DNA of 64,000 nt, taken from Patescibacteria group bacterium. Its GTDB lineage: Bacteria > Patescibacteriota > Patescibacteriia > JAXHNJ01. Both the position numbers and the translations under genes were made by a program. The stretch covers positions 130,579-194,578 of the forward strand of contig JAXHNJ010000001.1 in NCBI GenBank assembly GCA_034520665.1, given 5' to 3'. Below are positions 1 through 64,000 of this stretch, one piece after another. How positions within the stretch are numbered: the first letter of the stretch is position 1; each line of letters begins with the position of its first letter. The notes under the pieces are model-generated. The model searched no databases and had not been told where the DNA came from. It saw only the letters and a program-made list of their open reading frames with translations.

Positions 1-1388
1 TTCTAGAAGTTTCCGAAGATACTGTAGAGGTTAAGTCTACCAATGGTGATACTCATCTCGGCGGTGAAGACTTTGACCAGAAAATTATTGGATGGATGAT
101 AGAAGAGTTTAAAAAAGACCAGGGTATTGATTTATCAAATGACCAGATGGCTTTGCAGCGGCTTAAAGAAGCGGCTGAAAAGGCCAAGCATGAGCTTTCT
201 ACTACTCCGGAAACGGAAATAAATCAGCCCTTTATCACTACTGATTCATCCGGTCCTAAACATCTGCAGCTTAAATTAAGCCGGGCTAAACTGGAAGATC
301 TCACTCGTGATTTGGTGGAAAAAACTAAGGAACCGATGAAAAAAGCCTTAGAAGATGCCAACCTAAAAACTTCCGATATCAATGAAGTTATTTTAGTTGG
401 TGGACAAACCCGCATGCCTTTGGTCCAAAAAACTGTTGAAGAATTCTTTGGTAAAAAACCGAATATGAGTGTTAACCCGGACGAGGTAGTGGCCATTGGT
501 GCCGCTGTCCAGGCTGGTGTGCTTCAGGGTGATGTTAAAGATGTCTTATTGCTGGACGTGACTCCGCTCACTTTAGGTATTGAAACTTTAGGCGGCGTGA
601 TGACCCCTTTAATTGACAAAAACACCACTATTCCAGCCTCCAAGTCAAAAGTCTTTTCAACAGCCGCTGACAATCAAACTTCAGTGGAGATCCATGTACT
701 GCAGGGTGAACGACCGATGGCGGGTGATAATAAAACTTTAGGCCGCTTTATTCTATCCGGTATTCCGCCGGCTCCCCGAGGCGTGCCTCAGGTAGAAGTT
801 AGTTTTGACATCGACGCTAACGGTATTCTCAATGTCAAAGCAAAAGACAAAGCCACAAATAAAGAGCAGTCAATTACCATTACTGCCTCTACCCAACTTT
901 CTAAAGATGAGGTGGAGAAAATGAAACAGGAAGCCCAAAAACACGCTGAAGAAGATAAGAAAAAGAAAGAACTCATTGACCTGCAAAATCAGGCCCAAAG
1001 CTTAGTCTTCACGGCTGAAAAATCAATTAAAGACGCTGGAGATAAACTACCGGAAAAAGACAAAAAAGAAATTCAAGAAAAAATTGAAGCCTTAAACAAG
1101 GTCAAAGAATCGGATAAAAAAGACGAAATTAAAAAATCAATTGACGAATTAAATGAAGTCATTCAGAAAATTGGCCAGGCTATGTATGGACAGCAACAAG
1201 GACAACCAGGAGCTCAAGGCCAATCCGGAACTGGTCCACAGGGTCAACCTGGCACTGGTTCTCAAGGCCAAGCCGAAGCTCAAGGTGAAAAGGCCAAACA
1301 AGAAAAGGATAAAAAGCAGGAATCAGATAAACAGAAAAAAGACGGAGATGAAACTGTCGATGCTGATTATGAGGAAGTGAAGAAGTAA
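1..1388 (+). CDS. dnaK: Molecular chaperone DnaK (Hsp70), C-terminal ~460 aa; the 5' end lies outside the window and the true frame begins at nt 3
   Basis: Translation from nt 3 gives ...[31 protein letters not shown]..., the Hsp70 substrate-binding and lid region. The C-terminus is a G/Q-rich tail ending EEVKK. The listed M at 96 is internal. Confidence 0.95.
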
Positions 1389-1403
1389 TTAACGACTTAA
1401 ATA

Positions 1404-1426
1404 GGGCGGGGCCAACGGCCCCGCCC
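1404..1426 (+). terminator. GC-rich perfect hairpin directly after the dnaK stop; putative terminator without a strong T-tract
   Basis: gggcggggcc-aac-ggccccgccc is a 10-bp perfect stem 15 nt after the stop codon. Flanks are A/T-rich but there is no clean U-run. Confidence 0.45.
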
Positions 1427-1476
1427 AAATATATAATTATAAAGAATGATAAAAATAATAACTGATAAAAATATAA

Positions 1477-1932
1477 ATGATTACATCAATTACCGCCCTT
1501 CATTTGAAGGAAAAAATTACTGATGCCGGGAAAAACTGGCACCACCATTGTTTGCCCAAGACTTGTTTTAAGAATAAAACTGGCCAAGATATAATATTGC
1601 TTGAGGTAGAAAATGGCGTATATTACTGCGAAAGCGATCGGGCCTTAAAAAAAGAGCTGGAAGAGATGGCTTTTCAGCAGGCTAAAGGAGATAATTATAA
1701 AGAGGGGGAGGTTGAACACAAAGCTCTGGACTTAGTCAAAGACTACACCAAGAAAAAAACCAAATGGCATTTTCATATTTGCTACCCGGACTGTTATTTA
1801 AATGATACAGATAAGTTTTTGCTGATTTTGGAAAATGATGAGAATAAAGAAATGAAAAAATGGGAATTTAAGGAAAAACCGGTGGCCCTTGCCCGGGCCA
1901 TTGATGATTATTATCTAGGGAGAAAAAAATAA
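1477..1932 (+). CDS. Hypothetical protein with His/Cys clusters (HHHCLPKTC ... HFHICYPDC); possibly metal-binding
   Basis: 151-aa ORF with no overlapping competitor. I do not recognise a family. Confidence 0.45.
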   Translation: MITSITALHLKEKITDAGKNWHHHCLPKTCFKNKTGQDIILLEVENGVYYCESDRALKKELEEMAFQQAKGDNYKEGEVEHKALDLVKDYTKKKTKWHFHICYPDCYLNDTDKFLLILENDENKEMKKWEFKEKPVALARAIDDYYLGRKK

Positions 1933-2050
1933 TATACTATTCCCAAAAAATCACCCACAGAAGTCGTTGTGGTTTGAACCTGATCTTTAAAAATTAAAAT
2001 AAAAACCCCGCATAAAACGAGGTAAAGATCAAAAAAATTCAGCTCTTTTT

Positions 2051-2419
2051 TCAAAATTCATCGCAACAGTCAAAGCCGGCGTATAGCTTTATCATCTCAA
2101 TCATTATTTCAGTGCCGCTGTAGACTAAGAAGGTAATTAGCCAGAGAATAAAAAAGCTGAAGCAACCGCTAAGGGTATATATCTGGGGTTGCGGCCAGAG
2201 TAGTAAAGTAGTCGTCAGGACAAAAGAGTAGAAGAGAAATGTTGAAAAATGGTCTTCGAAAATAGCGATACTCCAGAGTGGTCCCAGAGAGAGGAAGGCC
2301 AAAAAGAAAAGCGGATTCACCGCTAGATTGAAAAAGCGGTAAACTAAGTAATAAGCGATGAGGAATAAACCGTAGACTGTTAGCTTCAGTAAAACACTAA
2401 AAGTTTTCAATATTATCAC
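2051..2419 (-). CDS. Hypothetical multi-pass membrane protein (GTG start)
   Basis: Strongly hydrophobic 122 aa. It ends 6 nt after the upstream hydrophobic ORF 2426..2638, so this may be one split gene. Confidence 0.35.
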   Translation of the reverse strand: MIILKTFSVLLKLTVYGLFLIAYYLVYRFFNLAVNPLFFLAFLSLGPLWSIAIFEDHFSTFLFYSFVLTTTLLLWPQPQIYTLSGCFSFFILWLITFLVYSGTEIMIEMIKLYAGFDCCDEF

Positions 2420-2425
2420 ACTTCT

Positions 2426-2638
2426 TTATTTTTTAGCCTCTAATTCTTGATTTTTGAAAGCAATTATCATAACCTCTTTCAGGCAAAAGGTGAGCAGAAT
2501 ATTAATAATGAAAAGAATTAAATAGGTAGCGATAATGCTCTGGTAGCCGGAACGGCCCCAAATCGGGTTGAAATAAATAATCGGAAAAATAAATACAGCC
2601 AGATAATGCATAAAAGCTAATTTTTTTCCGATTAGCAT
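2426..2638 (-). CDS. Hypothetical small membrane protein; may be part of a fragmented gene together with 2051..2419
   Basis: Hydrophobic 70 aa. The upstream 2639..2760 has further short hydrophobic reading frames interrupted by stops. Confidence 0.3.
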   Translation of the reverse strand: MLIGKKLAFMHYLAVFIFPIIYFNPIWGRSGYQSIIATYLILFIINILLTFCLKEVMIIAFKNQELEAKK

Positions 2639-2862
2639 TCGGCCAGCGTAAAAGCGATCATCGGTATCATAAAAGTCCAGGCCGGCACATTACTGGCATG
2701 ATGGTGCCAAGTTTGAGCGCCAATAATACCAATTAGCAGGCTAATACTAGGGTTAATCCGTACTTCATTTTACACCTCATTTTTAAAGAGCCAATCATTA
2801 ACTAGTTAATTAAAGTATCAATGATTTGAGTTTATATCAATTTTTAAGGTAAAATAAAGCTA

Positions 2863-3585
2863 ATGAAACACCTTATTATTATCACTTCATATCGAGCACC
2901 AAAATTGATTAAAAAATGTTTGGATAATCTCGTCCTAACGACTAATTTAAATAGTAACAAAATTGTTTTAGTTGATGACGCTAGTGATTTTAAAACTACC
3001 AAAATATTGAAAAAACTGGAAGAAAAATATCCGCAGATAAATTTTGTTTATAATAAAAAAAATATATCCAAACCTTGTTCAGTGAATAATGTTTTAAGAA
3101 AAAATTCTAATATGGATTACTATACTATTCTTGACCAGGATGTTTTTATAAAAACTAAAAACTGGGATAAAATTTTATTTAAAGCTCATCAAGTTTTTAA
3201 AGATAAAGCTATCCTGGGAGTCTTTACCCAGGAAAAAGGTTATTCTTTTCAAAAAGGTGGGTTTAATTTTATGGATCCTTATCCTTTCTGGACTTTAGCT
3301 GGGCGTTTTTTCTCATTTTCTAAAAAAATTTTTAGTAAATTAGGATACTTATATGATAAGAGTTATCGTCATGAAGATAGAGAATATTGTTTTCGCGCTT
3401 ATTTGGCTGGTTTTAGATGGTATTACTTGAGAGATATTAAAGCTAGTACGGTTATCCATTCTTTAACCAAAAGAAGAAAATTTGAATTAAAACGAGGCGA
3501 AAAAGAGGAAAAGATTATTCAAAAGAAGAGAAACCAGTATTTAATGCTTACTCATGATATTTATTATTCTCCCTTTAAAAAATAA
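2863..3585 (+). CDS. Family 2 glycosyltransferase (GT2)
   Basis: N-terminal IIITSYRAPKLIKKCLDNLV...IVLVDDASD matches the GT2 Rossmann core and DxD-type motif. Confidence 0.75.
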   Translation: MKHLIIITSYRAPKLIKKCLDNLVLTTNLNSNKIVLVDDASDFKTTKILKKLEEKYPQINFVYNKKNISKPCSVNNVLRKNSNMDYYTILDQDVFIKTKNWDKILFKAHQVFKDKAILGVFTQEKGYSFQKGGFNFMDPYPFWTLAGRFFSFSKKIFSKLGYLYDKSYRHEDREYCFRAYLAGFRWYYLRDIKASTVIHSLTKRRKFELKRGEKEEKIIQKKRNQYLMLTHDIYYSPFKK

Positions 3586-3614
3586 AAATTTATTATAATT
3601 AATCTTTAAGAACT

Positions 3615-3911
3615 ATGAATCAAAATCAAGCCCAAGGGCAAAAAGTTAATCTCAAAGCCACAGATGAAATCTTAAAAGGCCATTATGCTAATAATCTGAT
3701 GGCGGCACACTCTAAAGAAGAATTTGTTTTGGATTTTATTAATCTTTTTCCGCCACAGGGGCAATTAGTCTCGCGGATAGTTACTTCACCCGGTCATTTA
3801 AAAAGAATTGTCAATGCTTTAACTCAAAATCTGAAAAAGTACGAGGAAAAATTTGGCGAAATTAAACAGGCTGAAAATCCACAAAAGCAGGATATTGGTT
3901 TTAAAGGCTAA
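3615..3911 (+). CDS. DUF3467 family protein
   Basis: The motif ...LKGHYANNLMAAHSKEEFVLDFINLFPPQG...SPGHLKR... is characteristic of DUF3467 small proteins. Confidence 0.65.
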   Translation: MNQNQAQGQKVNLKATDEILKGHYANNLMAAHSKEEFVLDFINLFPPQGQLVSRIVTSPGHLKRIVNALTQNLKKYEEKFGEIKQAENPQKQDIGFKG

Positions 3912-4001
3912 ATAAAAACTTTCCATATATAAATGGAAAGCTGTGAAAAAATAAGGCCCTGGTTTTGTTTCCAGAGCCAAGGGAGGGAAGACCTATGCGC
4001 T

Positions 4002-4232
4002 TTAGTGTATTATTATATAAGTTATAAAAGAGGCTAATATAATAAAACCCATCATAACTAAAAGGAACTTATCAGCAAAATCTAAAGGCCGGTGATTCAT
4101 TCTTTCCATAATATATTCATATTCCCAAGATTCAGGAATAATCCCCAAATAGTTATTGTTTCTATCTCTGGCCATTTCTCTTATCAGCCTCTCTTTAAAG
4201 GAACCTCTGTTTAGCAGTTTTGACAATAACAT
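4002..4232 (-). CDS. Hypothetical small membrane protein
   Basis: 76-aa ORF with a C-terminal hydrophobic helix. It sits in an otherwise empty interval. Confidence 0.3.
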   Translation of the reverse strand: MLLSKLLNRGSFKERLIREMARDRNNNYLGIIPESWEYEYIMERMNHRPLDFADKFLLVMMGFIILASFITYIIIH

Positions 4233-4361
4233 TTATAACCTCCTTTTAAAAGTGCGGAAAAAATTAACAATTTAATTTACCATAAAATATAATATATGTC
4301 AAACCAAGATCTTGAAAAATAAGGCAATTTTTGCTAAAATTCATTTATTAAAACCAAATAT

Positions 4362-5555
4362 ATGAAATATAAAAATAAACCCAAAATAGATAAAATAAAA
4401 GATAAAGTAAAACCGAAAAAAGAAATTTCCCGGAAACAAAAGATTAAAATCTTGGCTATGAGCATAGTTACTTTTGGTGGGGGGCTTTTATCTTGGTATG
4501 CTCTTTTCCGAGTTTTAAAAAATGGTATTCGTCTGGAAAGTGGCCAAGTTATTTCTTCTTTAGTTACTTTACTTTTTCCGGTTTTATCATTTTGTTTATG
4601 GGTGGCTTTGGTTGGTTTAGTAGCTGTTTTTGTCAACAAAAAATGGTTGCGAAATTTAACCTATTTTCTTTCAGTGGCTTTAGTTTTTATATTTTTTGGA
4701 ATATCTATTTATACCTTTTTAGTTTTTATTTTTATTAGTCTTGGTTTTCTTTTCTTTGCCAGGGGAGTGCGAAAAGAAAGAGATGATCGTATAAAATTTC
4801 ATATATTAAACTGTATCAAGGTTCATTTATTGTTTACTTTTTTAATTTGTGTTCTAGGTGTTTCCATACTTTTTTATGCTCAGCTGGTCGGTCAGGAGAG
4901 AAGCGATGATGAAAAAATCAGCTCTATTTTGGCCGGCAATTTGGCTAATATTGTTAATTTGGTTTTAGAAAGTCAGTTTGAAACTTATAATCCGGATATG
5001 ACTTTAGACGAATTTATTTTGACTGGAGCCGAAAGTTTTGTAGAAAATATTGGGTCGCAGATCGGAGATGAGGTTAAAGTTGAGGAAAGTTTTCAACAGC
5101 AAGAATTACAGGAAGAGATTCAAAGAGCTATTGATTCGGGGCAGATTAAAAGAGAAAAAATTCCGCCCGAGATTTTAAAGAAAATAGATGAAGGTCGTCT
5201 TGAAACCAAAGACATTGTTGAAGCTGAATTAACCGGTTTATTTACTGAAGAGTTAAGTCAGGCCCGGGACGATTTTCTGAAACAAATGGGTATTGAAGCT
5301 TCCGGGGACGAAAAAATTGGTTCAGTTATAAAAAAAATAGTATCGGTCAAACTTGATGAAGGTATGGCTTCTTATGAAAATATTATTCCTCCAGTATTGG
5401 CAGTGACTTTATTTATTAGTCTGGCTATTTTCAATTATTTTTACAGTCTATTGGCGGCTATTTTTGCTCTAGTTATTTATATGATACTATTTTTAACCGG
5501 TTTTGTGGCTATCAGAAAAGAGAACCGAGAAGTAGAAGTAGCTGAGTTGTCTTGA
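4362..5555 (+). CDS. Hypothetical integral membrane protein with a Lys-rich N-terminus, several TM helices and an acidic central segment
   Basis: 397-aa ORF with hydrophobic stretches at both ends. The overlapping minus-strand ORF 4334..4639 is rejected. Confidence 0.55.
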   Translation: MKYKNKPKIDKIKDKVKPKKEISRKQKIKILAMSIVTFGGGLLSWYALFRVLKNGIRLESGQVISSLVTLLFPVLSFCLWVALVGLVAVFVNKKWLRNLTYFLSVALVFIFFGISIYTFLVFIFISLGFLFFARGVRKERDDRIKFHILNCIKVHLLFTFLICVLGVSILFYAQLVGQERSDDEKISSILAGNLANIVNLVLESQFETYNPDMTLDEFILTGAESFVENIGSQIGDEVKVEESFQQQELQEEIQRAIDSGQIKREKIPPEILKKIDEGRLETKDIVEAELTGLFTEELSQARDDFLKQMGIEASGDEKIGSVIKKIVSVKLDEGMASYENIIPPVLAVTLFISLAIFNYFYSLLAAIFALVIYMILFLTGFVAIRKENREVEVAELS

Positions 5556-5568
5556 AAATTTAAATATT

Positions 5569-6711
5569 ATGTCTAAGGATTACTATAATATACTCGGCGT
5601 TGGTAAAGACGCTGATGAAAATGAAATAAAAAAAGCTTATCGTAAGCTAGCCCATAAATACCATCCTGATAAAAAAGGCGGTGATGAAGCTAAATTTAAG
5701 GAAATTAATCAAGCCTATCAGGTTTTAAGCAATAAAGAAAAAAGGGCCCAGTATGATCAATATGGCTCTACTTTTGAAGACGCCGCTTCCGGCGGTGCTA
5801 GAGGCGGGTTTAATTGGCAGGACTTTGCTCGTCAAGCTGGCGGTTTTTCCTCTTCGGACTTTTATCGGCAGAGCCAGGGGACCGGAAGAGGACAGTATCA
5901 AGATTTCGATTTTGGTGATTTAGGTGATATTTTCGGGGATATTTTTGGCTTTGGCGGCCGTTCTTCGCAAAGGCAAAGTCGTCGAGGTCGGGCCCGCGAT
6001 ATAGAAGCATCTATGAATGTAGATTTTATGGAAGCTGTTTTTGGCGCCGAAAAATTTATTACCCTGGACAAAAATGTCCGTTGTGAGAAGTGTCAGGGCA
6101 GTGGAGCCGAACCTGGTAGTAAAATAGAAACCTGTAAAACTTGTGGTGGCTCTGGCCAGGTGCAAAGAATACAAAATACTTTTTTAGGTCAAATGAGAAC
6201 AGCTGGTGTTTGTCCCGATTGTCAGGGGCAGGGCCAAAAGCCTGGCAAAAAATGTTCTCAGTGTGGCGGCCAAGGAATAGTTAAAGAGAGAAAAGAAATA
6301 AAAGTGAAAATACCAGCTGGTATTGATACCGGTCAGGCTATTCGTTTAGCTGGTCAGGGCGAAGCCGCGCCAAGAGGCAGACAAAATAGTGATTTATATA
6401 TTAGGATAAAAGTTAACCCGGATTCTCGCTTTGAACGCCGTGATTTTGATATTTACAGTAACTTAGAAATTTCTTTTTCTGAAGCGGCCTTAGGCACTAA
6501 AAAGCCTGTAGAAACTGTCGATGGAGAGGTTTCTTTAAAAATTCCTTCAGGGGTGCAGACTGGAAAAATGTTAAGATTAAAAAATAAGGGAGTGCCACGC
6601 CTTAAAGCCGGTGGCCGGGGCGATCATTATGTAAAAATAATAGTTAAGACACCCGGGCGGTTAAATCGTAAACAAAAGAAAATATTTAAGGAATTAGCTG
6701 AAGAAGAGTAA
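5569..6711 (+). CDS. dnaJ: Chaperone DnaJ (J domain, G/F-rich linker, four CxxCxGxG zinc-finger repeats, C-terminal domains)
   Basis: DYYNILGV...HPDKK J-domain HPD motif; CEKCQGSG, CKTCGGSG, CPDCQGQG, CSQCGGQG repeats. Confidence 0.95.
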   Translation: MSKDYYNILGVGKDADENEIKKAYRKLAHKYHPDKKGGDEAKFKEINQAYQVLSNKEKRAQYDQYGSTFEDAASGGARGGFNWQDFARQAGGFSSSDFYRQSQGTGRGQYQDFDFGDLGDIFGDIFGFGGRSSQRQSRRGRARDIEASMNVDFMEAVFGAEKFITLDKNVRCEKCQGSGAEPGSKIETCKTCGGSGQVQRIQNTFLGQMRTAGVCPDCQGQGQKPGKKCSQCGGQGIVKERKEIKVKIPAGIDTGQAIRLAGQGEAAPRGRQNSDLYIRIKVNPDSRFERRDFDIYSNLEISFSEAALGTKKPVETVDGEVSLKIPSGVQTGKMLRLKNKGVPRLKAGGRGDHYVKIIVKTPGRLNRKQKKIFKELAEEE

Positions 6712-6725
6712 GTAGTCTGTTATTT

Positions 6726-6754
6726 TTGATTTTTTCGTAAATTTATGCTATAAT
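6726..6754 (+). promoter_or_regulatory. Sigma70-like promoter with extended -10 (TTGATT, 17 nt spacer, tgcTATAAT)
   Basis: Consensus-like hexamers about 30 nt upstream of the 6783 ORF. Confidence 0.4.
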
Positions 6755-6782
6755 ATAGATATAAAAATAAAAAACAAAAAGT

Positions 6783-7346
6783 ATGGCAATATTTTTTGGC
6801 AGTGTGGTGGCTAATGCCACTAATTCAGCTACTACCTATGTATCTAATATAAACTGGGCTGAACCGACCTGGGACTTATTTATAGTCTTGTTTTTTATTA
6901 TTGCCGGTTTTCTTTACGGCATGTCCTTAGGTAAGGATAGGATTATTATTATAATAATTTCTATTTATATGTCTCTGGCTGTGGTTAATACGCCGCCAGT
7001 GATGGATGTGATGAAAGAGATGTTTGCCGTTAAAATGTCTACTTTCTTAGTTATTTTTATTTTATTATTTTTCTTTCTTTCCCGTTCAGCCTTACTTAAG
7101 GCTTTGAGCAATACGGATAGCCGCGGTAGCTGGTGGCAGGTTATTCTTTTTAGTATTTTACATGTTGGTCTTTTGGTTAGTATTACCCTTTCCTTTTTAC
7201 CACCTGAGTCTTTAGAACAGCTATCACCCTTAACCAAAACTTTATTTGCCGGCGACTACGCTCGTTTTGGCTGGATAGTGGCCCCGATTGTTATGATGAT
7301 ATTGATTAAAGGGGATTCAAAAAAGAAAATTAAATACGATTTATAA
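6783..7346 (+). CDS. Hypothetical integral membrane protein
   Basis: 187-aa ORF with multiple hydrophobic helices. Confidence 0.45.
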   Translation: MAIFFGSVVANATNSATTYVSNINWAEPTWDLFIVLFFIIAGFLYGMSLGKDRIIIIIISIYMSLAVVNTPPVMDVMKEMFAVKMSTFLVIFILLFFFLSRSALLKALSNTDSRGSWWQVILFSILHVGLLVSITLSFLPPESLEQLSPLTKTLFAGDYARFGWIVAPIVMMILIKGDSKKKIKYDL

Positions 7347-7461
7347 ATATATACTGATTTAAAACAGCTATTTTTTTAAAAGGGAGTTTTTTTTAACCTC
7401 TTTTGTATTCTCCTAGAATAGGCGGTTAAGTGGTTAGGCTTAGAACTTGTTTTTTTTAGAC

Positions 7462-7490
7462 TTGACAAGGTTTATCTCTTATGATAATAT
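7462..7490 (+). promoter_or_regulatory. Sigma70-like promoter (TTGACA, 17 nt spacer, TAATAT)
   Basis: Perfect -35 hexamer about 110 nt upstream of ORF 7599. That ORF has a strong RBS (agaggggagaaaATG). Confidence 0.45.
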
Positions 7491-7598
7491 TCTTAGTTGT
7501 TCCAAAAGAGAACAGTCTTGAATATGACTAAATTCGATATTGAATAGCACCTTATATTAGATATTATTTATAATATCAATACACCAAGAGGGGAGAAA

Positions 7599-7892
7599 AT
7601 GAACATTAAGAGATTGTATTATGCCTTATATGATTTAAAAAATCAGATTATAGTTTACGGATATATTTCATCGCCTAAAAATAGTATTGAAATAACTGAT
7701 AAAATAAAAACTCTGATTGCTAATAACCCCAATTTTAAAATCAGTAAAGAATCATCCAAAGTTTTCATCAAACTTAAAAGAATAAATAATCCTGAGAAGT
7801 TTATCCGTAATAGACTAAATTTACCTGACGACTTAGTACAAGCGCAGGTTAAAAAAATTCATCTCAATAATATAACAAGCTCCTATTATTAA
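7599..7892 (+). CDS. Hypothetical protein
   Basis: 97-aa ORF with a good RBS. No family recognised. Confidence 0.4.
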   Translation: MNIKRLYYALYDLKNQIIVYGYISSPKNSIEITDKIKTLIANNPNFKISKESSKVFIKLKRINNPEKFIRNRLNLPDDLVQAQVKKIHLNNITSSYY

Positions 7893-8857
7893 AAGGAGCT
7901 TTTTTTTATTTTTTTAATTATTGTTTTGATTTCTTCAATATGGCTGGTTTGAACCAGTTCTTTTCTGTATTTAGAAGCGCCTGGAAAACCGCTGATATAC
8001 CAGGCTAGGTGCTTTCTTAGCTCAATCAAACCATGGTCTTTTTTTGTTTTATAGACCAGCCGGGCGTGCTGAAGTATTACTTTTTTTATTTGCGGCCAGG
8101 TGAATTCTTTGTATTCATTCTTTTTAAGATAATCTTTTATTTGCTGAAAAAGCCAGGGTTTTCCTCGTACACTACGAGCTAATCCTAAGCCATGACAGCC
8201 GGTTTTATCTAGCATTTCTTTGGCTTTTTCAGGGCTGTCAATACCGCCATTGCCTAAAACAGGAATATTGACCAGTCTTTTAATTTTTTTAATCATCTCA
8301 AAGTTAACCGGACCAGAAAAAGGTTTTTCATAAGAACGTGCGTGAATCATAATGGCGGATAAGGGCAGTTTTTTTACCTTTTTGATTAGATCTACACCAG
8401 TTATTTTTTTTGCTTTATAATTAATAGATGATCTTATTTTTATTGATACTGGTAAGCTCGTGCCTTTAAGTGTATTTTCAATAATTTGATAACATTTATC
8501 TAAATCTCTCATTAAAGATACCCCGCCGCCGTGGCGGGTTACTTTCTTAGCCGGACAGCCAAAGTTTATATCGATGCCGCTGGCTCCTGATTTTTCCCCT
8601 AAGGAAGCGGCTTTGGTAAATTTTTCCGGGCGTTTACCAAAAAGCTGAATGACAAGGGACTTTTCTTTTTTATTCGAATTTAGTAAGTCTAAAGTTTTTT
8701 TACTCTCATAAAAAAGCCCGTCAGCTGAAGTCATTTCCGAATACAAAACATCAGCGCCGTATTTTTGACAAAGCTGCCTAAAGGCTGAGTCAGTAATACC
8801 GGCCATAGGAGCCAGAGCCAAAATAGGCTTATTTATTTTTTGCCAGAAGTTTTTCAT
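7889..8857 (-). CDS. dus: tRNA-dihydrouridine synthase (Dus family, DusB-like)
   Basis: LALAPMAGITDSAFRQLC...DINFGCP...IKIR... are Dus TIM-barrel FMN-binding motifs. Confidence 0.9.
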   Translation of the reverse strand: MKNFWQKINKPILALAPMAGITDSAFRQLCQKYGADVLYSEMTSADGLFYESKKTLDLLNSNKKEKSLVIQLFGKRPEKFTKAASLGEKSGASGIDINFGCPAKKVTRHGGGVSLMRDLDKCYQIIENTLKGTSLPVSIKIRSSINYKAKKITGVDLIKKVKKLPLSAIMIHARSYEKPFSGPVNFEMIKKIKRLVNIPVLGNGGIDSPEKAKEMLDKTGCHGLGLARSVRGKPWLFQQIKDYLKKNEYKEFTWPQIKKVILQHARLVYKTKKDHGLIELRKHLAWYISGFPGASKYRKELVQTSHIEEIKTIIKKIKKSSF

Positions 8858-8895
8858 TATAGATTTATATTACTTTAAATTTTAAGTATTTACAA

Positions 8896-8932
8896 ATAGA
8901 AAAAGACCCCCTCCCTCAGTAGTGGAAGGGGG
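8896..8932 (-). terminator. Rho-independent terminator for the minus-strand small ORF 8989..9171
   Basis: On the minus strand: cccccttcc-actactga-gggaggggg followed by tctttttctattt. Confidence 0.6.
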
Positions 8933-8988
8933 CTGATTAATTGAGCAGTAAAATTTTGTTACTCAATGTTTGGAAGCAAAAGAACGAT

Positions 8989-9171
8989 TTAAACTAATCC
9001 CACCATAGCCACTAAGAAAAGGCTGAGACAAGAAACCATAGTACTGGCTAAACAGATACCGCCGGCAATTTCACCGAGGACGTGTCTGTCTTTTTGGCAC
9101 TCCATGCCTTCAGGAGTTTCTTGTTCAGGAGTGTTTTCTTCGCCTTGGGGATCTTCTTTGATTTTTGACAT
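8989..9171 (-). CDS. Hypothetical small tail-anchored membrane protein (acidic N-terminus, C-terminal TM helix)
   Basis: 60-aa ORF followed by its own intrinsic terminator, which supports it being a real gene. Confidence 0.4.
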   Translation of the reverse strand: MSKIKEDPQGEENTPEQETPEGMECQKDRHVLGEIAGGICLASTMVSCLSLFLVAMVGLV

Positions 9172-9242
9172 AATTTTTTCCTTTTTGTTTTTGTTTTTTT
9201 TTCGAGCTGAGCTCGATTTTCGACCTTTTATTATCCTAAATA

Positions 9243-10187
9243 TTAGGAATTATCAATTAATTCTGAATTCTCGTCATCGGACCAGTCTTTAAGAGTGGCT
9301 TCTACATAATTTTTAGTAACAACTGGTTTTTTGGTATTAAATTTTTCCGGGTGCTTAATAAATTCTATTCTTACCTTGGCGGCGGTTTCGTCCATAAGGT
9401 CAATAGCTTTGTCAGGAAAACATCTGTCTTTTAGACGTTTATTAGAAAGCATAACACAAGCCGCTAAAGCCTCGTCAGAAATTTTAACACTGTGGTGTTT
9501 TTGGTAGCGGTGGCGCAATCCTTTTAATATTTCCAGGGTTTGATCGCCGCCGGGCTCTTCAATATAGACTGGCTGGAAACGCCTTTCTAAGGTTCGGTCA
9601 TGAGCAATAGATTTTTGGTAATCCTGACGGGTAGTAGCGCCAATAGCTTGCAGCTGTCCACGAGCCAGAGCTGGCTTTAAAATATCAGCGGCGTCAATAG
9701 CGCCAGTAGCTTCACCAGCCTCAGCTAAAGAATGTAATTCATCAATAAATATTATAATATTTCTTTTGGAAGCGATTATTTCGTCAACAATCATTTTTAA
9801 TCTTTTTTCAAATTCACCGCGATATTTAGTACCGGCTACTAAGCCAGACAAATCCAGAGCTAAAACTTTTTTATTGAGTAGGGGACGGGGGATTTGACCT
9901 TTAACAATTTCATTAGCCAATTCTTCAACAATAGCAGTTTTACCGACTCCTGATTTGCCAATTAAAACCGGATTGTTTTTAGTTCGTCTGGTTAAAACTT
10001 GAATAACTCTTTCAATTTCATGGGTTCTTCCAATGACTGGATCAAGTTTTCCAGCTTTAGCTAGAGCGGTTAAATCTTTAGAATAAAGATCCAGAGTATT
10101 GGTTTTAGCTATAGTTTTTTGGCTCCTGTAATAAATAAAAATTACTAAGCCGACAGCCAGAAATCCGATTATATAATAATGGTTCAT
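9243..10187 (-). CDS. ClpA/ClpB/ClpC-type AAA+ D1 nucleotide-binding module with an N-terminal TM helix; no Clp N-domain and no D2
   Basis: ...[41 protein letters not shown]... (Walker A), IIFIDELH (Walker B), ...AIGATT...LERRFQ... is a typical ClpB/ClpC D1. The ORF is only 314 aa and begins with a hydrophobic helix. Confidence 0.75.
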
Positions 10188-10209
10188 TTGAAATTTTAAA
10201 AATTAATTA

Positions 10210-10413
10210 TTATTTAGTAATTTGATTAACAGTTGTTTGATTTGTGTTTTCCGTTAAATTCGTATCAGTATAAATTCTAGGCAAAACAAAAGTGTAAAAA
10301 GCGGAGAAAAAAGTTAATCCAAGAGTAATAACACCAACACTCACAAAATAGATAACAGAAACTTTTTCGGCCAGTGATTGTTTAGTAATGATTTGAGTTT
10401 TTTCTTTTTTCAT
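10210..10413 (-). CDS. Hypothetical small membrane protein
   Basis: 67-aa ORF with one TM helix, between the AAA gene and the CorA-like gene. Confidence 0.3.
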   Translation of the reverse strand: MKKEKTQIITKQSLAEKVSVIYFVSVGVITLGLTFFSAFYTFVLPRIYTDTNLTENTNQTTVNQITK

Positions 10414-10420
10414 AAATTTT

Positions 10421-11347
10421 TTATAAATATTTACGTTTTTTAAAATATTGCCACATGCCCATAGCCACTACAATTAAAAGCATCAAGATGAGCCAAAAAG
10501 CCCAGGGCAGATTAAGAAAAGGAGTACCCGGAGCACCAATACCAAATAAAGTAGCCACCAGTGTCATAACAAAGATAACTACCGACATAGTGGTAAAGGT
10601 TTTCATAATATCATTCAGCCGGTTAGAAATCAGTGATTCATTAGTGTCTTGCAGAGTTTCAATAGCTTCCTTAAATCCGCCTAAATGATCCCAGATCTCC
10701 TTACTTAATTCTATTAGGTCATTATAATAAATTTTAATTTTTGAACTGGTTGAAAAATTACGGTCTTTAATAACGGCTGCTAATTTTTTGAGAGTATTTT
10801 TATGGGCCTGCATAATTTTTCTAAAATCTGTAATGTTGCGGCGGGTGATTAATAATTCTGAGAGATTTTTTCTTTCATAACCGGCAAATATTTGTTTTTC
10901 AATAGTGCGAATATCAATACTAATATGATCAAGCATGGGGTAACAATAACTAAGTAGTTTATCTAACATTTCATAAAGCAGATAACTTGAGCCGTGAGAC
11001 AAAAGTCTTTGAGAATCTTCATCATCAGTCTGGCATTTTTCATAAAGCTCATTAACCGGCGGTAGTTTGGTATCATGGATAGTAATAATTAGGTTATGAC
11101 CGATAAAAAAGTTTATTTCAGACGGCTCAATTTCGCGAGTCTCACGGTTATAAACTGGGAAAATTAAGACTAAAAATATATAATCTTCGTATTTTTCAAT
11201 TTTTGGTCTTTGTCCAGAAACTAAACAATCCTCTAAATCTAGAGGATGGAAGTTAAAATTATTACGCAAAAAATCAATCTCACCTTTAGTGGCTTCAGAG
11301 ATATTGACCCAACGTAAATTATTCTTTTTTAGTTCCGCTAAACTCAT
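10421..11347 (-). CDS. corA: CorA-like divalent cation transporter homolog with a non-canonical loop (GAPG in place of GMN)
   Basis: Cytoplasmic N-domain plus two C-terminal TM helices: ...FGIGAPGTPFLNLP...MGMWQYFKKRKYL. CorA-like architecture, but the YGMNF signature is absent. Confidence 0.55.
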   Translation of the reverse strand: MSLAELKKNNLRWVNISEATKGEIDFLRNNFNFHPLDLEDCLVSGQRPKIEKYEDYIFLVLIFPVYNRETREIEPSEINFFIGHNLIITIHDTKLPPVNELYEKCQTDDEDSQRLLSHGSSYLLYEMLDKLLSYCYPMLDHISIDIRTIEKQIFAGYERKNLSELLITRRNITDFRKIMQAHKNTLKKLAAVIKDRNFSTSSKIKIYYNDLIELSKEIWDHLGGFKEAIETLQDTNESLISNRLNDIMKTFTTMSVVIFVMTLVATLFGIGAPGTPFLNLPWAFWLILMLLIVVAMGMWQYFKKRKYL

Positions 11348-11639
11348 TTTTTATTTTTATTTTATGGCTAAGTTGCCTCTTTTTTTGTTTTTTTGTTTTT
11401 AAAATCCCAAATGCTTTTTTTGGGACATTATACCTATATTGTAGCATACTTTAGTACTTTTGTAAAGGGCACTTGGTAATGTGCACAGACATATGGCGGT
11501 TTTCTATAAAACGAATTAAGCCAGTAATTGTAATAATAATTGGCTTTCTTTCACGCCTAATGATATTTATCTCCGCCTAATTAAATTTTTATTAAGAGCG
11601 TAGCCGCCAGTCGCGACTGACAGCTACTAGGGTAAAAAA

Positions 11640-11683
11640 CAAAGAAAATAAAAAAAGCCCGGGACAAATAAATGCCACCGGGC
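11640..11683 (-). terminator. Rho-independent terminator after lipoprotein gene 11704..12183
   Basis: On the minus strand: gcccgg-tggcatttatttgt-cccgggc followed by ttttttttattttctttg. Confidence 0.6.
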
Positions 11684-11703
11684 TAAATCTTTTCGGAAGG
11701 ATG

Positions 11704-12183
11704 TTAATTATTAATAACATCCAGTTCAAACGAGCCATAGCCAGGCTCGTTAGCGGCTTTGGGCAGTCTTATAACACTACCCATTATATGACCGTGCATA
11801 CTATAAATACGGCCATCGGCGGCCTGGATTTTAATCCGATGTCCTTTGTTAGTGGACATCGAGATTAAGTAATACCCGGGTTTTAACAAGAGTCTTTTAA
11901 TACCACCTGGCTCAAGTTGCAAATGAATATTTTTAGCTCTACTTTCTTGCAACTTATAATTGTGAGTAGTAGTATTCATATTTTTAGATTTTGATACCCG
12001 GGGGGTAAACTCATTCGAGCTTAAAGGCTCTATGCTTACCCTCCCAATATGTATACTGGGATTGAAAAAAGTAAGATAAGCCTTTTTGTGTCGAGTTATA
12101 CTGTACCTCTTAACATAAGAGGTACAGCCAAATAAACTGGTAATAAAAACTAAAGCGAAGAAAATCAGAATTAATCGTTTCAT
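11704..12183 (-). CDS. Hypothetical lipoprotein (signal peptide plus lipobox LFGC)
   Basis: MKRLILIFFALVFITSLFGCTSY... No family recognised. Confidence 0.5.
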   Translation of the reverse strand: MKRLILIFFALVFITSLFGCTSYVKRYSITRHKKAYLTFFNPSIHIGRVSIEPLSSNEFTPRVSKSKNMNTTTHNYKLQESRAKNIHLQLEPGGIKRLLLKPGYYLISMSTNKGHRIKIQAADGRIYSMHGHIMGSVIRLPKAANEPGYGSFELDVINN

Positions 12184-12197
12184 ATCAGGACCTCCTT

Positions 12198-12665
12198 TTA
12201 GTAGGTTTCAACCACTCCCGGCGGAGTAACATCTAGACTGTGACTAAAAAAAATCGAACCAGAATTTATTTTTATTGGTTCTGAAGTTTTAGCAGTATAG
12301 ACGTTGATTATTTTTATATAAATAATCAAATTAGCCGGCACTTTCACTTTGATTTTTTCGCCTGGCGGGACATCAATGTTGATGTCAAACCTTTTTTTTC
12401 GCAGCTGATGTCCGTTAGCGGCATAAGGCTCAAAACGCCCATACCAGTCATAATAGACATGAACTCTAGACATAACCGAAGAATCTCGGTTATTGAGTTC
12501 AACTTCAGTAATAGGCCAATTCTCTACCCTTCTAATTTTTTCATATCCGGAGTTATCTACTCCGAATTCCGGATGCAGAATATTATCCCGGAAAAACCCA
12601 ACTGAGCAACCTATGTTTAGGCTGATAAATCCGAAAAGAATGAAAAGAACAAAAATCCGTTTCAT
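12198..12665 (-). CDS. Hypothetical lipoprotein (signal peptide plus lipobox NIGCS)
   Basis: MKRIFVLFILFGFISLNIGCSVG...; paired with the adjacent lipoprotein gene. Confidence 0.5.
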   Translation of the reverse strand: MKRIFVLFILFGFISLNIGCSVGFFRDNILHPEFGVDNSGYEKIRRVENWPITEVELNNRDSSVMSRVHVYYDWYGRFEPYAANGHQLRKKRFDINIDVPPGEKIKVKVPANLIIYIKIINVYTAKTSEPIKINSGSIFFSHSLDVTPPGVVETY

Positions 12666-12750
12666 CTCAAGACCTCCTTTTTAAGGGTTCAAATAGATTC
12701 TAATAGATTTAAACAAACTTAACTTAATAGACTAACAAAATAATCTACTT

Positions 12751-12780
12751 TTGTCAAGGAGGGCTGATTTATGGTATAAT
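12751..12780 (+). promoter_or_regulatory. Sigma70-like promoter with extended -10 (TTGTCA, 18 nt spacer, tgGTATAAT)
   Basis: Near-consensus hexamers 24 nt upstream of ORF 12804. Confidence 0.5.
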
Positions 12781-12803
12781 AATATTACAATAATTCTAAA
12801 TAT

Positions 12804-13319
12804 ATGGCTATTGATGAAAAAAATTTAATAAAACAAAGGGAAAGAAAACCAGAAGATTTTGCTACAAAAGACCAAGAAAAAAGAGAAGTAAAAGAATCAG
12901 AACAAGGAAGAGAAAGTGCAGAAAGTCAAAGTGTTTCAGAGGATGAAAAATATAAGCCGGTTAGAAAAACTAGAAGAAGTATCACTGATGAAAAAACAGT
13001 TTCTAAGGCTTTAGAAAAAGGCCAGGAAAAAACCGAACAACGGCGGCAAATAGAAAATATTTTGCAGGAAGATTTGATGGATGTTTATCAAAAAATGGAC
13101 ACTCAGCAAAAGGAAATATTTAAAAAAGAAGGAGAAAAAGCAGCCTCAAAAATAGAAGTTTTAATTAATGATGTTAAGGATAAAACCCGAGAAATATTGG
13201 AAGTGGTTAAGGGCTGGTTAAAACTGATTCCCGGGGTTAATAAATTTTTTCTAGAAAAAGAAGCGAAAATAAAGAGTGATAAAATTTTGAGAATAAAAAA
13301 AGAAAAAAAAGGAGAATAA
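12804..13319 (+). CDS. Hypothetical highly charged (K/E-rich) protein; probably forms an operon with the downstream ATPase
   Basis: 171-aa ORF ending 2 nt before ORF 13322. Low-complexity charged sequence. Confidence 0.45.
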   Translation: MAIDEKNLIKQRERKPEDFATKDQEKREVKESEQGRESAESQSVSEDEKYKPVRKTRRSITDEKTVSKALEKGQEKTEQRRQIENILQEDLMDVYQKMDTQQKEIFKKEGEKAASKIEVLINDVKDKTREILEVVKGWLKLIPGVNKFFLEKEAKIKSDKILRIKKEKKGE

Positions 13320-13321
13320 AA

Positions 13322-15901
13322 ATGTATATTTTTTTACAAGCCTTACTAGATCCTGACAGCGGTGCTTTGCCGACAGTTAATACTATCAAAGACCAAGAAA
13401 ATGGATTTCTGGCTCATCCAGTAATTGGGGCTATTTTTTATATTATTTTATTTTTATTTATTCTGGCGGTGGCAGCTTTTATTATTCGTTATTTTATGCG
13501 ACGCAAATACTATCGCTCTGATTCTTTAAGGCGTGATATAATGCTGGTCACCTTGCCTAAGGAAAGAACCCAGGAAGAAAAAGAAGGCCAGCCCGAATCA
13601 AATATTCAGGAAATGATTGATCAAGTAGAAGTTTGGTACGCCAATATGGGCGGCATGAGAGCCCAGAGGGGGTTAAAGGCTTTTTTCCGTGGCCGGCAGG
13701 ATTTTTTCTCTTTAGAAATAGTGGCTCATGAAGGCTTAATTTCTTTTTATGTGGTCACACCCCATTATTTACAAAATTACATGGAAGAGCAAATTCACGC
13801 CCAGTTTCCCAAAGCCAATATTGAAATAGTGGAAGACCATAATATATTTAAGCCGGATAGTCAGGTGACGGCTACTAATTTAGTTTTTAGGAAAAAATTT
13901 ATATTTCCGATTAAAACCTATAGACATATTGATACAGATCCCTTGAGTGCTTTAACTAACACTCTCTCCAAGTTAGATAATGATGAAGGAGCGGTTATTC
14001 AATTTATTTGTCGGAGTGCTAAGGGTCAGTGGCACAACCAGGGAGCCAAAGTAGCCCGGAAAATGCACGAAGGTAAAAAATTAAAAGAAGCTACTGGAGG
14101 AAGCAGTCGTTTTTTTAATGTTATCAGGGAAATTTATCGGATTTTTGTGCCCAAGAAAGAAGAACAACCTCAAACCCCGGGCCTGGTACAGTTATCAGCC
14201 CGTGATGAAGAAATAGCCAAAAGTATTGAAGAAAAAACCTCGCGAGCTGGTTTTGATGTCAACGTAAGATTAATAGTTTCCTCTAAAACTAAACAAAGAG
14301 CCAATCATATTTTAAAAGGTATTATTGATTCATTTAACCAATATACTCTTTACGAATACGGGAACGGATTTACTAAAAAGGGTTCTTTTAAAATGAATAA
14401 ATTAATCGAGCACTATATCTATCGTACTTTTGATGAAAAAAGAAAGGTAATTTTAAATACCGAAGAAATGGCCAGTTTATTCCATTTTCCTTTAAGTATT
14501 ACTGAAACTCCCAATATTCGCTGGCTGGAAGCTAGAAAAGCCCCAGCTCCGATAAATATTCCAAAAGAAGGTATAATTTTAGGTAAGAATGTTTACCGTA
14601 ATGTAGAAAAGGAAATCCGCATGAAAGTAGAAGACAGGAGAAGACACGCTTATCTTATTGGTATGACCGGTACTGGTAAGTCAGCTTTAATGGAAGAAAT
14701 GGCTAAGCAGGATATTGCCAAAGGCCGGGGGGTTTGCTTGGTCGATCCTCACGGAGATTTAGTGGAAAATGTTTTGCGTTGTGTGCCTAAAGAAAGAGCG
14801 GATGATGTTATAATATTTGATCCATCTGATACAGAGAGACCGATGGGTCTAAATATGCTGGAAGCTAAAGATCCGGCCGAAGCTGATTTTGCGGTTCAGG
14901 AAATGATTGCTATTTTTCATAAACTTTTTCCGCCGGAAATGATTGGCCCTATGTTTGAGCACAATATGAGAAACGTGATGCTTACTTTAATCGCTGATAA
15001 AGAATACCCGGGTACTATTACTGATATTCCCCGGATGTTTTCTGATAAAGACTTTCAGGAGTATAAAGTTAAAAAAGTAGATGATCCTATAGTTAGATCT
15101 TTTTGGGAAAAAGAAATGGCTAAAACCTCGGACTTTCATAAGTCAGAAATGCTGGGTTACTTAATTTCCAAAGTTGGCCGTTTTGTGGAAAATAAAATGA
15201 TGAGAAACATTATTGGCCAATCCAGGTCCGGCTTTAATTTTGATAAAATAATGGATGAAAGTAAGATTTTATTAGTTAGTTTATCAAAGGGCAAAGTAGG
15301 GGAGGTCAATTCTAATTTACTGGGCTTAATTATTGTTTCTAAGCTGCAAATGGCGGCCATGGCCCGGGCTAAAATGCCAGAAGAAGAAAGAAAGGATTTT
15401 TATCTTTATATTGATGAGTTTCAAAATTTTATCACCGATTCTATTGCTACCATATTGTCTGAAGCTAGAAAATACCGGCTTAATTTAACTATGGCTCATC
15501 AGTATCTCGGGCAGTTGGTGGAAAAAGGCGATACTAAAATTAGAGACGCTGTTTTAGGTAATGTCGGCAGCATGATTTCTTTTAGAATTGGGGTTGATGA
15601 TGCGGAAATAATTGCTAAACAATTTTCTCCCACATTTAGTGAATATGACGTGACTAATATTCCTCGGTTTAATGCTTATGTTAAACTTCTAATTGATAAC
15701 AGTGCTTCCAAACCTTTTAATATGGCTACTTATCCGCCACAGCCAGGTAGCCGGGAAATAGCTGAAAAGATAAAAGAGCTCTCACGCCAAAAATTTGCCC
15801 GCCCCGTCAGTGAAGTTGATAGTGAAATTCTAAAAAGAACCAAACTAGGCTCAGAAAAACCAGAAGAGAAATCAATTAAAACTGATTCTGATAGAAAATA
15901 A
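13322..15901 (+). CDS. Membrane-anchored P-loop ATPase of the FtsK/HerA/TraD-VirD4 (type IV coupling protein-like) superfamily
   Basis: N-terminal TM helix (IFYIILFLFILAVAAFII). Walker A is AYLIGMTGTGKSALMEE and Walker B is FYLYIDEFQNF, with a sensor-like MAHQYLGQL. 859 aa. Confidence 0.65.
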   Translation: MYIFLQALLDPDSGALPTVNTIKDQENGFLAHPVIGAIFYIILFLFILAVAAFIIRYFMRRKYYRSDSLRRDIMLVTLPKERTQEEKEGQPESNIQEMIDQVEVWYANMGGMRAQRGLKAFFRGRQDFFSLEIVAHEGLISFYVVTPHYLQNYMEEQIHAQFPKANIEIVEDHNIFKPDSQVTATNLVFRKKFIFPIKTYRHIDTDPLSALTNTLSKLDNDEGAVIQFICRSAKGQWHNQGAKVARKMHEGKKLKEATGGSSRFFNVIREIYRIFVPKKEEQPQTPGLVQLSARDEEIAKSIEEKTSRAGFDVNVRLIVSSKTKQRANHILKGIIDSFNQYTLYEYGNGFTKKGSFKMNKLIEHYIYRTFDEKRKVILNTEEMASLFHFPLSITETPNIRWLEARKAPAPINIPKEGIILGKNVYRNVEKEIRMKVEDRRRHAYLIGMTGTGKSALMEEMAKQDIAKGRGVCLVDPHGDLVENVLRCVPKERADDVIIFDPSDTERPMGLNMLEAKDPAEADFAVQEMIAIFHKLFPPEMIGPMFEHNMRNVMLTLIADKEYPGTITDIPRMFSDKDFQEYKVKKVDDPIVRSFWEKEMAKTSDFHKSEMLGYLISKVGRFVENKMMRNIIGQSRSGFNFDKIMDESKILLVSLSKGKVGEVNSNLLGLIIVSKLQMAAMARAKMPEEERKDFYLYIDEFQNFITDSIATILSEARKYRLNLTMAHQYLGQLVEKGDTKIRDAVLGNVGSMISFRIGVDDAEIIAKQFSPTFSEYDVTNIPRFNAYVKLLIDNSASKPFNMATYPPQPGSREIAEKIKELSRQKFARPVSEVDSEILKRTKLGSEKPEEKSIKTDSDRK

Positions 15902-16176
15902 ATTCTGAATAAAAAAATTGTTCACTTTTATTTTGTTTAAGGCCAGACTCCCAGTAGCCGGTTAATTTTTTATTTGACTAAAATTTAGCTTCCTGATAAT
16001 ATTAGTGAGCTAAAATAAAAATATAAAAAAATAAAAAAATTAAAAAAATCCCACTTCGTAAAATCCTTGATCCGCACCTACGGCGGGATCGGGACAAAAA
16101 TTAAAATTTGATATTTTATAAATAAATATAAAAACGTATAAAATAAAAGAAATAAAAATTAACTAAAAATAAAAAA

Positions 16177-16713
16177 ATGCCTAAACAAAACAAAATTCAG
16201 CTGATAAAAAAATTAATTGATACAGCTCAAGACAGTATTGCCCAGGCCAAATCACTTTTAGCTGAGATGACTGGACAAGCCGGGTCCTCAAAAATGCAGG
16301 AACGAGCCAAGGAAGTGGGCAGCGTTGATATAAATGAAAATGAAAAAATAGTGGAAGGAGTTTTTGACGGACAGAGTATGATCGGACCGGACGGGAAAGA
16401 GTATTCCATTCCTGCTAACTACGCTTCAAAATCTAAATTAGTGGAGGGTGATGTTTTAAAGTTAACCATCATGCCGGATGGTTCTTTTGTTTACAAACAA
16501 ATTAGTCCGGTTGAACGTGACCGCAAAGTGGGCACCTTGATTAAGGATGAAACCACCGGAGATTTTAAAGTATTATCTGATGATAAAACCTATAATGTGC
16601 TTTTTGCTAGCGTTACCTATTATAAAGGCGGTGTCGGGGATGAAGCGGTTATTTTAGCGCCTCGCGAGGGAGACAGCACTTGGGCGGCCGTGGAAAATGT
16701 GATTAAAAAATAG
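16177..16713 (+). CDS. Hypothetical protein
   Basis: 178-aa ORF. No family recognised. Confidence 0.45.
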   Translation: MPKQNKIQLIKKLIDTAQDSIAQAKSLLAEMTGQAGSSKMQERAKEVGSVDINENEKIVEGVFDGQSMIGPDGKEYSIPANYASKSKLVEGDVLKLTIMPDGSFVYKQISPVERDRKVGTLIKDETTGDFKVLSDDKTYNVLFASVTYYKGGVGDEAVILAPREGDSTWAAVENVIKK

Positions 16714-16812
16714 TTATTTTAACTTCAATTTTATATTTTTTATGACTGAGGCCTTGATTTATCAGGTCAAAGTATTGTATTATAAATAAACAACCTATTT
16801 ATAATTTTTTTT

Positions 16813-18423
16813 ATGTCTTTGACTCTTTATCGTAAGTACCGGCCCAAGAATTTTGAAGAATTGGTCGGTCAAAACCACATCAAAGAAACCCTTTTAAATG
16901 AAATTAAAAGTAAAAACTGGGCTCATGCCTATCTTTTTAACGGTCCCAAAGGAGTGGGCAAGACGACCACGGCTCGTCTTTTAGCTAAGGCTGTTAACTG
17001 TCAGCAAAGAAAAGAGGGTGAGCCTTGTAATCAGTGTCAGGCTTGCCAGGAAATAATAAAAGGGCAGGCTTTGGACGTGATTGAAATAGACGCCGCTTCA
17101 CATACCCAGGTGGATAATATTCGGGAAAATATTATTCCCAACGCCCGCACTGTACCTTCAAGGCTGGATTATAAAGTCTTTATAATTGATGAAGTGCACA
17201 TGCTCTCATTATCTGCTTTTAACGCTCTGCTCAAGATACTGGAAGAACCCCCGGCCCATGTTATATTTATTCTGGCTACTACTGAGATTCATAAGCTACC
17301 GGAAACGATTATATCTAGATGCCAGAGATTTGATTTTCAAAATGTTAATCCAAGAGAGGTAAAAAAAAGACTGGAAAAAATTGCCAAAAAAGAAAAGATT
17401 AAAATTGATGACGAGGTTTTATTAACTATTGCTTCTTTGGCTGAAGGTTCAATTCGAGACGCTGAAGTTATACTGGGCCAGGTTTTTTCTCTAGGTGAGA
17501 AAAAAATAACCAAAGAAGTAGCTGAATTAGTTTTACCCCGTTCGAATTTTAAATTAATTTACCAGCTTTTTAAAGCCCTGATAAAAAAGGATAAGACTAA
17601 AAGCATTGAAATCATTAATCAATTGATAAAAGAAGGGGTTGATATTAAAAATTTCACCAAACAGTTTCTGGATTTTTTGCGCAAAGTTCTTTTAATAAAA
17701 GTAGATAAAAGACTGGAGAAATTCTCTTATTTTGAAGTTGAAGATAAATCAGAAGAGGATTTTTATAATTTTATTAAAAGAACGGACTTAAAGGTTTTAA
17801 ATTTAATGATAAATAAACTCTTAAAATACAAAAAAGAAATTAGCTATGTTTCTATACCTCAATTACCGCTGGAATTATTTGCTATAGACATATGTCACTT
17901 TGATGAGGAAAGTAAGCCAATTGATTTTAAAAATAATAATGATAATAATAGTCATTCTAGTCAAAAAAATACTTCATCTTTACCGAAAAAGAAAAGTGAG
18001 AGCTCCAAAGATAAAAATAAATCCAATATAAATACAGAAAGTCAAAAATTAAAATCAAATAAAAATACTCCAGTTTTAAAAAAAGCCTATCAAAAATGGC
18101 CTAATATTATTAGTCATTTAAATAAAAAAAATCATTCCTTAGCCTTAGTTTTAAAAAATTGCCAGCCCATAGAACATAAAGAGGATAAATTAATAATTGG
18201 CTGTAATTTTAAGTTTCATCAGGAAAGATTGAGTGATAATAAAAATATAGTTAAGATAGAAAAGGTAATTGGTAAATTTTTTAAAAAACCCTTGAGAATA
18301 AAATTTGTAATCAGTCAGGTTAATATTAACCGAAAGTCCAGTAAACTTGGGCAAAAAGATAAAAAAAATGAAGACTTTGAGGATGTTCTAAAATCATTTG
18401 ACGGGCAGGTTTTAAAAGCTTAA
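16813..18423 (+). CDS. dnaX: DNA polymerase III subunit gamma/tau
   Basis: YRKYRPKNFEELVGQ...GPKGVGKTT (Walker A), Cys zinc module CQQRKEGEPCNQCQAC, FIIDEVHML, SRCQRF. The C-terminus is K/N-rich. Confidence 0.9.
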   Translation: MSLTLYRKYRPKNFEELVGQNHIKETLLNEIKSKNWAHAYLFNGPKGVGKTTTARLLAKAVNCQQRKEGEPCNQCQACQEIIKGQALDVIEIDAASHTQVDNIRENIIPNARTVPSRLDYKVFIIDEVHMLSLSAFNALLKILEEPPAHVIFILATTEIHKLPETIISRCQRFDFQNVNPREVKKRLEKIAKKEKIKIDDEVLLTIASLAEGSIRDAEVILGQVFSLGEKKITKEVAELVLPRSNFKLIYQLFKALIKKDKTKSIEIINQLIKEGVDIKNFTKQFLDFLRKVLLIKVDKRLEKFSYFEVEDKSEEDFYNFIKRTDLKVLNLMINKLLKYKKEISYVSIPQLPLELFAIDICHFDEESKPIDFKNNNDNNSHSSQKNTSSLPKKKSESSKDKNKSNINTESQKLKSNKNTPVLKKAYQKWPNIISHLNKKNHSLALVLKNCQPIEHKEDKLIIGCNFKFHQERLSDNKNIVKIEKVIGKFFKKPLRIKFVISQVNINRKSSKLGQKDKKNEDFEDVLKSFDGQVLKA

Positions 18424-18547
18424 AAGAATAAAAACAAGTCGAGATCGTCTTCGCCCTTTAATTTTCTTTTGACTTATTTCCTTGGTTCAAGATCAATTTC
18501 GGGCTTCGGCCGATAAAATCTTAATACTAAAATATTATTACATAGTG

Positions 18548-18640
18548 GGGTCGTCTAATGGTCCCGCACCCAATTCTCGTTTTACTCGAATGGGGACGGG
18601 ATAAATAGGAGGCCTGATTCTGGTTCAGGTAATCCTGGTC
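18548..18640 (+). pseudogene. Degenerate partial copy of tRNA-Gln (5' acceptor/D region plus anticodon arm) with a ~45-nt insertion in the D-loop region and no T-arm or 3' acceptor
   Basis: ggggtcgtctaatgg...aggcctgattctggttcaggtaat is identical to the matching parts of the downstream tRNA-Gln. It lacks ttcgaatcc and a 3' acceptor strand. Confidence 0.4.
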
Positions 18641-18761
18641 CGCCCGCCAAAAATTTCTCGATCCGGGGTCGTCTAATGGCAGGACGCCTGATTCTGGTTC
18701 AGGTAATCTTGGTTCGAATCCAAGCCCCGGAGAAATTTTTAGGCGGGTGAAAATCCTGGTC
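18631..18761. mobile_element. MITE-like element carrying tRNA-Gln: 10-bp direct repeats (aatcctggtc at 18631-18640 and 18752-18761) flank a 111-bp segment bounded by ~18-bp inverted repeats
   Basis: IR-L gcccgccaaaaatttctc (18642-18659) and IR-R gagaaatttttaggcggg (18732-18747) are reverse complements with 1-2 mismatches, and they extend the tRNA acceptor stem. Confidence 0.4.
18662..18732 (+). tRNA. tRNA-Gln (anticodon CUG)
   Basis: Cloverleaf: acceptor tccgggg/ccccgga, D-arm cgtc..gacg, anticodon stem cctga/tcagg with loop ttCTGgt, T-arm cttgg-ttcgaat-ccaag. U1:A72 plus G73 discriminator fit bacterial tRNA-Gln identity. CCA is not encoded. Confidence 0.85.
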
Positions 18762-19136
18762 TCCCAGTTTTTTATTTAGGTTCGGCGCTGAAAGGTCTAT
18801 CTTAGCCAAAAAAGCAGAACCAATCTTCTAAAGTTGATCTATTAAATTTGATTTGATAACCCTTCATAAACTAAAATGTGGATTTTTTGTATTTGACATC
18901 AAATTTATGATAATTTAAACTAATAGTATACATTAATGCTTACTATTAGTTTATATATATAAAAAACTTGATTTTGAAAATTTATAAGGCACACCAGCCA
19001 GGACATTTTATAGCAGCTCTTCAGAAAAAACTAGCAAAAGAAGATATAAATATTACTTTCTTGGGAATAAATAGAAGGGGGACAAAGAGCTCTCTGAGGA
19101 GATTAGATAATCTTTTGAAGAAAATATAAATATAGA

Positions 19137-19165
19137 GCCGTTGTTTTAAACGACGGCTTTTTTAT
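19137..19165 (+). terminator. Hairpin plus T-tract, intrinsic-terminator-like, 15 nt upstream of the DUF523 start
   Basis: agccgttgtttt-aa-acgacggct followed by tttttat. Confidence 0.45.
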
Positions 19166-19179
19166 CATATAATTTTGAT

Positions 19180-19614
19180 ATGAATAATAAATGCAAACCA
19201 AAATTAATAAGTGCCTGTCTTTTGGGTATTAAATGCCGGTGGGATGCAAAATTTAAACCTTGCCAAAAAGCAATTGAATTATTTAAACAAGGCCAGGTTA
19301 TTCCCGTATGCCCGGAACAATTAGGAGGTTTGCCTACTCCTAGAATTCCCCAGGAGATTCAAAAAGACGGCAGAGTATTAAATAAAGAAGGGAGAGAAGT
19401 AACGGAGGAATTTAAAAAGGGAGCTAGCGAAACCTTAAGAATAGCCAAATTATTAGGAGTGAAAGAATTCATTGGTAAGTCAAAAAGTCCTTCTTGTGGT
19501 TTTGGCAAGACTTATGATGGTACTTTTTCGGGTACTTTAGTAAAAGGTAACGGAGTTACAGCAGATCTTTTATCTAAAAATGGTATAAAAGTAATAACGG
19601 AAAAAAATTTATAA
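19180..19614 (+). CDS. DUF523 family protein (YbbK/TudS-like)
   Basis: ISACLLGIKCRWDAK...VIPVCPEQLGGLPTPR...SPSCG matches the DUF523 Cys pattern. Confidence 0.65.
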   Translation: MNNKCKPKLISACLLGIKCRWDAKFKPCQKAIELFKQGQVIPVCPEQLGGLPTPRIPQEIQKDGRVLNKEGREVTEEFKKGASETLRIAKLLGVKEFIGKSKSPSCGFGKTYDGTFSGTLVKGNGVTADLLSKNGIKVITEKNL

Positions 19615-19619
19615 GGAAA

Positions 19620-20107
19620 TCATTACTCCTGGTGTCTGGGGTCCTCTTGTACTTCTTTTCAGTTTAGTTATTTACGAACCTCTGAAAAATTACTTCGAAA
19701 ATCTTGCCAACAAATACTTCTTTGCCAGTATTTACAACTACCAGGCTACTCTGGAAAAACTGGCCCAGGAACTGACTCATTCTATTGACTTAGACCAAAT
19801 CATTGACTCCATTGTCAAAACTATTAGAGAAACCATGAAACTGGACCGGACTGGTGTTTTATTATTTGACCAAGAAACCTATAATTACCAGGTTAAGAGT
19901 AATATTGGCTTTTCCGTAGCCAATGGTATTTCTCTAGTTAGAAATAACTTCCTCACTAATTATTTATTAAAAAAAAGAAAACCAGTTATTTACCAAGAAC
20001 TGGAGTCTTTAAAAAGTAACGGCCATGGTGATCGCTCAGAGATTGGCAAGCTTAAGGCTAATATGAAAAAAATTGAAGCGGCTTTGTGTTTGCCTTTGGT
20101 TAAATAA
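19620..20107 (+). pseudogene. Duplicated internal fragment (~490 bp) of the sensor histidine kinase gene; copy of 28940..29427
   Basis: Nucleotide alignment is colinear with high identity by eye (roughly 85-90%). ORF 19835..20107 translates to MKLDRTGVLLFDQETYNYQVKSNIGFSVANGISLVRNNFLTNYLL..., nearly identical to residues of the 28150..30420 protein. Confidence 0.8.
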
Positions 20108-20157
20108 TAAATAGTTTAAAGAGTTTTATTTTAGAAAAAAATTATCCTTTTTACTTT

Positions 20158-20185
20158 TGTAAAAAGAGGCATTTTATGGTATAAT
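20158..20185 (+). promoter_or_regulatory. Sigma70-like promoter with extended -10 (TTGTAA, 16 nt spacer, tgGTATAAT) upstream of the first cassette
   Basis: Same ttatggtataat motif as the promoter at 12751. Located 43 nt before ORF 20228. Confidence 0.45.
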
Positions 20186-20227
20186 TTTAATAACTAAATT
20201 ATACTCATTTTTTTCTTATACAATATA

Positions 20228-21613
20228 ATGGCTCAAGGGTTAAAAAATAAAAAAATATTAATACTTGGAGGCACAGGTTTGGTTGGTAAAAATACGGTTA
20301 CCGTTCTTTTAGATCAAAAAGTTAAAAATATTGGAGTGGTTGGCTTAAAAAATGATAAGAATTGGAAATTTATTGAAAAAATTGAAAGAGATAAAAAGGT
20401 AAAGATAAAGAAATATAAAAATAATCTATTGTGGCCGTCATGGTTTAGTCAATCTTCTTTTAAAAAAAATACTAAGCAAAGTAATGTCCAATTAAAAAAT
20501 TTTCTTGCTTCCGATATAAAAAAGGATGAGGTTAAAAAAGAACCTCTCTATAAAATTATCCTTGATTTTTGTCCTGACTATATTATTGACAGTATAAATA
20601 CTCCTACCCAATGTTCTTATGCCAAGTTTTCATCAAGTATTATAGAGGGTATAGGAATGGGTTCTCTTCTTCTGCTTCGATACTATAAGATTTTATATCA
20701 TCTACTAAGCTATGATTTTTGGAAAAAGGAAAGAAAAAAAATTAATATTTCACAATACATAAAAATTGGTACGACCGGCATCGGTGGTATGGGTTTAGAT
20801 ATTCCCTTTACACACGGCGAAGAAAAGCCGTCACTTTCTCTCTTAAAAAAAGTGGCCCTGGCCGGTTCACAGACAAATATTTTATTTGCCATGCGTAATA
20901 GTCACAGAATTGCCAATATACAAGAGATTATTCCGACAACCTCTGTTTTTCAACTTACCGACTTTAATACCAGTCATAAGGAAATTGACGGCGGTGAAAG
21001 TCAGGGATACGCACTTGAAGAATTTCGTTTATTAACAAATCAGAGTCAAATGGGTGTTATTGACGCCCATGAGCTGGCGGAAATTATCATAAAAGCGCTG
21101 CAAAAAGGAAAAAGTCCTTATAACACTCTTGAGGCTCTGGCCCAGTCAGGAGTTGCCTGTTCAGATAAATCATTAAAAATGCGTTCTCGCATCCTTGATT
21201 CTTGGTGGCAAAAACAAAATAAAAGCGCCAAAGTAAGCGTGGCGCACGGAAATCTCGGTCCAAAACGAACTCGCAAACTTTTATTTGAACTTTTTATTTT
21301 ACTTGATTATTACCGTGTGAACAGAAAAGATTTTTGGCGTCTTTCACCACGGAAAATTCAAAAGCAAATTAAAGACAAAATTTCAAAAAACTCTTCATTA
21401 AAAGAAGAAATAAGGTTAGCCGATATGCGAGTATTGACTTCACCTCCCAAAAAACCCTCTGATAAATATATTGATCTCTCTACTAAAAACATAACAAAAT
21501 GGCGGAAAGCACTGCAGTCATTGGGGTTGGAGAAGAAAGATATTCCTGCCCAGGCCGGAGATATACTCTCACAATTAATTAAAAAATATCATGAGCTTAA
21601 GCATATACCATAA
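20228..21613 (+). CDS. NAD(P)-binding Rossmann-fold protein of unknown function; first gene of cassette 1
   Basis: N-terminal KKILILGGTGLVGKNTV is a GxxGxxG dinucleotide-binding motif. A second Gly-rich motif is IGTTGIGGMGLD. The last ~62 aa are duplicated as a stand-alone ORF at 24502..24690. Confidence 0.5.
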   Translation: MAQGLKNKKILILGGTGLVGKNTVTVLLDQKVKNIGVVGLKNDKNWKFIEKIERDKKVKIKKYKNNLLWPSWFSQSSFKKNTKQSNVQLKNFLASDIKKDEVKKEPLYKIILDFCPDYIIDSINTPTQCSYAKFSSSIIEGIGMGSLLLLRYYKILYHLLSYDFWKKERKKINISQYIKIGTTGIGGMGLDIPFTHGEEKPSLSLLKKVALAGSQTNILFAMRNSHRIANIQEIIPTTSVFQLTDFNTSHKEIDGGESQGYALEEFRLLTNQSQMGVIDAHELAEIIIKALQKGKSPYNTLEALAQSGVACSDKSLKMRSRILDSWWQKQNKSAKVSVAHGNLGPKRTRKLLFELFILLDYYRVNRKDFWRLSPRKIQKQIKDKISKNSSLKEEIRLADMRVLTSPPKKPSDKYIDLSTKNITKWRKALQSLGLEKKDIPAQAGDILSQLIKKYHELKHIP

Positions 21614-21668
21614 AAGTAATTTTATACTATGGGATTAATTTATTAGCTTATTTTTTATTTTTATATTT

Positions 21669-23225
21669 ATGATTAAAAAAAGTGACATATTCAAATTAAT
21701 TTATAGAAACTCATATAAGGATTTTATCAACTTTTATAATTTGTCTTCAGATAAGTTTTTTAATTTTTTAGTTACTGAATCTCCAGAAAAAATTGAAGAT
21801 TTAGGGCAAAAAATGGCCTTGAAGTTATTTCGCAAAGCCTCAAAGGAAGTGCCATCTTACAATAAGTTTTTAAAAGATAAGGCCTTTAATACTAAAAACA
21901 TTATAACAAAAAAAGAATTTAGCTCTTTACCTATTACTACCAAAAAAAATTATCTCAAGAAGTATGATTTAAATGATTTTTGTTGGAGTGGCAGTTTCCA
22001 GCAGATGAATTTAATTTCAGTAAGTTCCGGATCTACAGGCGAACCATTTTTTTGGCCGAGAGGTTTAGGTCTGGAATATGAAACGACGCTCGAATACGAA
22101 ATTATTCTTAAAAACTTTTTTAAGGCAGATAAAAATAAGACTCTATTTATTGTCGGCTACGCTATGGGAATGTATGTTGCCGGTGTATTTACACTCAATA
22201 GCTTGATGAATTTAATAAAAAAAGGATATCCGCTAACGGCTGTAACTCCTGGTTCTGATAGAGATTCGATACTACGAATTATTAAAAATATTGGTAAATA
22301 TTTTGATCAAGTTATAATTTCAGCTTACCCAGCTGTGCTAAAAGATGTGATTGATAAAGGAGTAAAAGAGAATTTAGGATGGGAAAAATATAATATTAAA
22401 TTTATCTCTGGTGGAGAGGGTTTCAGCGAAGAATTCAGAAAATATATTTATAAAAGAATTGGGGTAAAAAACTATTATAAAAGTTCGATTAACACTTACG
22501 GTTCAGCTGACGCTGCGATTCTTGGCCATGAAACGCCTTTATCAATTTACATTAGAAAACTCGTCTCGGAAAATAAAGAACTACGTAAAGCTTTGTTTAA
22601 AGACGAAAGACTACCCTCATTACTTCAATATTACCCTCCATTTAAATATTTTGAGGAAATTGATGGAAATTTAATTTTCACTACATACGGCGGTATTCCA
22701 TTAGTCAGATATTCTATTGGGGATACTGGAGGTGTTATTTCTTTTAATAAAATGACTGAAACACTGAAAAACTTTAATATTAATATTATAAAAGAAATGA
22801 CAAAAAATAAATGTGGAGATGTTATTACTCGACTACCTTTTGTTTACTTATTTGGCAGAGCAGATAATACAAAAATATTTTACGGGGCAAATATTTATCC
22901 GGAACATATCAAAAAATGTCTTGAACAGAAAGATATCATGCATATAGTTACTGGAAAATACTTTATTGACATCCTACTTGACAGAAATCATAATCAGACT
23001 TTTTATGTGGCTGTTGAATTAGCTCACGGTATAAAAATAAACAAGAAATTAAAAAATAAAATAGCTAATACTATACATCATAATTTGCTTAAAATTAATC
23101 GTGAATATGAATATCTTCTGCGTACAGTCGGTCATCGTATTTTTCCCTCGGTAGAATTATTTACCTATGGTGACCCAAAATATTTTTCATCAAAAATAAA
23201 GCCAGAATATGTCAAAAAAGAATAA
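21669..23225 (+). CDS. Adenylate-forming enzyme, PaaK / coenzyme F390 synthetase / CapK-like (ANL superfamily); cassette 1
   Basis: ISVSSGSTGEPFFWPR (AMP-binding P-loop-like motif), ...YGSADAAILGHETP..., ...VRYSIGDTGGV.... About 45% identical to the paralog at 25518..27086. Confidence 0.65.
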   Translation: MIKKSDIFKLIYRNSYKDFINFYNLSSDKFFNFLVTESPEKIEDLGQKMALKLFRKASKEVPSYNKFLKDKAFNTKNIITKKEFSSLPITTKKNYLKKYDLNDFCWSGSFQQMNLISVSSGSTGEPFFWPRGLGLEYETTLEYEIILKNFFKADKNKTLFIVGYAMGMYVAGVFTLNSLMNLIKKGYPLTAVTPGSDRDSILRIIKNIGKYFDQVIISAYPAVLKDVIDKGVKENLGWEKYNIKFISGGEGFSEEFRKYIYKRIGVKNYYKSSINTYGSADAAILGHETPLSIYIRKLVSENKELRKALFKDERLPSLLQYYPPFKYFEEIDGNLIFTTYGGIPLVRYSIGDTGGVISFNKMTETLKNFNINIIKEMTKNKCGDVITRLPFVYLFGRADNTKIFYGANIYPEHIKKCLEQKDIMHIVTGKYFIDILLDRNHNQTFYVAVELAHGIKINKKLKNKIANTIHHNLLKINREYEYLLRTVGHRIFPSVELFTYGDPKYFSSKIKPEYVKKE

Positions 23226-24372
23226 TTTCTACAAACCACTATTACTTAACCCAAGAAGTAAAAATAACTTAGGAAAAATAAATAAGTTTTTAAAGACAGC
23301 AAATTTTATAGTGGATGAAATTGATAATCAAATATCTGAACTTTTTTATATCCGTCATCCAAAATCAATATTTAGAAAAGTAAAAAAGTCTGAACTGTCA
23401 AATTTTAGAAAATCATTTTATGAACAACAAGATAAAAAATTATTTGGTACTTGGGTATATTACCCCTGGAATAATCATCTTGTCCATTTTTTACCGGAGA
23501 GTTTACATACAGAAATTAGAACCTCCCGTAATAGGAATCTAATAACCAAAAAGGAACAAGAAAAATTTTATAATGCATCAATAGCAATAGCTGGTTTGAG
23601 CGTAGGTAATAGTTCGGTCGCTAATCTTCTGTATTCAGGAGGGCCGAAGAATATGCACTTAGCGGATTACGACCATTTAGCGGCTTCAAACATAAATAGA
23701 ATTAGAACTACTTTTATTAATGTGGGAAAGAAAAAAACTGATCTGAGTGCACAAGAAGTTTACGAGGTTAACCCATATAGTAATTTAAAATTATTCAGAA
23801 ATGGCCTCAATATAAAAAATCTAGATAATTTTCTATTAAAACCAAGATCAGTTGATGTTTTAATAGAAGAAATGGATAATTTATACTTAAAAGTACAAAT
23901 AAGACTTTTAGCTCGCAAACATCGCATCCCAGTTATTATGGCAGCAGATAATGGAGATAATATTATTGTAGACATAGAAAGGTTTGATTTAGAACCGAAT
24001 CGACCGCTTTTACACGGTGATGTACCAGAGAAAGAATTACTAGCAATTACGCCGGAAACGCCAAAAATTGAAGCGGCAAGAATTATTTCTCGTTGGGTGC
24101 ATCCCGAAAATGTGGTACCAAGAATGCAAGGTTCTCTTTTGGAAATTGGAAAGTCTCTTTATACCTGGCCACAACTCGGGAACGCCGCTTTTTTAGCTGG
24201 ATGTGCAATGTCCTATTTAGCCAGAAAAATAATTTTGGAAGAATCTCTTAAGTCAGGCAAATTCAACCTTTCTCTAGACCACGTTCTAAATCCAGAATAT
24301 CAATCAAAAGATTTTCTTTTAAAGAAAAAAAAATCAACAAATGAATTTAAAAAGGTGTTAAATATACCATAA
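23209..24372 (+). CDS. ThiF/MoeB/E1-like (ubiquitin-activating-enzyme superfamily) protein with a ~110-aa conserved N-terminal extension; cassette 1
   Basis: IAIAGLSVGNSSVANLL (Rossmann GxGxxG-like) ...DYDHLAASNINRI is the E1-like nucleotide-binding core. The N-terminal W.YPWN..LVH.L...IRTSRNR.LIT..EQE is shared with the paralog. Overlaps the upstream gene by 17 nt. Confidence 0.65.
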   Translation: MSKKNNFYKPLLLNPRSKNNLGKINKFLKTANFIVDEIDNQISELFYIRHPKSIFRKVKKSELSNFRKSFYEQQDKKLFGTWVYYPWNNHLVHFLPESLHTEIRTSRNRNLITKKEQEKFYNASIAIAGLSVGNSSVANLLYSGGPKNMHLADYDHLAASNINRIRTTFINVGKKKTDLSAQEVYEVNPYSNLKLFRNGLNIKNLDNFLLKPRSVDVLIEEMDNLYLKVQIRLLARKHRIPVIMAADNGDNIIVDIERFDLEPNRPLLHGDVPEKELLAITPETPKIEAARIISRWVHPENVVPRMQGSLLEIGKSLYTWPQLGNAAFLAGCAMSYLARKIILEESLKSGKFNLSLDHVLNPEYQSKDFLLKKKKSTNEFKKVLNIP

Positions 24373-24423
24373 TGGACCTATATCTTCTTATTATTATAAG
24401 TCTCTTTAATTTCTGGTTAGGAA

Positions 24424-24690
24424 TAGCGGAAAATTCAAAAGCAAATTAAAGACAAAATTTCAAAAAACCCTTCATTAAAAGAAGAAATAAGGTTAGCCGA
24501 TATGCGAGTATTGACTTCACCTCCCAAAAAACCCTCTGATAAATATATTGATCTCTCTACTAAAAACATAGCAAAATGGCGGAAAGCACTGCAGTCATTG
24601 GGGTTGGAGAAGAAAGATATTCCTGCCCAGGCCGGAGATATACTCTCACAATTAATTAAAAAATATCATGAGCTTCGAACCATTCCTTAA
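24424..24690 (+). pseudogene. Duplicated 3' fragment (~265 bp) of gene 20228..21613 (copy of 21353..21613); contains stand-alone ORF 24502..24690
   Basis: Near-identical nucleotide sequence. The ORF translates to MRVLTSPPKKPSDKYIDLSTKNIAKWRKALQSLGLEKKDIPAQAGDILSQLIKKYHELRTIP, against ...MRVLTSPPKKPSDKYIDLSTKNITKW...HELKHIP at the C-terminus of the 461-aa protein. Confidence 0.75.
24502..24690 (+). CDS. Stand-alone 62-aa ORF corresponding to the C-terminal module of the cassette-1 Rossmann protein
   Basis: Own ATG, with a possible weak RBS (aagg, about 10 nt upstream). Intact frame despite being a duplicated fragment. It sits between the two cassettes. Confidence 0.4.
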   Translation: MRVLTSPPKKPSDKYIDLSTKNIAKWRKALQSLGLEKKDIPAQAGDILSQLIKKYHELRTIP

Positions 24691-24727
24691 AATTTATTAA
24701 TTTTAATAAGCAATTAATCGAATAATT

Positions 24728-25531
24728 ATGGAATACAAAATCAAAAAAGACTGGTGGAAAAGCCAAGGTGGTTATTTTAATAATATCTACCTTGAGGGAG
24801 ATAATTCATCGGAAGGATTTTTAAATTCACCTCTTGATTTAGACAATAGAACAAAAAAAGAAAGCGAGGGAGTGCAAAGACTCTGCTGTTTAAATAAAGG
24901 CGACAAGATTTTAGATTGCCCTTCAGGATATGGAAGACATTCATTAACTCTTGCGGCTATGGGCTTTGATGTGGTGGGAGCGGATATTAATGAGCAATTT
25001 TTAGCAGTTGCTAATAAAGGTTTACAGAAAGCAAAATTACCCAATATACGCTTTATAAAGAAAGATATGCGGGAATTGGATTTTAAAAATGAATTTAACG
25101 CGGTTATTAATATGTTTTATTCTTTTGGTTTTTTTGAAGATGAAACCGATAACGTAAAAGCACTCAAAAATTTTTATGCCGTATTGAAACCGGGTGGTAA
25201 ATTTTTAATGCATACGCATGTTACTGTACCGAAATTCATGAAGGGATTAATAAAAACTCATGAAATCAGAACCTTAAAAACAGAAAAAAAACTTGAATTA
25301 TTTAGACAGTATAATAAAGCAATTAAGCGTGAAGAAGGTCAATGGTTTTTATTGGATGGAAAAATAAAAAAGGAAGCCAGCGCTCCATACTCCATGAGAA
25401 TTTATACTGACAAAGAATTTCAGACCTTATGTAAAAATGTTGGCTTTACGAAAGTTAAAATATATGGTGACTGGGATGGTACTGAATATAAAGATAAGTC
25501 TGAACTAATGATTGTAGTTGCGACAAAATAA
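24728..25531 (+). CDS. Class I SAM-dependent methyltransferase; first gene of cassette 2
   Basis: ILDCPSGYGRHSLTLAAMG (motif I), DVVGADIN (motif II acidic), FNAVINMFYSFGFF, LKPGGKF (motif III). Confidence 0.8.
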   Translation: MEYKIKKDWWKSQGGYFNNIYLEGDNSSEGFLNSPLDLDNRTKKESEGVQRLCCLNKGDKILDCPSGYGRHSLTLAAMGFDVVGADINEQFLAVANKGLQKAKLPNIRFIKKDMRELDFKNEFNAVINMFYSFGFFEDETDNVKALKNFYAVLKPGGKFLMHTHVTVPKFMKGLIKTHEIRTLKTEKKLELFRQYNKAIKREEGQWFLLDGKIKKEASAPYSMRIYTDKEFQTLCKNVGFTKVKIYGDWDGTEYKDKSELMIVVATK

Positions 25532-27086
25532 TATGATTTTAGATAAAAATAAAATTTATAAAAATTTGTTTTCTCTAAAAGACTGGGGTACTTATTACGG
25601 AAGCGACATAAATCGTATTTCTAAAAGCCTTGTCCAGGCTAATCCCGAAATCTTTGAGGAAGAAAGTAAAAATCGCGCTTTAACATTTTTTCGTCGGGTA
25701 AGCTCTCAGGTTCCAGCCTATAAAGATTTTTTGAAAAAGAATAATATTGATCCTGAAAAAATAAAAACCGCCAGTGATTTAAAGCAAGTTCCATGGATCG
25801 ATAAAGAGAATTATTTAAAGCAATATCCGATGGAATCTCTTTGTTGGCATGGGAAAATGACCGCCCCTATTATTTCGGCTAGTTCTGGTTCTACAGGTAA
25901 TCCATTTTTCTGGCCACGGTCTCCTGAAATAGAAAGAGAAACCACTTTTATCTATGAGCTTTTTTTAAAGGAGATATTTGAGATTAACAAATATAAAACA
26001 CTTCTAATAAATGGTTTTTCACTTGGTATTTACATTGGTGGAACATTCACTCTTAACTGTTCGATGAGGATCTCGCAGAAGGCATATCCATTGACAATAA
26101 TTACTCCGGGAATCAATAAAAATGAGATATTAAATTCTATTAAGAAACTACATCGGTATTTTGATCAGATAATAATAAGTGGCTACCCTCCTTTTATTAG
26201 AGATATTATTGATGATGGTCAAAAAATGGGTATCAACTGGAAAAAAATTAGATTAAAATTTTTTTTCGCCTCGGAATCTTTAAGTGAAGAATTTAGATCT
26301 TATATTTATAACAAAGTGGGTATTAGCGATAAGAGTTACTACTATTCATCAATGAATCTTTATGGTACTGCTGACGCAGCTATTATGGGTCATGAAACTC
26401 CCTTAAGTACATTTGTGAGAAGACTTTTTAGCAATAACAAAGATAAATGTAAAGAATATTTTGGAACAGATTATGTGCCGTCTCTTAATCAATATTATCC
26501 AATGTTTAAATATATAGAAATTGATAATAATGAAATTATTCTTACATCTTTTAACACAGAGATTCCTTTAGTACGTTACAATATTCATGATCGAGGAAAA
26601 GTGTTAACTTATCATAAGATAATTAAGCTCATAGAGTCATTTGGTTACACAGAAAAAAAGGCAGAAAAAATTACCGGAAGATGTTTTTGGCACTTACCTT
26701 ATGTCTACTTATTTGGCAGAAGTGATTTTACAGTAACTGTTTATGGTCTTAATATTTATCCAGAAAATATTAAATTAGCTCTAGAATCAAAAGAATTAAT
26801 TAGTTTAACCACGGGGAAATTTGTGTTAGAAACAGCAAATAGAGCCAGTGATCAGAGTCAATACTTATTAATTCACATAGAAATTTTGAAAGATATTCCA
26901 ATTAATAAAGAATTAGAGAAAAAGTTCCGAGAAATAATTGTTAAATCTTTAAGAAAAGTCAATTTGGAATACAATCATTTATATCAGGCAATTAAGGAAC
27001 GAGCTATTCCTAAAATTGACTTGAGAAAACAAGGAGACAAAACTTATTTCGCGCCGGCAATTAAACAAAAATGGGTAAAAAATTAA
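25518..27086 (+). CDS. Adenylate-forming enzyme, PaaK/CoF390-synthetase-like (paralog of 21669..23225); cassette 2
   Basis: ISASSGSTGNPFFWPR, YGTADAAIMGHETP, VRYNIHDRGKV. Overlaps the upstream MTase gene by 14 nt. Confidence 0.65.
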   Translation: MRQNNMILDKNKIYKNLFSLKDWGTYYGSDINRISKSLVQANPEIFEEESKNRALTFFRRVSSQVPAYKDFLKKNNIDPEKIKTASDLKQVPWIDKENYLKQYPMESLCWHGKMTAPIISASSGSTGNPFFWPRSPEIERETTFIYELFLKEIFEINKYKTLLINGFSLGIYIGGTFTLNCSMRISQKAYPLTIITPGINKNEILNSIKKLHRYFDQIIISGYPPFIRDIIDDGQKMGINWKKIRLKFFFASESLSEEFRSYIYNKVGISDKSYYYSSMNLYGTADAAIMGHETPLSTFVRRLFSNNKDKCKEYFGTDYVPSLNQYYPMFKYIEIDNNEIILTSFNTEIPLVRYNIHDRGKVLTYHKIIKLIESFGYTEKKAEKITGRCFWHLPYVYLFGRSDFTVTVYGLNIYPENIKLALESKELISLTTGKFVLETANRASDQSQYLLIHIEILKDIPINKELEKKFREIIVKSLRKVNLEYNHLYQAIKERAIPKIDLRKQGDKTYFAPAIKQKWVKN

Positions 27087-28153
27087 TCAACAATAAAATA
27101 CAAGATAAATTCAAGGTTTTTAGTTATCAAAAATCTCGTAATATAATTGAAAAAATCAGCAAAATAAAGGGTGTTAAAATAATTGATGAGTTTGATGAGC
27201 AGATAATTGAATTGTATAAATTTTTTAATCCGGGGGTATCTTTTAATCAAGCTCAGTATAATTTATTCAAGAAAAAATATTTTTCTAAAAGATCGTCAAA
27301 AGAGAAGGGAAGATGGATCTGGTATCCATGGAACAAAAGTCTGGTTCACCTTTTGTCGCCGAAGGATTTTCAGAGAATTCGTACTTCAAGAAATAGATAT
27401 CTCATTACTGATCAGGAGCAAGAAGAATATCGAAAAGCATGTGTGGCTATTGCCGGGGTTTCTGTAGGGTCAAACATTGCGATAACACTGCGTTTACAAG
27501 GAGGCGCCCAACATCTCAAACTTTCAGATTTTGATATATTAGAACTTTCAAATACAAATCGGATAACGTTAGGAGTGCCTTATCTTGGAGAGGAGAAAAT
27601 TGATATTGTTAAACAAAAAATATTAGAAATTGATCCATACACAAAGCTATCTTTATTTCCAAAGGGTTTAAATTCAAATAATATAAGACAATTTTGTCAG
27701 GGATCAGACATTGTTTTTGATGAGGTGGACAATTTACAAATTAAAGTACTTTTACGAAAATATGCCCGTAAATTTAAAAAACCGCTAATTATGCTTACTG
27801 ATAATGATGACGGAGTGTTGGTTGATTATTACCCATATCATAAGAAAATAGATGTCCCATTATTTCACGGTTTACCTGATAATAAAGTACTCAATTTGAT
27901 TAATGCTAAAAAACCTCCAACAAAATCAGAAATGGTTAAGCTAAGTTCTCAAGTAGTTGGTAAGCAAAATATTTCTCCGAGAATGATGAAATCTCTTAAA
28001 GCGGTAGGCAAGACACTTGTATCATGGCCTCAATTAGGTACTGCGGCTATTTTTTCCGGTGTTATTGGTGCTTATATGACCCGGATGATTATTAATGGGT
28101 ATGATTTTCGCTTTCGCCGGCGATTGATTCGTTTAAATGATCAACTTATATGA
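27071..28153 (+). CDS. ThiF/MoeB/E1-like protein (paralog of 23209..24372); cassette 2
   Basis: VAIAGVSVGSNIAITLRLQGG...LSDFDILELSNTNRI is a classic ThiF-family motif. The N-terminal W.YPWN.SLVHLL...IRTSRNRYLIT extension is conserved. Overlaps its neighbours by 16 nt and 4 nt. Confidence 0.7.
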   Translation: MGKKLINNKIQDKFKVFSYQKSRNIIEKISKIKGVKIIDEFDEQIIELYKFFNPGVSFNQAQYNLFKKKYFSKRSSKEKGRWIWYPWNKSLVHLLSPKDFQRIRTSRNRYLITDQEQEEYRKACVAIAGVSVGSNIAITLRLQGGAQHLKLSDFDILELSNTNRITLGVPYLGEEKIDIVKQKILEIDPYTKLSLFPKGLNSNNIRQFCQGSDIVFDEVDNLQIKVLLRKYARKFKKPLIMLTDNDDGVLVDYYPYHKKIDVPLFHGLPDNKVLNLINAKKPPTKSEMVKLSSQVVGKQNISPRMMKSLKAVGKTLVSWPQLGTAAIFSGVIGAYMTRMIINGYDFRFRRRLIRLNDQLI

Positions 28154-30420
28154 ATATATTATTCACTATTTTCACAGCAACATTAGGCATTATTATAGGT
28201 TATCTCGTTATTAAACAAAACCCACGAAACGCCATGCATTTGGCATTTATGGTATTTTGTGTTTCTTTAGCATTTTGGGCAGTTGCCAATTATTTTTCAA
28301 TTTCAACTCAAGAAGTTTCAAACATTCTTTTTTGGATGAGAGCTGTAATGATTTTCGCTGTAATTATTTGTATTTCATTTTTTTTATTTATTCATACATT
28401 TCCTAAGTCGAAGATTAATCTTCAAAAGAAATATCTCTTTCCTTTGTTATTAGCTGGAGTTCTAACTTGTATTGTGTCCTTTTCGCCTCTACTTTTTTCT
28501 GAAGTAACATTTGACGAACAAGGAAATAGATCACCAGTAGTTAAACCCGGTATGTTATTATTTCTTATTGTAGCCGTTGGTTCCTTACTTTCAGCATTTA
28601 TTATTCTAATTAAAAAAGTTAAACGTTCCACTGGTATTACTAAGATGCAGCTGCGATTTATTCTTGCTGGTACTTTTATTATGTTTTTTTGCATCCTTTT
28701 ATTTAATTTGGTTTTACCAGTAATATTTAAGATTTCCACTTTTGTTAATGCGGCTCCATTTTTTATATTACCTTTTATTCTAGCAGTTTTTTATGCTATC
28801 ACCCGCCATCGTCTCATGGACATCCGCCTGGTGGTCAAGCGCACTGCCATCTATGCTTCCACCGTTATTTTCCTCCTTCTCCTCGCCCTCGGTCTTTATT
28901 GGCTGGAAATGACTTATTTTAAGGAAATCATTCCTCCGGGTGTTTGGGGGCCAATTGTCCTTTTGCTCGGCTTAATCCTCTTTGAGCCATTAAAGAATTA
29001 CCTAGAAAGAATTGCCAACAAATACTTCTTTGCCAGTATTTACAACTACCAAGCTACTCTGGAAAAACTGGCCCAGGAACTGACTTATTCTATTGATTTA
29101 GACCAAATTATTGATTCTATTGTTAAAACCATCCGGGATACCATGAAACTGGACCGGACTGGTGTTTTATTATTTGACCAAGAAACCCATAATTACCAGG
29201 TGAAAAGTAATATTGGCTTTTCCGTGGCTAACGGTATTTCTCTAGTCAGAAACAACTTTCTTACCAATTACCTTTTAGAAAAAAGAAAACCAGTTATTTA
29301 CCAGGAACTGGAGTCTTTAAAAAGTAATCAGGGTGAAAAGTCGGAAATTGGTAAATTAAAGGCTAATATGAAAAGAATTGAAGCGGCCTTGTGTCTGCCT
29401 TTGATTATTAAAAATAAATTGATCGGTATCATTGTTTTGGGCGAGAAAATATCTAAGGACGCCTACACTAAAGAAGATCTACAGCTTCTTGATTCTCTAA
29501 CCAACCAAGCCTCTATCGCTTTAGAAAACGCCCGGTTGTACCAGCAGGTGCAGGACTTTACCAAAACTCTTCAGCAGAAAGTGGATGAGCAAACCCGGGA
29601 TATTAAGCAAAAGAATGTTGATCTTAAAAAAATGGCCAAAGAAGTAAAAGAGAAAAATGTCCACTTGGAGAAAGTTCTTAAAATTCAGTCGGAGTTTTTG
29701 GATATTTCTTCGCATCAACTCCGGACCCCGGTCTCGGTCATTAAAGGAGTATCTTCAATGCTGGCTCAGGGTGAGATGGAGAAGTTGCCTCCAGAAAAAA
29801 AGAAAGAATTCTACCAAAGTGTTTATGATAAAAGCGTGAAATTGGAGAAAATTATCAATGATATCTTAAGGGCTTCGGAGTTTGACGCGGTTAAATTTAG
29901 TTTAGACGATAAAACAGCTCTAATTTCACCGGAAGAAGTGATTGAGGAAGCGGTTAAAGAAGCAGAGTTGGAAGCGAAACAGAGAAAAATAAATTTAATC
30001 TGGCAAAAACCGGTTTCTCCCTTGCCGAAAATTTATGCGAAAAAAAAGTATTTAGTGGAAGCGATAGGTAATCTTTTGTCGAACGCCCTGAAATATACCC
30101 CTTCTCTTGTCCAAGTTAAGGAAGCCCGGAGTAAAAGAAGAAAAAAAGGCGTAGTTATGGTTGAGGCGGAAAAAGAGAAAGATAATATTCTGATTAAGGT
30201 TTCTGACAACGGTATTGGTATTCCCAAGAAAGAAATAAGTAAGCTTTTTACTAAGTTTGCTCGGGCCGAAAATGCTACGGATATGTACACAGACGGCAGC
30301 GGGCTGGGGCTTTTTATTGTTAAAGAAATTGTAAGTGGCCACCAGGGCCAGGTCTGGCTCGAAAGCAAGTTGGGCAAAGGCACCACTTTTTACATTAGTT
30401 TGCCGATTGCTAAAAAATAA
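28150..30420 (+). CDS. Membrane sensor histidine kinase (N-terminal polytopic sensor domain, GAF-like domain, HisKA, HATPase_c)
   Basis: About 7 N-terminal TM helices. H-box is SSHQLRTPVSV. The ATPase domain has DNGIGIPKKEISKLFTKF and GSGLGLFIVKEIV (N, G1/G2 boxes). The start overlaps the E1-like gene (ATGA). Confidence 0.85.
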   Translation: MNILFTIFTATLGIIIGYLVIKQNPRNAMHLAFMVFCVSLAFWAVANYFSISTQEVSNILFWMRAVMIFAVIICISFFLFIHTFPKSKINLQKKYLFPLLLAGVLTCIVSFSPLLFSEVTFDEQGNRSPVVKPGMLLFLIVAVGSLLSAFIILIKKVKRSTGITKMQLRFILAGTFIMFFCILLFNLVLPVIFKISTFVNAAPFFILPFILAVFYAITRHRLMDIRLVVKRTAIYASTVIFLLLLALGLYWLEMTYFKEIIPPGVWGPIVLLLGLILFEPLKNYLERIANKYFFASIYNYQATLEKLAQELTYSIDLDQIIDSIVKTIRDTMKLDRTGVLLFDQETHNYQVKSNIGFSVANGISLVRNNFLTNYLLEKRKPVIYQELESLKSNQGEKSEIGKLKANMKRIEAALCLPLIIKNKLIGIIVLGEKISKDAYTKEDLQLLDSLTNQASIALENARLYQQVQDFTKTLQQKVDEQTRDIKQKNVDLKKMAKEVKEKNVHLEKVLKIQSEFLDISSHQLRTPVSVIKGVSSMLAQGEMEKLPPEKKKEFYQSVYDKSVKLEKIINDILRASEFDAVKFSLDDKTALISPEEVIEEAVKEAELEAKQRKINLIWQKPVSPLPKIYAKKKYLVEAIGNLLSNALKYTPSLVQVKEARSKRRKKGVVMVEAEKEKDNILIKVSDNGIGIPKKEISKLFTKFARAENATDMYTDGSGLGLFIVKEIVSGHQGQVWLESKLGKGTTFYISLPIAKK

Positions 30421-30468
30421 AAATAACCTTAATTTAAAAGATAAGAAATCATAAAGAGAATAAAAAAA

Positions 30469-30852
30469 ATGGGAAAAAAACCTAAAATCTTACTAATTGA
30501 AGATGACCGAGACCAAATCAAGATGTATCAGTTTAAGTTTGAGAAGGAGGGCTTTATTTTTCTGGCTGGCCGAAGTGGAGAAGAGGGGATTAAAATAGCC
30601 AAAGAACAAAATCCGGATCTTATTCTTCTTGATTTGGTTCTAATTAACGAAAACGGAATAAAAGTTTTAGAAAAATTGAAAAAGGATAAAGCCCTGAAAG
30701 ACATCCCGGTTATAATGCTGACCAATCTGGCTAAAAATTCCATGAAAGAAAAAAGCAAAGAATCCGGCGCCACAGATTTTTTAGTTAAAACCCAGATTGA
30801 TCCCTCTGAATTGATAAAAAAAGTTAAACAGATAATTAGTGAAAGTGGCTAA
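30469..30852 (+). CDS. Stand-alone response regulator receiver domain protein (CheY-like)
   Basis: KILLIEDDRD...DLILLDLVL...PVIMLTNL. Conserved Asp pocket and phospho-acceptor Asp (LLDL). 49 nt downstream of the kinase gene. Confidence 0.85.
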   Translation: MGKKPKILLIEDDRDQIKMYQFKFEKEGFIFLAGRSGEEGIKIAKEQNPDLILLDLVLINENGIKVLEKLKKDKALKDIPVIMLTNLAKNSMKEKSKESGATDFLVKTQIDPSELIKKVKQIISESG

Positions 30853-30937
30853 GTATAAGCCGAATACTTTTTATCCCTGTACCAAAAATCCGGCCTGCTA
30901 AAATATTGGTTCTATAATCTAATTTTAATTAAAAAAA

Positions 30938-31942
30938 ATGGCTATAGCTTCTCAAGAATTAGGAAAAGACTTTGAACAGGAGGAAAGAAAAATGCTTCTC
31001 CAGGAAACTTCTCCTGAGGTTTTTGATACAGAAAAACTTTCTAAATTTGCTGAGGAAGAGCTTAAATTGAAAGAAATAAAAAAAGCAACCAAAGGTTTAC
31101 TTGAAAAATATGTGGTAGAATATGGCTCGGAAGAAAAATCTTATTATCTTTCCAATAATTCCAATCATGATATGGAAAGAGTCTATCAAGATATGCTTTC
31201 TATTTATGAACAAATGCCAAAAGGGTCAGTACCAAGACCAGTTGAATATTTAGGTGATTCCCAATCAGTTTTTTACGAAGAGGTGAAGGGAAAAAATATT
31301 ATGGAAAAAATTGGACAAATGCCGGAAGAGAAAAAAGTGGCACTATTTAAAAATATTGGCGAACGTATGAAAGAATTTCACAGCATGGATATTAATAGAT
31401 TTGAACAGTCTAAAAAGATTCCAGATTCGGCCCTAGAAAATATTATGCAAACAGTGAGTATAAAATGTTTTGGGATTATTGAAAACAGAGATAGAAAGTT
31501 TAATCAGGAATTGAAGGCTCTTTACGAACAAATTATAAAAATGGAAAAAGAAATAAAAGAAAATTCTGAATTGGTCGTAAATCATGGTGATTTACATCCT
31601 GAGAATATTATTCAAGATGAAGAAGGTAGGGTGGGACTCATGGATTTAACTGATATTATGATTTCTTCGCGAGCCAAAGACATTGGTGGATTTTTTGAGC
31701 AGACGCGGGTAATGTTTAAGGAGAAAGGAGTAATAGTAGAGAAAAATAAGCTCAAAGAATACGAAAATTCTTTTTTAGAGGGATATAATAAAGATATAGA
31801 TAAAAAAGAAATTGATTTTTATCGAGCCTGGCAGTTATGGCGTAACGCTATGTATTGTGGCACTAAGAAAGACCCTGATTTTAATGAAGCTCGAAGAGAA
31901 TTAAGGGAAGCAACGGAAATAATTAAAGAAATTTCAGTTTAA
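30938..31942 (+). CDS. Phosphotransferase enzyme family protein (APH / choline-kinase-like kinase fold)
   Basis: VNHGDLHPENII...GLMDLTD resembles the Brenner catalytic motif (HGDxxxxN) and the DxD-type metal site of APH-like kinases. Confidence 0.55.
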   Translation: MAIASQELGKDFEQEERKMLLQETSPEVFDTEKLSKFAEEELKLKEIKKATKGLLEKYVVEYGSEEKSYYLSNNSNHDMERVYQDMLSIYEQMPKGSVPRPVEYLGDSQSVFYEEVKGKNIMEKIGQMPEEKKVALFKNIGERMKEFHSMDINRFEQSKKIPDSALENIMQTVSIKCFGIIENRDRKFNQELKALYEQIIKMEKEIKENSELVVNHGDLHPENIIQDEEGRVGLMDLTDIMISSRAKDIGGFFEQTRVMFKEKGVIVEKNKLKEYENSFLEGYNKDIDKKEIDFYRAWQLWRNAMYCGTKKDPDFNEARRELREATEIIKEISV

Positions 31943-31947
31943 ATTTT

Positions 31948-32406
31948 ATGAATTTTAAAGAATTATCAATATTTTTAGCAAAAGCCAAGCAGAATACCTA
32001 TGCCAGTAGCGGTGAAGGGGGAGAGGAAGTATTAGCCGATGGGGCTAAGGAATTTTACTTTAAAGAAAATTCTTTTTATTATCGTGACCGTTATTATGGT
32101 TATAATCCATTTAGTGGGCAAGAAGTTGTTTTTTACAATAAAAAGTCAATTTGGACTATGAATTATTATGGAAAAGTTTTATCAGATAAAATTTCACCAA
32201 AAGAGATTTATAATTTTCTTAAAACGGCCTTATCAAAGGTCGATAAAAATAAGCCTTTCCGGGGGGCTTGTGATTTAATCAATGATAATTTTGAATATAA
32301 AAATAAAGCCAAGGGTAATTTAGCAGAATTTAGCGGCCGGGAAGAAATTTACTATAAAAAAAATTTAGTCTATAAACTAGATTATCACGGCGGATTGATT
32401 AATTAA
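31948..32406 (+). CDS. Hypothetical protein
   Basis: 152-aa ORF starting 6 nt after the kinase-like gene. No family recognised. Confidence 0.4.
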   Translation: MNFKELSIFLAKAKQNTYASSGEGGEEVLADGAKEFYFKENSFYYRDRYYGYNPFSGQEVVFYNKKSIWTMNYYGKVLSDKISPKEIYNFLKTALSKVDKNKPFRGACDLINDNFEYKNKAKGNLAEFSGREEIYYKKNLVYKLDYHGGLIN

Positions 32407-32490
32407 TAAAATTTCTGATTTGATTGATTTTATATATTTTGTTAATCTAAAGCATTAAAGTTCCTTTAAATACAATTAGGAGGATCAGTA

Positions 32491-32838
32491 ATGAATGAAA
32501 AAGTTGTTAAGAAATTGTCTGAATTAGGCATTGCTTTTTTTGACGGAAAAGAATTTTCTCTGACTCAAAGCGGCAGTTTTTCTTTGGTAGCTATTAGCCA
32601 TCAATCAGAAGAACCAGACAGATTTGAAATAGTCCTATTAAAAAATCTTGTTGAAAAGTTGAGCCGTGAAAATAGTGGTAGTACTCGCAGGAAAACTTTA
32701 GCCGGCTTTAATACTTATATTTTTAGAAAGCAAGACAGATGTTGGACATTTTGTCGCAGAAGAAATCCTCGTGGATGGTTTCCGCAAAAAAAAGTTTTGT
32801 CAGCTTTAATTGAAAAAAGTTTAGAATATTCGTCTTAG
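32491..32838 (+). CDS. Hypothetical protein
   Basis: 115-aa ORF with RBS aggaggatcagtaATG. Confidence 0.45.
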   Translation: MNEKVVKKLSELGIAFFDGKEFSLTQSGSFSLVAISHQSEEPDRFEIVLLKNLVEKLSRENSGSTRRKTLAGFNTYIFRKQDRCWTFCRRRNPRGWFPQKKVLSALIEKSLEYSS

Positions 32839-32959
32839 TTTTTTATTTAACTTCTGATCTTTTTAAAGGTCAGAAGTTTTTTTATTAAAAAAAGAGGGGT
32901 GTCAAAGACAACCCTCAATATATAGACTTTTTTTAGTTTTTTAATACTTTAAAAAATTA

Positions 32960-33748
32960 TTATTTTTCAATATTATCTAACAATTCAGACATTTCTTGAT
33001 AAAAATGAGCTTGTATTTTTTCAGTTAATTCTTTTGCCTCTTTTCCGGACAATAAAGAAGTTTTTCCATTTTCAAACTCCGCTACTTTAATGGAATATTC
33101 GTTTTCATTATTATTCATTTCGTATATAGCTTGATCTTTTGGTTCTAAACTAGATTTAATTTTAGCTTTATCAGCTAATGTTTCCATAGGGACGAAACTA
33201 TTTAATTTATTAAAAGCTCTTTTTTCACCAATAAATTTATTAGTTTTATCATTATTAAGGACAATTCTATCAATTGAACCATTTGCTCCTTCATCTAAAT
33301 AACTCATTGAAGCCTTTTCATTTCCATGTAATAGCCATTCACTTTCATTTGGTTCCATTTCATTATTATAGTTATCATCTGAATAACCAACTGTTGTTAT
33401 TGATCCATCTGATGATTCAAGTCGCTTTACTGGAGTATTGCCCATTGTACCTTCTTGTCCTTTTTCATTTATAATAGATATTATTTTTTGGACTTTTTCA
33501 GCAGAATTTTCTACTAGTTTTTCAATTCTTTCTTTTGTTTTAATTTTTCTCCCTTCTCCTTTTTCCTGGGCTTTTAAAGATCTTATGCCGGGCATACTTA
33601 AAAGGGTTACTATGGCAGCTACTTTTCCGCCGTCTTTAATCTTTCTCCATAAAGTCGAGCTTATCTCTTTTTTATTCAAGGGTTTTTTTTCATTTTCTGG
33701 ACCGTTTTTTGAAATTTCTTCAGGTGGGGATTGTTCTCGGTTTCTCAT
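32960..33748 (-). CDS. Hypothetical secreted or membrane-anchored protein (N-terminal hydrophobic segment)
   Basis: 262-aa ORF. VAAIVTLLSMPGI is a signal-anchor-like segment. The opposite-strand ORFs 33274..33474 and 33438..33758 are rejected. Confidence 0.5.
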   Translation of the reverse strand: MRNREQSPPEEISKNGPENEKKPLNKKEISSTLWRKIKDGGKVAAIVTLLSMPGIRSLKAQEKGEGRKIKTKERIEKLVENSAEKVQKIISIINEKGQEGTMGNTPVKRLESSDGSITTVGYSDDNYNNEMEPNESEWLLHGNEKASMSYLDEGANGSIDRIVLNNDKTNKFIGEKRAFNKLNSFVPMETLADKAKIKSSLEPKDQAIYEMNNNENEYSIKVAEFENGKTSLLSGKEAKELTEKIQAHFYQEMSELLDNIEK

Positions 33749-33872
33749 AATTTTTTAGTTTAATTATTATTTATTTTATTTTATAATTTTATTAAAATTA
33801 AGTCAAAATTCTCTATTTTACAAAAACCCATTTTTTTGTCAATATTGTATTATGACTAGAAAAGAACAAATG

Positions 33873-33904
33873 AAAAAAAGAAAAAAGGGAGCGCAAGCGC
33901 TCCC
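33873..33904 (-). terminator. Strong rho-independent terminator on the minus strand (gggagcgc-tt-gcgctccc followed by ttttttcttttttt)
   Basis: Perfect 8-bp GC stem plus a long U-tract. There is no minus-strand ORF of at least 60 aa upstream of it for about 2.5 kb. Confidence 0.65.
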
Positions 33905-34155
33905 TGTACACAGAACTCTCTAGGCCGAAGACCTTATGGTGTAGCATCTTCGGGGTTAGCTCAGATACTTGGGTGGTATTCCAATAACGACTCTTATCTA
34001 ACTGGCGTTAGATCCTCCTAGTCTCCCACCTATCCTATACTTTTCAATTCGCTCCCAGTAGAGCCAACGTAGGGGAGTCGAACCCGCTAGTCACGCGACA
34101 CTTTTAAGTCGCTTTTCATTTCCCGTAGGTAAACTAGTGACACCATCGCTGTTTC
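33873..34155 (-). ncRNA. Putative ~280-nt structured non-coding RNA of undetermined family, from a promoter-like TTAATT...TATATT (about 34162-34190) to the terminator
   Basis: Bounded by a promoter-like sequence and a strong terminator. It contains several hairpins (gcgac-ttaaaagt-gtcgc; ccgaaga-15 nt-tcttcgg) and a tRNA-T-loop-like gggttcgactccc. It has no ORF with an RBS. Confidence 0.35.
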
Positions 34156-34197
34156 TGTGCTAATATATCTTACTATAGCAATAAATTAAGTCAACTT

Positions 34198-34773
34198 ATG
34201 GATAAAAACCAACAAATGAAACTAATTAAAGAAGAAGTTATAGCCTGTAAAAGATGTGAACTTAATAAAACTCGTACTTTGCCGGTAATCGGTCAGGGTT
34301 CTCATGAAGCAAAAATTATGTTTGTCGGCGAAGCGCCTGGAGCGCAGGAAAACAAAACCGGCCGGCCTTTTTGCGGGGCGGCCGGCAAAGTGCTTGATCA
34401 GCTTTTAGAGTCAATCGGAGCGGAGCGAGAGGAAATTTACATCGGTAATATTTTAAAGTGCCGGCCGCCCTCAAATCGTAACCCCGAGCTGGAGGAAATA
34501 GAAAGCTGCACCCCTTATCTTGACCGGCAAATTGAAATTATTCAGCCTCGGGCCATAGCGGCTTTGGGTAATTTCTCAGCCCGGTATTTGATGGAAAAAT
34601 ATGGTTTAGAGGATTTGATCCAGGGTATTAGCAAAATGAAAGGGCAGGTTTTTAGCCCTTCGGGCCAGGACTTTAAGTTAATCCCTCTTTTTCATCCAGC
34701 GGTGGCTACTTATAATCGCCATAAATTTGATGATTTGGCCCAGGATTTTAAAATTTTAAAAAAATATTTATGA
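34198..34773 (+). CDS. Uracil-DNA glycosylase, family 4 (Fe-S type)
   Basis: CKRCEL...VGEAPGAQENKTGRPFCGAAGKVLDQLL...ILKCRPP...HPA is the family-4 UDG motif set. Confidence 0.85.
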   Translation: MDKNQQMKLIKEEVIACKRCELNKTRTLPVIGQGSHEAKIMFVGEAPGAQENKTGRPFCGAAGKVLDQLLESIGAEREEIYIGNILKCRPPSNRNPELEEIESCTPYLDRQIEIIQPRAIAALGNFSARYLMEKYGLEDLIQGISKMKGQVFSPSGQDFKLIPLFHPAVATYNRHKFDDLAQDFKILKKYL

Positions 34774-35393
34774 ATAAAAATAAATTAAACTACACCATAC
34801 TAGGAGTAATTATTTTAGGGATTTTATTTTTATTTTTTTATTTTTACTGGCCGATTGTTAATGAAAGATATGTTTCTCCGCCGGCTGTTTTAAATATTCC
34901 TAATACCAATACGGTTATAATTGAACCAGAAGAAAAAATTTCACCTTATGATAATTTAAAAAAAGTGATTATACCCAAGCTAGGCCAGGAGGCGGTTTTA
35001 ATCTTGCCGGAAAAAGATTTTATCAGTGACAAAAACGATTTTGTGGAAAATAATCTTGATAATGGAGTAGTGATGTATCCCAATAGTATAGAGGATTTAA
35101 AAAAAGAAAACTTAGCTCTTTTCGGTCATTCTTCTTCCATTCACCCCCGAGCCGAATACGCTTTGGTTTTTGTTAATTTGGATAAATTGGCTCTGGATGA
35201 TGAAATTATTTTAATGGATAAAAATGACGAACAGATAAAATATAAGGTTAATCAGGAACCAAAAATTATTGAATCCGATGCTTCAGAAATTGTAGGAAAA
35301 AATCAAGGAGAGGGGATAATTACCTTGGTCACCTGCTGGCCGCCCGGGACAACGCAGAAAAGGATTTATGTGACGGGTCAATTAGCGGAATAA
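34770..35393 (+). CDS. Sortase (transpeptidase) with an N-terminal membrane anchor
   Basis: Catalytic triad context: ...LALFGHSS (His), ...GIITLVTCWPP (TLxTC Cys), ...QKRIYVTG (Arg). N-terminal TM helix ILGVIILGILFLFFYFYW. Confidence 0.75.
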   Translation: MNKNKLNYTILGVIILGILFLFFYFYWPIVNERYVSPPAVLNIPNTNTVIIEPEEKISPYDNLKKVIIPKLGQEAVLILPEKDFISDKNDFVENNLDNGVVMYPNSIEDLKKENLALFGHSSSIHPRAEYALVFVNLDKLALDDEIILMDKNDEQIKYKVNQEPKIIESDASEIVGKNQGEGIITLVTCWPPGTTQKRIYVTGQLAE

Positions 35394-35518
35394 TATAGTA
35401 TGGTTTTAGGCTTAGCGGCGGGTAAGGTTTTGGTGGTTAGGTTTAGAATAGAAAACCATTGGAAACTACCTAGTATAAAACAAACTGCCAAGGAAGCCCT
35501 TAAAATTACCCGAGAAGC

Positions 35519-35571
35519 GCGGATCTCCTGATCCGCGTGGCTTTTCCGGTTGGATCAGGAGATCCAACCTT
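35519..35571. repeat. Pair of inverted palindromic hairpins (gcggatctcctgatccgc / ggttggatcaggagatccaacc); possible terminator for the sortase gene
   Basis: The 14-bp arms ggatctcctgatcc and ggatcaggagatcc are reverse complements, separated by gcgtggcttttccggtt. Confidence 0.4.
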
Positions 35572-35590
35572 TTCGAAAAAAAATTAAAAA

Positions 35591-35627
35591 ATATCCCTGC
35601 GTAGGTGCGGGTCGCGACCCGCACCTA
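35591..35627. repeat. GC-rich REP-like palindrome (tatccctgcGTAGGTGCGGGTCGCGACCCGCACCTAC), inverted copy of the element at 42757..42798
   Basis: Near-perfect 12-bp stem. The same unit recurs at 42757 and at 43183 (the latter inside a RAYT gene). Confidence 0.75.
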
Positions 35628-35641
35628 CCTAAGATAAAAAC

Positions 35642-35800
35642 AAAACCATAAACTCTGGCAAAGCCATAACTGGATAGAAAATATTTTTTCTATAAAATTT
35701 TTAAAACAAAAACTTAATTACATCCACAATAACCCTGTCCGGGCCAAACTGGTTAAAAACCCCGAAGATTATAAATATTCAGGTTATTATAATTATTATT
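35642..35800 (+). pseudogene. Truncated 3' fragment of an IS200/RAYT-like transposase gene (homologous to 45222..45380 of gene 44812..45414)
   Basis: ctggcaaagccataactggatagaaaatattttttctataaaatttttaaaacaaaaacttaattacatccacaataaccctgtccgggccaaactggtt... matches the 3' end of the intact gene almost base for base. The start is missing. Confidence 0.7.
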
Positions 35801-35869
35801 TAAATGATTCTTTAATAAAGACAGATTAATAATTTTAGAGAATTTAGCTTTTTGAAAATTATTTTAGTA

Positions 35870-36310
35870 TTTATAATAAAAAGGGTCGGCCAAAGCCCTC
35901 GCTTTGGCTTTATTTTAGAGGCGAGCGAGGGCTCACCTCTACCCGAATTATTCTAACCCCTGGAGATAAATCTCCAGCTACGCGGAATGAGATGTTTGTT
36001 TACGCCTAGGTAAAAGATTGCGAGTTTCACGGATATCGAATAATAAATTTTTTTTCTCACGCGTAGGCGGAGATTTATCTCCGCGTTTAAATAAAACCGC
36101 CTAAGCGGGAATCAGAGATTCCCGCCTTGCTTTCTCACAATTAAATTTGTATTAATTATTTTAATAGTAGCTGTTATTCGCGACTGACAGCTACGAGTTA
36201 TTATTGATAGCTAACCTAGGCTAAATCTAATCATAAGGATCTCTCCACTGCGGTCGAGATGGTACGAGGGTTTATTAATCGCGAGGAAATCCTTATGGAA
36301 GATTTCAGTC
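35870..36310. repeat. Cluster of GC-rich palindromic/inverted repeats (REP- and MITE-like) in the 1.1-kb ORF-free interval
   Basis: Includes gggtcggccaaagccctcgctttggc..., cccctggagataaatctccag...cgcgtaggcggagatttatctccgcg, gcctaagcgggaatcagagattcccgcc, tcgcgactgacagctac (also at 11607-11630), and cataaggat...atccttatgg (also around 38360-38480). Confidence 0.6.
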
Positions 36311-36428
36311 TTCTAATAAGCCACATCAGCTTAATAATAATTAAATTAAAAAACTATCAAATAGGACATTTCTAAATAATCCAAAGTAGGACATTTCTAT
36401 TTCAACCTTTACATGAATAACTTAAGTA

Positions 36429-36457
36429 TTGACAAAAAAGCAAATTTAGAGTAATTT
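36429..36457 (+). promoter_or_regulatory. Conserved promoter module 1 (TTGACA-aaaaagcAAATTTAGAGTAA-TTT); shared with 38531, 40544 and others
   Basis: -35 TTGACA, 17-nt spacer containing the conserved caaatttagag, -10 TAATTT. 60 nt upstream of ORF 36521. Confidence 0.5.
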
Positions 36458-36520
36458 AAGGGGGTTTATAAGATAAGTGATTAGTAAATTAATATTAATT
36501 TAATTATTAAAAAAATATAT

Positions 36521-37618
36521 ATGAGAGAAAGAGAAAAAAATATACCGGAAGATGAGATAAATAAAAAAGGTGAGGAAATTACAGAGAAAAATGAAAATTT
36601 AGAAAAAAAAGAAATAGAAGTTGATTCTAGTCAAGAAGAAAGAGAAGAAGATGAAAAAATCGAAAAAATTAGGGAAGAAATTGATAAAATAAATTATGAT
36701 CATGAAAATGAAACCCCCCAAGATATTAAAGACAAGCCCCCAGTTCAAGAATCTATTAAGCCAGAAGGCTTAGCCCAGAAATTACAAAAAGATCGCTTAA
36801 ATGTATTGGTTGAGAACGCTCGCCATATTCTAGGGGAAAAAGCCAGTAATCAAGAGGTTAAAAATTTATCAAGAGAAACATTTAGAGAATATATTAAAGC
36901 TATATTTTTTTCAGCTAAACCTAGATCAAAAGAAAAATTAATGAAACAAACTGAAATATCCGGCAAAGAAGAATTAGGCAGGGCTTTAGAAGAAAATAAT
37001 AAAGCTATTGTGGTAACTTCGCATATGGCCTATTTTCCTACCGCTATGAAAATGATTCCTGAATTAATGCCGGAAAAAACCAGAGGTAATACCTTGGTAG
37101 AGAAAAATCCACTTTGGCCTTTAATAAAAGTTGGCAAGAAAATTGGTGAACTTTTTAAAGGTGATGACCCTAAGGCTAAAAAATTTGATATGCTGGTTAA
37201 AGATTCTAAAAACCCCCGCACTCTTTTGTCAATAATAAAGCGTTTAAAGAAAGCTAGCCCTGAACAAAAAGAAATGCTTTTTATGGCTGCTGATAGAGGA
37301 GATCTTTCTCCTGATCGCCGTAAAACAAAAGTTAATTTTTTTGATACTAAAGTAAATTTTCCTACCGGTCCAGCTACTATATCTGAACATACAGACGCTC
37401 CAATATTACCGACTTATGTAGTTAGGGAAGGGGATAAATTTAAAATTAAAATTGGAGAAACAATTAAAAGAAATACTGATTTATCTTCAGAAGAGGCTAA
37501 TAATGAGATTATGCAAAAGGTAGCGGATTTTTTTGAACAAGGCATCAGAGAACATCCTGAACAATGGCCTATGTATCGCCATGATTATTGGCCTGGGCAA
37601 AAAGATTATAAAGATTAA
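36521..37618 (+). CDS. Lysophospholipid/lipid-A-type acyltransferase family protein (LpxL/HtrB-like LABLAT fold) with a charged N-terminal extension
   Basis: ...AIVVTSHMAYFPTAM... (H-containing acyltransferase motif region) and the C-terminal HPEQWPMYRHDYW resemble the LpxL-family signature (P.QW.W.H.RW). Moderate confidence. Confidence 0.45.
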   Translation: MREREKNIPEDEINKKGEEITEKNENLEKKEIEVDSSQEEREEDEKIEKIREEIDKINYDHENETPQDIKDKPPVQESIKPEGLAQKLQKDRLNVLVENARHILGEKASNQEVKNLSRETFREYIKAIFFSAKPRSKEKLMKQTEISGKEELGRALEENNKAIVVTSHMAYFPTAMKMIPELMPEKTRGNTLVEKNPLWPLIKVGKKIGELFKGDDPKAKKFDMLVKDSKNPRTLLSIIKRLKKASPEQKEMLFMAADRGDLSPDRRKTKVNFFDTKVNFPTGPATISEHTDAPILPTYVVREGDKFKIKIGETIKRNTDLSSEEANNEIMQKVADFFEQGIREHPEQWPMYRHDYWPGQKDYKD

Positions 37619-37644
37619 TAAATAATAAAATATTAATAACTTCA

Positions 37645-37900
37645 TTCCATTTCGACCCCCTCGACTCTCTCACTTTTTTGTTTGCTCGGGACAAGCCCCT
37701 CATCGGTTCGTCTTCGCTCACCGCAGGCATAGTTCGGGACAAGTCGACGCCCCCCCCCTTACCATTTCGACTAAGGTCCCGCAGGGACCGCATGGAGAAA
37801 TCCTGTTAAATTAACCATAAGGATCTCTCCGCTTCGTCGCGCTGAGCGCGACTGCGGTCGAGATGGTTTAATATTTTATACTTTATGGATTAATCTAAAA
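37645..37900. repeat. Repeat-rich intergenic region (ccatttcgac units; ataaggatctctcc...ggtcgagatgg element)
   Basis: Units recur at 38229, 38253, 38283 and 38362-38480. Confidence 0.55.
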
Positions 37901-37907
37901 ATAATTT

Positions 37908-38207
37908 ATGAAAAATAGAGTCTATTGTATATATATAATGACCAATAAGAATAATACTACCTTCTATGTTGGCTTTTCCAGCACCCTTAAAGAAAGAGTT
38001 TATACGCATAAAAAGAAATTAGTCGATGGATTTACTAAAAGATATAATTTAACTAAACTGGTTTATTATGAATGTGATGATGATTATGAAGCCGTTTTAA
38101 ACAGGGAAAAGCAAATAAAGAAATGGCGGCGTGAAAAGAAAATAGCTTTAATAAAAAATAAAAACCCTGAATTTAAAGACTTATATGATGAAATTGATAT
38201 GGAGTAA
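37908..38207 (+). CDS. GIY-YIG nuclease family small protein
   Basis: VYCIYIMTNKNNTTFYVGFSSTLKERVYTHKK...YNLTKLVYYE...REKQIKKWRREKKIALI is canonical GIY-YIG (PF01541-like). Confidence 0.8.
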   Translation: MKNRVYCIYIMTNKNNTTFYVGFSSTLKERVYTHKKKLVDGFTKRYNLTKLVYYECDDDYEAVLNREKQIKKWRREKKIALIKNKNPEFKDLYDEIDME

Positions 38208-38219
38208 ATAAGATCTCTT

Positions 38220-38520
38220 GTCCCATTCACCATTTCGACTGCTTTTTACCCCATTACCATTTCGACCGCCTTTTACCTCCTTACCATTTCGACTCCCTCG
38301 ACTCTCTCACTTTGTTCGCTCGCTCGGGACAGGCTGAGTGGAGAAAACCTTCTAAAGTAGTCATAAGGATTTCTCTGTTCGTCCTTCCCCTTCGATTATA
38401 CTCAGGGTCAGTCCTCAGTCGAGACGGTATGAGGGTTTTTATGGGGCGAGGGTTTATTAATCGCGAGGAAATCCTTATGGAAGATTCTATTACTTTTTTA
38501 TGTCATGTCAGGCCGTGGAT
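38220..38520. repeat. Tandem short repeats (ttaccatttcgac x3) plus a MITE-like element with terminal inverted repeat cataaggat...atccttatgg
   Basis: gagggtttattaatcgcgaggaaatccttatggaagat is shared with 36268-36305. ORF 38312..38527 lies wholly inside this repeat and is rejected. Confidence 0.55.
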
Positions 38521-38530
38521 TATTTAAGTA

Positions 38531-38616
38531 TTAACAAAAAAACAAATTTAGAGTAACTTAGGGTGTTATTAACTGGGTTAATAACTTGATTGACAAGATC
38601 ATCTAGTTTTTGTAAG
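38531..38616 (+). promoter_or_regulatory. Two tandem promoter modules (TTAACA...TAACTT and TTGACA...TAAGAT) upstream of surface-protein gene 38721
   Basis: The first module has the conserved aacaaatttagagtaactt core. The same two-module layout is repeated at 40544-40631. Confidence 0.5.
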
Positions 38617-38720
38617 ATAAGCTAATACTCACAAAAATAAATAAAAAAAGCTAATATTAGCAAAAACAACAACTTTATATATCTAAAGGGAGGGATTTAA
38701 AAATTAAGTTAAAAAAAATT

Positions 38721-40421
38721 ATGAGAAAAATTAATAGAAAAAATGGCTTTACCAAAGCCTTAAATCTACTTACTTTAGGGGCCCTAGTGGTCTATGCTTC
38801 CTTTTTGGGAGTGTTTTTTATGCCTCAGGAAGTTGATTCCTCAGCCAGTTATAACAGTCTTTTAGTTTTGGAAAACAAGTATAATGAGGATAGTGTAAAT
38901 CAGTGGGAATTTATTGATGATGATGGTATTAAGGGATACCTGCTTTATAATTCCTATGGGCCAGAGTTTGAGTATAGATTTGAGGCTAACGGTTTAAATG
39001 ATCAGGACTATGTTCTTATTTATTATGCCGATCCTTATCCGGGCAGTCCGGCTCTTATGATAGATGAAGGCACTGCTTCTGGTGGAAATTTGGTATTACA
39101 AGGAAGTAATAACACCGGAGATTTACCATATGATAGTGATCCCAATAAATATAATCTTGTTCCAGATAACTATGTACACCGAACTGGAGCTAAAATTTGG
39201 TTAATTCCAGCTTCTGATTATGATGCTGATAATGAAAAAACAACTATTAACTGGCATCCACATTCAGAGACAGACCTTTTATTTGAAACCGATTTAATTC
39301 ATTACACTAAAACAACAGATTTGAACAAAGAATTGATTTTAGAAAACAAAGATAGCAACTGGGATATTGTTCCCGATACTACTCAAGCCAGACTGTACTA
39401 TAATGATTATGCTGAAAAGTTTAATTATAAACTAAAGGCAAGTGGTTTAGAAATTAATCAGACTTACGCTTTGATTTATTATGCAGATCAACAGGAAAGA
39501 TTTGATAATTGGGGAGGGGATAATCCCGGTGCATTAATAACAGAAGTAATTGCAAATGAAAAAGGTAATATTACTGAAACAGGACATAAAGATTTGGGAA
39601 TGAATCTTCCAGAGGATTCAGACTGGAATAATAGTGAAGACGCTGATTATTGTAATTATCATAATGGTTATGATGATTATGACCATTGTAATGGAGCAAA
39701 GATTTGGTTAGTGCCTTCAGATGATTATAATGAGACAGACAACCAACTTACTTCTTGGAATCCGGATAATTACTTATTTGAAACAGATTTGATAACTTAT
39801 ACTAAAGCTACAGAAGATTGTCCTAATTTAAAAGAACTTTTTGAAGAGGCATATCAATCTGAAGAAGGCGATGATAGTGGGAAATATGAAGCAGTTTTAG
39901 ATTTTGATGATGATGGTAAAATTAGTTTAAGTGATTTTGGAGTTTTAGGTAATAATTTTGATAATTCTGAATGGTGTGGGGATATATTAAAAGAGTTAGA
40001 GCCAGAAAAGGGATTATCAGATGATTCAAATTTATCACCAATTTCAGAAGTTTCTAGTACTGAAGAATTAGAAAAAAATAATGATGTAAATGATAAAATA
40101 GATAGTAGTCATTCAGTTGAAATAAAACCAGTTATAAAAGAAAAGTTAGCCTCTAAAGAAAACACTCTTACTATTACCGGAAATCCTACTAATAATCTTC
40201 AAGAAGAAGAAAAAACAGCTGATCAAGTAGTTACTAGTAATGATAATTCAGTCACAAAAAATGAATCAACTGATAAAACAGTTAGTCAGACGGATGGTGA
40301 AGTGCAAGGAGCTACTGATAATAAAATTGATAATAAAGTGATTGAAACTGAAAATGAATTGCCCCAAGCTGGTACTAATTTTTTGACTTGGCTGGTTGAT
40401 TTGTTTTCATTTGGTATTTAA
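38721..40421 (+). CDS. Large secreted/surface protein with an N-terminal signal anchor, dockerin-like Ca-binding repeat, Asp/Asn-rich repeats and a C-terminal LPQAG-hydrophobic sorting-signal-like tail
   Basis: N-terminus MRKINRKNGFTKALNLLTLGALVVYASFLGVFF. DFDDDGKISLSDFGVLGNNF is a dockerin type I-like motif. C-terminus ELPQAGTNFLTWLVDLFSFGI. Confidence 0.55.
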   Translation: MRKINRKNGFTKALNLLTLGALVVYASFLGVFFMPQEVDSSASYNSLLVLENKYNEDSVNQWEFIDDDGIKGYLLYNSYGPEFEYRFEANGLNDQDYVLIYYADPYPGSPALMIDEGTASGGNLVLQGSNNTGDLPYDSDPNKYNLVPDNYVHRTGAKIWLIPASDYDADNEKTTINWHPHSETDLLFETDLIHYTKTTDLNKELILENKDSNWDIVPDTTQARLYYNDYAEKFNYKLKASGLEINQTYALIYYADQQERFDNWGGDNPGALITEVIANEKGNITETGHKDLGMNLPEDSDWNNSEDADYCNYHNGYDDYDHCNGAKIWLVPSDDYNETDNQLTSWNPDNYLFETDLITYTKATEDCPNLKELFEEAYQSEEGDDSGKYEAVLDFDDDGKISLSDFGVLGNNFDNSEWCGDILKELEPEKGLSDDSNLSPISEVSSTEELEKNNDVNDKIDSSHSVEIKPVIKEKLASKENTLTITGNPTNNLQEEEKTADQVVTSNDNSVTKNESTDKTVSQTDGEVQGATDNKIDNKVIETENELPQAGTNFLTWLVDLFSFGI

Positions 40422-40451
40422 GCATTGTAAAATTAAAGACTCAAATATAAA

Positions 40452-40479
40452 AGAGGGCTCAAAAATGAGCTCTCTTTTT
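40452..40479 (+). terminator. Putative intrinsic terminator after gene 38721..40421
   Basis: agagggctca-aaaa-tgagctctct, then ttttg. Confidence 0.45.
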
Positions 40480-40543
40480 GTCGGAATAAACCTTCTCTCT
40501 TGGCTAAAAGAGGGCTTGACCCGCCCAAATTTATTAAAATTTA

Positions 40544-40631
40544 GGCCAGGGTTGACAAAAACTCAAATTTAGAGTAACTTGAGGTGTTATTAACTTGGTT
40601 AATAACTTGATTGACAAATCTTAGCATTTTT
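40544..40631 (+). promoter_or_regulatory. Two tandem promoter modules (TTGACA-aaaactcAAATTTAGAGTAACTT and TTGACA...TAAGAT) upstream of surface-protein gene 40719
   Basis: Near-identical to the modules at 38531-38616. Confidence 0.5.
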
Positions 40632-40718
40632 TATAAGATAAATAAATGTTATAAAAACTAATATTAGCTAAAAAATAAGAATTTTATATAAATTAGTAAT
40701 TATTAATTAAAAAAAATT

Positions 40719-42683
40719 ATGAAAAAAATTAATAGAAAAAAAGGCTTGACTAAAGCCATAAATGTGCTAATCTTGGCCAGTTTAATTATCTACACCTCTT
40801 TTTTAGGGGTATTTTTTGTGCCTCGGGAAGCTGATTCACAAGTAGGCTGTTTCCCTGACTTTAATAATGATGGAGAAGTAAGTTTATCTGATTTTGGTAC
40901 ATTTGCTAATACTTATGGAAAATCTGATGGCGATGATGATTATAATTATTTAGCAGATATTAATGGTGATAAAACGGTTAGTAAAGCTGATTTCGATTAT
41001 TTTAAAAGATATTATGGCCATAAATTTATCTGCAACCAAACAACTTTGCCGGAAAATTACGTAGATATTGGTATGTGTGGAGAAGGGGAATATAATATTA
41101 ATAAAGATTATGTGAATATTGGAGATCCAGCTAGTGAAAGCGGACATGAATTGTCTGATGAATGGAGTGACGCTAATCATAGTGGTAATTATGGTGGTAG
41201 AGATGATGGGACTTTTAGAACAGTTGTTTCATCTGATAATTGTTCTGGTGGTGGTTTGCATGAGGCTAGTTTTACTTTAAATACCGGAGATGAAAAAGCC
41301 AATTCATTATTTATCAGACATCTTGATGGTCAAAGTAATCGGGATGGTTTTGAGGTTTTTATTAATGATCAATCAGTGGGTAGTCATACTGACTTAGGAG
41401 ATAGTATTGAAGAATGGCAAACTACTAAATTTGATATATCTAAATACGATTTTTCCGAAGAATTAAATGTTCAAATTAAATTAATTGATGATATTTGGAA
41501 TAGATGTTCCACCTATGGCCAATTAGCTATTTCTTGGGCGGCTTTGGATACCTGTTCAATTCCTCCGGCAGACACTGACCAAGATACGATCTTTGATGTT
41601 AGTGATAATTGTCCTAATGAATGGAACCAAGATCAGAGCGACTCTGATCAGGATGGTATAGGTGATGCTTGTGATTTAACACCTTTTGGTTATTTAACCA
41701 AAGATATGGTTAATTTAAAAAAAACAGTCAATAAACCAAAAGCCGAACTGGGCGATGCTTTAAATTACGAAGTTGATTTTAGCTATAATACGGATGAAAA
41801 AATTGAAGTTGGTGTCATCCTTGATTATCTGCCAGAAGGTTTTATAATTGATAAAGATTCAATTTCTGATGAAGGCTTATTTTTACCAAAAGATGAAACT
41901 CCTGAGGATCAGGATGTAATTGTTTGGAAATTAGAAGGAATTGAAGAAAATCATACTTTTACGGTTTCTGGTCAGGTTGATCCGGAAATTAATCTTAATG
42001 AAGGAACCTGCACCACTTTAACTAATAAAGTTGAATTATTAGAGATACCCGGACTTGAAAGTTATAATGATTTAGTAATCGGTCCGGGAGGAGAAGATCA
42101 AGGAGAGCCTATATTATTAGGCAGTGATACTGATGAAACTGAGGTTTGTGTGACTGTGCCTGAATCCGAAAAAAAAGAGCCGGTGATTGAAGAAGAATCT
42201 GCTCCGGTGCTAACTATTGATAAATCAGTGGAGAAGTCTTCAGTAGTGGCTGGTGATTCAGTAAATTATATTGTTAATATTAAAAATACTGGTTCAGACA
42301 CGGCCTTTAATGTCCGTTTAGCTGATACTTTACCGGATGGCTTTACTTATGATGATGGTTCTGACGGTTCCTGGTTTTTTGAAAATCTTGAAGCTGGTGA
42401 AGAAATGAACCATATTTATTCAGTCACGGTTAATAGTGATTTAACGGCTGGTACTTACACTAACACAGCCCAGGTTTCAGCTGATAACCACGAGGCTATT
42501 ACTGATACGGCTGATTTAACGGTTACCGAGCCGGTTTCAGAAGGAGTAGTGTTGGGAGCGGCCACCGAGGCTGGTGATGTAGCCGGAGCCGAAGATGAAT
42601 TACCCCAGGCTGGTTCTAGTATTCTTTTCTGGCTGGCTAGTTTATTGCCGTTTTTGGGTATTGTTCGTCTGAGAAAAATATAA
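40719..42683 (+). CDS. Large secreted/surface protein: N-terminal signal anchor, dockerin-like repeats, thrombospondin type 3-like Ca-binding repeats, DUF11-type repeat domain, C-terminal LPQAG plus hydrophobic plus basic tail (sortase-signal-like)
   Basis: DFNNDGEVSLSDFGTF and DINGDKTVSKADFDYF (dockerin-like). DTDQDTIFDVSDNCPNEWNQDQSDSDQDGIGDACD (TSP3-like). ...VNYIVNIKNTGSDTAFNVRLADTLPDGFTY... (DUF11-like). C-terminus ELPQAGSSILFWLASLLPFLGIVRLRKI. Confidence 0.6.
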   Translation: MKKINRKKGLTKAINVLILASLIIYTSFLGVFFVPREADSQVGCFPDFNNDGEVSLSDFGTFANTYGKSDGDDDYNYLADINGDKTVSKADFDYFKRYYGHKFICNQTTLPENYVDIGMCGEGEYNINKDYVNIGDPASESGHELSDEWSDANHSGNYGGRDDGTFRTVVSSDNCSGGGLHEASFTLNTGDEKANSLFIRHLDGQSNRDGFEVFINDQSVGSHTDLGDSIEEWQTTKFDISKYDFSEELNVQIKLIDDIWNRCSTYGQLAISWAALDTCSIPPADTDQDTIFDVSDNCPNEWNQDQSDSDQDGIGDACDLTPFGYLTKDMVNLKKTVNKPKAELGDALNYEVDFSYNTDEKIEVGVILDYLPEGFIIDKDSISDEGLFLPKDETPEDQDVIVWKLEGIEENHTFTVSGQVDPEINLNEGTCTTLTNKVELLEIPGLESYNDLVIGPGGEDQGEPILLGSDTDETEVCVTVPESEKKEPVIEEESAPVLTIDKSVEKSSVVAGDSVNYIVNIKNTGSDTAFNVRLADTLPDGFTYDDGSDGSWFFENLEAGEEMNHIYSVTVNSDLTAGTYTNTAQVSADNHEAITDTADLTVTEPVSEGVVLGAATEAGDVAGAEDELPQAGSSILFWLASLLPFLGIVRLRKI

Positions 42684-42707
42684 AAAAGTTAAAAACTTAG
42701 ATAAAAA

Positions 42708-42740
42708 GAAGGCCCTTACAAAGGGCTTTCTTTTGTTTTG
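42708..42740 (+). terminator. Rho-independent terminator after gene 40719..42683
   Basis: gaaggccctt-acaa-agggctttc followed by ttttgtttt. Confidence 0.6.
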
Positions 42741-42756
42741 GATGAATTTTAAAACA

Positions 42757-42960
42757 GTAGGTGCGGGTCGCGACCCGCACCTACGCAGGGATATTTATTA
42801 ATTTTTGTATCGCGACCCGCACCTACGGGATTGATTTTGTAATTTAAAAAATCATCGCGATCCCCGGCGGCTCACGAGCCGCCGCTACGGGGATTAATTA
42901 TATTATTTAAAAATTATCGTAACCCGCCGGTGTCAGTCGTGACCGATGCCAACAGTTTTA
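42757..42960. repeat. Array of GC-rich REP-like palindromes (74-bp unit gtaggtgcgggtcgcgacccgcacctacgcagggatatttattaatttttgtatcgcgacccgcacctacggg plus two further hairpins)
   Basis: The unit is repeated at 43183..43257 and partly at 35591..35627. Additional hairpins are ccccggcggctcacgagccgccg and cggtgtcagtcgtgaccg. Confidence 0.7.
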
Positions 42961-42964
42961 TAAA

Positions 42965-43519
42965 TTAATAATTTTTAGGATTATTGCGATCTAAATTCCA
43001 TTTAGAAGGATTAAGAATAATATATTCTCTAACATTATCTAGACTTTTTTCATTGTCAATAATTCGGTCATAAAAAGATCTTTGCCATCTAAATTCAGGA
43101 AATCCATTTTGATGGATTAATTTTGAAGAAGTTGTTTTAAAGGCGCCGATAATTTCTGTTATTGGTTTAATTTTTATTCCCCGTAGATGCGGGTCGCGAC
43201 CCGCATCTACGCAGGGATATTTATTAATTTTTGTATCGCGACCCGTACCTACGCAGGAAGAATCAATAATAATAATTCCATGAAAATGATTGGGCATAAT
43301 AATGTATTTATCCAGGCTTATATAAGAATATTGTTTTTCTAGCCATTGCCATTGTCTTTTTACTATTTTGCCGTATTTATTTAAAGACATCTTATTTTCT
43401 AATATTTTACCAAAGATATTTGTTTTTTGTTTCGTGCAAATTGTAATAAAATAATATCCCTCACTAGAATAATCATAATGAGGTAATCTCATAGATTTAT
43501 ATTTTTTATATGGTGACAT
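42965..43519 (-). CDS. REP-associated tyrosine transposase (RAYT, IS200/Y1-transposase-like) carrying an in-frame 75-bp REP insertion
   Basis: HuH motif IMPNHFHGIII and C-terminal FRWQRSFYDRIIDNEKSLDNVREYIILNP (Y1_Tnp signature). Nucleotides 43183..43257 are a near copy of the 74-bp REP unit at 42757, translated in frame as ...GTGRDTKINKYPCVDAGRDPHLRG.... Confidence 0.7.
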   Translation of the reverse strand: MSPYKKYKSMRLPHYDYSSEGYYFITICTKQKTNIFGKILENKMSLNKYGKIVKRQWQWLEKQYSYISLDKYIIMPNHFHGIIIIDSSCVGTGRDTKINKYPCVDAGRDPHLRGIKIKPITEIIGAFKTTSSKLIHQNGFPEFRWQRSFYDRIIDNEKSLDNVREYIILNPSKWNLDRNNPKNY

Positions 43520-43675
43520 TTACAAAAAACCTTTATTGTAAGCCACCAAAGAAATTTGAATGGTCGGGGTACTGGGATTTATCCGACAAAGCCTGCCTGT
43601 GGCAGACAAGGCGGATCCCCTAAAGGGGGAAACTCTTAATTTCTTATTTTTAAAAAAAATGATACTAAAATAATT

Positions 43676-43715
43676 TGGTCGGGGTAGCCTCCCTTCGGGA
43701 GACGACCTCATCGTC
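43676..43715 (-). repeat. Partial duplicate of the 3' end of tRNA-Pro (acceptor 3' strand plus the 5' side of the T-arm region, with the T-loop replaced by a ctcccgaagggag hairpin)
   Basis: tggtcggggtagcc and cgacctcatcgtc are identical to 43734-43747 and 43761-43773 of the tRNA gene. Located 18 bp from the tRNA 3' end. Confidence 0.6.
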
Positions 43716-43733
43716 ACTTGTCTGCCATGGGCT

Positions 43734-43809
43734 TGGTCGGGGTAGCCAGACTTGAACTGGCGACCTCATCGTCCCGAACGATGCGCGCTACCAACTGCGC
43801 CATACCCCG
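43734..43809 (-). tRNA. tRNA-Pro (anticodon CGG), CCA encoded
   Basis: Minus-strand sequence CGGGGTA-TG-GCGC-AGTTGGTA-GCGC-G-CATCG-TTCGGGA-CGATG-AGGTC-GCCAG-TTCAAGT-CTGGC-TACCCCG-A-CCA. Same architecture and identity elements (C1:G72, A73) as E. coli tRNA-Pro(CGG). Confidence 0.85.
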
Positions 43810-43963
43810 ACTCTGTCCATCATTTTCTAACGGGGATACCCCGTTAATCTGCCATAATATTAGCAATTTAGCCGCTCATAGTCAATTATTAATAACTTGA
43901 CCAAATTATTAAAAAACCTTATAATTTTAGTATAAAATCTATAGATAGAAAATATCTTTTTTT

Positions 43964-44668
43964 ATGAAAAATAAAATTCAGGAAAATAAAATTCCCCAGC
44001 ATATTGGCATTATTATGGACGGTAATCGGCGCTGGGCCCGATCAAGAGGCCTGCCTACTTTACAGGGTCATAAAAAGGGCTATGATAAAGTGTTAAAAGT
44101 AGGAGACTGGTGTTTGGAAGAGGGGGTTAAGATTTTAAGTGTTTATGCTTTTTCTACGGAAAATTGGAACCGCTCTAAAAAAGAAGTCGGTTATTTAATG
44201 AAACTCTTGAAAAGAGGACTAGAAACAGACATTAGAAAATTACATAAGAAAAATATTAAGGTTCAGGTTTTAGGCCGGATTAAGGAGCTATCCCAGGATT
44301 TACAAAAAGCGATTAAAGATACTATGGAATTAACCAAGAATAATACCAAGGGAGTTTTGAATATCTGTATTAATTATGGCGGCCGGGCCGAGATTATTGA
44401 TGCTATTAAAGAAATGATTAAAGATAAGATTTCTCCTATTCAGGTCACAAAAAAATTAGTGGCTAATTATCTTTATACTAAAGCCCAGCCAGATCCAGAT
44501 TTAATTATTCGCACCTCAGGTGAGCAGCGTTTATCTAATTTTCTGACCTGGCAGGCCAGTTATTCTGAGCTTTATTTTATAAAAAAACACTGGCCGGCTT
44601 TTAATAGAAAAGATTTGCAAAAAGCCATTAAAGAATATTCTAATCGTCAGAGAAGGTTTGGCGGGTAG
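43964..44668 (+). CDS. uppS: Undecaprenyl diphosphate synthase (cis-prenyltransferase)
   Basis: HIGIIMDGNRRWA...GHKKGYDKV...LSVYAFSTENWNRSKKEV...RTSGEQRLSNFLTWQ are UppS signatures. Confidence 0.9.
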   Translation: MKNKIQENKIPQHIGIIMDGNRRWARSRGLPTLQGHKKGYDKVLKVGDWCLEEGVKILSVYAFSTENWNRSKKEVGYLMKLLKRGLETDIRKLHKKNIKVQVLGRIKELSQDLQKAIKDTMELTKNNTKGVLNICINYGGRAEIIDAIKEMIKDKISPIQVTKKLVANYLYTKAQPDPDLIIRTSGEQRLSNFLTWQASYSELYFIKKHWPAFNRKDLQKAIKEYSNRQRRFGG

Positions 44669-44811
44669 AGGAAGGCACTAAAAGTAACAAAGGCTTCAGA
44701 AGTATCAAAAGAGCTTCTCAAGGAATTGAGAAGTTTTATTTTTGAGGGAAAAGGTGGTAGTATGAATTTAATGGGTCAATAATTAATTGAATTAAATAAT
44801 TCTAATAAGCT

Positions 44812-45414
44812 ATGTCCCTTAAAACTATAAATATTGAAAATCACGCTTACTTTGTCACCAGTAAGGTTTATTATAATCTAGAAATATTTGTTTATAATAA
44901 ATTTTGCCAAATGCTAATTAATAATTTTAAATTTTACAGAAAAGCCAAAAATTTTAAGCTATTAGGCTATGTTATTATGCCTAATCATTTACACACAATT
45001 ATTTGGCCACAGGGTAAAAATTCTATATCGGACATTATGCGCGATTTTAAAGAATTTACCGCTAAACAGATTATTAAATCTCTAAATCACCGAGAAGCTC
45101 TGGCCCCTAGGCCTGAGCTTAGTAAATATATAGCCAGAACCGGTCTGGGGACCGGTTCTTCTCCTAGTAAAATATTGAAATGTTTTAAAAAGGGAGCCAA
45201 AAATATTAATAATCAAAATTACAAAGTCTGGCAAAGCCGCAACTGGATAGAAAATATTTTTTCTATAAAATTTTTAAAACAAAAACTTAATTACATCCAC
45301 AATAACCCTGTTCGGGCCAAACTGGTTAAAAAACCTGAAGATTATAAATATTCAAGTTTTAAAAATTATTACCGGGATGAGAATAAGTTAATTAAGATTG
45401 ATAAAATATTATAA
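44812..45414 (+). CDS. REP-associated tyrosine transposase (RAYT/IS200-like) with an internal GC-rich hairpin-containing segment
   Basis: HuH motif IMPNHLHTII. C-terminal WQSRNWIENIFSIKFLKQKLNYIHNNPVRAKLV. The internal agaaccggtctggggaccggttct and gctctggcccctaggcctgagc hairpins lie within the coding sequence. Confidence 0.7.
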   Translation: MSLKTINIENHAYFVTSKVYYNLEIFVYNKFCQMLINNFKFYRKAKNFKLLGYVIMPNHLHTIIWPQGKNSISDIMRDFKEFTAKQIIKSLNHREALAPRPELSKYIARTGLGTGSSPSKILKCFKKGAKNINNQNYKVWQSRNWIENIFSIKFLKQKLNYIHNNPVRAKLVKKPEDYKYSSFKNYYRDENKLIKIDKIL

Positions 45415-45417
45415 TTT

Positions 45418-46695
45418 ATGACTGATTTATTTGACCACAAATTAGATAAAGAACTAAAAAAAGAAGCGCCTTTGGCTGACCGGCTGCGTCCTCAAAATTT
45501 TAATGATTTTCAGGGTCAAGAAAAGATTGTTGGTCAGGGAAAAATACTGAGAAAAGCTATTGAAAACGACGAATTATTTTCTATAATTTTGTGGGGCCCG
45601 CCGGGCAGCGGTAAAACTACTTTAGCCCGGATTATTGCTAACTTGACTAAAAGCTCTTTTGTCCAGCTCTCAGCCGTTACTTCCGGCAAAAAAGATTTGA
45701 TTAAAGTGATTGAAAAGGCTAGAGAAAAAAGAAAATTAAAAAGCCAGAGAACTATTTTGTTTGTTGATGAGATTCACCGTTGGAACAAGGCCCAACAGGA
45801 CGCGCTTTTGCCTTATGTAGAAAAGGGTATTATTGTTTTTATTGGCGCCACTACGGAAAACCCTTCTTTTGAAATAATTGCCCCGCTTTTGTCGCGCTCT
45901 CGGGTTTTTGTTTTAGAAAGTTTAGGCGAGGATGATTTGGGCCGAATTATTAAGCAAGCTCTTAAAGATAAAGAAGTGGGTTTAGGAAATTACCAGGTTA
46001 AGCTAGGTAAAAAAGCACTAGGCTTGCTGTTATCAGGAGCTAATGGAGACGCCCGAGCGGCTCTCAACGCCTTAGAACTAGCGGTTAAGGCGGTTGACCC
46101 CGACCAGGAAGGCTTTCGGCATATTAAAGAAAAAGATGTCAGAGAAGCCCTGCAATACGAAGCGGTTTATTTTGATAAAAAAGGTGAGCAATATTATAAT
46201 ATTATCTCGGCTTTTATTAAATCCATGCGGGGTTCTGATCCGGACGCTGCTCTTTATTGGCTGGCTCGGATGGTTGAGGCCGGACAAGATCCATTATATA
46301 TTGCCCGGCGTATGGTTATTTTTGCTTCGGAAGATATCTCTTTGGCTGATAAAAACGCCCTATCTTTGGCGGTTAGCTGTTTTCAAGCCTGTCACCAGAT
46401 TGGTTGGCCTGAATGCCAGATAAATCTGGCCCATGTAGCAGTTTACTTGGCCTTGGCTCCCAAGGATAATTCTACTTATCAGGGCTTATTAAAAGCCAAA
46501 AAAGAGGTTAAAAAAACCATGAATGAGCCAGTATCCTTGCCTTTGCGCAACGCGGTCACTGGTTTAATGAAAGACCTAGGCTATGGTCAAGATTATAAAT
46601 ATTCTCATGATTATGATAAGGAAGAAGGCGAGCAAGATTACTTACCCCAGAAATTAAAAAATAAAAAATTCTTTAATAAAAAGAAAGATAATTAA
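45418..46695 (+). CDS. rarA: Replication-associated recombination protein A (AAA+ ATPase, MgsA/WRNIP1 family)
   Basis: LADRLRPQNFNDFQGQEKIVG...ILWGPPGSGKTTLARIIA (Walker A), LFVDEIHRWNKAQQD (Walker B). The C-terminal MgsA helical domain is present. Confidence 0.9.
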   Translation: MTDLFDHKLDKELKKEAPLADRLRPQNFNDFQGQEKIVGQGKILRKAIENDELFSIILWGPPGSGKTTLARIIANLTKSSFVQLSAVTSGKKDLIKVIEKAREKRKLKSQRTILFVDEIHRWNKAQQDALLPYVEKGIIVFIGATTENPSFEIIAPLLSRSRVFVLESLGEDDLGRIIKQALKDKEVGLGNYQVKLGKKALGLLLSGANGDARAALNALELAVKAVDPDQEGFRHIKEKDVREALQYEAVYFDKKGEQYYNIISAFIKSMRGSDPDAALYWLARMVEAGQDPLYIARRMVIFASEDISLADKNALSLAVSCFQACHQIGWPECQINLAHVAVYLALAPKDNSTYQGLLKAKKEVKKTMNEPVSLPLRNAVTGLMKDLGYGQDYKYSHDYDKEEGEQDYLPQKLKNKKFFNKKKDN

Positions 46696-46763
46696 AATGG
46701 AAATTGAAGTCAAGGCTAAAGTAAAAGATTTTAAAAAAAAGTATAAAAATTAATTATAAAAAT

Positions 46764-47663
46764 ATGAGCAAATTTGAAGAAAAAGGTTATAATCCGGAAA
46801 AAGGGTCTGAAGTTAACAAAGAAAAAGAGAGAGAAAGGATTATTCCTATTATTAATATTGTTAGACATGGCCAAACTGATTATAAGGAATTAAAAAATCC
46901 TGATTTTAAATTTGATCCTGAAGATCCTGATTTTAAACTTGACCCAGAATGCCTTGATTTAAATCAAACAGGAATAAAAGAAATTGAGCAAGTTGGAGAT
47001 AAATTAGCTAATGAGATTGATAAAGATAAGGAAGTAGTAATTATTATCACTAGTCCTAATTATCGGGCGCATTCTTCCGCTTTAGTTTTAGAGGAAAGGC
47101 TTAAAGAAAGAGGGATAACAATTCTTGACTCCAGAGCTAAATTGCATCCAGGTAAGACTATAAGAAAGGCTGATAATTTACAGCAGATAAAGTATAGAAA
47201 AGATATAGATAAAAATATATGGATAAAAAAACACCAGGCCTTTATAGAAGAAAAGCTAGAGGAATTTAAGGATAAATCCCCAGATGAGGTTCATCCAAAA
47301 GTAGCTAAAGAATTAGGAGGAGAATTAAAAGATTGGTTTGATGAAGATTATGGTGATATTAAGCATAGGTTTCAGACTTTTTTGCGGCACATGAATAATA
47401 TAGACTATTATTTAACTGATGAAACTAAACAAAATTTAAAGGATAAAAAAATAAGAATAATTAATATTACACACGAGGAATTGCCGGCTAAATTTATTAA
47501 AGAATCGCTTGGTTCAAAATCCACTTTAAAAAAAGGACAAATAATGGAGATTCAATCGCAAAATACTGCAGATTTGGGGGAAGAAGTTGAAGCTAATGTT
47601 AAGCTGTATTCAAAAGAAAAGGAGGAAATAGAAAAAGAAAATAATATTAAAATATATTTTTAG
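46764..47663 (+). CDS. Histidine phosphatase superfamily protein (phosphoglycerate-mutase-like fold)
   Basis: IINIVRHGQTDYKE is the RHG catalytic motif near the N-terminus. Confidence 0.55.
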   Translation: MSKFEEKGYNPEKGSEVNKEKERERIIPIINIVRHGQTDYKELKNPDFKFDPEDPDFKLDPECLDLNQTGIKEIEQVGDKLANEIDKDKEVVIIITSPNYRAHSSALVLEERLKERGITILDSRAKLHPGKTIRKADNLQQIKYRKDIDKNIWIKKHQAFIEEKLEEFKDKSPDEVHPKVAKELGGELKDWFDEDYGDIKHRFQTFLRHMNNIDYYLTDETKQNLKDKKIRIINITHEELPAKFIKESLGSKSTLKKGQIMEIQSQNTADLGEEVEANVKLYSKEKEEIEKENNIKIYF

Positions 47664-47699
47664 GTTGAAAAGGAATAAATATAATTTTTAACGTTTTCT

Positions 47700-48653
47700 A
47701 TGCTTAGCAAAATTTTTTTTGAAACTCTTTGCCAGAAATATAATTTAGGTATCTTAAAAAGATATTCCAGGATACCTTTAGGTTTAATTAATGCCAAGTA
47801 TTTACTTGAGACTAACAAGGGTAAATATGTTGTTCGTATTTCTGTGCGTTCAGCTAAACAACTTGCTTTTGAAATAGCCTTGTTAAATCATGTAAAATCG
47901 CTTCCAGTTCCTCAACTTAAATTTGATAAACAGGAAAATTTTATTAATTTTTATAAAAGAAAACCTTTTATCGTTTATAAATATATTGAAGGAGGTAACC
48001 CAAAGAAAATTACTACTAATTTAATTAAACAAATTGCCAGATTTCAAGCTTGTTTTCATAAATTAGGTTTTTCTTTTAAGAAAAATATAGATCGTGAACC
48101 TTATACTTATAATTTACCTCCAGCAAAAATTAAGAGAATGGAGAAAATGATTATTAAGAAAACGCCAAAAATTTATTATAAAAAATATTTTGTAATCCGT
48201 AATATTTTATTAAATATTAAATTACCTAAGAATTTACCTAGTGGTCCAATACATGTAGATATTAAACCGGAAAATACTTTAATTAAAAATAACAAATTAT
48301 CAGGAATTTTGGATTTTGATAATTCTTATATAGGACCCTATTTAATTGATATTGGTAAGACTTTAACTTGGTATTGTATTAAAAATAAAAAAATAAACTG
48401 GAGTTATGTTAAACTATTCTTAAAAGAGTATAGTAAATATCGTAGCTTTGAAAATTGTGAAAAAAATAATATAGAAGATATTATCAAGCATGCTATAGCC
48501 AGTCATATTTTTATTGATTATTATAAATTGACTCGAAATATTATCCCCCTTAGTTACTTAAAAATGCTATTAAAAGAATTTTATCCAGTTTTAGAAGTTA
48601 TTAATAATATTGAAAAGAAGAAGGCGAGCAAGATTACTTACCCCAGAAATTAA
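47700..48653 (+). CDS. Phosphotransferase enzyme family protein (APH/HSK2-like kinase fold)
   Basis: GPIHVDIKPENTLI...GILDFDNSYIG matches the HxDxxxxN catalytic loop and DFD metal-binding motif. Confidence 0.55.
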   Translation: MLSKIFFETLCQKYNLGILKRYSRIPLGLINAKYLLETNKGKYVVRISVRSAKQLAFEIALLNHVKSLPVPQLKFDKQENFINFYKRKPFIVYKYIEGGNPKKITTNLIKQIARFQACFHKLGFSFKKNIDREPYTYNLPPAKIKRMEKMIIKKTPKIYYKKYFVIRNILLNIKLPKNLPSGPIHVDIKPENTLIKNNKLSGILDFDNSYIGPYLIDIGKTLTWYCIKNKKINWSYVKLFLKEYSKYRSFENCEKNNIEDIIKHAIASHIFIDYYKLTRNIIPLSYLKMLLKEFYPVLEVINNIEKKKASKITYPRN

Positions 48654-48759
48654 AAAACAAAAAATTCTTTAAGAAAAAGAAAGATAATTAAAATAAAAAA
48701 CAGAAGTCAGTGATAAAAAAAGGATACAAAATATATTAAAAAAGTTAAAATTTAAAAAA

Positions 48760-49005
48760 GTGGTTACTGTAGAAAAAAATAGGCAGACCTATAAATATAA
48801 AAGTGTTAAAATTGTTCTTGATAAAGTTAAAAATTTGGGTAATTTTATTGAGGCGGAATTATTAGGCCGGCCCAGCCGAAAGAATAAAGATAAAGTATTA
48901 AAAATAATTGATGAGCTAAAAATTCCCCGAGAAAATATTATTTGGGATTTACGCTACCACGCTATGTTGATGAAAAAGAAAGGTTATAAAAACTATTATT
49001 TTTAA
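48760..49005 (+). CDS. Short ORF resembling the C-terminal half of a CYTH-domain protein (possible gene fragment)
   Basis: ...KSVKIVLDKVKNLGNFIEAELLG... resembles the CYTH beta-barrel closing strands. It is only 81 aa and the N-terminal EXEXK region is absent. Confidence 0.3.
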   Translation: MVTVEKNRQTYKYKSVKIVLDKVKNLGNFIEAELLGRPSRKNKDKVLKIIDELKIPRENIIWDLRYHAMLMKKKGYKNYYF

Positions 49006-49014
49006 ATAAAAAAA

Positions 49015-49058
49015 GGTGGTGTTTCAAGACGGAGGTTGGTATCTTGAAACACCACTGG
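49015..49058. terminator. 14-bp perfect-stem hairpin right after the 49005 stop (ggtggtgtttcaaga-12 nt-tcttgaaacaccac); A-tract before it, no T-tract after
   Basis: Inverted repeat seen directly. The orientation of any terminator function is ambiguous. Confidence 0.35.
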
Positions 49059-49204
49059 TTAGCCTAACAGACGCGGGATCTGTTATAATAAGTAGGTAAA
49101 ATAACGTCTGTATGCCCCACTTGAGGGAACAAATGATCAAAGGAAAAAGTTCATACTTTTCCCTTAATTACATTATATAATAGCTAAAATAATTAATCAA
49201 ATAT

Positions 49205-49399
49205 ATGGAATGTCAAATAAACAAAAATTTAAAAAATTGTCCCTGTACTTACCCGGGTTGTCCCAGGAAGGGCAAGTGCTGTGAATGTATTAGTCATCAT
49301 CGCCAAAGAGGGGAGCTGCCGGGTTGTTATTTTTCAGCTGAAGATGAAAAAACTTATGACAGGAGTATAGAAAGGTTTATAAATTCATACAATAAATAA
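49205..49399 (+). CDS. Small Cys-rich protein (C-x-C, C-x5-CC-x-C, ...C pattern), conserved-hypothetical type
   Basis: MECQINKNLKNCPCTYPGCPRKGKCCECISHHRQRGELPGCYF; 64 aa with 8 Cys. Confidence 0.55.
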   Translation: MECQINKNLKNCPCTYPGCPRKGKCCECISHHRQRGELPGCYFSAEDEKTYDRSIERFINSYNK

Positions 49400-49453
49400 T
49401 TTATAAATAAATTTTTCGTGTAATAGATTTTATTTTTTATAATAATCTTTAAA

Positions 49454-50014
49454 ATGTCAGATTTTAAACCTAAATTATTGCTTCATGCCTGCTGTGCTCC
49501 TTGCGCCGCTTATGTTATAGAAAAATTAAATAAAGAATTTGATTTAACAGTTTTTATTTATAATCCGAATATTCACCCTGAGGAAGAATATTTAAAAAGA
49601 GTCGATGAATTGATTAGGTACTGTCAAAAATATCAGATAGATTATATCGAGTATTTTTATGACCAGGAAAACTGGTTTAAAGTGACCAGGGGACTAGAAA
49701 ACGAACCCGAAGGAGGAAAAAGATGTGAGGTTTGTTTTTGGTATCGTTTGGATAAAACGGCTAATTATGCTGATTCTCATGATTATGATTTTTTTGCGAC
49801 CACGCTTTCAATTTCTCCACATAAAAATTCAAAGATTATTAATAAGACCGGTGAAAAATTATCGGATGAATACGGGGTGAGATTTCTCTCAGAGGATTTT
49901 AAAAAGAACGAGGGCTATAAAAAATCTTGTCAATTGTCAAAAAGGCATAATTTTTATCGGCAAAATTATTGCGGCTGTATTTATAGTCTAAAAGAGAGAG
50001 GACTTGAAGAATAA
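49454..50014 (+). CDS. queH: Epoxyqueuosine reductase QueH (DUF208)
   Basis: KLLLHACCAPCAAY N-terminal signature, ...RCEVCFWYRL..., C-terminal YCGCIYS. Confidence 0.8.
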   Translation: MSDFKPKLLLHACCAPCAAYVIEKLNKEFDLTVFIYNPNIHPEEEYLKRVDELIRYCQKYQIDYIEYFYDQENWFKVTRGLENEPEGGKRCEVCFWYRLDKTANYADSHDYDFFATTLSISPHKNSKIINKTGEKLSDEYGVRFLSEDFKKNEGYKKSCQLSKRHNFYRQNYCGCIYSLKERGLEE

Positions 50015-50061
50015 GGTTATATTTGCTATTATTTTTATAGAAAATGATTAAATAAATTTAT

Positions 50062-50394
50062 ATGAACCAAGAAAAATGGCAGGAAATAAAAGGGAGGATT
50101 TTGGATGAATTTGAGGTACTGGAAGAAAATAAGGAAGATTTAGGTGATGACCGGCCCGGAGAAAAAGAAATTATAATATTTAAAGGGCCTTTGGGCCGGA
50201 TGAAGCTGGAATTTATCACACATCCAGTGGTTTTAGATAAAAAAGGCATCGGCTCGAAAAGAATTGGCAGCCAGGCCAGAGTGGAGTATATTTATTCAGA
50301 TGACGAATTTGTCCATACTATGAAAGCTTATAAATGGAGTGAAGAAAATGATGATTGGCTGGAAATGGAAGGCAAGGATAGTTTTAAAATTTAA
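50062..50394 (+). CDS. Hypothetical acidic protein
   Basis: 110-aa ORF. The overlapping minus-strand ORF 50058..50249 is rejected. Confidence 0.4.
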   Translation: MNQEKWQEIKGRILDEFEVLEENKEDLGDDRPGEKEIIIFKGPLGRMKLEFITHPVVLDKKGIGSKRIGSQARVEYIYSDDEFVHTMKAYKWSEENDDWLEMEGKDSFKI

Positions 50395-50403
50395 TATAAA
50401 CCC

Positions 50404-50727
50404 ATGCAGAAAAAAAGCATTAAAGTTGGTTTATTAACCGGCTTTTTAGAAGTAATTTATATTACTTTAGTAGCTCTTTTTCTCTGGGGTGGCAGCAGTT
50501 GGTTTAATAAAAGCAATAATGTTCTGATATCTATTATCATGCTTTTAATTTTTGTCATTAGTATGGCTGTCTCCGGCTTTTTAGTTTTTGGTTATCCGGT
50601 TTATCTTTTTTTGAAAAAGAAAGATTTTAAAGAAGCCGCTCTAACCAGCGCTCTGAGTGTTTTAGTGATAGTTATTTCTTTAATCTTATTTTTATCAATA
50701 TATTTTTTAAATTATTCTAGTTGTTAA
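50404..50727 (+). CDS. Hypothetical membrane protein (3 TM helices)
   Basis: Hydrophobic 107 aa. Confidence 0.4.
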   Translation: MQKKSIKVGLLTGFLEVIYITLVALFLWGGSSWFNKSNNVLISIIMLLIFVISMAVSGFLVFGYPVYLFLKKKDFKEAALTSALSVLVIVISLILFLSIYFLNYSSC

Positions 50728-50745
50728 TTATTAAATTTTAAAAAA

Positions 50746-51516
50746 ATGAAAAAAACAATTATTATTTTCAGCCTAGTGCTGATTTTAACGCCGCTCGTAG
50801 CCAAAGGGCAAACTCTTAACCTTTCTGAGTTAATTGATGAAATAGGCGATGTGACTGGTGAAAACCTTGGGCTTTTGCCAGACTCTTTCTTTTATCCGGT
50901 TAAAACCTGGTGGGAAGAGGTAAGACTTTTCTTTGCCTTCAGTGACGAAAAAAAGGCTGATCTGGAGCTGAATTTTGCCAACCGAAGGTTATTGGAGTTA
51001 AAAAAACTTTGTGAAGAAAAAGATAAGTGTGATCTGGCTGAAAAACTGGTGCCTAAATTCCAAAACCGCCTTGAAAGATCAATACAAAAACTGGAAAAAG
51101 CCAGTGAAAAAGGAAAAGACTTGGAAGAAATGGCAGAGAAATTAAAAGAAAATCAGGAAAAACAACAGGCTGTACTGGAATCACTTTACGATAAAGTGCC
51201 GGAACAAGCTAAGGAAAATATTTTAGAGGCCATGGAAAAATCGTCTAAGGGACTTTCTAATGCCATTGAGAAAGTTCAAAATTCAGAAGAAGCCGAACAG
51301 TTTGAGAACAATATTCGCAATCAGGCAGAGAACTATGGTGAAGAGGTAAAATTAAAAATTAAAGAAAGATTAAATTTTAATAAAGATGAAGAAACAAAAA
51401 ATACAAAGGCTAACCAAAATCAAAATATGAATCAAAATCAGAACATGAACCAGAATCAAAATATGAATGTAAATAGCCCGGGTCAGGCTGAAGCTAATCA
51501 AGCTGGACAAAATTAA
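50746..51516 (+). CDS. Hypothetical secreted coiled-coil protein with a C-terminal NQNMNQNQNM low-complexity repeat
   Basis: Signal peptide MKKTIIIFSLVLILTPLVAKG, an E/K-rich middle, then (NQNMNQNQ)x3. Confidence 0.5.
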   Translation: MKKTIIIFSLVLILTPLVAKGQTLNLSELIDEIGDVTGENLGLLPDSFFYPVKTWWEEVRLFFAFSDEKKADLELNFANRRLLELKKLCEEKDKCDLAEKLVPKFQNRLERSIQKLEKASEKGKDLEEMAEKLKENQEKQQAVLESLYDKVPEQAKENILEAMEKSSKGLSNAIEKVQNSEEAEQFENNIRNQAENYGEEVKLKIKERLNFNKDEETKNTKANQNQNMNQNQNMNQNQNMNVNSPGQAEANQAGQN

Positions 51517-51567
51517 TATATACAAAAAAAGAACTGGTCGGATAAATCAGTTCTTTTTTTTATTAAT

Positions 51568-51960
51568 CTATTTTATAACAAAGTCAAAAATAATGCCGAG
51601 AATAAAGGCCAGGCCAGACAAAGCAAAAATAGCATAATAATTATATTTAGCTTTGCTGGAAGAAAGAGTTTTAAAAATGTAGCGCATAATGGCTTTATCT
51701 TTTTCTGAAAGCTCTTTGACTTGATCGACTTTTTGCACCATATTATTATCCTCAATCAAGCGGTCTCTTTTTTCAGCAATCTGGTAGCGGTGAATAAAAT
51801 AAATAACAAAACCAATAGTGCCGATATACCAGGAAATTTTAACCCAGAAAGAAGAGTAGAAATTAAGAATAATAATAATGCGGTAAGCTACGGTGGCCAC
51901 TATACCGGTCCAGAAATAAAACTCGCGCATAAATTTAGGGCTGGCTTTTGGTTGTTTCAT
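51568..51960 (-). CDS. Hypothetical membrane protein (two TM helices flanking a charged helix)
   Basis: 130-aa ORF. Reading-frame overlaps 51573..51755 (-) and 51721..51975 (+) are rejected. Confidence 0.45.
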   Translation of the reverse strand: MKQPKASPKFMREFYFWTGIVATVAYRIIIILNFYSSFWVKISWYIGTIGFVIYFIHRYQIAEKRDRLIEDNNMVQKVDQVKELSEKDKAIMRYIFKTLSSSKAKYNYYAIFALSGLAFILGIIFDFVIK

Positions 51961-51966
51961 ATATTT

Positions 51967-54675
51967 TTACCATGAAAGACATTTTTTTATAAAACGATTT
52001 CCTTTTCTTAAAAGTTTTTTTCTTAATTCATCACCAATAAATATGACTAGAGCAAAAGGCAGACTGATGATAAGAATTCTAAATTCAACCGACGTAGTAC
52101 CAAAAAGTTTATTAGCCGGCGGGAAATAAAGAATAATACTTATTAGAATTATTTCAGATAAAATTCCCAGTAAAACTACTTTGTTGGTAAAAAAACCTTT
52201 TTTAAAGATAGATTCTTTTTTGGTGCGGCATATCATAACATTAGCAATCTGGCAAATAATGATAGGAGCAAAAAAAGCACTAACGGCCTTGATGTATAAA
52301 GGGTCATTAATAGCTAGTTCCTGACCCCATTGCCAGCCACCTGTATAGAGAACATAAAAGTAAGTAGTAAAGCCAGCAGCCGCTTCAATTGGACCAACAA
52401 TACCGTAAGAGCGGAAAAGCATTTTCCAGGTCATCAAGGGTTCTTTTCTTGAGCGAGGTTTTCTTTTCATAATGTCATCTTCTGGCTCTTCATAACCAAT
52501 ACCAAGCGCTGGTATAAGATCTGTGCCTAAATCAATGGATAAAATTAAGATTACGGTTAAAGGCAAAGGAATACCTAAAATGGCAAAAGCAATAAAAGGC
52601 AGGATTTCAGGGATATTACTGGTTAAAATATAAACGATAAATTTTTTAATATTATCATAAATTGTACGGCCCTGCTCAATAGCTGATACAATAGTAGCGA
52701 AATTATCATCCATTAAAACCATATTACTAGCTTCTTTAGCCACGTCAGTACCAATAATCCCCATACTAACCCCAATATCAGCATTTTTAAGGGCTGGGGC
52801 ATCATTAACTCCGTCTCCGGTTACTGCTACGGTGTGTCCCATTGATTTTAAAGTTTTAACTATTCTCAATTTTTGAAAAGGATTGGTACGAGCAAAAATG
52901 ATATTATTTTTGCTCAAAACATCTTTTAAAGCGTCTTTATTCATTTTAATTAAATCTTTTCCGGTTATTACAATATCGTTATTTTTGTCTTTGATTATTC
53001 CAACCTGTTTAGCTATAGATTCAGCTGTTTGAGCCGCATCACCAGTTATCATAATAACTTTGATTCCGGCTTGTCGGCATTTTTTTATAGCCGCTTTTAC
53101 TTCTTGGCGTGGAGGATCATACATGCCGATTAAAGAAGTAAAAATAAAATTCTTAGATGGTTTATCATTTTTTATATCACTATAAGCCAAAGCAATTATT
53201 CTTTCACCACGAGAAGCTAATTTATTGTAATATTCAGTAACTTTATCTTTTTCGTTTTTGGTAAATTTTTTGACTTTACCTTTGACTAAAATACGGTTAC
53301 ACATTTTTATAACTACTTCAGGAGCTCCTTTAAGATAAGCGCTTTGTTTACTATCTGATTTTGAAAAATAAGTAGTAATCATTCTCTTTTTTTTGGAATC
53401 AAATGGTGATTCATTAATTCTTTTATTTTTATAATATATTTTAGTAATATTTGTGTTTTGGTAAGCAAATAAGAGCAAGGCTCCATCAGTAGGGTCGCCT
53501 TTATAGGTTTTACAATCAGAATTTAAACGAGAATTATTACACAAGGTGGATATTTTTAATATCTTATTCAGGCCAGCTTCATCTTTATAATCGTTTCCAC
53601 GGCAATCAAATTCTTCAAAGTTAAAATAAAGTGTTTTTACAGACATTTTATTTTCTGTTAAGGTACCTGTTTTGTCAGTGCAAATAGCAGTAGTTGAGCC
53701 TAAAGTTTCTACTGATTCCAAGTCTTTAACTAAGGCTTTTTTCTTAGCCATTTTTTTTGAAGTAACACTTAAACCCAAAGTAACAGTGGGTAAAAGTCCT
53801 TCAGGCACATTAGCTACAATAATACCAATAGCAAAAATTAAACTACCCATAAGGTGCTTGCCCATAACTATACTGATTATACCAAAAATTACTCCGAGAA
53901 AAATTGCAATAACAGAAATTATTTTTATAAAATGATTAAGCTGTTTTCTGATAGGCGTTTCTCCAAATTTTGTGGTTTTACTTAAGTCAGCAATACGGCC
54001 AATTTGGGTAGTCATGCCAGTTTCATAAACTATGGCTTTAGCTGTACCGGTTTGCACCAAAGTTCCGGAAAAAATCATATTACGAGATTCTAAAATATTT
54101 TCACTAGTACATGCCAGTTTTCTTAATTGTGGTTCTGACTCGCCAGTTAGAGCGGAATGGTTAACTTTTAAACCGTAGAATTCAATAATACGGGCATCAG
54201 CCGGAATTTTATCACCTTCTTTTAGAGATATAATATCTCCTGGAACTAATTGGTCAGCGGTAATTTCTTTTTTACTATTATTTCTGATAACATCTATATG
54301 GGTGGGTAGCATATCAATAAAACTTTCCATTATTTTTTCGGCTTTGTGCTCCTGATAGTATGAAAAAAAGGCGTTGAGAATAACAACACCGATTAGGGCT
54401 ATGCCAATATATAGATTTCCTTCGCCGGGATAGATAGATTCACTTATAAAAGCTAAAATAGAGCCGATCCAAAGAAGTATAGCAAAAAAATTAAAAAGGT
54501 GTTTAAGAAATTTTATAATTTCCGGTACGCCTTTTTTTAATTCTAATATATTTGACCCGTATCTTTTTAATCTTTTATTAGCTTCTTTTTCAGTGAGGCC
54601 TTTTTCAGAAGTTTTTAAGCGTTTATATAGTTCTTCTATTTTTATTTTGTGCTCATCTCTTTTTCTTTTATCCAT
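51967..54675 (-). CDS. P-type cation-transporting ATPase (type IIA-like, Ca2+/Mg2+)
   Basis: ICTDKTGTLTENKM (phosphorylation site DKTGT), TGDGVNDAPALK (hinge), MITGD, PEGL-type TM4. 902 aa with 10 TM helices. Confidence 0.9.
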   Translation of the reverse strand: MDKRKRDEHKIKIEELYKRLKTSEKGLTEKEANKRLKRYGSNILELKKGVPEIIKFLKHLFNFFAILLWIGSILAFISESIYPGEGNLYIGIALIGVVILNAFFSYYQEHKAEKIMESFIDMLPTHIDVIRNNSKKEITADQLVPGDIISLKEGDKIPADARIIEFYGLKVNHSALTGESEPQLRKLACTSENILESRNMIFSGTLVQTGTAKAIVYETGMTTQIGRIADLSKTTKFGETPIRKQLNHFIKIISVIAIFLGVIFGIISIVMGKHLMGSLIFAIGIIVANVPEGLLPTVTLGLSVTSKKMAKKKALVKDLESVETLGSTTAICTDKTGTLTENKMSVKTLYFNFEEFDCRGNDYKDEAGLNKILKISTLCNNSRLNSDCKTYKGDPTDGALLLFAYQNTNITKIYYKNKRINESPFDSKKKRMITTYFSKSDSKQSAYLKGAPEVVIKMCNRILVKGKVKKFTKNEKDKVTEYYNKLASRGERIIALAYSDIKNDKPSKNFIFTSLIGMYDPPRQEVKAAIKKCRQAGIKVIMITGDAAQTAESIAKQVGIIKDKNNDIVITGKDLIKMNKDALKDVLSKNNIIFARTNPFQKLRIVKTLKSMGHTVAVTGDGVNDAPALKNADIGVSMGIIGTDVAKEASNMVLMDDNFATIVSAIEQGRTIYDNIKKFIVYILTSNIPEILPFIAFAILGIPLPLTVILILSIDLGTDLIPALGIGYEEPEDDIMKRKPRSRKEPLMTWKMLFRSYGIVGPIEAAAGFTTYFYVLYTGGWQWGQELAINDPLYIKAVSAFFAPIIICQIANVMICRTKKESIFKKGFFTNKVVLLGILSEIILISIILYFPPANKLFGTTSVEFRILIISLPFALVIFIGDELRKKLLRKGNRFIKKCLSW

Positions 54676-54826
54676 ATATAAATAATACTAAAAAGTTTAA
54701 AATTAGGCAAATTTTATTAGTTTTTTCTTTTAAATTGTTTTATAATTAAATAGAAACTTAATCAATATTTGTGATTAGTCATATAATTCAAATCTCAACT
54801 TACTAATTATCAATCACCTAAAGAAA

Positions 54827-55855
54827 ATGACTGGTTATATCTTAGAAAAAATTTATTTTGAGCACCAGGCTGGGGTAAACCATCCGGAGAGCCCAGCTCG
54901 GCTTGAAGCCATTCTAGAAGCGATTAAAAAAGTTAAGGGGCTGAAAAAAGTCAAAGCCCGGGCCGCTAGTCCCGAAGAAATTTGTTTTGTTCACACAAAG
55001 GATTATTTTGATAAAATAAAAATTACGCGGGAAAATAAATTTACTTCACTTGATCCGGATACAGGCACTAATGATAAATCATTTGAAGCGGCTCTTTATG
55101 CGGCTGGCGGAGTATTGAGTTTGATTGATTCAGTTTTTAAAAAAGAAATTGACAATGGCTTTGCTTTTGTCCGGCCGCCGGGCCATCACGCCGAGAAAGA
55201 CCGGGCCCGGGGTTTTTGCCTGTTTAATAATATTGCCATTGGCGCTTCTTATGCTTTGGAGAGGTATAATTTAAGCCGGATATTAATACTGGACTTGGAT
55301 TTGCATCACGGTAACGGCACCCAGCAGGCTTTTTATAAGACTGATAAAGTCATGTATATTTCAGCCCATCAATACCCTTATTTTCCGGGTAGTGGTTATT
55401 TTGATGAAGTTGGAGAGAGTAAAGGGAAGGGCTATAATATTAATTTTCCCTTGAATATTGGCCAGGGGGATAATTTTTATCATCATCTTTTAGATAGAAT
55501 TATTAAACCAATAGTTAATCAATATGCTCCAGAATTAATTCTAGTTTCTTTTGGCTTTGATACTTACGGGGGTGATCCATTAGGTGGTATGAAATTAACA
55601 ACTAAGGGTTATAGAAATATGACCAGACAAATCTTAGAAATGGCGGATGAAAATTGCCAGGGCAGATTAATTTATATTTTAGAAGGTGGCTATAATAAAG
55701 AGGGTATTAAAGAAGGGACCAAAGCAGTCTTACAAAGTTTAAAAGGAAAGCCAGTTAAAGAGGGAATTTCAAAGCAGCAAAAGAATAAAGAATTTTGGCA
55801 ATATTATGAGGAAATCAAAAAATATTACGAAAAATACGGCTTTAATATTTGTTGA
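54827..55855 (+). CDS. Histone deacetylase family protein (AcuC/HDAC class, arginase-deacetylase fold)
   Basis: FAFVRPPGHHAE...GFCLFNNIAIGA...ILDLDLHHGNGTQ...ISAHQYPYFPGSG are HDAC catalytic motifs. Confidence 0.85.
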   Translation: MTGYILEKIYFEHQAGVNHPESPARLEAILEAIKKVKGLKKVKARAASPEEICFVHTKDYFDKIKITRENKFTSLDPDTGTNDKSFEAALYAAGGVLSLIDSVFKKEIDNGFAFVRPPGHHAEKDRARGFCLFNNIAIGASYALERYNLSRILILDLDLHHGNGTQQAFYKTDKVMYISAHQYPYFPGSGYFDEVGESKGKGYNINFPLNIGQGDNFYHHLLDRIIKPIVNQYAPELILVSFGFDTYGGDPLGGMKLTTKGYRNMTRQILEMADENCQGRLIYILEGGYNKEGIKEGTKAVLQSLKGKPVKEGISKQQKNKEFWQYYEEIKKYYEKYGFNIC

Positions 55856-55901
55856 ATAGCCGGAAAATTAGTATAATAAAATAATAATCTTAATTTTTAT
55901 T

Positions 55902-56324
55902 ATGAAAAAAACATTATTTTTAGTTTTGGTATTAGCTCTTATTTTAGTTCTTCCGGGCTGTGTTCAACCTAATAAAAAAGGCCAGTATACTGAATTTATC
56001 CGGCGAGAGGGGAGTCTGGCTAGTGAAAATGATATTATTGACAATAGCGTGCCTGTTTATGGAGTTTTTCCTTCTGAAATTTCTGTCAAGGGTGAGGAAA
56101 GAATTAGAATATATGGAGCTAATTTTGAGGCAAATTCTAAAGCTTTTATTAATCGACCGCAATTTACTCTTGAAACTATTTATTTAAACCCCGGACTTTT
56201 GGAAGTTTGGATGCCGTCTTATCATCAAGGTATGTATAAATTGGGGGTAGTAAATCAAGACGGAACATACGGATATTGGTCAAGATTATTTAGGTATCTA
56301 AAAGAAGATGAAGGCAGTAATTAG
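55902..56324 (+). CDS. Hypothetical lipoprotein (lipobox LPGC)
   Basis: MKKTLFLVLVLALILVLPGCVQP.... Confidence 0.5.
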   Translation: MKKTLFLVLVLALILVLPGCVQPNKKGQYTEFIRREGSLASENDIIDNSVPVYGVFPSEISVKGEERIRIYGANFEANSKAFINRPQFTLETIYLNPGLLEVWMPSYHQGMYKLGVVNQDGTYGYWSRLFRYLKEDEGSN

Positions 56325-57207
56325 AGTAGAAAATTTAACCAAAACTTTTAATCGCGGCCAAATTAGAGCGGTTGATAATCTTAATTTAGAAGTATTTCAA
56401 GGAGAAATATTTGGTTTTTTAGGACCCAATGGCGCTGGCAAGACCACTACTATTAGGATTCTAATGGATTTTATTTCACCGACCTCAGGCCGTGCTAGCA
56501 TTTTTGGTATGGATTGCCAAAAACAGGGATTGAAAATAAAAAAAGATATTGGTTATTTGGCTGGTGATGTTAAGCTTTATGAAAAATATGACGGCTGGTA
56601 CCTGACTAAATTTTTGGCTAACTTAAACGGCGGCCTGTATAAAAAATGGGTAGAGGAACTGGTCCAACGTTTAGAAATTGATATGGACCGAAAGATTGAC
56701 GATTTATCCAAGGGCAATAAACAAAAAATGGGTCTTTTACAAGCCTTATCTCAAAAGCCTAAACTTTTAATTTTAGATGAACCAACTGGCGGACTAGATC
56801 CTTTAATGCAAATTGAGTTTTATAAAATTGTTAAAGAAATGAAAAAAGAGGGGACCACTATATTTATGTCCTCACATGTATTATCGGAAGTAGAAAAGAT
56901 CTGTGATCGAGCCGCTATATTAAAAGATGGCAAACTGGCGGCTGTTAAGAGTGTAGAGGAATTGGGCAAGGCTAAAACCAGGAGGGTTAATTTATATTTT
57001 AAAGATAAATACAATTTAAATGATTTTAAGCTGGATAAAATTGAAATTAAACATCAGAGCGAGAAGCACTTGCAGCTAGTTATTCACGGCGATATAAATC
57101 CTTTAATTAATGTTTTAAATAAATATCAGCTTCAGGATATCACCTTTAATGAAGCTGATTTGGAAGAAGTTTTTTTAAAGTTTTATCAAAGAGAAGAAAA
57201 AAAATGA
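56308..57207 (+). CDS. ABC transporter ATP-binding protein (ABC-2/DrrA-like)
   Basis: GFLGPNGAGKTTTIRIL (Walker A), LSKGNKQKMGL (signature), LLILDEPTGGLD (Walker B). Confidence 0.9.
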   Translation: MKAVIRVENLTKTFNRGQIRAVDNLNLEVFQGEIFGFLGPNGAGKTTTIRILMDFISPTSGRASIFGMDCQKQGLKIKKDIGYLAGDVKLYEKYDGWYLTKFLANLNGGLYKKWVEELVQRLEIDMDRKIDDLSKGNKQKMGLLQALSQKPKLLILDEPTGGLDPLMQIEFYKIVKEMKKEGTTIFMSSHVLSEVEKICDRAAILKDGKLAAVKSVEELGKAKTRRVNLYFKDKYNLNDFKLDKIEIKHQSEKHLQLVIHGDINPLINVLNKYQLQDITFNEADLEEVFLKFYQREEKK

Positions 57208-58013
57208 TAACTCTAATAAAAAAGGTATTAAAGGACAATAAAAGAAGCCTAATTGGCTATGGTCTCGGGCTTTTAATTTACAGTTTATTAATGGCCGCTA
57301 TTTATCCCACCTTTGTAAAATCTGGTTTTGATATTGAGGGCTATATTGAAAATTTTCCCGAAGCTTTTATGAAAGCCTTTGGCATAAACCTCGAGGGCGG
57401 CTTTAGTTTTACCAGTTATATTGGTATGGAATATCTGAATTTAATGTGGATTATTATTGTCTTATTTTTCATTGTTTATTTTGCCGCGCGTATAATTGCC
57501 TCGACTGTGGATGACGGTACTATTGAGCTTTTATTATCACGACCCATTAGTCGGATAAAAGTAGCTTTAAGTTATATTATTGTTTTTATTTTAGGGGTTA
57601 TAATTTTGGAGGGTGTAACTATTCTTGGCTTTTGGTTACCGACTTTTTGGGAGGAAACCTTGATTATTGAGTGGGGCAATTTGATCAATACTATGTTCAT
57701 GCTGCTTTTATTTTCGTTGGCTATTTTCGGTTATTCATTTTTCTTTTCTTCTCTTTTTTCTTCTAAAGGTAAAGTTATTGGTTTTGGGGCCGGGTTGACC
57801 TTGGCATTTTATGTTATGAATTTTGTCGCTTTGTACTGGGAAAGCGTGGCCTGGTTAAAGCACTTTACTTTATTTTATTATTACCGGGGCGCTGATTTAT
57901 TATCCGGTCAGTCAATTATATTAACCGACGCTTTGGTTTTTCTGGGAGTTTTTCTAGTCTTTACTTTAGGTGGATTGTGGTATTTTAAGCAAAGGGATAT
58001 TTGTGTTAAATAA
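57204..58013 (+). CDS. ABC-2 type transporter permease
   Basis: Six hydrophobic helices. Overlaps the ATPase gene by 4 nt. Confidence 0.6.
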   Translation: MITLIKKVLKDNKRSLIGYGLGLLIYSLLMAAIYPTFVKSGFDIEGYIENFPEAFMKAFGINLEGGFSFTSYIGMEYLNLMWIIIVLFFIVYFAARIIASTVDDGTIELLLSRPISRIKVALSYIIVFILGVIILEGVTILGFWLPTFWEETLIIEWGNLINTMFMLLLFSLAIFGYSFFFSSLFSSKGKVIGFGAGLTLAFYVMNFVALYWESVAWLKHFTLFYYYRGADLLSGQSIILTDALVFLGVFLVFTLGGLWYFKQRDICVK

Positions 58014-58097
58014 GAATATTTAAATAAATAATTGAATGAAAAGAAACCGCTGAATCGGCTTTAAAAAAGTATTTAAAAAAAATAGTTATATTTCTTA

Positions 58098-58440
58098 ACC
58101 ACTTTCCTGCCCGACAACGGCTTCGCCGTTAGGCGAAGACAGGCGGGAGTGGCGTACTGTAGTAATCCTTAACAAAGAACCTTGTTCACAAATTCAATCA
58201 TACGCGACTAAAGTCGCTAGGAAATATCTTATAGTATTTCTTTATAGAATTTCTTAGCCACTTCAGTGGCGTACTGTAGTAATCCTTAGCAAAAAAATAC
58301 CTTGTTCACAAATTCAATCATACGCGACTAAAGTCGCTAGGAAATATCTTATAGTATTTCTTTATAGAATTTCTTAGCCACTTTCCTGCCCGACAACGGC
58401 TTCGCCGTTAGGCGAAGACAGGCGGGAGTGGCGTACTGTA
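58098..58440. repeat. Complex tandem repeat array upstream of RAYT-like gene 58478: outer unit ccactttcctgcccgacaacggcttcgccgttaggcgaagacaggcgggagtggcgtactgta (x2) bracketing two ~120-bp tandem units (...cttgttcacaaattcaatcatacgcgactaaagtcgctaggaaatatcttatagtatttctttatagaatttcttagccacttcagtggcgtactgtagtaatcctta...)
   Basis: Identical and near-identical copies seen directly. Units contain the small palindromes ccacttcagtgg, gcgactaaagtcgc and cttcgccgttaggcgaag. Confidence 0.8.
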
Positions 58441-58477
58441 ATTTAAATAAATAATATTAAAATTAATTTAAATTATC

Positions 58478-59014
58478 ATGTCTAGATATTTTGTCGATAA
58501 ATCATATTATTTTGTTACTGTACCAACAAATAAAAGGTATCACTTCTTTAATAGTAATACTAAAAAGAAAATAATTCTGGATCAGATAAACAGAGTATGT
58601 AATGCTTATAATTTAAAAGAATTTAATTTTGGTATTATCTCTAATCATTACCATTTTGTGGCTTATTTTAAAGAAGGAAGTATTATGCCAAAAATATTAA
58701 AGCAAATTAATGGTCGAAGTTCTTATGAATTAAATAAATTGACTGATAATAAGAAAGAAGTGTGGGGAGAATATTACATATATTTAATTGAAGATGATGT
58801 TTTGTTAGCAAAAGCACTCGGTTATGTAGTGGGCAATCCTTTAAAGCATAAAGAAATTAAATCGTTTAAAGAATTAGAAAAATATCCTTTTTCCAGTTAT
58901 AAATCACTTATTAAAAGAATGGATAAAAAGGATGTTAATCAATATATCCGATCTGTTATTAATATAAGGGAAAATGATTTTACCGCAAGTAATTTTAAAG
59001 TTAGATGTGAATAA
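58478..59014 (+). CDS. IS200/RAYT-like HuH tyrosine transposase homolog (divergent), flanked by REP-like repeat arrays
   Basis: YFVTVPTN...IISNHYHFVAYF (HuH-like), ...ALGYVVGNPLKH. Both flanks (58098-58440 and 59030-59270) carry the same repeat family. Confidence 0.5.
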   Translation: MSRYFVDKSYYFVTVPTNKRYHFFNSNTKKKIILDQINRVCNAYNLKEFNFGIISNHYHFVAYFKEGSIMPKILKQINGRSSYELNKLTDNKKEVWGEYYIYLIEDDVLLAKALGYVVGNPLKHKEIKSFKELEKYPFSSYKSLIKRMDKKDVNQYIRSVINIRENDFTASNFKVRCE

Positions 59015-59029
59015 ATTTATGATGAAATA

Positions 59030-59270
59030 TCTTATAGTATTTCTTAGCCACTTCAGTGGCGTACTGCTATTTCGCAAGCAAGGTTTATACTTTATAATTA
59101 TATTCAGGACAACGCGACTAAAGTCGCTAGGAAATATCTTATAGTATTTCTTTATAGTATTTCTTAGCCATTTCAGTGGCGTACTGTAGTAATCCTTAGC
59201 AAAAAAATACCTTACTCACAAATTCAATCATACGCGACTAAAGTGGTTAGGAAATATTAGGAAATTAAAC
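59030..59270. repeat. Downstream repeat array of the same family (tagccacttcagtggcgtactg..., cgcgactaaagtcgctaggaaatatcttatagtatttc..., x2)
   Basis: Sequence identity to 58170-58380 seen directly. Confidence 0.8.
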
Positions 59271-59357
59271 CGGATTATATTATTTCTGATTTAAGAAAAG
59301 TTTTAAGAGAGTTGAATTTATAAAAAAATTAATTATCATTTGTTTAAAGCCTTAATT

Positions 59358-59387
59358 TTGCCTTTTTAGGCGGTTTTATGGTAGAAT
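59358..59387 (+). promoter_or_regulatory. Sigma70-like promoter with extended -10 (TTGCCT, 18 nt spacer, tggTAGAAT) for the histone-like gene
   Basis: About 90 nt upstream of ATG 59476. The gene has a strong RBS aaaggaggtg. Confidence 0.4.
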
Positions 59388-59475
59388 ATCATTAAATAGC
59401 CCTAAAGTAGGGATTATCCACATTATTGAAAACATTAATAATTAGCTAATATAAGCAAAGAAAGGAGGTGTCATC

Positions 59476-59649
59476 ATGGCAAATCTCGTAGTTGGTTCAA
59501 AAGTTAAAGAAGCTATTAAAGCTAAAGGCTGTCATACTTCTGGCGAATTAATTGATGCTTTAGATCAAAAAGTAGCTTCCTTATTAAATGATGCTTGTGA
59601 ACGTACACAAGCTAACAAAAGAAGCACTGTTAAACCTCAAGATCTCTAA
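59476..59649 (+). CDS. Bacterial histone-fold protein (DUF1931 / Bdellovibrio HBb-like singlet histone), 57 aa; not in the supplied ORF track
   Basis: MANLVVGSKVKEAIKAKGCHTSGELIDALDQKVASLLNDACERTQANKRSTVKPQDL follows the LVV.SKVK..IK.KG..TS.E.ID.L.....L.....A...R.TV...D pattern of bacterial histone-fold proteins. Perfect RBS (aaaggagg 6 nt before ATG). Hairpin plus T-run downstream. Confidence 0.6.
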   Translation: MANLVVGSKVKEAIKAKGCHTSGELIDALDQKVASLLNDACERTQANKRSTVKPQDL

Positions 59650-59841
59650 AATTTTTGTAAAAAACCTACCTTAATCGTAATTTAGCAAGGCCAGTACTTA
59701 ACATCTTAAGGGACTTTGCTACCTAATATAAAAAGGGTAGGTTTTTTAGTTGAAAAAATTATATTTTTAGTTTAGAATTTAATTATTAGGCAATATTATA
59801 TTGATACCTTATTTTCTTAAATTGAAAGAAGGGAGGGATTT

Positions 59842-60051
59842 ATGCCGGGTTTTCAATTCATAGTGCCTTGTGACAAATGCGAGAGCGTTATAAATTGTAT
59901 TGAGAAAGAACTGGCCGGCAAACTGCGAGATGATCAGAAACTGGAATGCACTAAAGGCCCCTTTGGGGTAATCGTCCGAGGCATCGATGAAGAGCAACTA
60001 GTCCATCTTAGAGGAATTTCTGGTATATTTTCGGTGCAGTATGTGGCCTAA
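59842..60051 (+). CDS. Hypothetical small protein
   Basis: 69 aa with strong RBS aagggagggatttATG. Followed 40 nt later by a clean terminator. Confidence 0.45.
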   Translation: MPGFQFIVPCDKCESVINCIEKELAGKLRDDQKLECTKGPFGVIVRGIDEEQLVHLRGISGIFSVQYVA

Positions 60052-60089
60052 AAAAGAGGAGGATAAATTTAGATCTTTGTTACTTATTC

Positions 60090-60117
60090 GGGCTCCAGAT
60101 TTGGAGCCCTTTTTTTA
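60090..60117 (+). terminator. Rho-independent terminator (gggctccag-at-ttggagccc, then tttttttaa)
   Basis: Perfect 9-bp stem plus a T-tract. Confidence 0.7.
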
Positions 60118-60184
60118 ATTTGACTAGTTTATTTTATTTTGATAATCTATGATGATAATTTAACCGCTCTTTACAATTTATTTT

Positions 60185-60979
60185 TTGGAGGAAAAAATGA
60201 AAAAGCTGAAGGTTCTATTAATTGATATTGATAATTTTCTTGAAACCCAAATACTGAAGTGGGTATTTTTAAGGAAAGGCATCCAAGTAGTCAGGCCCGA
60301 TAGCCAAAAAGAGCTATTGGAAAATTTTCCTTATGATTTAAGGAAATGGGAATTCAGACCTGATTTTGTTCTGGTGACTTATTATAATTTTTCCCAGCTG
60401 ACCTGGCTGATCAGCTATCTGAGAAATATTGAGTCAATTGGCATTAGGGTCGTAAATTCGACTGAAAACATTGAGTTGTTTACTGATTATTTACGGCGCA
60501 GCCAGATCCTTTCTCAAAAGGGATATCAAATTCCAAATTTTTATCACGGTTGTTCTTCTAAAATTCCTGAGCATTTAGGAAAGATGGTGGTTTGCAAGAC
60601 TTTGAAAGAGCATCAGACTTTTCTTTGTCCGAGGACGGGCATCCATTCCCTTAATAGTCCGATTTTTGTCGAGTCCTGTATTGCTAATCCAAAGAAAAAA
60701 ATTCTTACTATTTATTACGTGGATGGCCTGATTTGGGCTCGTTGGAAAGAAGATGCTCTGCAGACTAAGAAAAGAAACAGAGAACTAATCACTGATTTAT
60801 CTGGCTTTGCCGAAGAAAAGAAAATCGTAGGTAAAATAGCCCAGGATTTCGGCTTAGTTTTTTTTAATGTCGAGTTTGTTGAGGGTTATGTAATTGATGT
60901 TAATACCATTGCTAACCTTTTTTATTCCCAACATCTCCAGCCCCTTGAAGCTTTAGCTGACTGGTTTTTAAATCAGTAG
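60185..60979 (+). CDS. Hypothetical protein with weak ATP-grasp (RimK-like) resemblance
   Basis: ...GKMVVCKTLKEHQTF... (a KP-loop-like region) and ...VFFNVEFVEGYVIDVNTIANL (C-terminal ATP-grasp-like strand pair). This is a weak, pattern-level call. Confidence 0.35.
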   Translation: MEEKMKKLKVLLIDIDNFLETQILKWVFLRKGIQVVRPDSQKELLENFPYDLRKWEFRPDFVLVTYYNFSQLTWLISYLRNIESIGIRVVNSTENIELFTDYLRRSQILSQKGYQIPNFYHGCSSKIPEHLGKMVVCKTLKEHQTFLCPRTGIHSLNSPIFVESCIANPKKKILTIYYVDGLIWARWKEDALQTKKRNRELITDLSGFAEEKKIVGKIAQDFGLVFFNVEFVEGYVIDVNTIANLFYSQHLQPLEALADWFLNQ

Positions 60980-60993
60980 GTCTGGGAAGTATG

Positions 60994-61021
60994 AAGCGAG
61001 AATTCAATTCTCGCTTCTTTT
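60994..61021 (+). terminator. Rho-independent terminator (gaagcgagaat-t-caattctcgcttc, then ttttat)
   Basis: Perfect 11-bp stem plus a T-tract immediately after the 60979 stop. Confidence 0.7.
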
Positions 61022-61039
61022 ATGTTAAAATAAAATAAT

Positions 61040-61651
61040 ATGAAATATAAAGCAGTGATTTTTGATAACGTCGGGGTGATTCTTAATGAAAACCACAAGA
61101 ACTGGTCCAAAAGAATTGCCGAATATTATAATTTACCATTTGATAGTATTTATCAGAGTTACTCACGCCAGAAAGCCTGGCAGCTTTTTAAGAGAGGAAA
61201 AATATCTGAAACTGAATTTTGGCAACAAGGAAACAAAAAATTAGGAAAGAAACTTGACCTGAAAATATTAAAAAAAATGGCCCGGCGTGCGAGAAGGCCA
61301 AGAAAGCTGGTGGTAAAATTAATAAAAAAATTAAAGAATAATTATGTTCTTGGTTTATTAAATAACGAGGGCCGGGAATGGGATAATTACTCCTTTCAGA
61401 AAAATTCTTTTTATTCATTGTTTGATATTCATCTGGCTTCTTATCATTTTGGAGTAGCCAAGCCAAAAGAAAGGATATATAAAATTTTAATAAAGAAATT
61501 AAAAAAATATAATATTAAGCCAGAAGAAACGGTTTATATTGATGATTATTTAGAAAATTTAAAATCCGCCAAAAAACTAGGTTTTGTCACCATTCACTAT
61601 AAAAGTTATAATGAATTGTATAAATCGCTAAAAAAATTACAAATTATATAA
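61040..61651 (+). CDS. HAD-superfamily hydrolase (subfamily IA-like)
   Basis: KAVIFDNVGVIL (motif I DxD-like FDxxG) and the C-terminal YIDDYLENLKSAKKLGF (motif IV DD). Confidence 0.7.
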   Translation: MKYKAVIFDNVGVILNENHKNWSKRIAEYYNLPFDSIYQSYSRQKAWQLFKRGKISETEFWQQGNKKLGKKLDLKILKKMARRARRPRKLVVKLIKKLKNNYVLGLLNNEGREWDNYSFQKNSFYSLFDIHLASYHFGVAKPKERIYKILIKKLKKYNIKPEETVYIDDYLENLKSAKKLGFVTIHYKSYNELYKSLKKLQII

Positions 61652-62698
61652 ATGTATAAAACCAAAGTAATAAAAATAGGTCATAAAAAGATAGGCGGAA
61701 ACAATCCGGTTTTAGTCCAGTCAATGTGCAACACGGATACTCGCGATATTAAAGCCACTGTCAAGCAAATTAAAGAGCTGGAAAAAATGGGCTGTGAAAT
61801 TATCCGGGTGGCGGTTTTGGATATGAAAGCGGCTCGGGCCATTAAAAAAATAAAAAAGCAAATAAATATTCCTTTAGTGGCTGATATTCATTTTGATTAT
61901 CGCTTAGCTATTGAATCAGTCAAACAGGGAGCCGATAAAATTAGAATTAACCCGGGTAATATAGGCAGTCTGGAAAATTTAAGGAAAGTGGTTAAGGCTT
62001 GCCAAAATAAAAAAATACCGATTCGGGTGGGGGTAAATTCAGGTTCGCTTGAGCAAGATGTTTTAAAAAAATACAAAATGCGGGTTACGCCTCAAGGCCT
62101 GGTTGATTCAGCTTTAAAAAATATTAAACTTCTAGAAAAAATGAATTTTAGAAATATGGTGGTTTCTATTAAATCTACTAATGTGGCTCATACAATCAAG
62201 GCCTATGAAATGATAGCCAGAAAAATTAGTTACCCGCTTCATTTGGGAGTGACTGAGGCCGGTCCGCCTAGTGTTGGTATTATTAAATCTTCAATTGGTA
62301 TCGGTGCTTTATTAGCCCAGGGAATAGGGGATACTATCCGAGTTTCCTTGACTGGAGATTCAGCTGAAGAGGTCCGAGTCGGCTGGGAAATATTAAAATC
62401 ATTGAAGCTGAGAAAAAAAGGAGTGGAAATAATTTCTTGCCCCACTTGCGGCCGTACCCAAATAGATTTACCTAAGTTAGTCAATCAGGTTGAAAAAGCT
62501 CTTAAAGATATTAAAAAAGAAATAACAGTAGCTGTTATGGGCTGCGCGGTCAACGGCCCGGGCGAAGCCAGGGAAGCCGATATTGGAGTAGCCGGTGGTA
62601 AAAAAACAGGTATAATTTTTCGCCGAGGAAAAGTTATCAAAACAGTTAAAGAAAAAGATATATTAAAAGAGCTTTTAAAAGAAATTAAAAAATTATAA
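61652..62698 (+). CDS. ispG: 4-hydroxy-3-methylbut-2-en-1-yl diphosphate synthase (IspG/GcpE), MEP pathway
   Basis: ...VQSMCNTDTRD...IIRVAV...IRINPGNIG...ISCPTCGRT...MGCAVNGPGEA are IspG TIM-barrel and 4Fe-4S Cys motifs. Confidence 0.9.
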   Translation: MYKTKVIKIGHKKIGGNNPVLVQSMCNTDTRDIKATVKQIKELEKMGCEIIRVAVLDMKAARAIKKIKKQINIPLVADIHFDYRLAIESVKQGADKIRINPGNIGSLENLRKVVKACQNKKIPIRVGVNSGSLEQDVLKKYKMRVTPQGLVDSALKNIKLLEKMNFRNMVVSIKSTNVAHTIKAYEMIARKISYPLHLGVTEAGPPSVGIIKSSIGIGALLAQGIGDTIRVSLTGDSAEEVRVGWEILKSLKLRKKGVEIISCPTCGRTQIDLPKLVNQVEKALKDIKKEITVAVMGCAVNGPGEAREADIGVAGGKKTGIIFRRGKVIKTVKEKDILKELLKEIKKL

Positions 62699-62699
62699 T

Positions 62700-63416
62700 A
62701 TGTCTAGGAATTTGATTATATGGCTAATAATTTTAATAGTAATAATAATTGGTTTTATTTATTTATGGCTTAATCAGGATGAAGTATTAAAAGATGAGAA
62801 TAAAAATATGAATCTAAGTAATAAAGAAACAATTAAATTACCTGAACCAAGAAAGGATTCAGAAGTTTCTCTGGAAGCAGCTATTAATAAGCGTAGTTCG
62901 GTGCGAGAATATTCTGATCAAGAAATAAGTTTAAAAGATTTATCCCAAATTCTCTGGGCCGCTAATGGGACTAATGAAAAAGGCAGCCGCACGGCTCCTT
63001 CAGCCGGAGCTTTATACCCTATAGAACTTTATGTAGTGGGAAAGTTTGAAAATTATGCGGCTGGTATTTATCATTACCAAACGCCAAATCACACTTTAGA
63101 AAAAATAAAAGAAGGTGATTTTTTGTCCGAACTTTCAGAAATTAGTCTAGATCAACAATGGATTAGAAAAGCACCTTTAAATATAGTGGTCACGGGGGTA
63201 GTCAGTCGGACGGCTGAAAAGTACCGGGAGAGAGCAGAGCAGTATGTCGCTTTAGAAGCCGGGCCTGTGGGGCAGAATATTTATCTGCAAGTATCGGCTT
63301 TAAATTTAGGTACGGTTTCAGTAGGAGCTTTGCATGATGATCAAATGTCAGATTTTTTAGATTTTGAACCTAGCCAAAAAGCTTATTATATTTTTCCCAT
63401 TGGAGGACTTAAGTAA
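62700..63416 (+). CDS. Nitroreductase-family protein (SagB/ThcOx-type dehydrogenase-like) with an N-terminal TM helix
   Basis: RSSVREYS...LSQILWAANGT...SAGALYPIELYVV...GIYHY are nitroreductase-fold FMN-binding motifs. Confidence 0.7.
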   Translation: MSRNLIIWLIILIVIIIGFIYLWLNQDEVLKDENKNMNLSNKETIKLPEPRKDSEVSLEAAINKRSSVREYSDQEISLKDLSQILWAANGTNEKGSRTAPSAGALYPIELYVVGKFENYAAGIYHYQTPNHTLEKIKEGDFLSELSEISLDQQWIRKAPLNIVVTGVVSRTAEKYRERAEQYVALEAGPVGQNIYLQVSALNLGTVSVGALHDDQMSDFLDFEPSQKAYYIFPIGGLK

Positions 63417-63418
63417 AT

Positions 63419-64000
63419 GCCGGAGCTACCAGAAGTAGAAACTATCAAGAGGGGACTGGAAAAGAAAATAATCGGCCAAAAGATTAGCCGTATTGATATT
63501 TTAGATGCCAAGCCGGTTGGTTCTTCTAACAAAAATTTTAAAAATAAATTAAAAGGGAGAAAAATAAAATCAGTCAAAAGACGGGCTAAAATTTTAATTA
63601 TTGGCTTTGATAGTGATTTGTTTATGATAGTGCATTTAAAAATTACCGGCCAATTGGTTTATCATAAAAAAAATGACCAGCATAATAAATACACCCGGGT
63701 AATTTTTTATTTTACTGATCAGACCAAGCTTTACTTTAATGATATGAGAAAGTTTGGTTATTTAAAGTTATTTAATAAGACTGAATTAGAAAAAGAGTTA
63801 AAAAGACTTGATTTTGGCCCGGAGCCTTTATCTTCAGATTTTAGACTAAAAAACTTTAGAGAAATACTAAAAAAAAGAAAAAATAAGCCGATTAAGCCGC
63901 TTTTAATGGATCCAAGGCTGATTGCCGGTATTGGTAATATTTACGCTTCTGAAGCCTGTTTTTTAGCTGGTATTAGACCAAGCCGGCGGGCTGGCACTTT
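63419..64000 (+). CDS. mutM: Formamidopyrimidine-DNA glycosylase (Fpg/MutM), N-terminal ~190 aa; the 3' end lies beyond the window
   Basis: MPELPEVETIKRGLEKKIIGQKI is the canonical Fpg N-terminus (catalytic P2, E3). The minus-strand ORF 63386..63577 is rejected. Confidence 0.85.

Follow-up and report, generated by a model that had tools for sequence, protein, structure and literature searches.

Analysis of the region downstream of dnaX in a Patescibacteria genome (G+C ~33%) revealed that an intact tRNA-Gln gene lies in the T loop of a second tRNA-Gln gene, whose remains, hereafter called the shell, enclose it on both sides and carry a 45-nt GC hairpin in the D loop. The parts follow in the order shell 5' part, leader, intact tRNA, trailer and shell 3' part; the shell itself comprises 18544-18640 and 18748-18767 of the window, by which we mean the whole stretch of 64,000 nucleotides that was analyzed. 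This nested arrangement recurs just 3' of dnaX in many Patescibacteria, a group of ultra-small bacteria, and the window holds its local form; such nesting is a recurring remodelling of an essential single-copy gene, not a classic jumping element. Related loci are designated by L numbers, and the features of the window are as follows.

16813-18423, plus strand: dnaX (DNA polymerase III gamma/tau), an ORF with Pfam matches DNA_pol3_delta2 and DNA_pol3_gamma3
18438-18450, plus strand: TCGAGATCGTCT, a short 5' piece of another tRNA-Gln allele (TGCGAGA type), 11/11 identical to positions 3-13 of the L082 tRNA-Gln
18544-18561, plus strand: shell, with degenerate acceptor 5' strand AGTGGGG, TC, D-stem 5' strand GTCT and D-loop start AATGG (sequence; covariance model)
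18562-18606, plus strand: GC-clamped hairpin in the shell D loop (TCCCGCAC...GGACGGGA, then TAAAT), whose base and tail recur in relatives
18607-18640, plus strand: shell, with D-stem 3' strand GGAG (G10.G25), intact anticodon arm (CTG 18620-18622), variable loop TAAT, T-stem 5' strand CCTGG and TC; matches L082 and holds repeat copy 1
18641-18661, plus strand: leader arm, with GC clamp CCCGCC (18643-18648), AAAAATTTCTC (18649-18659), then GA (duplex energy; junction homologous in L103)
18662-18732, plus strand: inner tRNA-Gln(CUG), intact, anticodon 18694-18696, no encoded CCA (ARAGORN and Rfam)
18733-18747, plus strand: trailer arm, with AAATTTTT, unpaired A (18741) and GGCGGG (sequence, fold)
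18748-18767, plus strand: shell 3' part, with T-loop remainder TGAAAAT, T-stem 3' strand CCTGG, acceptor 3' strand TCTCCCA and G73; matches L085 and holds repeat copy 2
18768-18773, plus strand: T6 run right after the shell, a probable transcript end (sequence)

The inner tRNA-Gln (18662-18732) is the working gene of the locus. ARAGORN detected two tRNAs in the window and called this one tRNA-Gln(CUG), and Rfam RF00005 matched it as a cloverleaf at 59.3 bits (E=1.1e-11; threshold 29), which bears out the intact tRNA-Gln(CUG) of an earlier sequence-only reading of the locus. A search of 17500-20000 against Rfam at permissive threshold (E up to 10) returned nothing credible besides this tRNA, and at gathering threshold 14 related loci yielded tRNA only, with no SRP RNA, tmRNA, group I intron or other family. 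The dnaX gene is followed by a same-strand tRNA-Gln in 27 of the 52 related loci scanned; therefore the dnaX-adjacent site is the ancestral place of tRNA-Gln. Scanning for sigma-70-like promoters between dnaX and the tRNA found none, so that co-transcription with dnaX is plausible. T runs after G73 are also present in L082, L084, L094 and L002; a simple terminator scan did not call the T6 run at 18768-18773. Farther downstream, a strong terminator-like hairpin (19134-19160; 12 pairs and a T run) with a weak L20-leader-like Rfam match (23.9 bits, below threshold) stands just before a 2-thiouracil desulfurase-family gene (19180-19614). Upstream of dnaX are a gene for a DUF8128 / T4SS coupling-protein-like ATPase (13322-15901) and then one for a 178-aa protein with no Pfam match (16177-16713), and the order ATPase, 178-aa protein, dnaX is also found in L084-L090.

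The sequence-only reading had placed a disrupted tRNA-Gln copy just upstream of the intact gene. A tRNA-Gln-like sequence is indeed located there, but it also continues downstream and so surrounds the intact gene. The two genes share GGGGTCGTCTAATGG and the whole 17-nt anticodon arm, as had been claimed for their 5' and anticodon arms, and the insertion of ~45 nt in the D loop was confirmed at 18562-18606, after AATGG. The statement that the copy has no T arm proved wrong: the T-stem 5' strand is at 18634-18638, and the rest of the T loop, the T-stem 3' strand, the acceptor 3' strand and G73 are at 18748-18767, beyond the intact tRNA. The base of the D-loop hairpin and its TAAAT tail also occur in L087, L092/94/95/99, L100, L097, L093 and L105, with loop sequences that vary by lineage. 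A covariance model of the shell 5' domain (R1), built from five other lineages with the window left out, matched 18544-18617 over its full length including the hairpin (43.8 bits, E=2.6e-10); ordinary tRNA-Gln genes reached 22-32 bits with the hairpin skipped. The window thus carries the whole 5' domain of what we term a nested tRNA-Gln shell with D-loop hairpin, a class defined in this analysis: the acceptor strand, TCGTCTAATGG, the GC hairpin, TAAAT and the D-stem 3' strand. The acceptor of the other nine shells is fully paired, and that of the window is not complementary throughout, AGTGGGG facing TCTCCCA (18760-18766) with two mismatches and two G.U pairs. In addition, G10 is unpaired opposite G25, the T stem contains a U.U, and the canonical T loop is absent. 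ARAGORN and Rfam gave no tRNA call on the shell as it stands, and no tRNA gene was called after its insertions had been removed in silico. Judged from its sequence, the window shell is chimeric and degenerate and not a working tRNA in this genome, because of the mismatched acceptor, the unpaired G10.G25, the U.U in the T stem and the lack of a canonical T loop. The fragment TCGAGATCGTCT begins 15 nt after the dnaX stop codon, and TCGCCC comes next, as it does in the shell of L004; the fragment may be what is left of a third layer on the outside.

The terminal inverted repeat that had been described around the inner gene is present as arms at 18642-18659 and 18730-18747, but its complementarity is imperfect, with 11 perfect pairs (18649-18659 and 18730-18740), the unpaired A (18741) and then CCCGCC/GGCGGG; within the inner tRNA, the final two acceptor bases and the discriminator are also part of the 3' arm. 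The energy of this duplex was -34.9 kcal/mol, compared with -16.2 +/- 3.7 for shuffles, and the region as a whole folded well below shuffled sequence (z = -5.5), with a predicted long helix enclosing the cloverleaf. Pairing between leader and trailer was well below shuffled controls in most nested loci, often in the form AAAAC-tRNA-GTTTT, and was detected as well at two un-nested tRNA-Gln genes, L084 and L018, although their sequences are unrelated. Because similar helices of unrelated sequence flank tRNA-Gln elsewhere, including these un-nested genes, the closing helix (17-18 bp) behaves as a putative RNA-level or terminator-level feature of a tRNA cassette and not, as had been proposed, as the ends of a transposon.

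The 10-bp direct repeat AATCCTGGTC occurs exactly twice in the window, as reported earlier (18631-18640 and 18752-18761), against an expected count of 0.13, and two copies were reached in 1 of 100 shuffles. It had been taken as a target site duplication; however, the two copies are the two strands of the shell T stem (CCTGG on both, a stem that reads alike on either strand) together with conserved tRNA neighbours. Both copies are composed of AAT, CCTGG and TC: the first consists of the variable loop, the T-stem 5' strand and the start of the T loop, its last base alone differing from the L082 resident tRNA, and the second of the end of the T loop, the T-stem 3' strand and the start of the acceptor. 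If the segment were deleted together with one copy of the repeat, the remaining gene would have no T loop, and because such an "empty site" would lack this loop the repeat is not a target duplication. A homologous T-loop insertion in L103, with the T stem ATAGG/CCTAT, has no direct repeat, and other insertions leave canonical loops without any duplication (TTC/GAAT in L085, TTCG/AAT in L105). With the repeat made up of tRNA parts, its absence from L103 and no second copy of the arms, the signature of a transposon with target duplication and inverted ends was not supported. What did hold was the suggestion that the locus has been remodelled, since a discrete segment of ~107 nt with a complete tRNA-Gln sits inside an older tRNA-Gln gene. 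Searches in the 64-kb window found no other copy of the arm with up to three mismatches and no dispersal of the GC-hairpin motifs; tblastn detected neither a homologue of the recombinase queries nor the downstream genes usual in relatives (DUF5656, HtrA-like, GtrA), and Pfam revealed no mobile-element genes among the downstream ORFs. A comparison of the shell pattern with viral contigs gave no match.

Of the 12 closest DnaX lineages, the window included, five have nested tRNA-Gln (the window, L087, L103, L104 and L105), and the others have a single gene (L082, L084, L085, L086, L088, L090 and L101); more distant nested loci are L002, L004, L005 and L015. A metagenome scan, which used the junction of the D loop and its hairpin as pattern and therefore fixed the 5' strand of the hairpin, added the nested loci L092/94/95/99, L093/96, L097 and L100, and wherever dnaX was on the contig (all but L093/L096) the shell directly follows it. 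Two of the ten matches, L091 and L098, were discarded as they look like chance, with no shell or tRNA-Gln structure around the match. Across loci the inner gene is positioned in the anticodon loop or the T loop; in most loci of the metagenome scan an inner tRNA (CUG or UUG) replaces the shell anticodon loop, and L103, like the window, has it in the T loop. The ends of the L103 and window insertions are homologous, sharing the GC clamp, an AT helix with one unpaired A, TGAAAAT, the T-stem 3' strand and TCTCCCAG, and the motif TGAAAAT-CCTnn-TCTCCCAG is common to the window shell 3' part and layer 2 of L103. Three layers are present in L097 and L103, where an intact tRNA-Gln is enclosed in a shell that is itself enclosed in the remains of a further shell, the layers being different tRNA-Gln alleles (L097, 2276-2720; L103, 3245-3685). 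In the nested loci, tRNA finders recognize only the inner genes as tRNA.

Comparison of alleles revealed a mosaic. The stretch 18606-18639 corresponds to positions 19-52 of the single tRNA-Gln of L082 (33/34 identical), the closest relative, which has 81% DnaX identity and a plain single gene, and 18752-18767 agrees at 16/16 positions with the 3' end of the L085 tRNA-Gln, likewise a single gene. Because its pieces match the L082 and L085 alleles, the window shell is chimeric. The 3' end of the inner gene, in turn, equals a fragment downstream of the L082 tRNA, and 3' fragments whose T loop contains GC hairpins lie downstream in L082, L085, L008, L027, L095 and L097. Large serine recombinase genes abut the tRNA-Gln or the shell 3' end in L090 and L099, a small resolvase is near the locus in L082, and four related strains are identical through the 5' shell, the inner tRNA and the trailer, with divergence starting at the T arm. 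As to an integrase att-site duplication, the window has a 3' fragment, only 107 nt between the repeats and no recombinase. In L085 (4129-4581), the tRNA-Gln is followed by a tandem array with a period of 63 and then 82, 100% matches and an assembly gap inside; its unit consists of the tRNA-Gln 3' end, a spacer, GGTTC and two or three GC hairpins, and CCA follows the last unit only. L092, L095 and L099 share the motif GACCGAGAC 25-35 nt after the shell 3' end, with downstream DNA that is otherwise different, and this motif may mark where elements of an integrating family end. The other tRNA of the window, tRNA-Pro(CGG) (43561-43809, minus strand), is followed by two 3' fragments, each ending in TACCCCGACCA (three copies against 0.01 expected); in these fragments GC hairpins stand in place of the T arm or break it up, and a hairpin with the acceptor 5' strand is located just upstream. 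Since tRNA-Pro has two of them, tRNA-derived fragments are not peculiar to tRNA-Gln in this genome.

We lean towards the explanation that a tRNA-Gln cassette was inserted into a loop of a resident gene at a recombination hot spot, with the inner gene at work and the window shell a decaying chimera. The nested anatomy, the dnaX synteny, the recurrence in other lineages, the match to the covariance model, the mosaic alleles, the recombinases near the locus in relatives and the lack of dispersal all favor it. The cassette, i.e., the tRNA-Gln and its closing helix, would enter the loop of a resident tRNA-Gln at the DNA level, the locus being a hot spot for site-specific recombination, and would assume the function of the gene into which it had inserted; subsequent exchanges at the 3' end would make the window shell a chimera, with a 5' and middle part like the L082 resident allele and a 3' end from another allele. 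The locus is probably transcribed together with dnaX, the inner tRNA would be released as the only decoder by RNase P and either RNase Z or trimming of the 3' end with CCA addition, and the transcript probably ends at the T6 run. Against this explanation, the window contains no recombinase or transposase near the locus, so that the mechanism of insertion is inferred; the plain single gene of L082 means that the history needs loss or lateral gain; and several shells look selected, their acceptors stay complementary and their insertions all lie in loops.

Other origins fit less well. The sequence-only reading pointed to a small transposable element; this would be a 111-bp MITE-like non-autonomous element with a tRNA as cargo, which entered an older tRNA-Gln with a 10-bp target duplication. 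The unit of ~107-111 nt is discrete and has inverted ends, similar-sized units are found in different loops by lineage (anticodon loop or T loop), their presence is patchy among close relatives, the multi-layer nests imply repeated insertion, and an end motif, CCCCGCAC...GTGCGGGG with T(G)AAA(A)T, is common to D-loop and T-loop insertions. We nevertheless regard such an element as improbable: tRNA parts of two alleles account for the repeat base by base, the homologous L103 insertion lacks it and other insertions came without duplication, neither arm nor hairpin motif recurs in 64 kb, the helix sequences differ by lineage with hairpin interiors that diverged along with their hosts, and no transposase is nearby. 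More improbable still is an interrupted functional tRNA whose loop insertions, one with a tRNA, are removed from the RNA and whose exons are joined, a bacterial counterpart of archaeal multi-intron tRNAs. Deleting the insertions does restore canonical loops in several shells (CT/CTGAA in L005, TT/CTGGC in L004, and AATGG/TAGGAC D loops), layer 2 of L103 becomes a tRNA-Gln(CUG) for ARAGORN once its T-loop insertion is removed, and the window shell retains an intact CUG anticodon arm. Yet inspection by eye revealed no bulge-helix-bulge at any junction (internal loops of 4-10 nt against 2-7 nt, not 3-4bp-3), the shells of L094, L100, L097 and L093 lack an anticodon, the universal U55 and C56 are missing from TGAAAAT, the T loop that remains in the window and L103, the spliced shell of the window is not recognized as a tRNA, and where an anticodon is readable the shell never adds an isoacceptor missing from the inner gene. 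RNA-level splicing is therefore unlikely, and no group I intron or other Rfam match was found; a group I intron was rejected also in its own right, as the insertions measure only 45 and 107 nt against at least 200 nt and gave no Rfam match at E up to 10. Scarcely credible is the idea that tRNA-Gln was simply duplicated in tandem at this site and then decayed at random, with inverted and direct repeats arising by chance. Inner and outer copies do have 15 nt of 5' end and a 17-nt anticodon arm in common, and those of L015 have the same acceptor and T stem; however, the outer 3' end derives from another allele than the inner gene, the inner gene is a UUG isoacceptor unlike the shell in L092/94/95/99 and L100, and the same architecture with a conserved D hairpin extends across lineages. 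Simple tandem duplication was rejected on the order of the parts, whose topology is nested and not tandem.

A serious alternative, although we consider it unlikely, is that the shell is itself a functional structured RNA, an L-shaped tRNA-like scaffold with extra arms in the D, anticodon or T loops, one of which carries a tRNA; its role would be to process or stabilize the dnaX-tRNA transcript, or to offer integrating elements a harmless attachment site so that the essential inner tRNA is spared. The shell 5' part (86 nt) was identical at 86/86 positions in L092, L094, L095 and L099, despite dnaX four-fold sites that are only 53% identical and an upstream 60 nt with 47/60 identical; between L094 and L100 this part was identical at 70/86 positions, with 37% identity at four-fold sites (saturated synonymous divergence). 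Shell acceptors differ between lineages yet are fully complementary in nine lineages, with 4/7 pairs changed on both sides, and an A-T pair of the D-hairpin stem is flipped to T-A in L105, a locus found through DnaX and independent of the search pattern. Minimum-energy folds closed the shell acceptor in L094, L100, L097, L093 and L002, all insertions lie in loops, and integrating elements exchange only the shell 3' part. In view of these features several shells look selected and not dead, and a functional shell RNA accounts for this no less well than a relic would. On the other hand, the minimum-energy fold left the window acceptor open, with D and T stems mismatched, the closest relatives L082, L084 and L085 do without any shell, and the acceptor variants also exist as ordinary tRNA-Gln alleles, so that the covariation may be inherited and not maintained; the sequence names no function. 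Because the hairpin interiors have diverged between lineages, the shell hairpin is not a recently spreading identical element. It is possible, and we put it forward tentatively, that the loci constitute an undescribed class of nested tRNA genes in Patescibacteria, in which a shell under purifying selection hosts a working tRNA-Gln in its loop. Such a shell might be a new functional tRNA-like RNA (a processing scaffold or decoy attachment site), or the whole a self-compensating selfish cassette that invades the loops of a tRNA gene that is essential and present once, and supplies a substitute for it.

It would be new for a complete tRNA to occupy a loop of another tRNA-like gene and to do so repeatedly at a single conserved locus, in up to three layers; a literature search returned no report of bacterial tRNA genes nested in one another, nor of any tRNA introns in Patescibacteria, and to our knowledge group I introns are the only cause of disrupted tRNA genes known in Bacteria. 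Nesting could be one way for a genome with single-copy tRNA genes to survive repeated recombination at them. Since tRNA finders report the inner gene only, nested loci go unnoticed in annotation. The arrangement also raises the questions of whether shell RNA is stable, what binds the conserved hairpin and whether the shell serves as a sacrificial attachment site.

Compared with MITEs, the inserted segment is likewise a short unit with inverted ends and no coding capacity; in contrast to them, the locus has no genuine target duplication, the unit is single-copy in 64 kb, its ends are not a conserved family, and its cargo is an essential gene. Transfer RNA genes are integration hot spots, with displaced tRNA 3' fragments as the att-site repeats of integrases, of which work by Williams in 2002 is reportedly an example. 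The dnaX-tRNA-Gln locus resembles these in its tRNA 3'-end fragments downstream of an intact gene (18748-18767 in the window; L082, L085, L008 and L027), in the serine recombinase genes directly beside the locus in L090, L099 and L082, and in strains that differ from the T arm onward. It differs in that 5' fragments stand upstream, a complete gene lies between the halves of another, the repeats enclose ~107 nt and no island, GC hairpins occupy T and D loops, and the window has no integrase. Disrupted tRNA genes, i.e., multiple-intron, split and permuted ones, have been described in Archaea and algae (PMC4090602, PMC3978253, PMC3218864). Like them, the nested loci have insertions at several loop positions of one gene, helices that close the insertions and some deletions that restore canonical loops; unlike them, they belong to a bacterium, lack bulge-helix-bulge motifs and any indication of splicing, and contain as insertion a whole tRNA of the same specificity, with several shells devoid of an anticodon.

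RNAs inside RNA genes are also known, examples being a box C/D RNA located within the tRNA-Trp intron of archaea and a tRNA contained in GOLLD RNA. Whereas host and guest are both tRNA-Gln-like in the nested loci and no Rfam family covers the host, the likeness to these systems is that one functional RNA would be released from a larger structured transcript.

What the first reader, a model, noticed from the sequence alone, without database searches (positions are those of the whole stretch)
19620..20107. A ~490-bp internal piece of the histidine-kinase gene is duplicated 8.8 kb upstream, bracketing the cassette region
19620-20107 aligns colinearly with 28940-29427 (the GAF-like region of the kinase) at high nucleotide identity, while the surrounding paralogous genes are only about 45% identical at protein level. 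The fragment copy is therefore recent relative to the cassette duplication. Two direct repeats of ~490 bp flanking an ~8.8-kb block is the geometry expected for a tandem duplication/deletion intermediate, or for a block that can be amplified or excised by homologous recombination.
Basis: seen in the sequence. Interest (0 to 1): 0.6.

Follow-up and report, generated by a model that had tools for sequence, protein, structure and literature searches.

The report
Eroded remnant of a second sensor-kinase gene
The repeated 500-bp piece is real, but it is the worn-down leftover of a second, once-working sensor-kinase-type gene, one of three gene stumps left when two neighbouring operons in a Patescibacteria genome were trimmed by deletions; it is an ordinary kind of genomic scar and not a fresh copy or an amplification device.

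Summary
The repeat is real: 19609-20112 matches 28917-29419 inside the 7TM-GAF histidine-kinase gene. Identity is 84% nt and 88% aa, not uniformly high.

The copy is in frame with kinase residues 257-419. It keeps all 27 universally conserved residues and differs mostly at synonymous sites (dS 0.70, dN/dS 0.10). It retains ancestral states the resident kinase has lost. It is about as far from the kinase as a homolog from another organism (L026).

So it diverged as part of a working gene and was truncated only recently. Its left edge lies at the stop codon of the upstream gene. Its right edge lies at the operon's conserved promoter.

The "cassettes" are two old operon types that occur separately in relatives. 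Two more stumps show they once stood complete in tandem:
- the first 18 codons of the lost type-I kinase (24372-24426);
- the last 88 codons of the second operon's first gene (24427-24718).

The second stump's 249-nt core is 99.2% identical to its partner. That pair, not the kinase pair, is the plausible substrate for excision by recombination.

Verdict: a gene remnant in a deletion-trimmed locus; modest interest.

The parts
19609..20112 (+). Kinase-gene remnant (HKf). In frame with resident kinase aa 257-419; frame open 19598-20107; no start codon before ATG 19835; truncated at both ends.
19835..20107 (+). 90-aa ORF inside the remnant, annotated in the source MAG as hypothetical protein U5L76_00805. 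It would encode only part of a GAF domain, so it is probably an annotation artefact.
28917..29419 (+). Matching segment inside the resident kinase gene (last TM helix, linker, first ~100 of 133 GAF positions).
28150..30420 (+). Resident histidine kinase, 756 aa: HisKA_7TM, GAF, HisKA, HATPase_c.
19180..19614 (+). Complete 2-thiouracil-desulfurase-family (PF04463) gene. Its TAA stop is the left boundary of the remnant.
20124..20185 (+). Native operon promoter region: -35 TTGTAA and extended -10 TGGTATAAT. Conserved upstream of the first operon gene in relatives. Forms the right boundary of the remnant.
20228..21613 (+). Gene B, 461 aa: Rossmann fold plus PF27054 domain. First gene of the type-I operon.
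21669..24372 (+). C1 (PaaK-like adenylate-forming enzyme, 518 aa) and D1 (ThiF-like / Rv1355c N-half, 387 aa). Orthologs of L025 C/D at 75% and 73%.
24372..24426 (+). 5' stump of the lost type-I kinase. The ATG overlaps D1's stop (TAATG) as in L025. It encodes MDLYLLIIISLFNFWLGIA, matching the L025 kinase N-terminus at 11/19 aa.
24427..24718 (+). Bf: 3' stump (last 88 codons plus about 26 nt) of the second operon's own B gene. The core 24427-24675 is 99.2% identical to 21350-21598. It has its own diverged tail (...ELRTIP*) 37 nt before MT.
21350..21639 (+). Partner of Bf: the 3' end of the full gene B.
24728..28153 (+). MT (267 aa), C2 (522 aa) and D2 (360 aa) of the type-II operon. Orthologs of L023 MT/C/D at 73%, 74% and 63%.
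30469..30852 (+). Response regulator (receiver domain only) downstream of the kinase.

Best explanation
The 500-bp element is a non-functional remnant, truncated at both ends, of a second gene of the same clade as the resident 7TM-GAF kinase. That gene was either a full kinase or a kinase-less 7TM-GAF 'sensor-only' copy, and it once lay just upstream of the operon promoter.

It evolved under purifying selection for most of the time since it split from the resident kinase. It was then cut down recently by deletions that stopped at the nearest selected features: the stop codon of the desulfurase gene on the left and the operon promoter on the right.

It belongs to a wider erosion of the locus. 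Two complete operons of different, anciently diverged types once stood in tandem: B-C1-D1-kinase1-RR and B2-MT-C2-D2-kinase-RR. One deletion joined codon ~19 of kinase1 to codon 374 of B2, leaving two further stumps. The B2 stump was afterwards homogenised with B, or exchanged with it very recently.

Shown: homology, frame, boundaries, substitution pattern, orthology of the two operon types, and the three stumps. Inferred: that the ancestral gene lay in situ, its full extent, the order of events, and gene conversion as the cause of the 99% B/Bf core.
For: - In-frame homology to kinase aa 257-419 with sharp ends.
- 47.5 synonymous vs 24.5 non-synonymous differences: dS 0.70, dN/dS 0.10. omega=1 is rejected at P 3e-16 and omega=0.55 at P 8e-9. 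Only 1-9% of neutral simulations keep the frame open.
- All 27 columns invariant in the kinase plus 19 outgroups are kept. Amino-acid changes split 12 fragment-derived, 6 kinase-derived, 3 ambiguous. The 3-nt indel is a deletion in the resident kinase (L026 and L027 also have the Gly).
- A rough model puts the neutral phase at about 5% of the branch, roughly 8 substitutions.
- No HisKA or HATPase, and an incomplete GAF. No start codon before 19835.
- The right edge abuts a promoter conserved in relatives.
- Relatives carry kinase-less 7TM(-GAF) genes directly upstream of B (L023, L025). L026 carries a kinase-clade copy that ends right after GAF.
- Two-operon ancestry: the orthology matrix, the kinase1 5' stump, and Bf with a native tail and native spacing to MT.
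Against: - No sister genome shows the intact ancestral gene. The next full-length kinase is only 54% identical.
- The fragment has no stop or frameshift, so a current function cannot be strictly excluded.
- It belongs to the kinase clade, not to the clade of the upstream sensor-only genes of L023/L025 (19-26% identity). The positional analogy with those genes is therefore only an analogy.
- An origin from a related organism by transfer would give the same dN/dS.
- The B/Bf core identity needs an extra event (conversion or exchange) that is inferred, not shown.
- L026 is a 1.9-kb contig and could be incomplete or chimeric.
Confidence: 0.7

Rival explanations
1. A recent copy of an internal piece of the resident kinase, made by or poised for tandem duplication/deletion, so that the 8.8-kb block can be amplified or excised by homologous recombination between the two copies.
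For: Direct orientation and colinearity. Identical runs of 48, 40 and 33 nt exist and could support rare RecA-type exchange.
Against: 84% identity with dS 0.70 and dN/dS 0.10. The fragment keeps ancestral states lost by the kinase. L026 from another organism is about equally close. Sequence flanking the copies is unrelated, so there is no duplication junction. The recombinant would lack promoter, start codon and 7TM domain and would delete both cassettes.
Confidence: 0.05
2. A xenologous scrap. A piece of the orthologous kinase (or sensor-only copy) of a related Patescibacteria species was taken up and inserted by illegitimate recombination between the desulfurase gene and the promoter. It has been dead since arrival.
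For: The low dN/dS is equally expected for divergence between orthologs. The three-way near-trichotomy with L026 and the cluster of sites shared with L026 at nt 38-88 of the fragment fit this.
Against: Landing by chance within 9 kb of the homologous kinase, exactly at its operon's promoter, is unlikely. Composition is flat. No mobile-element signatures lie at the junctions. Informative sites favour fragment+kinase slightly over fragment+L026 (17 vs 15; 22 vs 16) and dS is lowest to the resident kinase.
Confidence: 0.12
3. A functional element. Either a silent donor that exchanges sensor-domain sequence with the kinase by gene conversion, or a small expressed protein (U5L76_00805, or a frameshift fusion to the desulfurase gene through the A7 run at its stop).
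For: Open frame of 165 codons. Weak mosaic signal (block heterogeneity P 0.02, longest identical run P 0.03, run of L026-type sites P 0.03). Gene conversion plausibly acts in this locus (B/Bf). The ORF is annotated in the MAG.
Against: There is a single copy. Differences are conservative and mostly synonymous, the opposite of a diversity cassette. The max-chi2 breakpoint test is not significant (P 0.10). The GAF is truncated at profile position ~96/133. No canonical start before 19835. No RNA structure signal (z -1.0) and no Rfam hit.
Confidence: 0.08
4. An assembly artefact of the metagenome-assembled genome, in which strain variants were stitched together.
For: The source is a MAG. The locus contains a 99%-identical 249-nt repeat that could confuse an assembler.
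Against: Copies at 84% identity do not collapse or mis-join in assembly graphs. All four flanks of the fragment/kinase pair are unique and the junctions lie at the ends of the homology, not within it. The kinase1 stump/Bf junction has a coherent evolutionary explanation.
Confidence: 0.03

Closest known systems
Truncated gene remnants (relic pseudogenes) left by deletional erosion of redundant paralogs in bacterial genomes
   Same: Homologous to a functional gene. Lacks start, promoter and essential domains. Ends coincide with neighbouring selected features. Accompanied by other stumps in the same locus.
   Different: No stop codons or frameshifts yet. Its divergence from the functional copy bears the mark of purifying selection, so inactivation is recent relative to the age of the copy.
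Kinase-less 7TM(-GAF) 'sensor-only' paralogs encoded next to these operons in related Patescibacteria (L023 544 aa, L025 478 aa, L026)
   Same: Position immediately upstream of gene B / the operon promoter. Derived from the sensor half of a 7TM-GAF kinase. L026 shows that a kinase-clade copy ending right after GAF exists in a close relative.
   Different: The window's element lacks the 7TM region and the end of the GAF. It is only 19-26% identical to the L023/L025 proteins. Whether its parent ever lacked the kinase core is unknown.
Silent partial-gene cassettes used for gene conversion (Neisseria pilS/pilE type; recalled from general knowledge)
   Same: Promoter-less partial copy in direct orientation near the expressed gene. 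Weak mosaic signal.
   Different: Single copy. No hypervariable segments. dN/dS 0.10. No known recombination-initiating element.
Direct-repeat-bounded segments that are amplified or deleted by RecA-dependent unequal exchange (general knowledge)
   Same: Two direct repeats bracket a block of genes.
   Different: The kinase pair is only 84% identical. The inner B/Bf pair (249 nt, 99.2%) fits this class much better.

Membership tests
Relic pseudogene (gene remnant) | Significant homology to a functional gene | tested here: met
   blastn E 1e-160, 84% nt; 88% aa in frame
Relic pseudogene (gene remnant) | Truncated: lacks start, own promoter and essential domains | tested here: met
   Sharp ends at kinase aa 257 and 419. 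No start before 19835. No HisKA or HATPase, GAF incomplete. Promoter scan shows nothing convincing upstream.
Relic pseudogene (gene remnant) | Signs of neutral decay (stops, frameshifts, dN/dS near 1) | tested here: not met
   Frame open over 165 codons and dN/dS 0.10. Explained by a recent truncation: neutral phase about 5% of the branch, and the frame survives 8 random hits in 56% of simulations.
Relic pseudogene (gene remnant) | Not expressed as a functional product | not testable with these tools
   Needs transcript or proteome data. The 90-aa ORF is annotated but would encode a partial GAF.
Recent tandem duplication / amplification intermediate | Direct repeats in the same orientation flanking the unit | tested here: met
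Recent tandem duplication / amplification intermediate | Repeats (nearly) identical | tested here: not met
   84.4% identity, dS 0.70. By contrast, the B/Bf core is 99.2%.
Recent tandem duplication / amplification intermediate | A duplication junction, with homology continuing into the unit | tested here: not met
   Flanks are unrelated on both sides of both copies.
Recent tandem duplication / amplification intermediate | Alternative junctions or copy-number variation in reads | not testable with these tools
   No reads or assembly graph available.
Silent-cassette gene-conversion system | Promoter-less partial copies of the expressed gene | tested here: met
Silent-cassette gene-conversion system | Several copies carrying diversified variable segments (elevated non-synonymous change) | tested here: not met
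   One copy in the window. dN/dS 0.10 with conservative changes only.
Silent-cassette gene-conversion system | Mosaic exchange tracts between donor and expressed gene | tested here: inconclusive
   P 0.02-0.03 for clustering and runs; P 0.10 for max-chi2.
Kinase-less 7TM-GAF sensor paralog upstream of the operon | 7TM region and complete GAF, no kinase core | tested here: not met
   Only the last TM helix and about 96/133 of the GAF remain.
Kinase-less 7TM-GAF sensor paralog upstream of the operon | Located directly upstream of gene B / the operon promoter | tested here: met
   Window. Relatives: L023 and L025.
Kinase-less 7TM-GAF sensor paralog upstream of the operon | Sequence membership in the same clade as the L023/L025 upstream genes | tested here: not met
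   19-26% identity to those proteins, 88% to the resident kinase. Only L026 offers a kinase-clade precedent.

The most novel reading that the evidence does not exclude
Sensor-only copies (7TM-GAF without the kinase core) are spun off repeatedly from the operon's kinase in these Patescibacteria. They are kept under selection beside the operon, possibly as partners or decoys of the kinase. They exchange sequence with the kinase by gene conversion before being lost. On this reading the window's fragment is a dying example and L026 a living one, which makes this a birth-and-death cycle of sensor modules and not a one-off scar.
Probability: 0.15. Interest if true: 0.5.

Novelty: new member of a known kind. 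Interest (0 to 1): 0.27.

Why it matters
Mostly as a correction and a worked example. The piece is not an amplification device but a gene stump.

The public annotation of a 90-aa 'hypothetical protein' (U5L76_00805) is probably spurious.

The locus gives an unusually legible record of how a reduced Patescibacteria genome trims redundant operons. It holds three stumps, each ending at a selected boundary.

It also shows that two distinct operon types exist across relatives. Each combines a PaaK-like enzyme, a ThiF-like enzyme, a PF27054 reductase-like protein (plus a methyltransferase in one type), a 7TM-GAF kinase and a response regulator. Kinase-less sensor copies often sit beside them, which may be worth a separate look.

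The inner B/Bf repeat predicts a simple, testable excision of C1-D1.

Tried and rejected
- Exact-sequence look-ups of the window's kinase and gene B found no contig.
- The species-representative genome scan returned only generic kinase-core hits of 21-32% identity.
- Hypothesis that the fragment is the remnant of an L023/L025-type upstream sensor gene: rejected, 19-26% identity vs 88% to the kinase.
- Search for further relics of kinase, RR or sensor genes in the gaps with relatives' proteins: none besides the three reported.
- Involvement of the window's IS200-like Y1 transposases or REP-like palindromes: the palindromes occur only at 35604, 42760 and 43186, none near the locus.
- Foreign-island signal: GC and skew are flat across 16-33 kb.
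- Structured RNA: z-score -1.0. Rfam gave only the tRNA plus sub-threshold noise.
- Simple tandem-duplication and Campbell-type models for B/Bf: rejected. Homology is limited to about 290 nt, and the 99% core with a diverged tail needs a mosaic.
- Literature search for comparable cases in Patescibacteria found nothing relevant.
- Pfam on the possible orphan peptide at about 18.95-19.13 kb gave no hit.
- Synteny of L026's downstream gene with the window or other loci: none.

Full report
**1. Observation**

The repeat is real. MAFFT, the repeat finder and blastn all align 19609-20112 with 28917-29419 (E 1e-160), colinear and in direct orientation. The start-to-start offset is 9308 and there is one 3-nt indel.

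Identity is 84.4% overall and ranges from 73 to 95% per 60 nt. The downstream copy lies inside a 756-aa histidine kinase (28150-30420) with the architecture HisKA_7TM, GAF, HisKA, HATPase_c. The neighbouring paralog pairs are 42.5% (C1/C2) and 38.9% (D1/D2) identical.

**2. Anatomy of the fragment**

The upstream copy is in frame with kinase residues 257-419 (88% aa identity). That span is the last TM helix, the linker and about 96 of 133 GAF profile positions.

- The frame is open from 19598 to 20107, but there is no ATG, GTG or TTG before 19835.
- On the left, homology begins at the TAA stop codon of a complete 2-thiouracil-desulfurase-family gene (19180-19614).
- On the right, homology ends at about 20103-20112.
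- About 10 nt further on begins a stretch (20124-20185) that is 79% identical to the region upstream of the first operon gene in L027. It carries a -35 TTGTAA and an extended -10 inside the motif TTTTATGGTATAAT. That motif is shared by W, L020 and L016, with near-matches in L015, L023 and L027.

The fragment therefore fills exactly the space between a gene end and the operon's native promoter. No other kinase-like sequence is present in the window, so it is not part of a second intact kinase.

**3. The copy is not recent and did not decay from today's kinase**

- Of 72 nucleotide differences, 47.5 are synonymous and 24.5 non-synonymous (Nei-Gojobori): dS 0.70, dN 0.067, dN/dS 0.10.
- Neutral evolution of both lineages is rejected (P 3e-16). 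So is the case in which only the fragment lineage was neutral since the split (expected omega about 0.55, P 8e-9).
- Random AT-biased mutation at the observed level leaves the frame open in only 1-9% of simulations.
- Polarised with 19 outgroup kinases, 12 amino-acid changes are fragment-derived, 6 are kinase-derived and 3 are ambiguous. All 27 universally invariant columns are retained, and the changes are conservative.
- The 3-nt indel is a Gly-codon deletion in the resident kinase, not an insertion in the fragment. L026 and L027 also have the Gly.
- A rough two-phase model puts the unconstrained phase of the fragment at about 0.016 substitutions per site. That is about 5% of its branch, or roughly 8 substitutions, and it is compatible with a still-open frame (56% of simulations).

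The divergence was therefore acquired while the sequence was part of a working gene, and the truncation is comparatively recent.

**4. Relatives**

The window comes from an NCBI Patescibacteria MAG (contig 455,760 bp, tags U5L76_*). The next full-length kinase is only 54% identical. No closer relative of the fragment exists in the protein collection.

Genomic contexts of relatives show a conserved operon in two types:

| Operon type | Gene order | Seen in |
|---|---|---|
| Type I | B-C-D-kinase-RR | L024, L025 |
| Type II | B-MT-C-D-kinase | L023 |

MT-C-kinase-RR variants also occur in L017-L022.

The identity matrix assigns the window's genes as follows:

| Window genes | Closest relative | aa identity |
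|---|---|---|
| B, C1, D1 | L025 | 64%, 75%, 73% |
| MT, C2, D2, kinase | L023 | 73%, 74%, 63%, 51% |

The 'cassette duplication' is thus an old paralogy that predates these organisms. It is not a duplication in this genome.

C is a distant PaaK-like adenylate-forming enzyme. D matches the ThiF-like N-terminal half of the Rv1355c family. B carries PF27054.

**5. Two more stumps**

*First stump.* The 54 nt between D1's stop and the next repeat (24372-24426) start with an ATG that overlaps D1's stop as TAATG, exactly as in L025. They encode MDLYLLIIISLFNFWLGIA. This matches the N-terminus of the L025-type kinase at 11/19 residues (BLOSUM62 score 55, the single best of 16,112 background 19-mers) and at 37/57 nt (no shuffle of 20,000 reaches it).

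*Second stump.* Directly after it, 24427-24718 repeats the last 88 codons plus about 26 nt of gene B (21350-21639).

- The first 249 nt differ at only 2 positions (99.2%).
- The last five codons and the downstream sequence are strongly diverged.
- Both copies end in a valid family C-terminus (...ELKHIP* and ...ELRTIP*). Each keeps the spacing to its next gene seen in the matching relative.

The simplest reading (inference) is that two complete operons once stood in tandem. A single deletion joined codon ~19 of the type-I kinase to codon 374 of the type-II operon's own B. The B stump's core was later homogenised with B, or exchanged very recently, up to a breakpoint near 21598/24675.

**6. Origin of the kinase fragment**

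In L023 and L025, gene B is preceded by kinase-less 7TM or 7TM-GAF genes. The fragment is only 19-26% identical to those proteins, against 88% to the resident kinase and about 60% to the L015/L016 kinases. It therefore belongs to the kinase clade.

The metagenome scan found L026, a 1.9-kb contig from another organism. Its kinase-clade sequence (equivalent to aa ~240-471) ends sharply right after the GAF domain. About 30 further codons and a stop follow, then an unrelated FeeM/autoinducer-synthase-like gene. Its only frame break is a one-base difference in an A-run.

Pairwise dS values:

| Pair | dS |
|---|---|
| fragment - kinase | 0.70 |
| fragment - L026 | 0.98 |
| kinase - L026 | 1.36 |

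All three pairs are 87-88% identical in protein. With L027 as outgroup, informative sites split as follows:

| Grouping | Sites |
|---|---|
| fragment + kinase | 17 |
| fragment + L026 | 15 |
| kinase + L026 | 7 |

The L026-type sites cluster at nt 38-88 of the fragment (run test P 0.03, max-chi2 P 0.10). Difference density along the fragment is also uneven (P 0.02-0.03).

So the split between fragment and kinase is about as old as a species-level divergence. A kinase-less kinase-clade copy exists in a relative, and a mosaic history is suggested but not established. This segment is also unusually conserved. L027's kinase is 78-83% identical here but 53% identical overall.

**7. Mechanism and recombination potential**

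I find no sign that the fragment does anything now.

- It lacks a start codon and essential domains.
- It has no RNA-structure signal (z -1.0) and no Rfam match.
- It is a single copy.

As a recombination substrate the fragment/kinase pair is poor. The longest identical runs are 48, 40 and 33 nt. The product would be a promoter-less kinase without its 7TM domain, with both cassettes lost.

The B/Bf pair has identical runs of 104, 101 and 42 nt. Recombination there would excise C1-D1 (3,077 bp) and leave an intact 461-aa B, ending ELRTIP*, 37 nt before MT. That is the L023-type operon. Neither case can be tested without reads.

**8. Rivals**

- A xenologous scrap would give the same dN/dS. However, it requires a chance landing at the homologous operon's promoter, and there is no compositional or mobile-element signal.
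- A silent conversion donor is contradicted by the conservative, mostly synonymous differences.
- Misassembly is unlikely at 84% identity with unique flanks.

**9. Verdict**

This is a real repeat with a mistaken reading. It is a recently truncated remnant of a second kinase-clade gene, and one of three stumps in a locus where two old operon types were fused by deletion. Gene remnants are a known kind of feature, so this is a new member of that kind and of modest interest.

The more interesting open thread is whether kinase-less sensor copies are repeatedly born from, and exchange sequence with, the operon's kinase.

Noticed in passing
window 21350-21639 and 24427-24718: Second direct repeat: the 3' end of gene B is repeated after D1. 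The 249-nt core is 99.2% identical and is followed by a diverged tail. Recombination between the copies would excise C1-D1 (3,077 bp) and restore an L023-type operon.
   Followed up: yes
window 24372-24426: The 18-19 codon 5' stump of a lost type-I kinase, overlapping D1's stop codon as in L025. It marks a deletion junction with the B stump.
   Followed up: yes
window 18547-18650 (next to tRNA-Gln 18662-18732): Degenerate second copy of tRNA-Gln: the 5' part and the anticodon-to-T-arm part (92% to the real gene) are separated by about 45 nt of inserted sequence. ARAGORN and Rfam do not call it.
   Followed up: partly
window ~18950-19160: An open frame ending ...HQPGHFIAALQKKLAKEDINITFLGINRRGTKSSLRRLDNLLKKI* sits just before a strong terminator (19134-19160). 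It looks like the orphaned 3' end of another gene but has no Pfam hit. A 76-nt imperfect palindrome lies at 18898-18972.
   Followed up: partly
window 35579-35830, 42757-43519, 44812-45414, 58090-59257: Three IS200-like Y1 transposase genes (42965-43519 minus strand, 44812-45414, 58478-59014). A 3' fragment copy lies at 35632-35830 (91% to 45211-45371). GC-rich REP-like palindromes GGTGCGGGTCGCGACCCGCACC lie at 35604, 42760 and 43186. 96%-identical repeats flank the third transposase gene.
   Followed up: partly
window 38721-40421 and 40719-42683: Two adjacent large paralogous genes. The second has DUF11, dockerin-like and CARDB hits. They share a 73%-identical 310-nt stretch and are probably surface proteins.
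   Followed up: no
window 20157-20185; L016 ~7330, L020 ~7410, L015 ~430: A near-identical extended -10 promoter motif, TTTTATGGTATAAT, precedes the first gene of this operon family in several Patescibacteria that are otherwise only about 50% identical in protein.
   Followed up: partly
L026 1-1867: A kinase-clade 7TM?-GAF copy without a kinase core, in a related organism. It ends right after GAF and is followed by a FeeM/autoinducer-synthase-like N-acyl amino acid synthase gene.
   Followed up: partly
L023 131-3560; L025 7004-9786: Relatives carry one to three kinase-less 7TM or 7TM-GAF genes directly upstream of gene B. These are distant paralogs (20-35% identity) of the operon's kinase.
   Followed up: partly
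window 19601-19614: An A7 run lies just before the desulfurase gene's stop codon. A +1 shift there would read into the fragment's frame. There is no evidence that this happens.
   Followed up: no
L015 and L016 (GCA_964594455.1): One related MAG carries two separate C-D-kinase-RR modules on different contigs, one of them next to a tyrosine integrase. In L017 and L020 the modules sit near serine recombinases and ParB-methylase genes, which hints that these operons lie in variable regions.
   Followed up: no

Follow-up and report, generated by a model that had tools for sequence, protein, structure and literature searches.

Patescibacteria are ultra-small, uncultured bacteria, and the 64,000-nucleotide stretch analysed here from one of them (the window) raises the question of what is made by two neighbouring pairs of a ligase (P) and a ThiF-like protein (E), packed tightly with an SDR reductase (R), a SAM methyltransferase (M), a 7TM-GAF histidine kinase (HK) and a receiver (RR). 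All eight open reading frames described in an initial annotation were recovered at the coordinates it gave, both motifs that it quoted are present in the sequence, and the region carries one operon module twice, in paralogous versions, a module whose conservation extends across Patescibacteria. The features are as follows:

19609 to 20112, + strand: HK fragment, a truncated histidine kinase copy with the last TM helix, the linker and most of the GAF domain
20228 to 21613, + strand: R, an oxidoreductase of SDR fold, NAD(P)-dependent, whose C-terminus carries an additional helical domain (PF27054)
21669 to 23225, + strand: P1, a PaaK-family adenylate-forming ligase of 518 amino acids
23209 to 24372, + strand: E1a, a ThiF-like ATP-dependent cyclase of 387 amino acids, stand-alone and of the TrzS/Rv1355c type
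24427 to 24718, + strand: R 3' fragment, the duplicated R 3' end with 26 nt of downstream spacer
24728 to 25531, + strand: M, a class I SAM-dependent methyltransferase of 267 amino acids
25533 to 27086, + strand: P2, a second PaaK-family ligase of 517 amino acids (522 from TTG 25518)
27071 to 28153, + strand: E1b, a second TrzS-type ThiF-like cyclase, 360 amino acids
28150 to 30420, + strand: HK, a membrane sensor histidine kinase with HisKA_7TM, GAF, HisKA and HATPase_c domains (Pfam)
30469 to 30852, + strand: RR, a single-domain CheY-like receiver with no output domain (Response_reg, 78 bits)

The cassettes are paralogous, as first proposed, with P1 and P2 being 42% identical over 513 amino acids (~45% had been estimated) and E1a and E1b 39% identical. 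Their tight coupling to the sensor kinase and receiver was also borne out, with overlaps of 17 nt between P1 and E1a, 16 nt between P2 and E1b and 4 nt between E1b and HK, where the kinase start overlaps the E1b stop codon (ATGA). A further overlap of 14 nt had been assigned to the M/P2 junction; however, inspection of the start context placed ATG 25533 one nucleotide past the M stop codon, and a separate gene call in an independent contig gives P2 as 517 amino acids. ATG 25533 is more probably the start than TTG 25518, so this junction is tight but probably without overlap.

Both E1a and E1b match the Pfam ThiF family. On NF005901, the model of Rv1355c (TrzS), E1a scores 301 bits over model positions 6–345 of 722 and E1b 252 bits over positions 22–327, against at most 79 bits on any ThiF, MoeB or TcdA model. 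A Patescibacteria protein in which E is fused to a flavin oxidase (L029, 738 amino acids) covers positions 24–713 with 452 bits; all three scores fall below the curated cut-off of 476 bits, which places these proteins outside strict equivalog membership. The N-terminal extension, previously regarded as unusual, falls inside the NF005901 model, and its RTSRNR.LIT..EQ motif aligns to the segment that holds the RYSRNR Arg-finger in other proteins of ThiF type. Every E1 adenylation motif is invariant in the E family, including the conserved Asp, with G129/S131/G133, D153/D155, S160/N161/N163/R164, K176 and D223 among the invariant positions, whilst the family alignment contains no invariant Cys and no CxxC motif. 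E1a and E1b are therefore best described as predicted ATP-dependent cyclases that fall with the ThiF half of the Rv1355c/TrzS family. Among 47 P-E-HK loci, drawn from the genomes of species representatives and from contigs retrieved by exact protein look-up, E1b has no relative above ~41% identity.

By sequence profile, the nearest solved relatives of E are the TcdA cyclodehydratases, with MccB and PaaA among the distant PDB matches. TcdA/CsdL, the tRNA t6A cyclodehydratase, is an E1-like enzyme which adenylates a carboxylate beside an N-acyl/carbamoyl group and closes a five-membered ring (PMC12596934). Unlike E, it has ~270 amino acids, lacks the N-terminal region and acts on tRNA, and E scores just 35 bits on the TcdA model.

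P1 and P2 score only 40–52 bits on PaaK HMMs (40–48 for P1 on NCBIfam PaaK), where the equivalog cut-offs are 646–700, but an AF2 model of P1 (pLDDT 88) returned PaaK1/2 and BT_0428 as the top Foldseek matches (E about 1e-21), followed by AjiA1, ClxA and 6siw (E about 1e-16). The SSGSTGxP, YGSAD, GD and GRxD motifs and the C-terminal Lys are conserved in P, and both proteins are assigned to the PaaK family, with a PaaK fold. The nearest fold matches are genuine CoA ligases, at just 15–18% identity, and an amine and CoA would be equally compatible as acceptors. AjiA1, ClxA and the PaaK-family AMP-ligase 6siw are PaaK-family ligases which make ester or amide bonds with no use of CoA and are linked to benzoxazole biosynthesis. 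They are a precedent for direct transfer of an aryl-adenylate by a PaaK-type enzyme to a second small molecule en route to a heterocycle, although they are just 12–16% identical to P, which is ~90 amino acids longer, and their partner is an amidohydrolase-type rather than a ThiF-like cyclase.

The initial annotation would have counted absence of the neighbourhood from relatives against its reading, but relatives do conserve it. Across 79 homologous E genes, nearly all from Patescibacteria, P lies within five genes of E at 76 and immediately upstream at 64, a 7TM kinase lies within five genes at 52, and a TyzC/Acg-type (nitroreductase/Acg) flavin oxidase (FDO) is nearby at 54. Starting from P homologues instead recovered the same module. 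The operon is usually headed by an aromatic-amino-acid dehydrogenase, a tyrosine ammonia-lyase or an SDR reductase: an ELFV dehydrogenase, with the Trp dehydrogenase ScyB as its best NCBIfam match, is found near E at 23/79, an aromatic lyase (best match tyrosine ammonia-lyase FlxA) at 8/79 and R at 4/79. In eight relatives FDO is followed by a putative methyltransferase, C5MT, which is unrelated to M. The dehydrogenase-P, P-E, E-FDO, FDO-HK and E-HK pairs all have a median gap of at most 7 nt, with the 7TM kinase separated from the preceding biosynthetic gene by median gaps of 4–7 nt. No acyltransferase family occurs among the recurrent neighbours of the 79 E genes, and as no N-acyltransferase is conserved there, P most likely performs the acylation, as a proposed amide-forming ligase. 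FDO is absent from all six frames of the entire 64 kb window, whose clade has lost it.

The closest described chemistry is that of the oxazolone synthetases, namely OxzAB of Pseudoalteromonas rubra and TyzACB (Rv2336-Rv2338c) and TrzAS (Rv1356c-Rv1355c) of Mycobacterium tuberculosis, in which TrzS, TyzB and OxzB are ATP-dependent cyclases that convert N-acyl aromatic amino acids to oxazolones (PMC12856293, PMC10404671, 10.1101/2020.06.11.147165). The Patescibacteria module resembles these in having an E of the TrzS/Rv1355c type, N-terminal region included, in having an Acg/TyzC-type flavin oxidase after or fused to E in most relatives, and in precursor genes that suggest aromatic amino acids, as for the tyrazolones, phenazolones and tryptazolones. 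It differs in that a PaaK-family ATP-dependent ligase (76/79) takes the place of a TyzA/TrzA/OxzA N-acyl amino-acid synthase, an aryl acid supplied by the operon's dehydrogenase, lyase or reductase probably serves as acyl donor in place of a fatty acyl-CoA, the operon carries a 7TM histidine kinase, the window's clade has no oxidase, scores lie under the NF005901 equivalog cut-off, and it occurs in Patescibacteria rather than in Actinomycetota or Pseudomonadota. The earlier statement that the locus fits no described system therefore holds in part: the cyclase family was described in 2021–2025, but its pairing with a PaaK-type ligase, the kinase coupling and the Patescibacteria distribution were not found in the literature searched.

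R combines a Rossmann motif at its N-terminus with an SDR fold, and its C-terminal domain, PF27054 ('Beta_methylindole_red_C'), is named for beta-methylindole-3-pyruvate reductase; R is presumed to be a ketoreductase acting on an arylpyruvate-type precursor. M matches Methyltransf_25/31/11 and Ubie_methyltran, with no equivalog-level match in NCBIfam and no specific match to Ind1 or Ind7, and is presumed to be a tailoring enzyme. Together with P, which would provide ATP-dependent coupling, they form a set analogous to that of the indolmycin pathway, in which Ind3 is presumably PaaK-like. In Streptomyces griseus, this pathway uses the C-methyltransferase Ind1, the ketoreductase Ind2 and ATP-dependent coupling by Ind3/Ind6, with the hydroxy acid yielded by beta-methylindole-3-pyruvate reductase being coupled to form the oxazolinone ring of indolmycin, and it thereby takes an indolepyruvate-derived acid to a five-membered N,O-heterocycle (PMC8246080). 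However, among the recurrent neighbour families of the Patescibacteria operons none was recognised as a PLP oxidase or imine reductase for the dehydroarginine partner, no TrpRS resistance gene was found among the window ORFs scanned, and the ring would here be closed by a ThiF-like enzyme, of which the indolmycin pathway uses none.

On balance, the module probably makes a small heterocycle derived from an aromatic amino acid and is cotranscribed with its sensor kinase and receiver. The sequences show the enzyme families, the intact adenylation motifs and the conserved operon structure; which substrates are used, that P forms an amide, what ring results and that the product acts in signalling we infer as follows. 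An aromatic amino acid or keto acid would be converted to an aryl carboxylic acid, here through R and with tailoring by M, and in relatives through a ScyB-like aromatic amino-acid dehydrogenase or tyrosine ammonia-lyase that replaces R. P would then adenylate the aryl acid and couple an amino acid to it, so that an ATP-consuming step substitutes for the acyl-CoA-dependent N-acylation by TyzA, TrzA and OxzA. The free carboxylate of the resulting N-acyl amino acid would be adenylated by E and attacked by the amide oxygen, which closes an oxazolone-type ring in the manner of OxzB, TyzB and the TrzS ThiF domain. In most relatives the product would finally be desaturated by the TyzC/Acg-type oxidase, whereas in the clade of the window, which is without FDO, the rings would be saturated or differ in some other way. 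As saturated 5(4H)-oxazolones are labile, the window enzymes, with no oxidase present, may make something else. The 7TM(-GAF) kinase and receiver would sense the product or control its synthesis, in an autoinducer-like circuit.

Coupling to a sensor had been considered unusual, but the order E-(FDO)-(MT)-HK occurs at 46/79 E genes and kinase coupling is the rule across the family, not a peculiarity of this locus. Distances between kinase 7TM domains track those of P (r = 0.63) and E (r = 0.49), compared with 0.51 between P and E, although shared phylogeny confounds these values. Single-domain receivers of 123–169 amino acids adjoin the module in L002, L004, L006, L009, L010 and L089. Genes for small-molecule synthases likewise adjoin those for polytopic membrane histidine kinases in CqsA/CqsS, LuxM/LuxN and agrBDCA. 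The Patescibacteria operons share with these autoinducer pairs the adjacency and cotranscription of synthase genes with a polytopic kinase and receiver, but P and E have no sequence relationship to the CqsA, LuxM or agr synthases, and here the sensor is HisKA_7TM (PF16927) and its pairing with a ligand putative. A signal synthase/receptor pair is plausible, with both chemistry and signalling predicted, and the operon may both produce a small signalling molecule and perceive it.

The same chemistry could instead give a protective or structural product with no signalling function, for example a lipid-like compound of the envelope, a pigment, an antioxidant or an antimicrobial, with the kinase switching the operon on at an external cue; this we consider somewhat unlikely. 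Two-component systems often control adjoining biosynthetic operons, an operon-borne kinase can merely regulate its operon upon an unrelated cue, and pigment pathways use similar precursor enzymes (ScyB for scytonemin, FlxA for flexirubin). Furthermore, the roles proposed for the known oxazolones are stress-related and antimicrobial (PMC12856293). However, at 46/79 E genes spread over deep Patescibacteria lineages the kinase lies within the operon, often overlapping the last biosynthetic stop, a layout typical of synthase/receptor pairs, while single-domain receivers with no DNA-binding output fit simple transcriptional control poorly and in several lineages the module is embedded among type IV pilus gene clusters.

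It is quite unlikely that P is an ordinary aryl-acid CoA ligase feeding an unidentified acyltransferase or catabolism, with E acting on another substrate, as in a TcdA-like cyclisation of tRNA or of a different carboxylate. By structure and by HMM, P matches phenylacetate-CoA ligases best, TcdA enzymes are the nearest solved relatives of E, and an ELFV dehydrogenase or lyase with an aryl-acid ligase also opens catabolic and phenylpropanoid-type routes. The catabolic route in question would run from an aromatic amino acid through arylpyruvate or arylacetate to a CoA thioester. Against this stand the large shortfall of P from the PaaK equivalog cut-offs, the absence of paa or other catabolic genes and of an acyltransferase from the recurrent neighbourhood, the adjacency and frequent overlap of P and E at 64/79, the 301 bits of E on TrzS against 35 on TcdA, and the pairing or fusion of E with a TrzS-type oxidase in most relatives.

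An analogy drawn initially, in which E would adenylate a protein or peptide C-terminus as in E1-dependent sulfur-carrier/thiocarboxylate pathways (PDTC, thioquinolobactin) or MccB/PaaA tailoring, is highly improbable, for although E has a Pfam ThiF domain with intact adenylation motifs and its distant matches MccB and PaaA too carry an N-terminal extension ahead of this domain, the scores of 301 and 252 bits on the TrzS model against no more than 79 on ThiF/MoeB models and the lack of an invariant Cys or CxxC argue otherwise, no ThiS/ubiquitin-like protein, JAB, E2, precursor peptide or GG-ending carrier ORF was found near the locus (as already annotated), no rhodanese, JAB or E2 was found in the recurrent neighbour families or Pfam-read loci, no family of ORFs of 15–70 amino acids shows conservation within or beside the operons that hold the 79 genes, and both small ORFs beside the cassettes are HK and R fragments.

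These two fragments, one before each cassette, had been overlooked. The first, 19609–20112, is 84% identical in nucleotide sequence to 28917–29419 in the HK gene, and its frame is open for 165 codons with 87% amino acid identity to HK residues 257–419, but it has neither the 7TM start nor the kinase core. It is probably what is left of a second kinase gene upstream, and the relatives L008 and L093 have an additional 7TM kinase gene upstream of R. The second, 24427–24718, is 94–96% identical to 21350–21639 (the R 3' end and spacer), translates as the last 88 codons of R, and is a recombination scar between both cassettes; the HK piece and the R 3' end each mark a recombination junction. Independent short-read contigs match the window exactly at 21569–24456 and 24646–28980 and end within the repeats, which confirms that the sequence after E1a runs into the R fragment.

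In this window, from a Patescibacteria (CPR) MAG, we identified eight same-strand open reading frames within 20228-30852, as the initial annotation had described, which form one cassette of a reductase, ligase and cyclase (R-P1-E1a) and a second of a methyltransferase, ligase and cyclase (M-P2-E1b), followed by a histidine kinase (HK) and a receiver (RR).

Genes of the window locus
R, 20228-21613, plus strand: Rossmann/SDR oxidoreductase, 461 aa
P1, 21669-23225, plus strand: PaaK-family ligase, 518 aa
E1a, 23209-24372, plus strand: ThiF-like protein, 387 aa
M, 24728-25531, plus strand: class I SAM methyltransferase, 267 aa
P2, 25533-27086, plus strand: PaaK-family ligase, 517 aa
E1b, 27071-28153, plus strand: ThiF-like protein, 360 aa
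HK, 28150-30420, plus strand: histidine kinase with HisKA_7TM, GAF, HisKA and HATPase_c domains, 756 aa
RR, 30469-30852, plus strand: one receiver domain, 127 aa

The two ligases share 42% identity and the two ThiF-like proteins 39%, with overlaps of 17 nt between P1 and E1a, 16 nt between P2 and E1b, and 4 nt between E1b and HK. The start of P2 is more likely the ATG at 25533, 1 nt past the M stop codon, than the TTG at 25518, since the former matches an independent gene call. A scan for promoters and terminators returned 57 promoter-like sites against 53.6 expected; a TG-extended -10 site upstream of R (20157-20185) and a hairpin after RR (30846-30862) are compatible with one transcription unit but are no proof of it. 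GC content is flat across the window at about 33% and the locus is flanked by housekeeping genes (DnaX, DnaJ, Dus, CorA, UppS), on which grounds a mobile element or genomic island was rejected.

Using NCBIfam we examined the identity of the two ThiF-like proteins, and both matched NF005901 ('Rv1355c family protein'; Rv1355c being TrzS of Mycobacterium tuberculosis), with E1a scoring 301 bits and E1b 252 bits and the curated cut-off of 476 not reached. This match spans positions 6-345 of the 722 in the model, and only the ThiF half can be matched because neither protein carries a fused oxidase. In one relative (locus L029) the cyclase is fused to a flavin oxidase of the TyzC/Acg type (FDO) in a single 738-aa protein, which scored 452 bits over positions 24-713, just under the same cut-off. 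The N-terminal extension that had been regarded as unusual lies inside the match, and is thus a part of this family. The best models other than NF005901 gave 65-79 bits (PRK08223, PRK14851, ThiF), with all ThiF, MoeB, TcdA and SAMP-E1 models at 79 bits or below. The E1 adenylation site is intact (Arg-finger segment, Gly loop, DxD, SNxNR, Lys and an Asp of the DN motif), its segments align with ThiF-like PDB chains, and R107/N108, G129-x-S131-x-G133, D153-x-D155, S160-N161-x-N163-R164, K176 and D223 are invariant in a 30-member alignment, while cysteine is absent from all invariant or near-invariant columns in the same 30 family members. Profile searching found the TcdA tRNA-t6A cyclodehydratases to be the closest solved structures, with MccB and PaaA only distant PDB matches at 27-33 bits. 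By similarity, the cyclase, together with the oxidase of its relatives, belongs with OxzB, TyzBC and TrzS, though under the NCBI equivalog cut-off.

The initial annotation had likened the locus to E1-dependent sulfur-carrier or thiocarboxylate pathways (PDTC, thioquinolobactin) and to RiPP tailoring (MccB/PaaA), and these analogies fail their defining tests, with no GG carrier, no conserved Cys and no precursor ORF. In contrast to ThiF, MoeB and E1 activators, the cyclases have no conserved catalytic Cys, no CxxC zinc motifs and no Gly-Gly partner, and there is no plausible GG-ending ORF in or near the locus that could serve as a β-grasp carrier. Unlike in MccB/PaaA-type systems, no adjacent precursor peptide gene was found; a conserved small ORF, for which a search of relatives had been suggested, was not found either, as no family of 15-70 aa recurred around 79 cyclase genes. 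Likewise, rhodanese, JAB and E2 proteins were absent from the recurrent neighbour families and from the loci whose Pfam content was read. Anti-phage defence of the Cap2 or E1-E2 type was also rejected, as PADLOC gave only weak generic E1 matches for the cyclases (E1-E2 models, 16-36 bits) and nothing for the ligases or reductase.

An AF2 model of the ligase (pLDDT 88, pTM 0.87) was compared with known structures using Foldseek, which placed PaaK1/2 and BT_0428 at the top (E about 1e-21; PaaK1/2 probability 1.00), followed by AjiA1, 2-hydroxyisobutyryl-CoA ligase, ClxA and 6siw, a 'PaaK family AMP-ligase'. AjiA1, ClxA and the 6siw enzyme need no CoA, as each joins its aryl-adenylate directly to another small molecule. 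In the ANL motifs S119, G121, G124 and D352 are invariant and S120, S122, D281 and K511 almost invariant. The ligase has the two-domain ANL fold, the P-loop SSG(S/T)TG and the C-terminal catalytic Lys, and is a member of the ANL/PaaK adenylate-forming superfamily. However, despite this PaaK-like fold it differs from phenylacetate-CoA ligase PaaK, scoring 40-52 bits on the PaaK equivalogs (TIGR02155 and NF041878) against cut-offs of 646 and 700, and no paa genes were present in the neighbourhoods surveyed.

For R, the precomputed Pfam assignment is PF27054, 'Beta_methylindole_red_C'. The term 'beta-methylindole-3-pyruvate reductase' had no mention in the literature searched. The namesake is an enzyme of the indolmycin pathway that converts 3-methyl-indolepyruvate to indolmycenic acid, which is then coupled in an ATP-dependent reaction that gives an oxazolinone ring (PMC8246080). 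We treat the family name as a lead only, although a reductase, a methyltransferase and an ATP-dependent coupling enzyme do make a coherent set. We further take Ind3 of the indolmycin pathway to be of the PaaK family, its family not being stated in our literature searches. Outside Patescibacteria, PF27054 is commonly found in ~565-aa proteins of Ignavibacteria, Bacteroidota, Gemmatimonadota and Chloroflexota, and in the one such locus checked (L092, 6001-7698) the gene stands alone among housekeeping genes.

To examine conservation we scanned one genome per species and detected relatives of the cyclase in 341 genomes, from which the best 80 loci were retrieved; these mostly carried Patescibacteria labels (seven loci were labelled as other phyla and 13 were unclassified), and the cyclase, with an oxidase in most relatives, is widespread in this group. 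Open reading frames in these 80 best loci, out of 341 genomes, were called by ourselves and labelled with phmmer and HMMs, and neighbours left unlabelled were clustered.

Genes found with 79 cyclase genes in the 80 best loci from 341 genomes
PaaK-type ligase within five genes of the cyclase: 76/79
PaaK-type ligase immediately upstream of the cyclase: 64/79
~355-aa FDO-type protein nearby: 54/79
FDO immediately downstream of the cyclase: 49/79
7TM histidine kinase nearby: 52/79
Order cyclase-(FDO)-(methyltransferase)-HK: 46/79
ELFV-type dehydrogenase: 23/79
Aromatic ammonia-lyase: 8/79
R: 4/79

The ~355-aa FDO is a nitroreductase-superfamily protein (Acg-family FMN oxidoreductase) and matches the C-terminal half of NF005901. 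A precursor enzyme is usually encoded upstream of the ligase, and the best NCBIfam matches were tryptophan dehydrogenase ScyB for the ELFV dehydrogenase (291 bits) and tyrosine ammonia-lyase FlxA for the lyase (606 bits). Median gaps for the pairs dehydrogenase-ligase, ligase-cyclase, cyclase-FDO, FDO-HK and cyclase-HK were 7 nt or less, with many pairs overlapping, and the same module was recovered when starting from homologues of the ligase or of R. This operon structure and its deep conservation, as with the family assignments and intact active-site motifs, are direct observations. No N-acyltransferase was identified among the nine largest recurrent neighbour families, five of which were run through Pfam, and the PaaK-like ligase takes the place of the N-acyl amino-acid synthase in the module. 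The 64-kb window encodes no FDO (searched in six frames), ELFV dehydrogenase or lyase, and its nearest relatives (L002, L004, L008-L011, L089, L091 and L093) are likewise FDO-less.

Two variants were also observed among the relatives. In 8 loci FDO and HK are separated by a protein of ~309 aa (cluster C5; L076, 4218-5147) that weakly resembles methyltransferases and may be a tailoring methyltransferase analogous but unrelated to M of the window. In L090 (GCA_964610055.1, CAZSUC010000001.1, 2266-9919) the gene immediately after a PaaK-type ligase encodes a 7TM-GAF kinase, and a ThiF-like gene is absent; the opposite strand upstream encodes a YcaO protein (620 aa) and a nitroreductase (326 aa), an azoline-type cyclodehydratase/dehydrogenase pair that may be a non-orthologous replacement of the cyclase and FDO.

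Natural oxazolones and their ThiF-like cyclases were discovered between 2021 and 2025, and their physiological role has been called unresolved (PMC12856293). According to the same study, oxazolones are destroyed by acid and by alcohols, and its sequence similarity network has 24 subclusters. TrzS works with the N-acyltransferase TrzA to make N-acyl tryptazolones, its ThiF part using ATP to cyclise the N-acyl amino acid (PMC12856293), with TyzB/TyzC and OxzB having the same role for tyrazolones (PMC10404671, 10.1101/2020.06.11.147165, PMC12596934), and a 2025 review named OxzB as the sole ThiF-like enzyme known to use a small-molecule substrate. In our proposed scheme R, the dehydrogenase or the lyase would convert an aromatic amino acid to an aryl carboxylic acid, which the ligase would adenylate and join to an amino acid as an amide, standing in for the acyl-CoA-dependent acyltransferase. 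The cyclase would then adenylate the remaining carboxylate and close an oxazolone-type ring, and the FDO, where present, would desaturate the product. Amide formation and cyclodehydration with no supply of acyl-CoA need exactly two ATP-dependent carboxylate activations, as the ligase and cyclase together would provide, and the product of the module is a candidate N-acyl oxazolone. The window version, with no oxidase, would give saturated or otherwise different products, to which M would add a methyl group; P1-E1a and P2-E1b may each yield a compound of their own or may work on a shared scaffold.

When compared with OxzAB, TyzACB and TrzAS, the window differs in having no nitroreductase-superfamily oxidase adjacent or fused, whereas most relatives have one, and no neighbouring N-acyl amino-acid synthase was identified, with a PaaK-like ligase in its position. 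In the literature searched we found neither the PaaK-type partner ligase nor precursor enzymes within the operon described, nor the coupling to a kinase, the occurrence in Patescibacteria or the duplicated form that lacks the oxidase, and nothing relevant on a combination of CPR, ThiF and PaaK. In the module, a PaaK-type ligase that uses ATP would replace the acyl-CoA-dependent acyltransferase, and would be supplied by a dehydrogenase, lyase or reductase for aromatic amino acids. From this we would expect a PaaK-family ligase of a new, amide-forming kind and novel scaffolds that resemble oxazolones, with further chemical variants predicted from the duplicated, oxidase-less version in the window.

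Across deep lineages the operon includes the gene for the 7TM kinase, and the regulators beside the module are single-domain receivers. That the order cyclase-(FDO)-(methyltransferase)-HK occurs at 46 of the 79 genes with median gaps of 4-7 nt demonstrates genetic linkage, and such a layout is also found in the synthase/receptor-kinase pairs CqsA/CqsS and LuxM/LuxN. As in those pairs, the kinase is encoded together with genes for small-molecule synthesis, in this case a predicted one. Pairwise distances of the 7TM domain correlated with those of the ligase at r = 0.63 and of the cyclase at 0.49, and ligase and cyclase with each other at 0.51, although such mirror-tree correlations are confounded by shared phylogeny and are suggestive only. 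The TrzS study itself pointed out a resemblance of oxazolones to signalling molecules and called their role unknown (PMC12856293), and the operon shared with a 7TM sensor kinase makes oxazolones as signals a testable hypothesis. By analogy, this kinase may sense the product of the module, with the balance of probability somewhat against it; as the chief alternative, the kinase would only regulate the operon on another cue.

In Gottesmanbacteria-type loci (L004, L005 and L009-L011; about 5279-18041 in L004) the ligase, cyclase and kinase are flanked on one side by pilB/pilC-like genes with a receiver and on the other by several successive N_methyl pilin-like genes; in L089 (11897-13527) the module adjoins pilM/N/O. 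Owing to these pil-gene neighbourhoods, type IV pili may be an output of the two-component pair. If the product is a signal, many Patescibacteria could contain a self-contained circuit in which the ligase/cyclase pair, with FDO optional, makes an oxazolone-type signal, the 7TM kinase is its receptor, and the receivers act on type IV pili or other host-interaction machinery, although we regard this fuller circuit as rather unlikely. To our knowledge there is little information on signalling in Patescibacteria, and our literature searches on quorum sensing in these bacteria returned only unrelated papers. The kinase linkage points to possible cell-cell or symbiont-host communication. If the fuller circuit is true, these episymbiotic bacteria would have their first proposed autoinducer-like system, and the natural oxazolones of M. 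tuberculosis and other bacteria their first assigned biological role, as signals.

We finally assessed the origin of the tandem arrangement. The segment 19609-20112 has 84% DNA identity to 28917-29419, and its frame, open over 165 codons, shows 87% identity to HK residues 257-419, while 24427-24718 corresponds at 94-96% identity to the 3'-terminal 264 nt of R and 26 nt of the spacer that follows. The small ORFs that precede both cassettes, missed in the initial annotation, are therefore gene fragments, of HK and R respectively, and those at 19835-20107 and 24502-24690 were rejected as carrier or precursor genes for this reason. The full layout is thus [HK fragment]-R-P1-E1a-[R 3' fragment]-M-P2-E1b-HK-RR. 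Contigs assembled independently from short reads (run SRR26473340) matched window positions 21569-24456 and 24646-28980 at 100% and terminated within the repeats, which confirms the junction of E1a with the R fragment and that the repeats are real.

Loci L008 and L093 have a single R-P-E-HK cassette with an additional 7TM kinase upstream of R, and L089 likewise has a single cassette but with R on the opposite strand. P1, E1a and R share 64-75% identity with their L008 counterparts, whereas the window HK shares only about 40-43% with the L008 kinase. Among the loci compared, P2 and E1b had no relative above about 43% identity, and a metagenome scan detected no close relatives of E1b. From this we infer that the tandem arrangement arose via recombination between paralogous cassettes, which would also have truncated one copy of R and one of the kinase, with cassette 1 losing its own kinase; such a layout would result, for example, if one cassette inserted by a single crossover within the 3' end of R.

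Several other features were observed in the window. Directly 3' of RR (30938-32406) lie two genes, one for a 334-aa APH/choline-kinase-like phosphotransferase and one for a DUF5680 protein of 152 aa, neither of which is kept beside the module in other loci. The genes for tRNA-Pro (43734-43809) and undecaprenyl-diphosphate synthase (43964-44668) lie between two IS200/Y1 transposase-like ORFs (42965-43519, minus strand, and 44812-45414, plus strand), and in otherwise housekeeping surroundings 13322-15901 encodes an 859-aa protein with VirD4/TrwB-type coupling-protein domains (TrwB_AAD_bind, T4SS-DNA_transf and TraG-D_C). Lastly, direct repeats of 35-36 nt at 18547-18732, 74-92% identical and resembling tRNA 5' segments, adjoin and overlap tRNA-Gln(CTG) at 18662-18732, and may represent a partial tRNA duplication.
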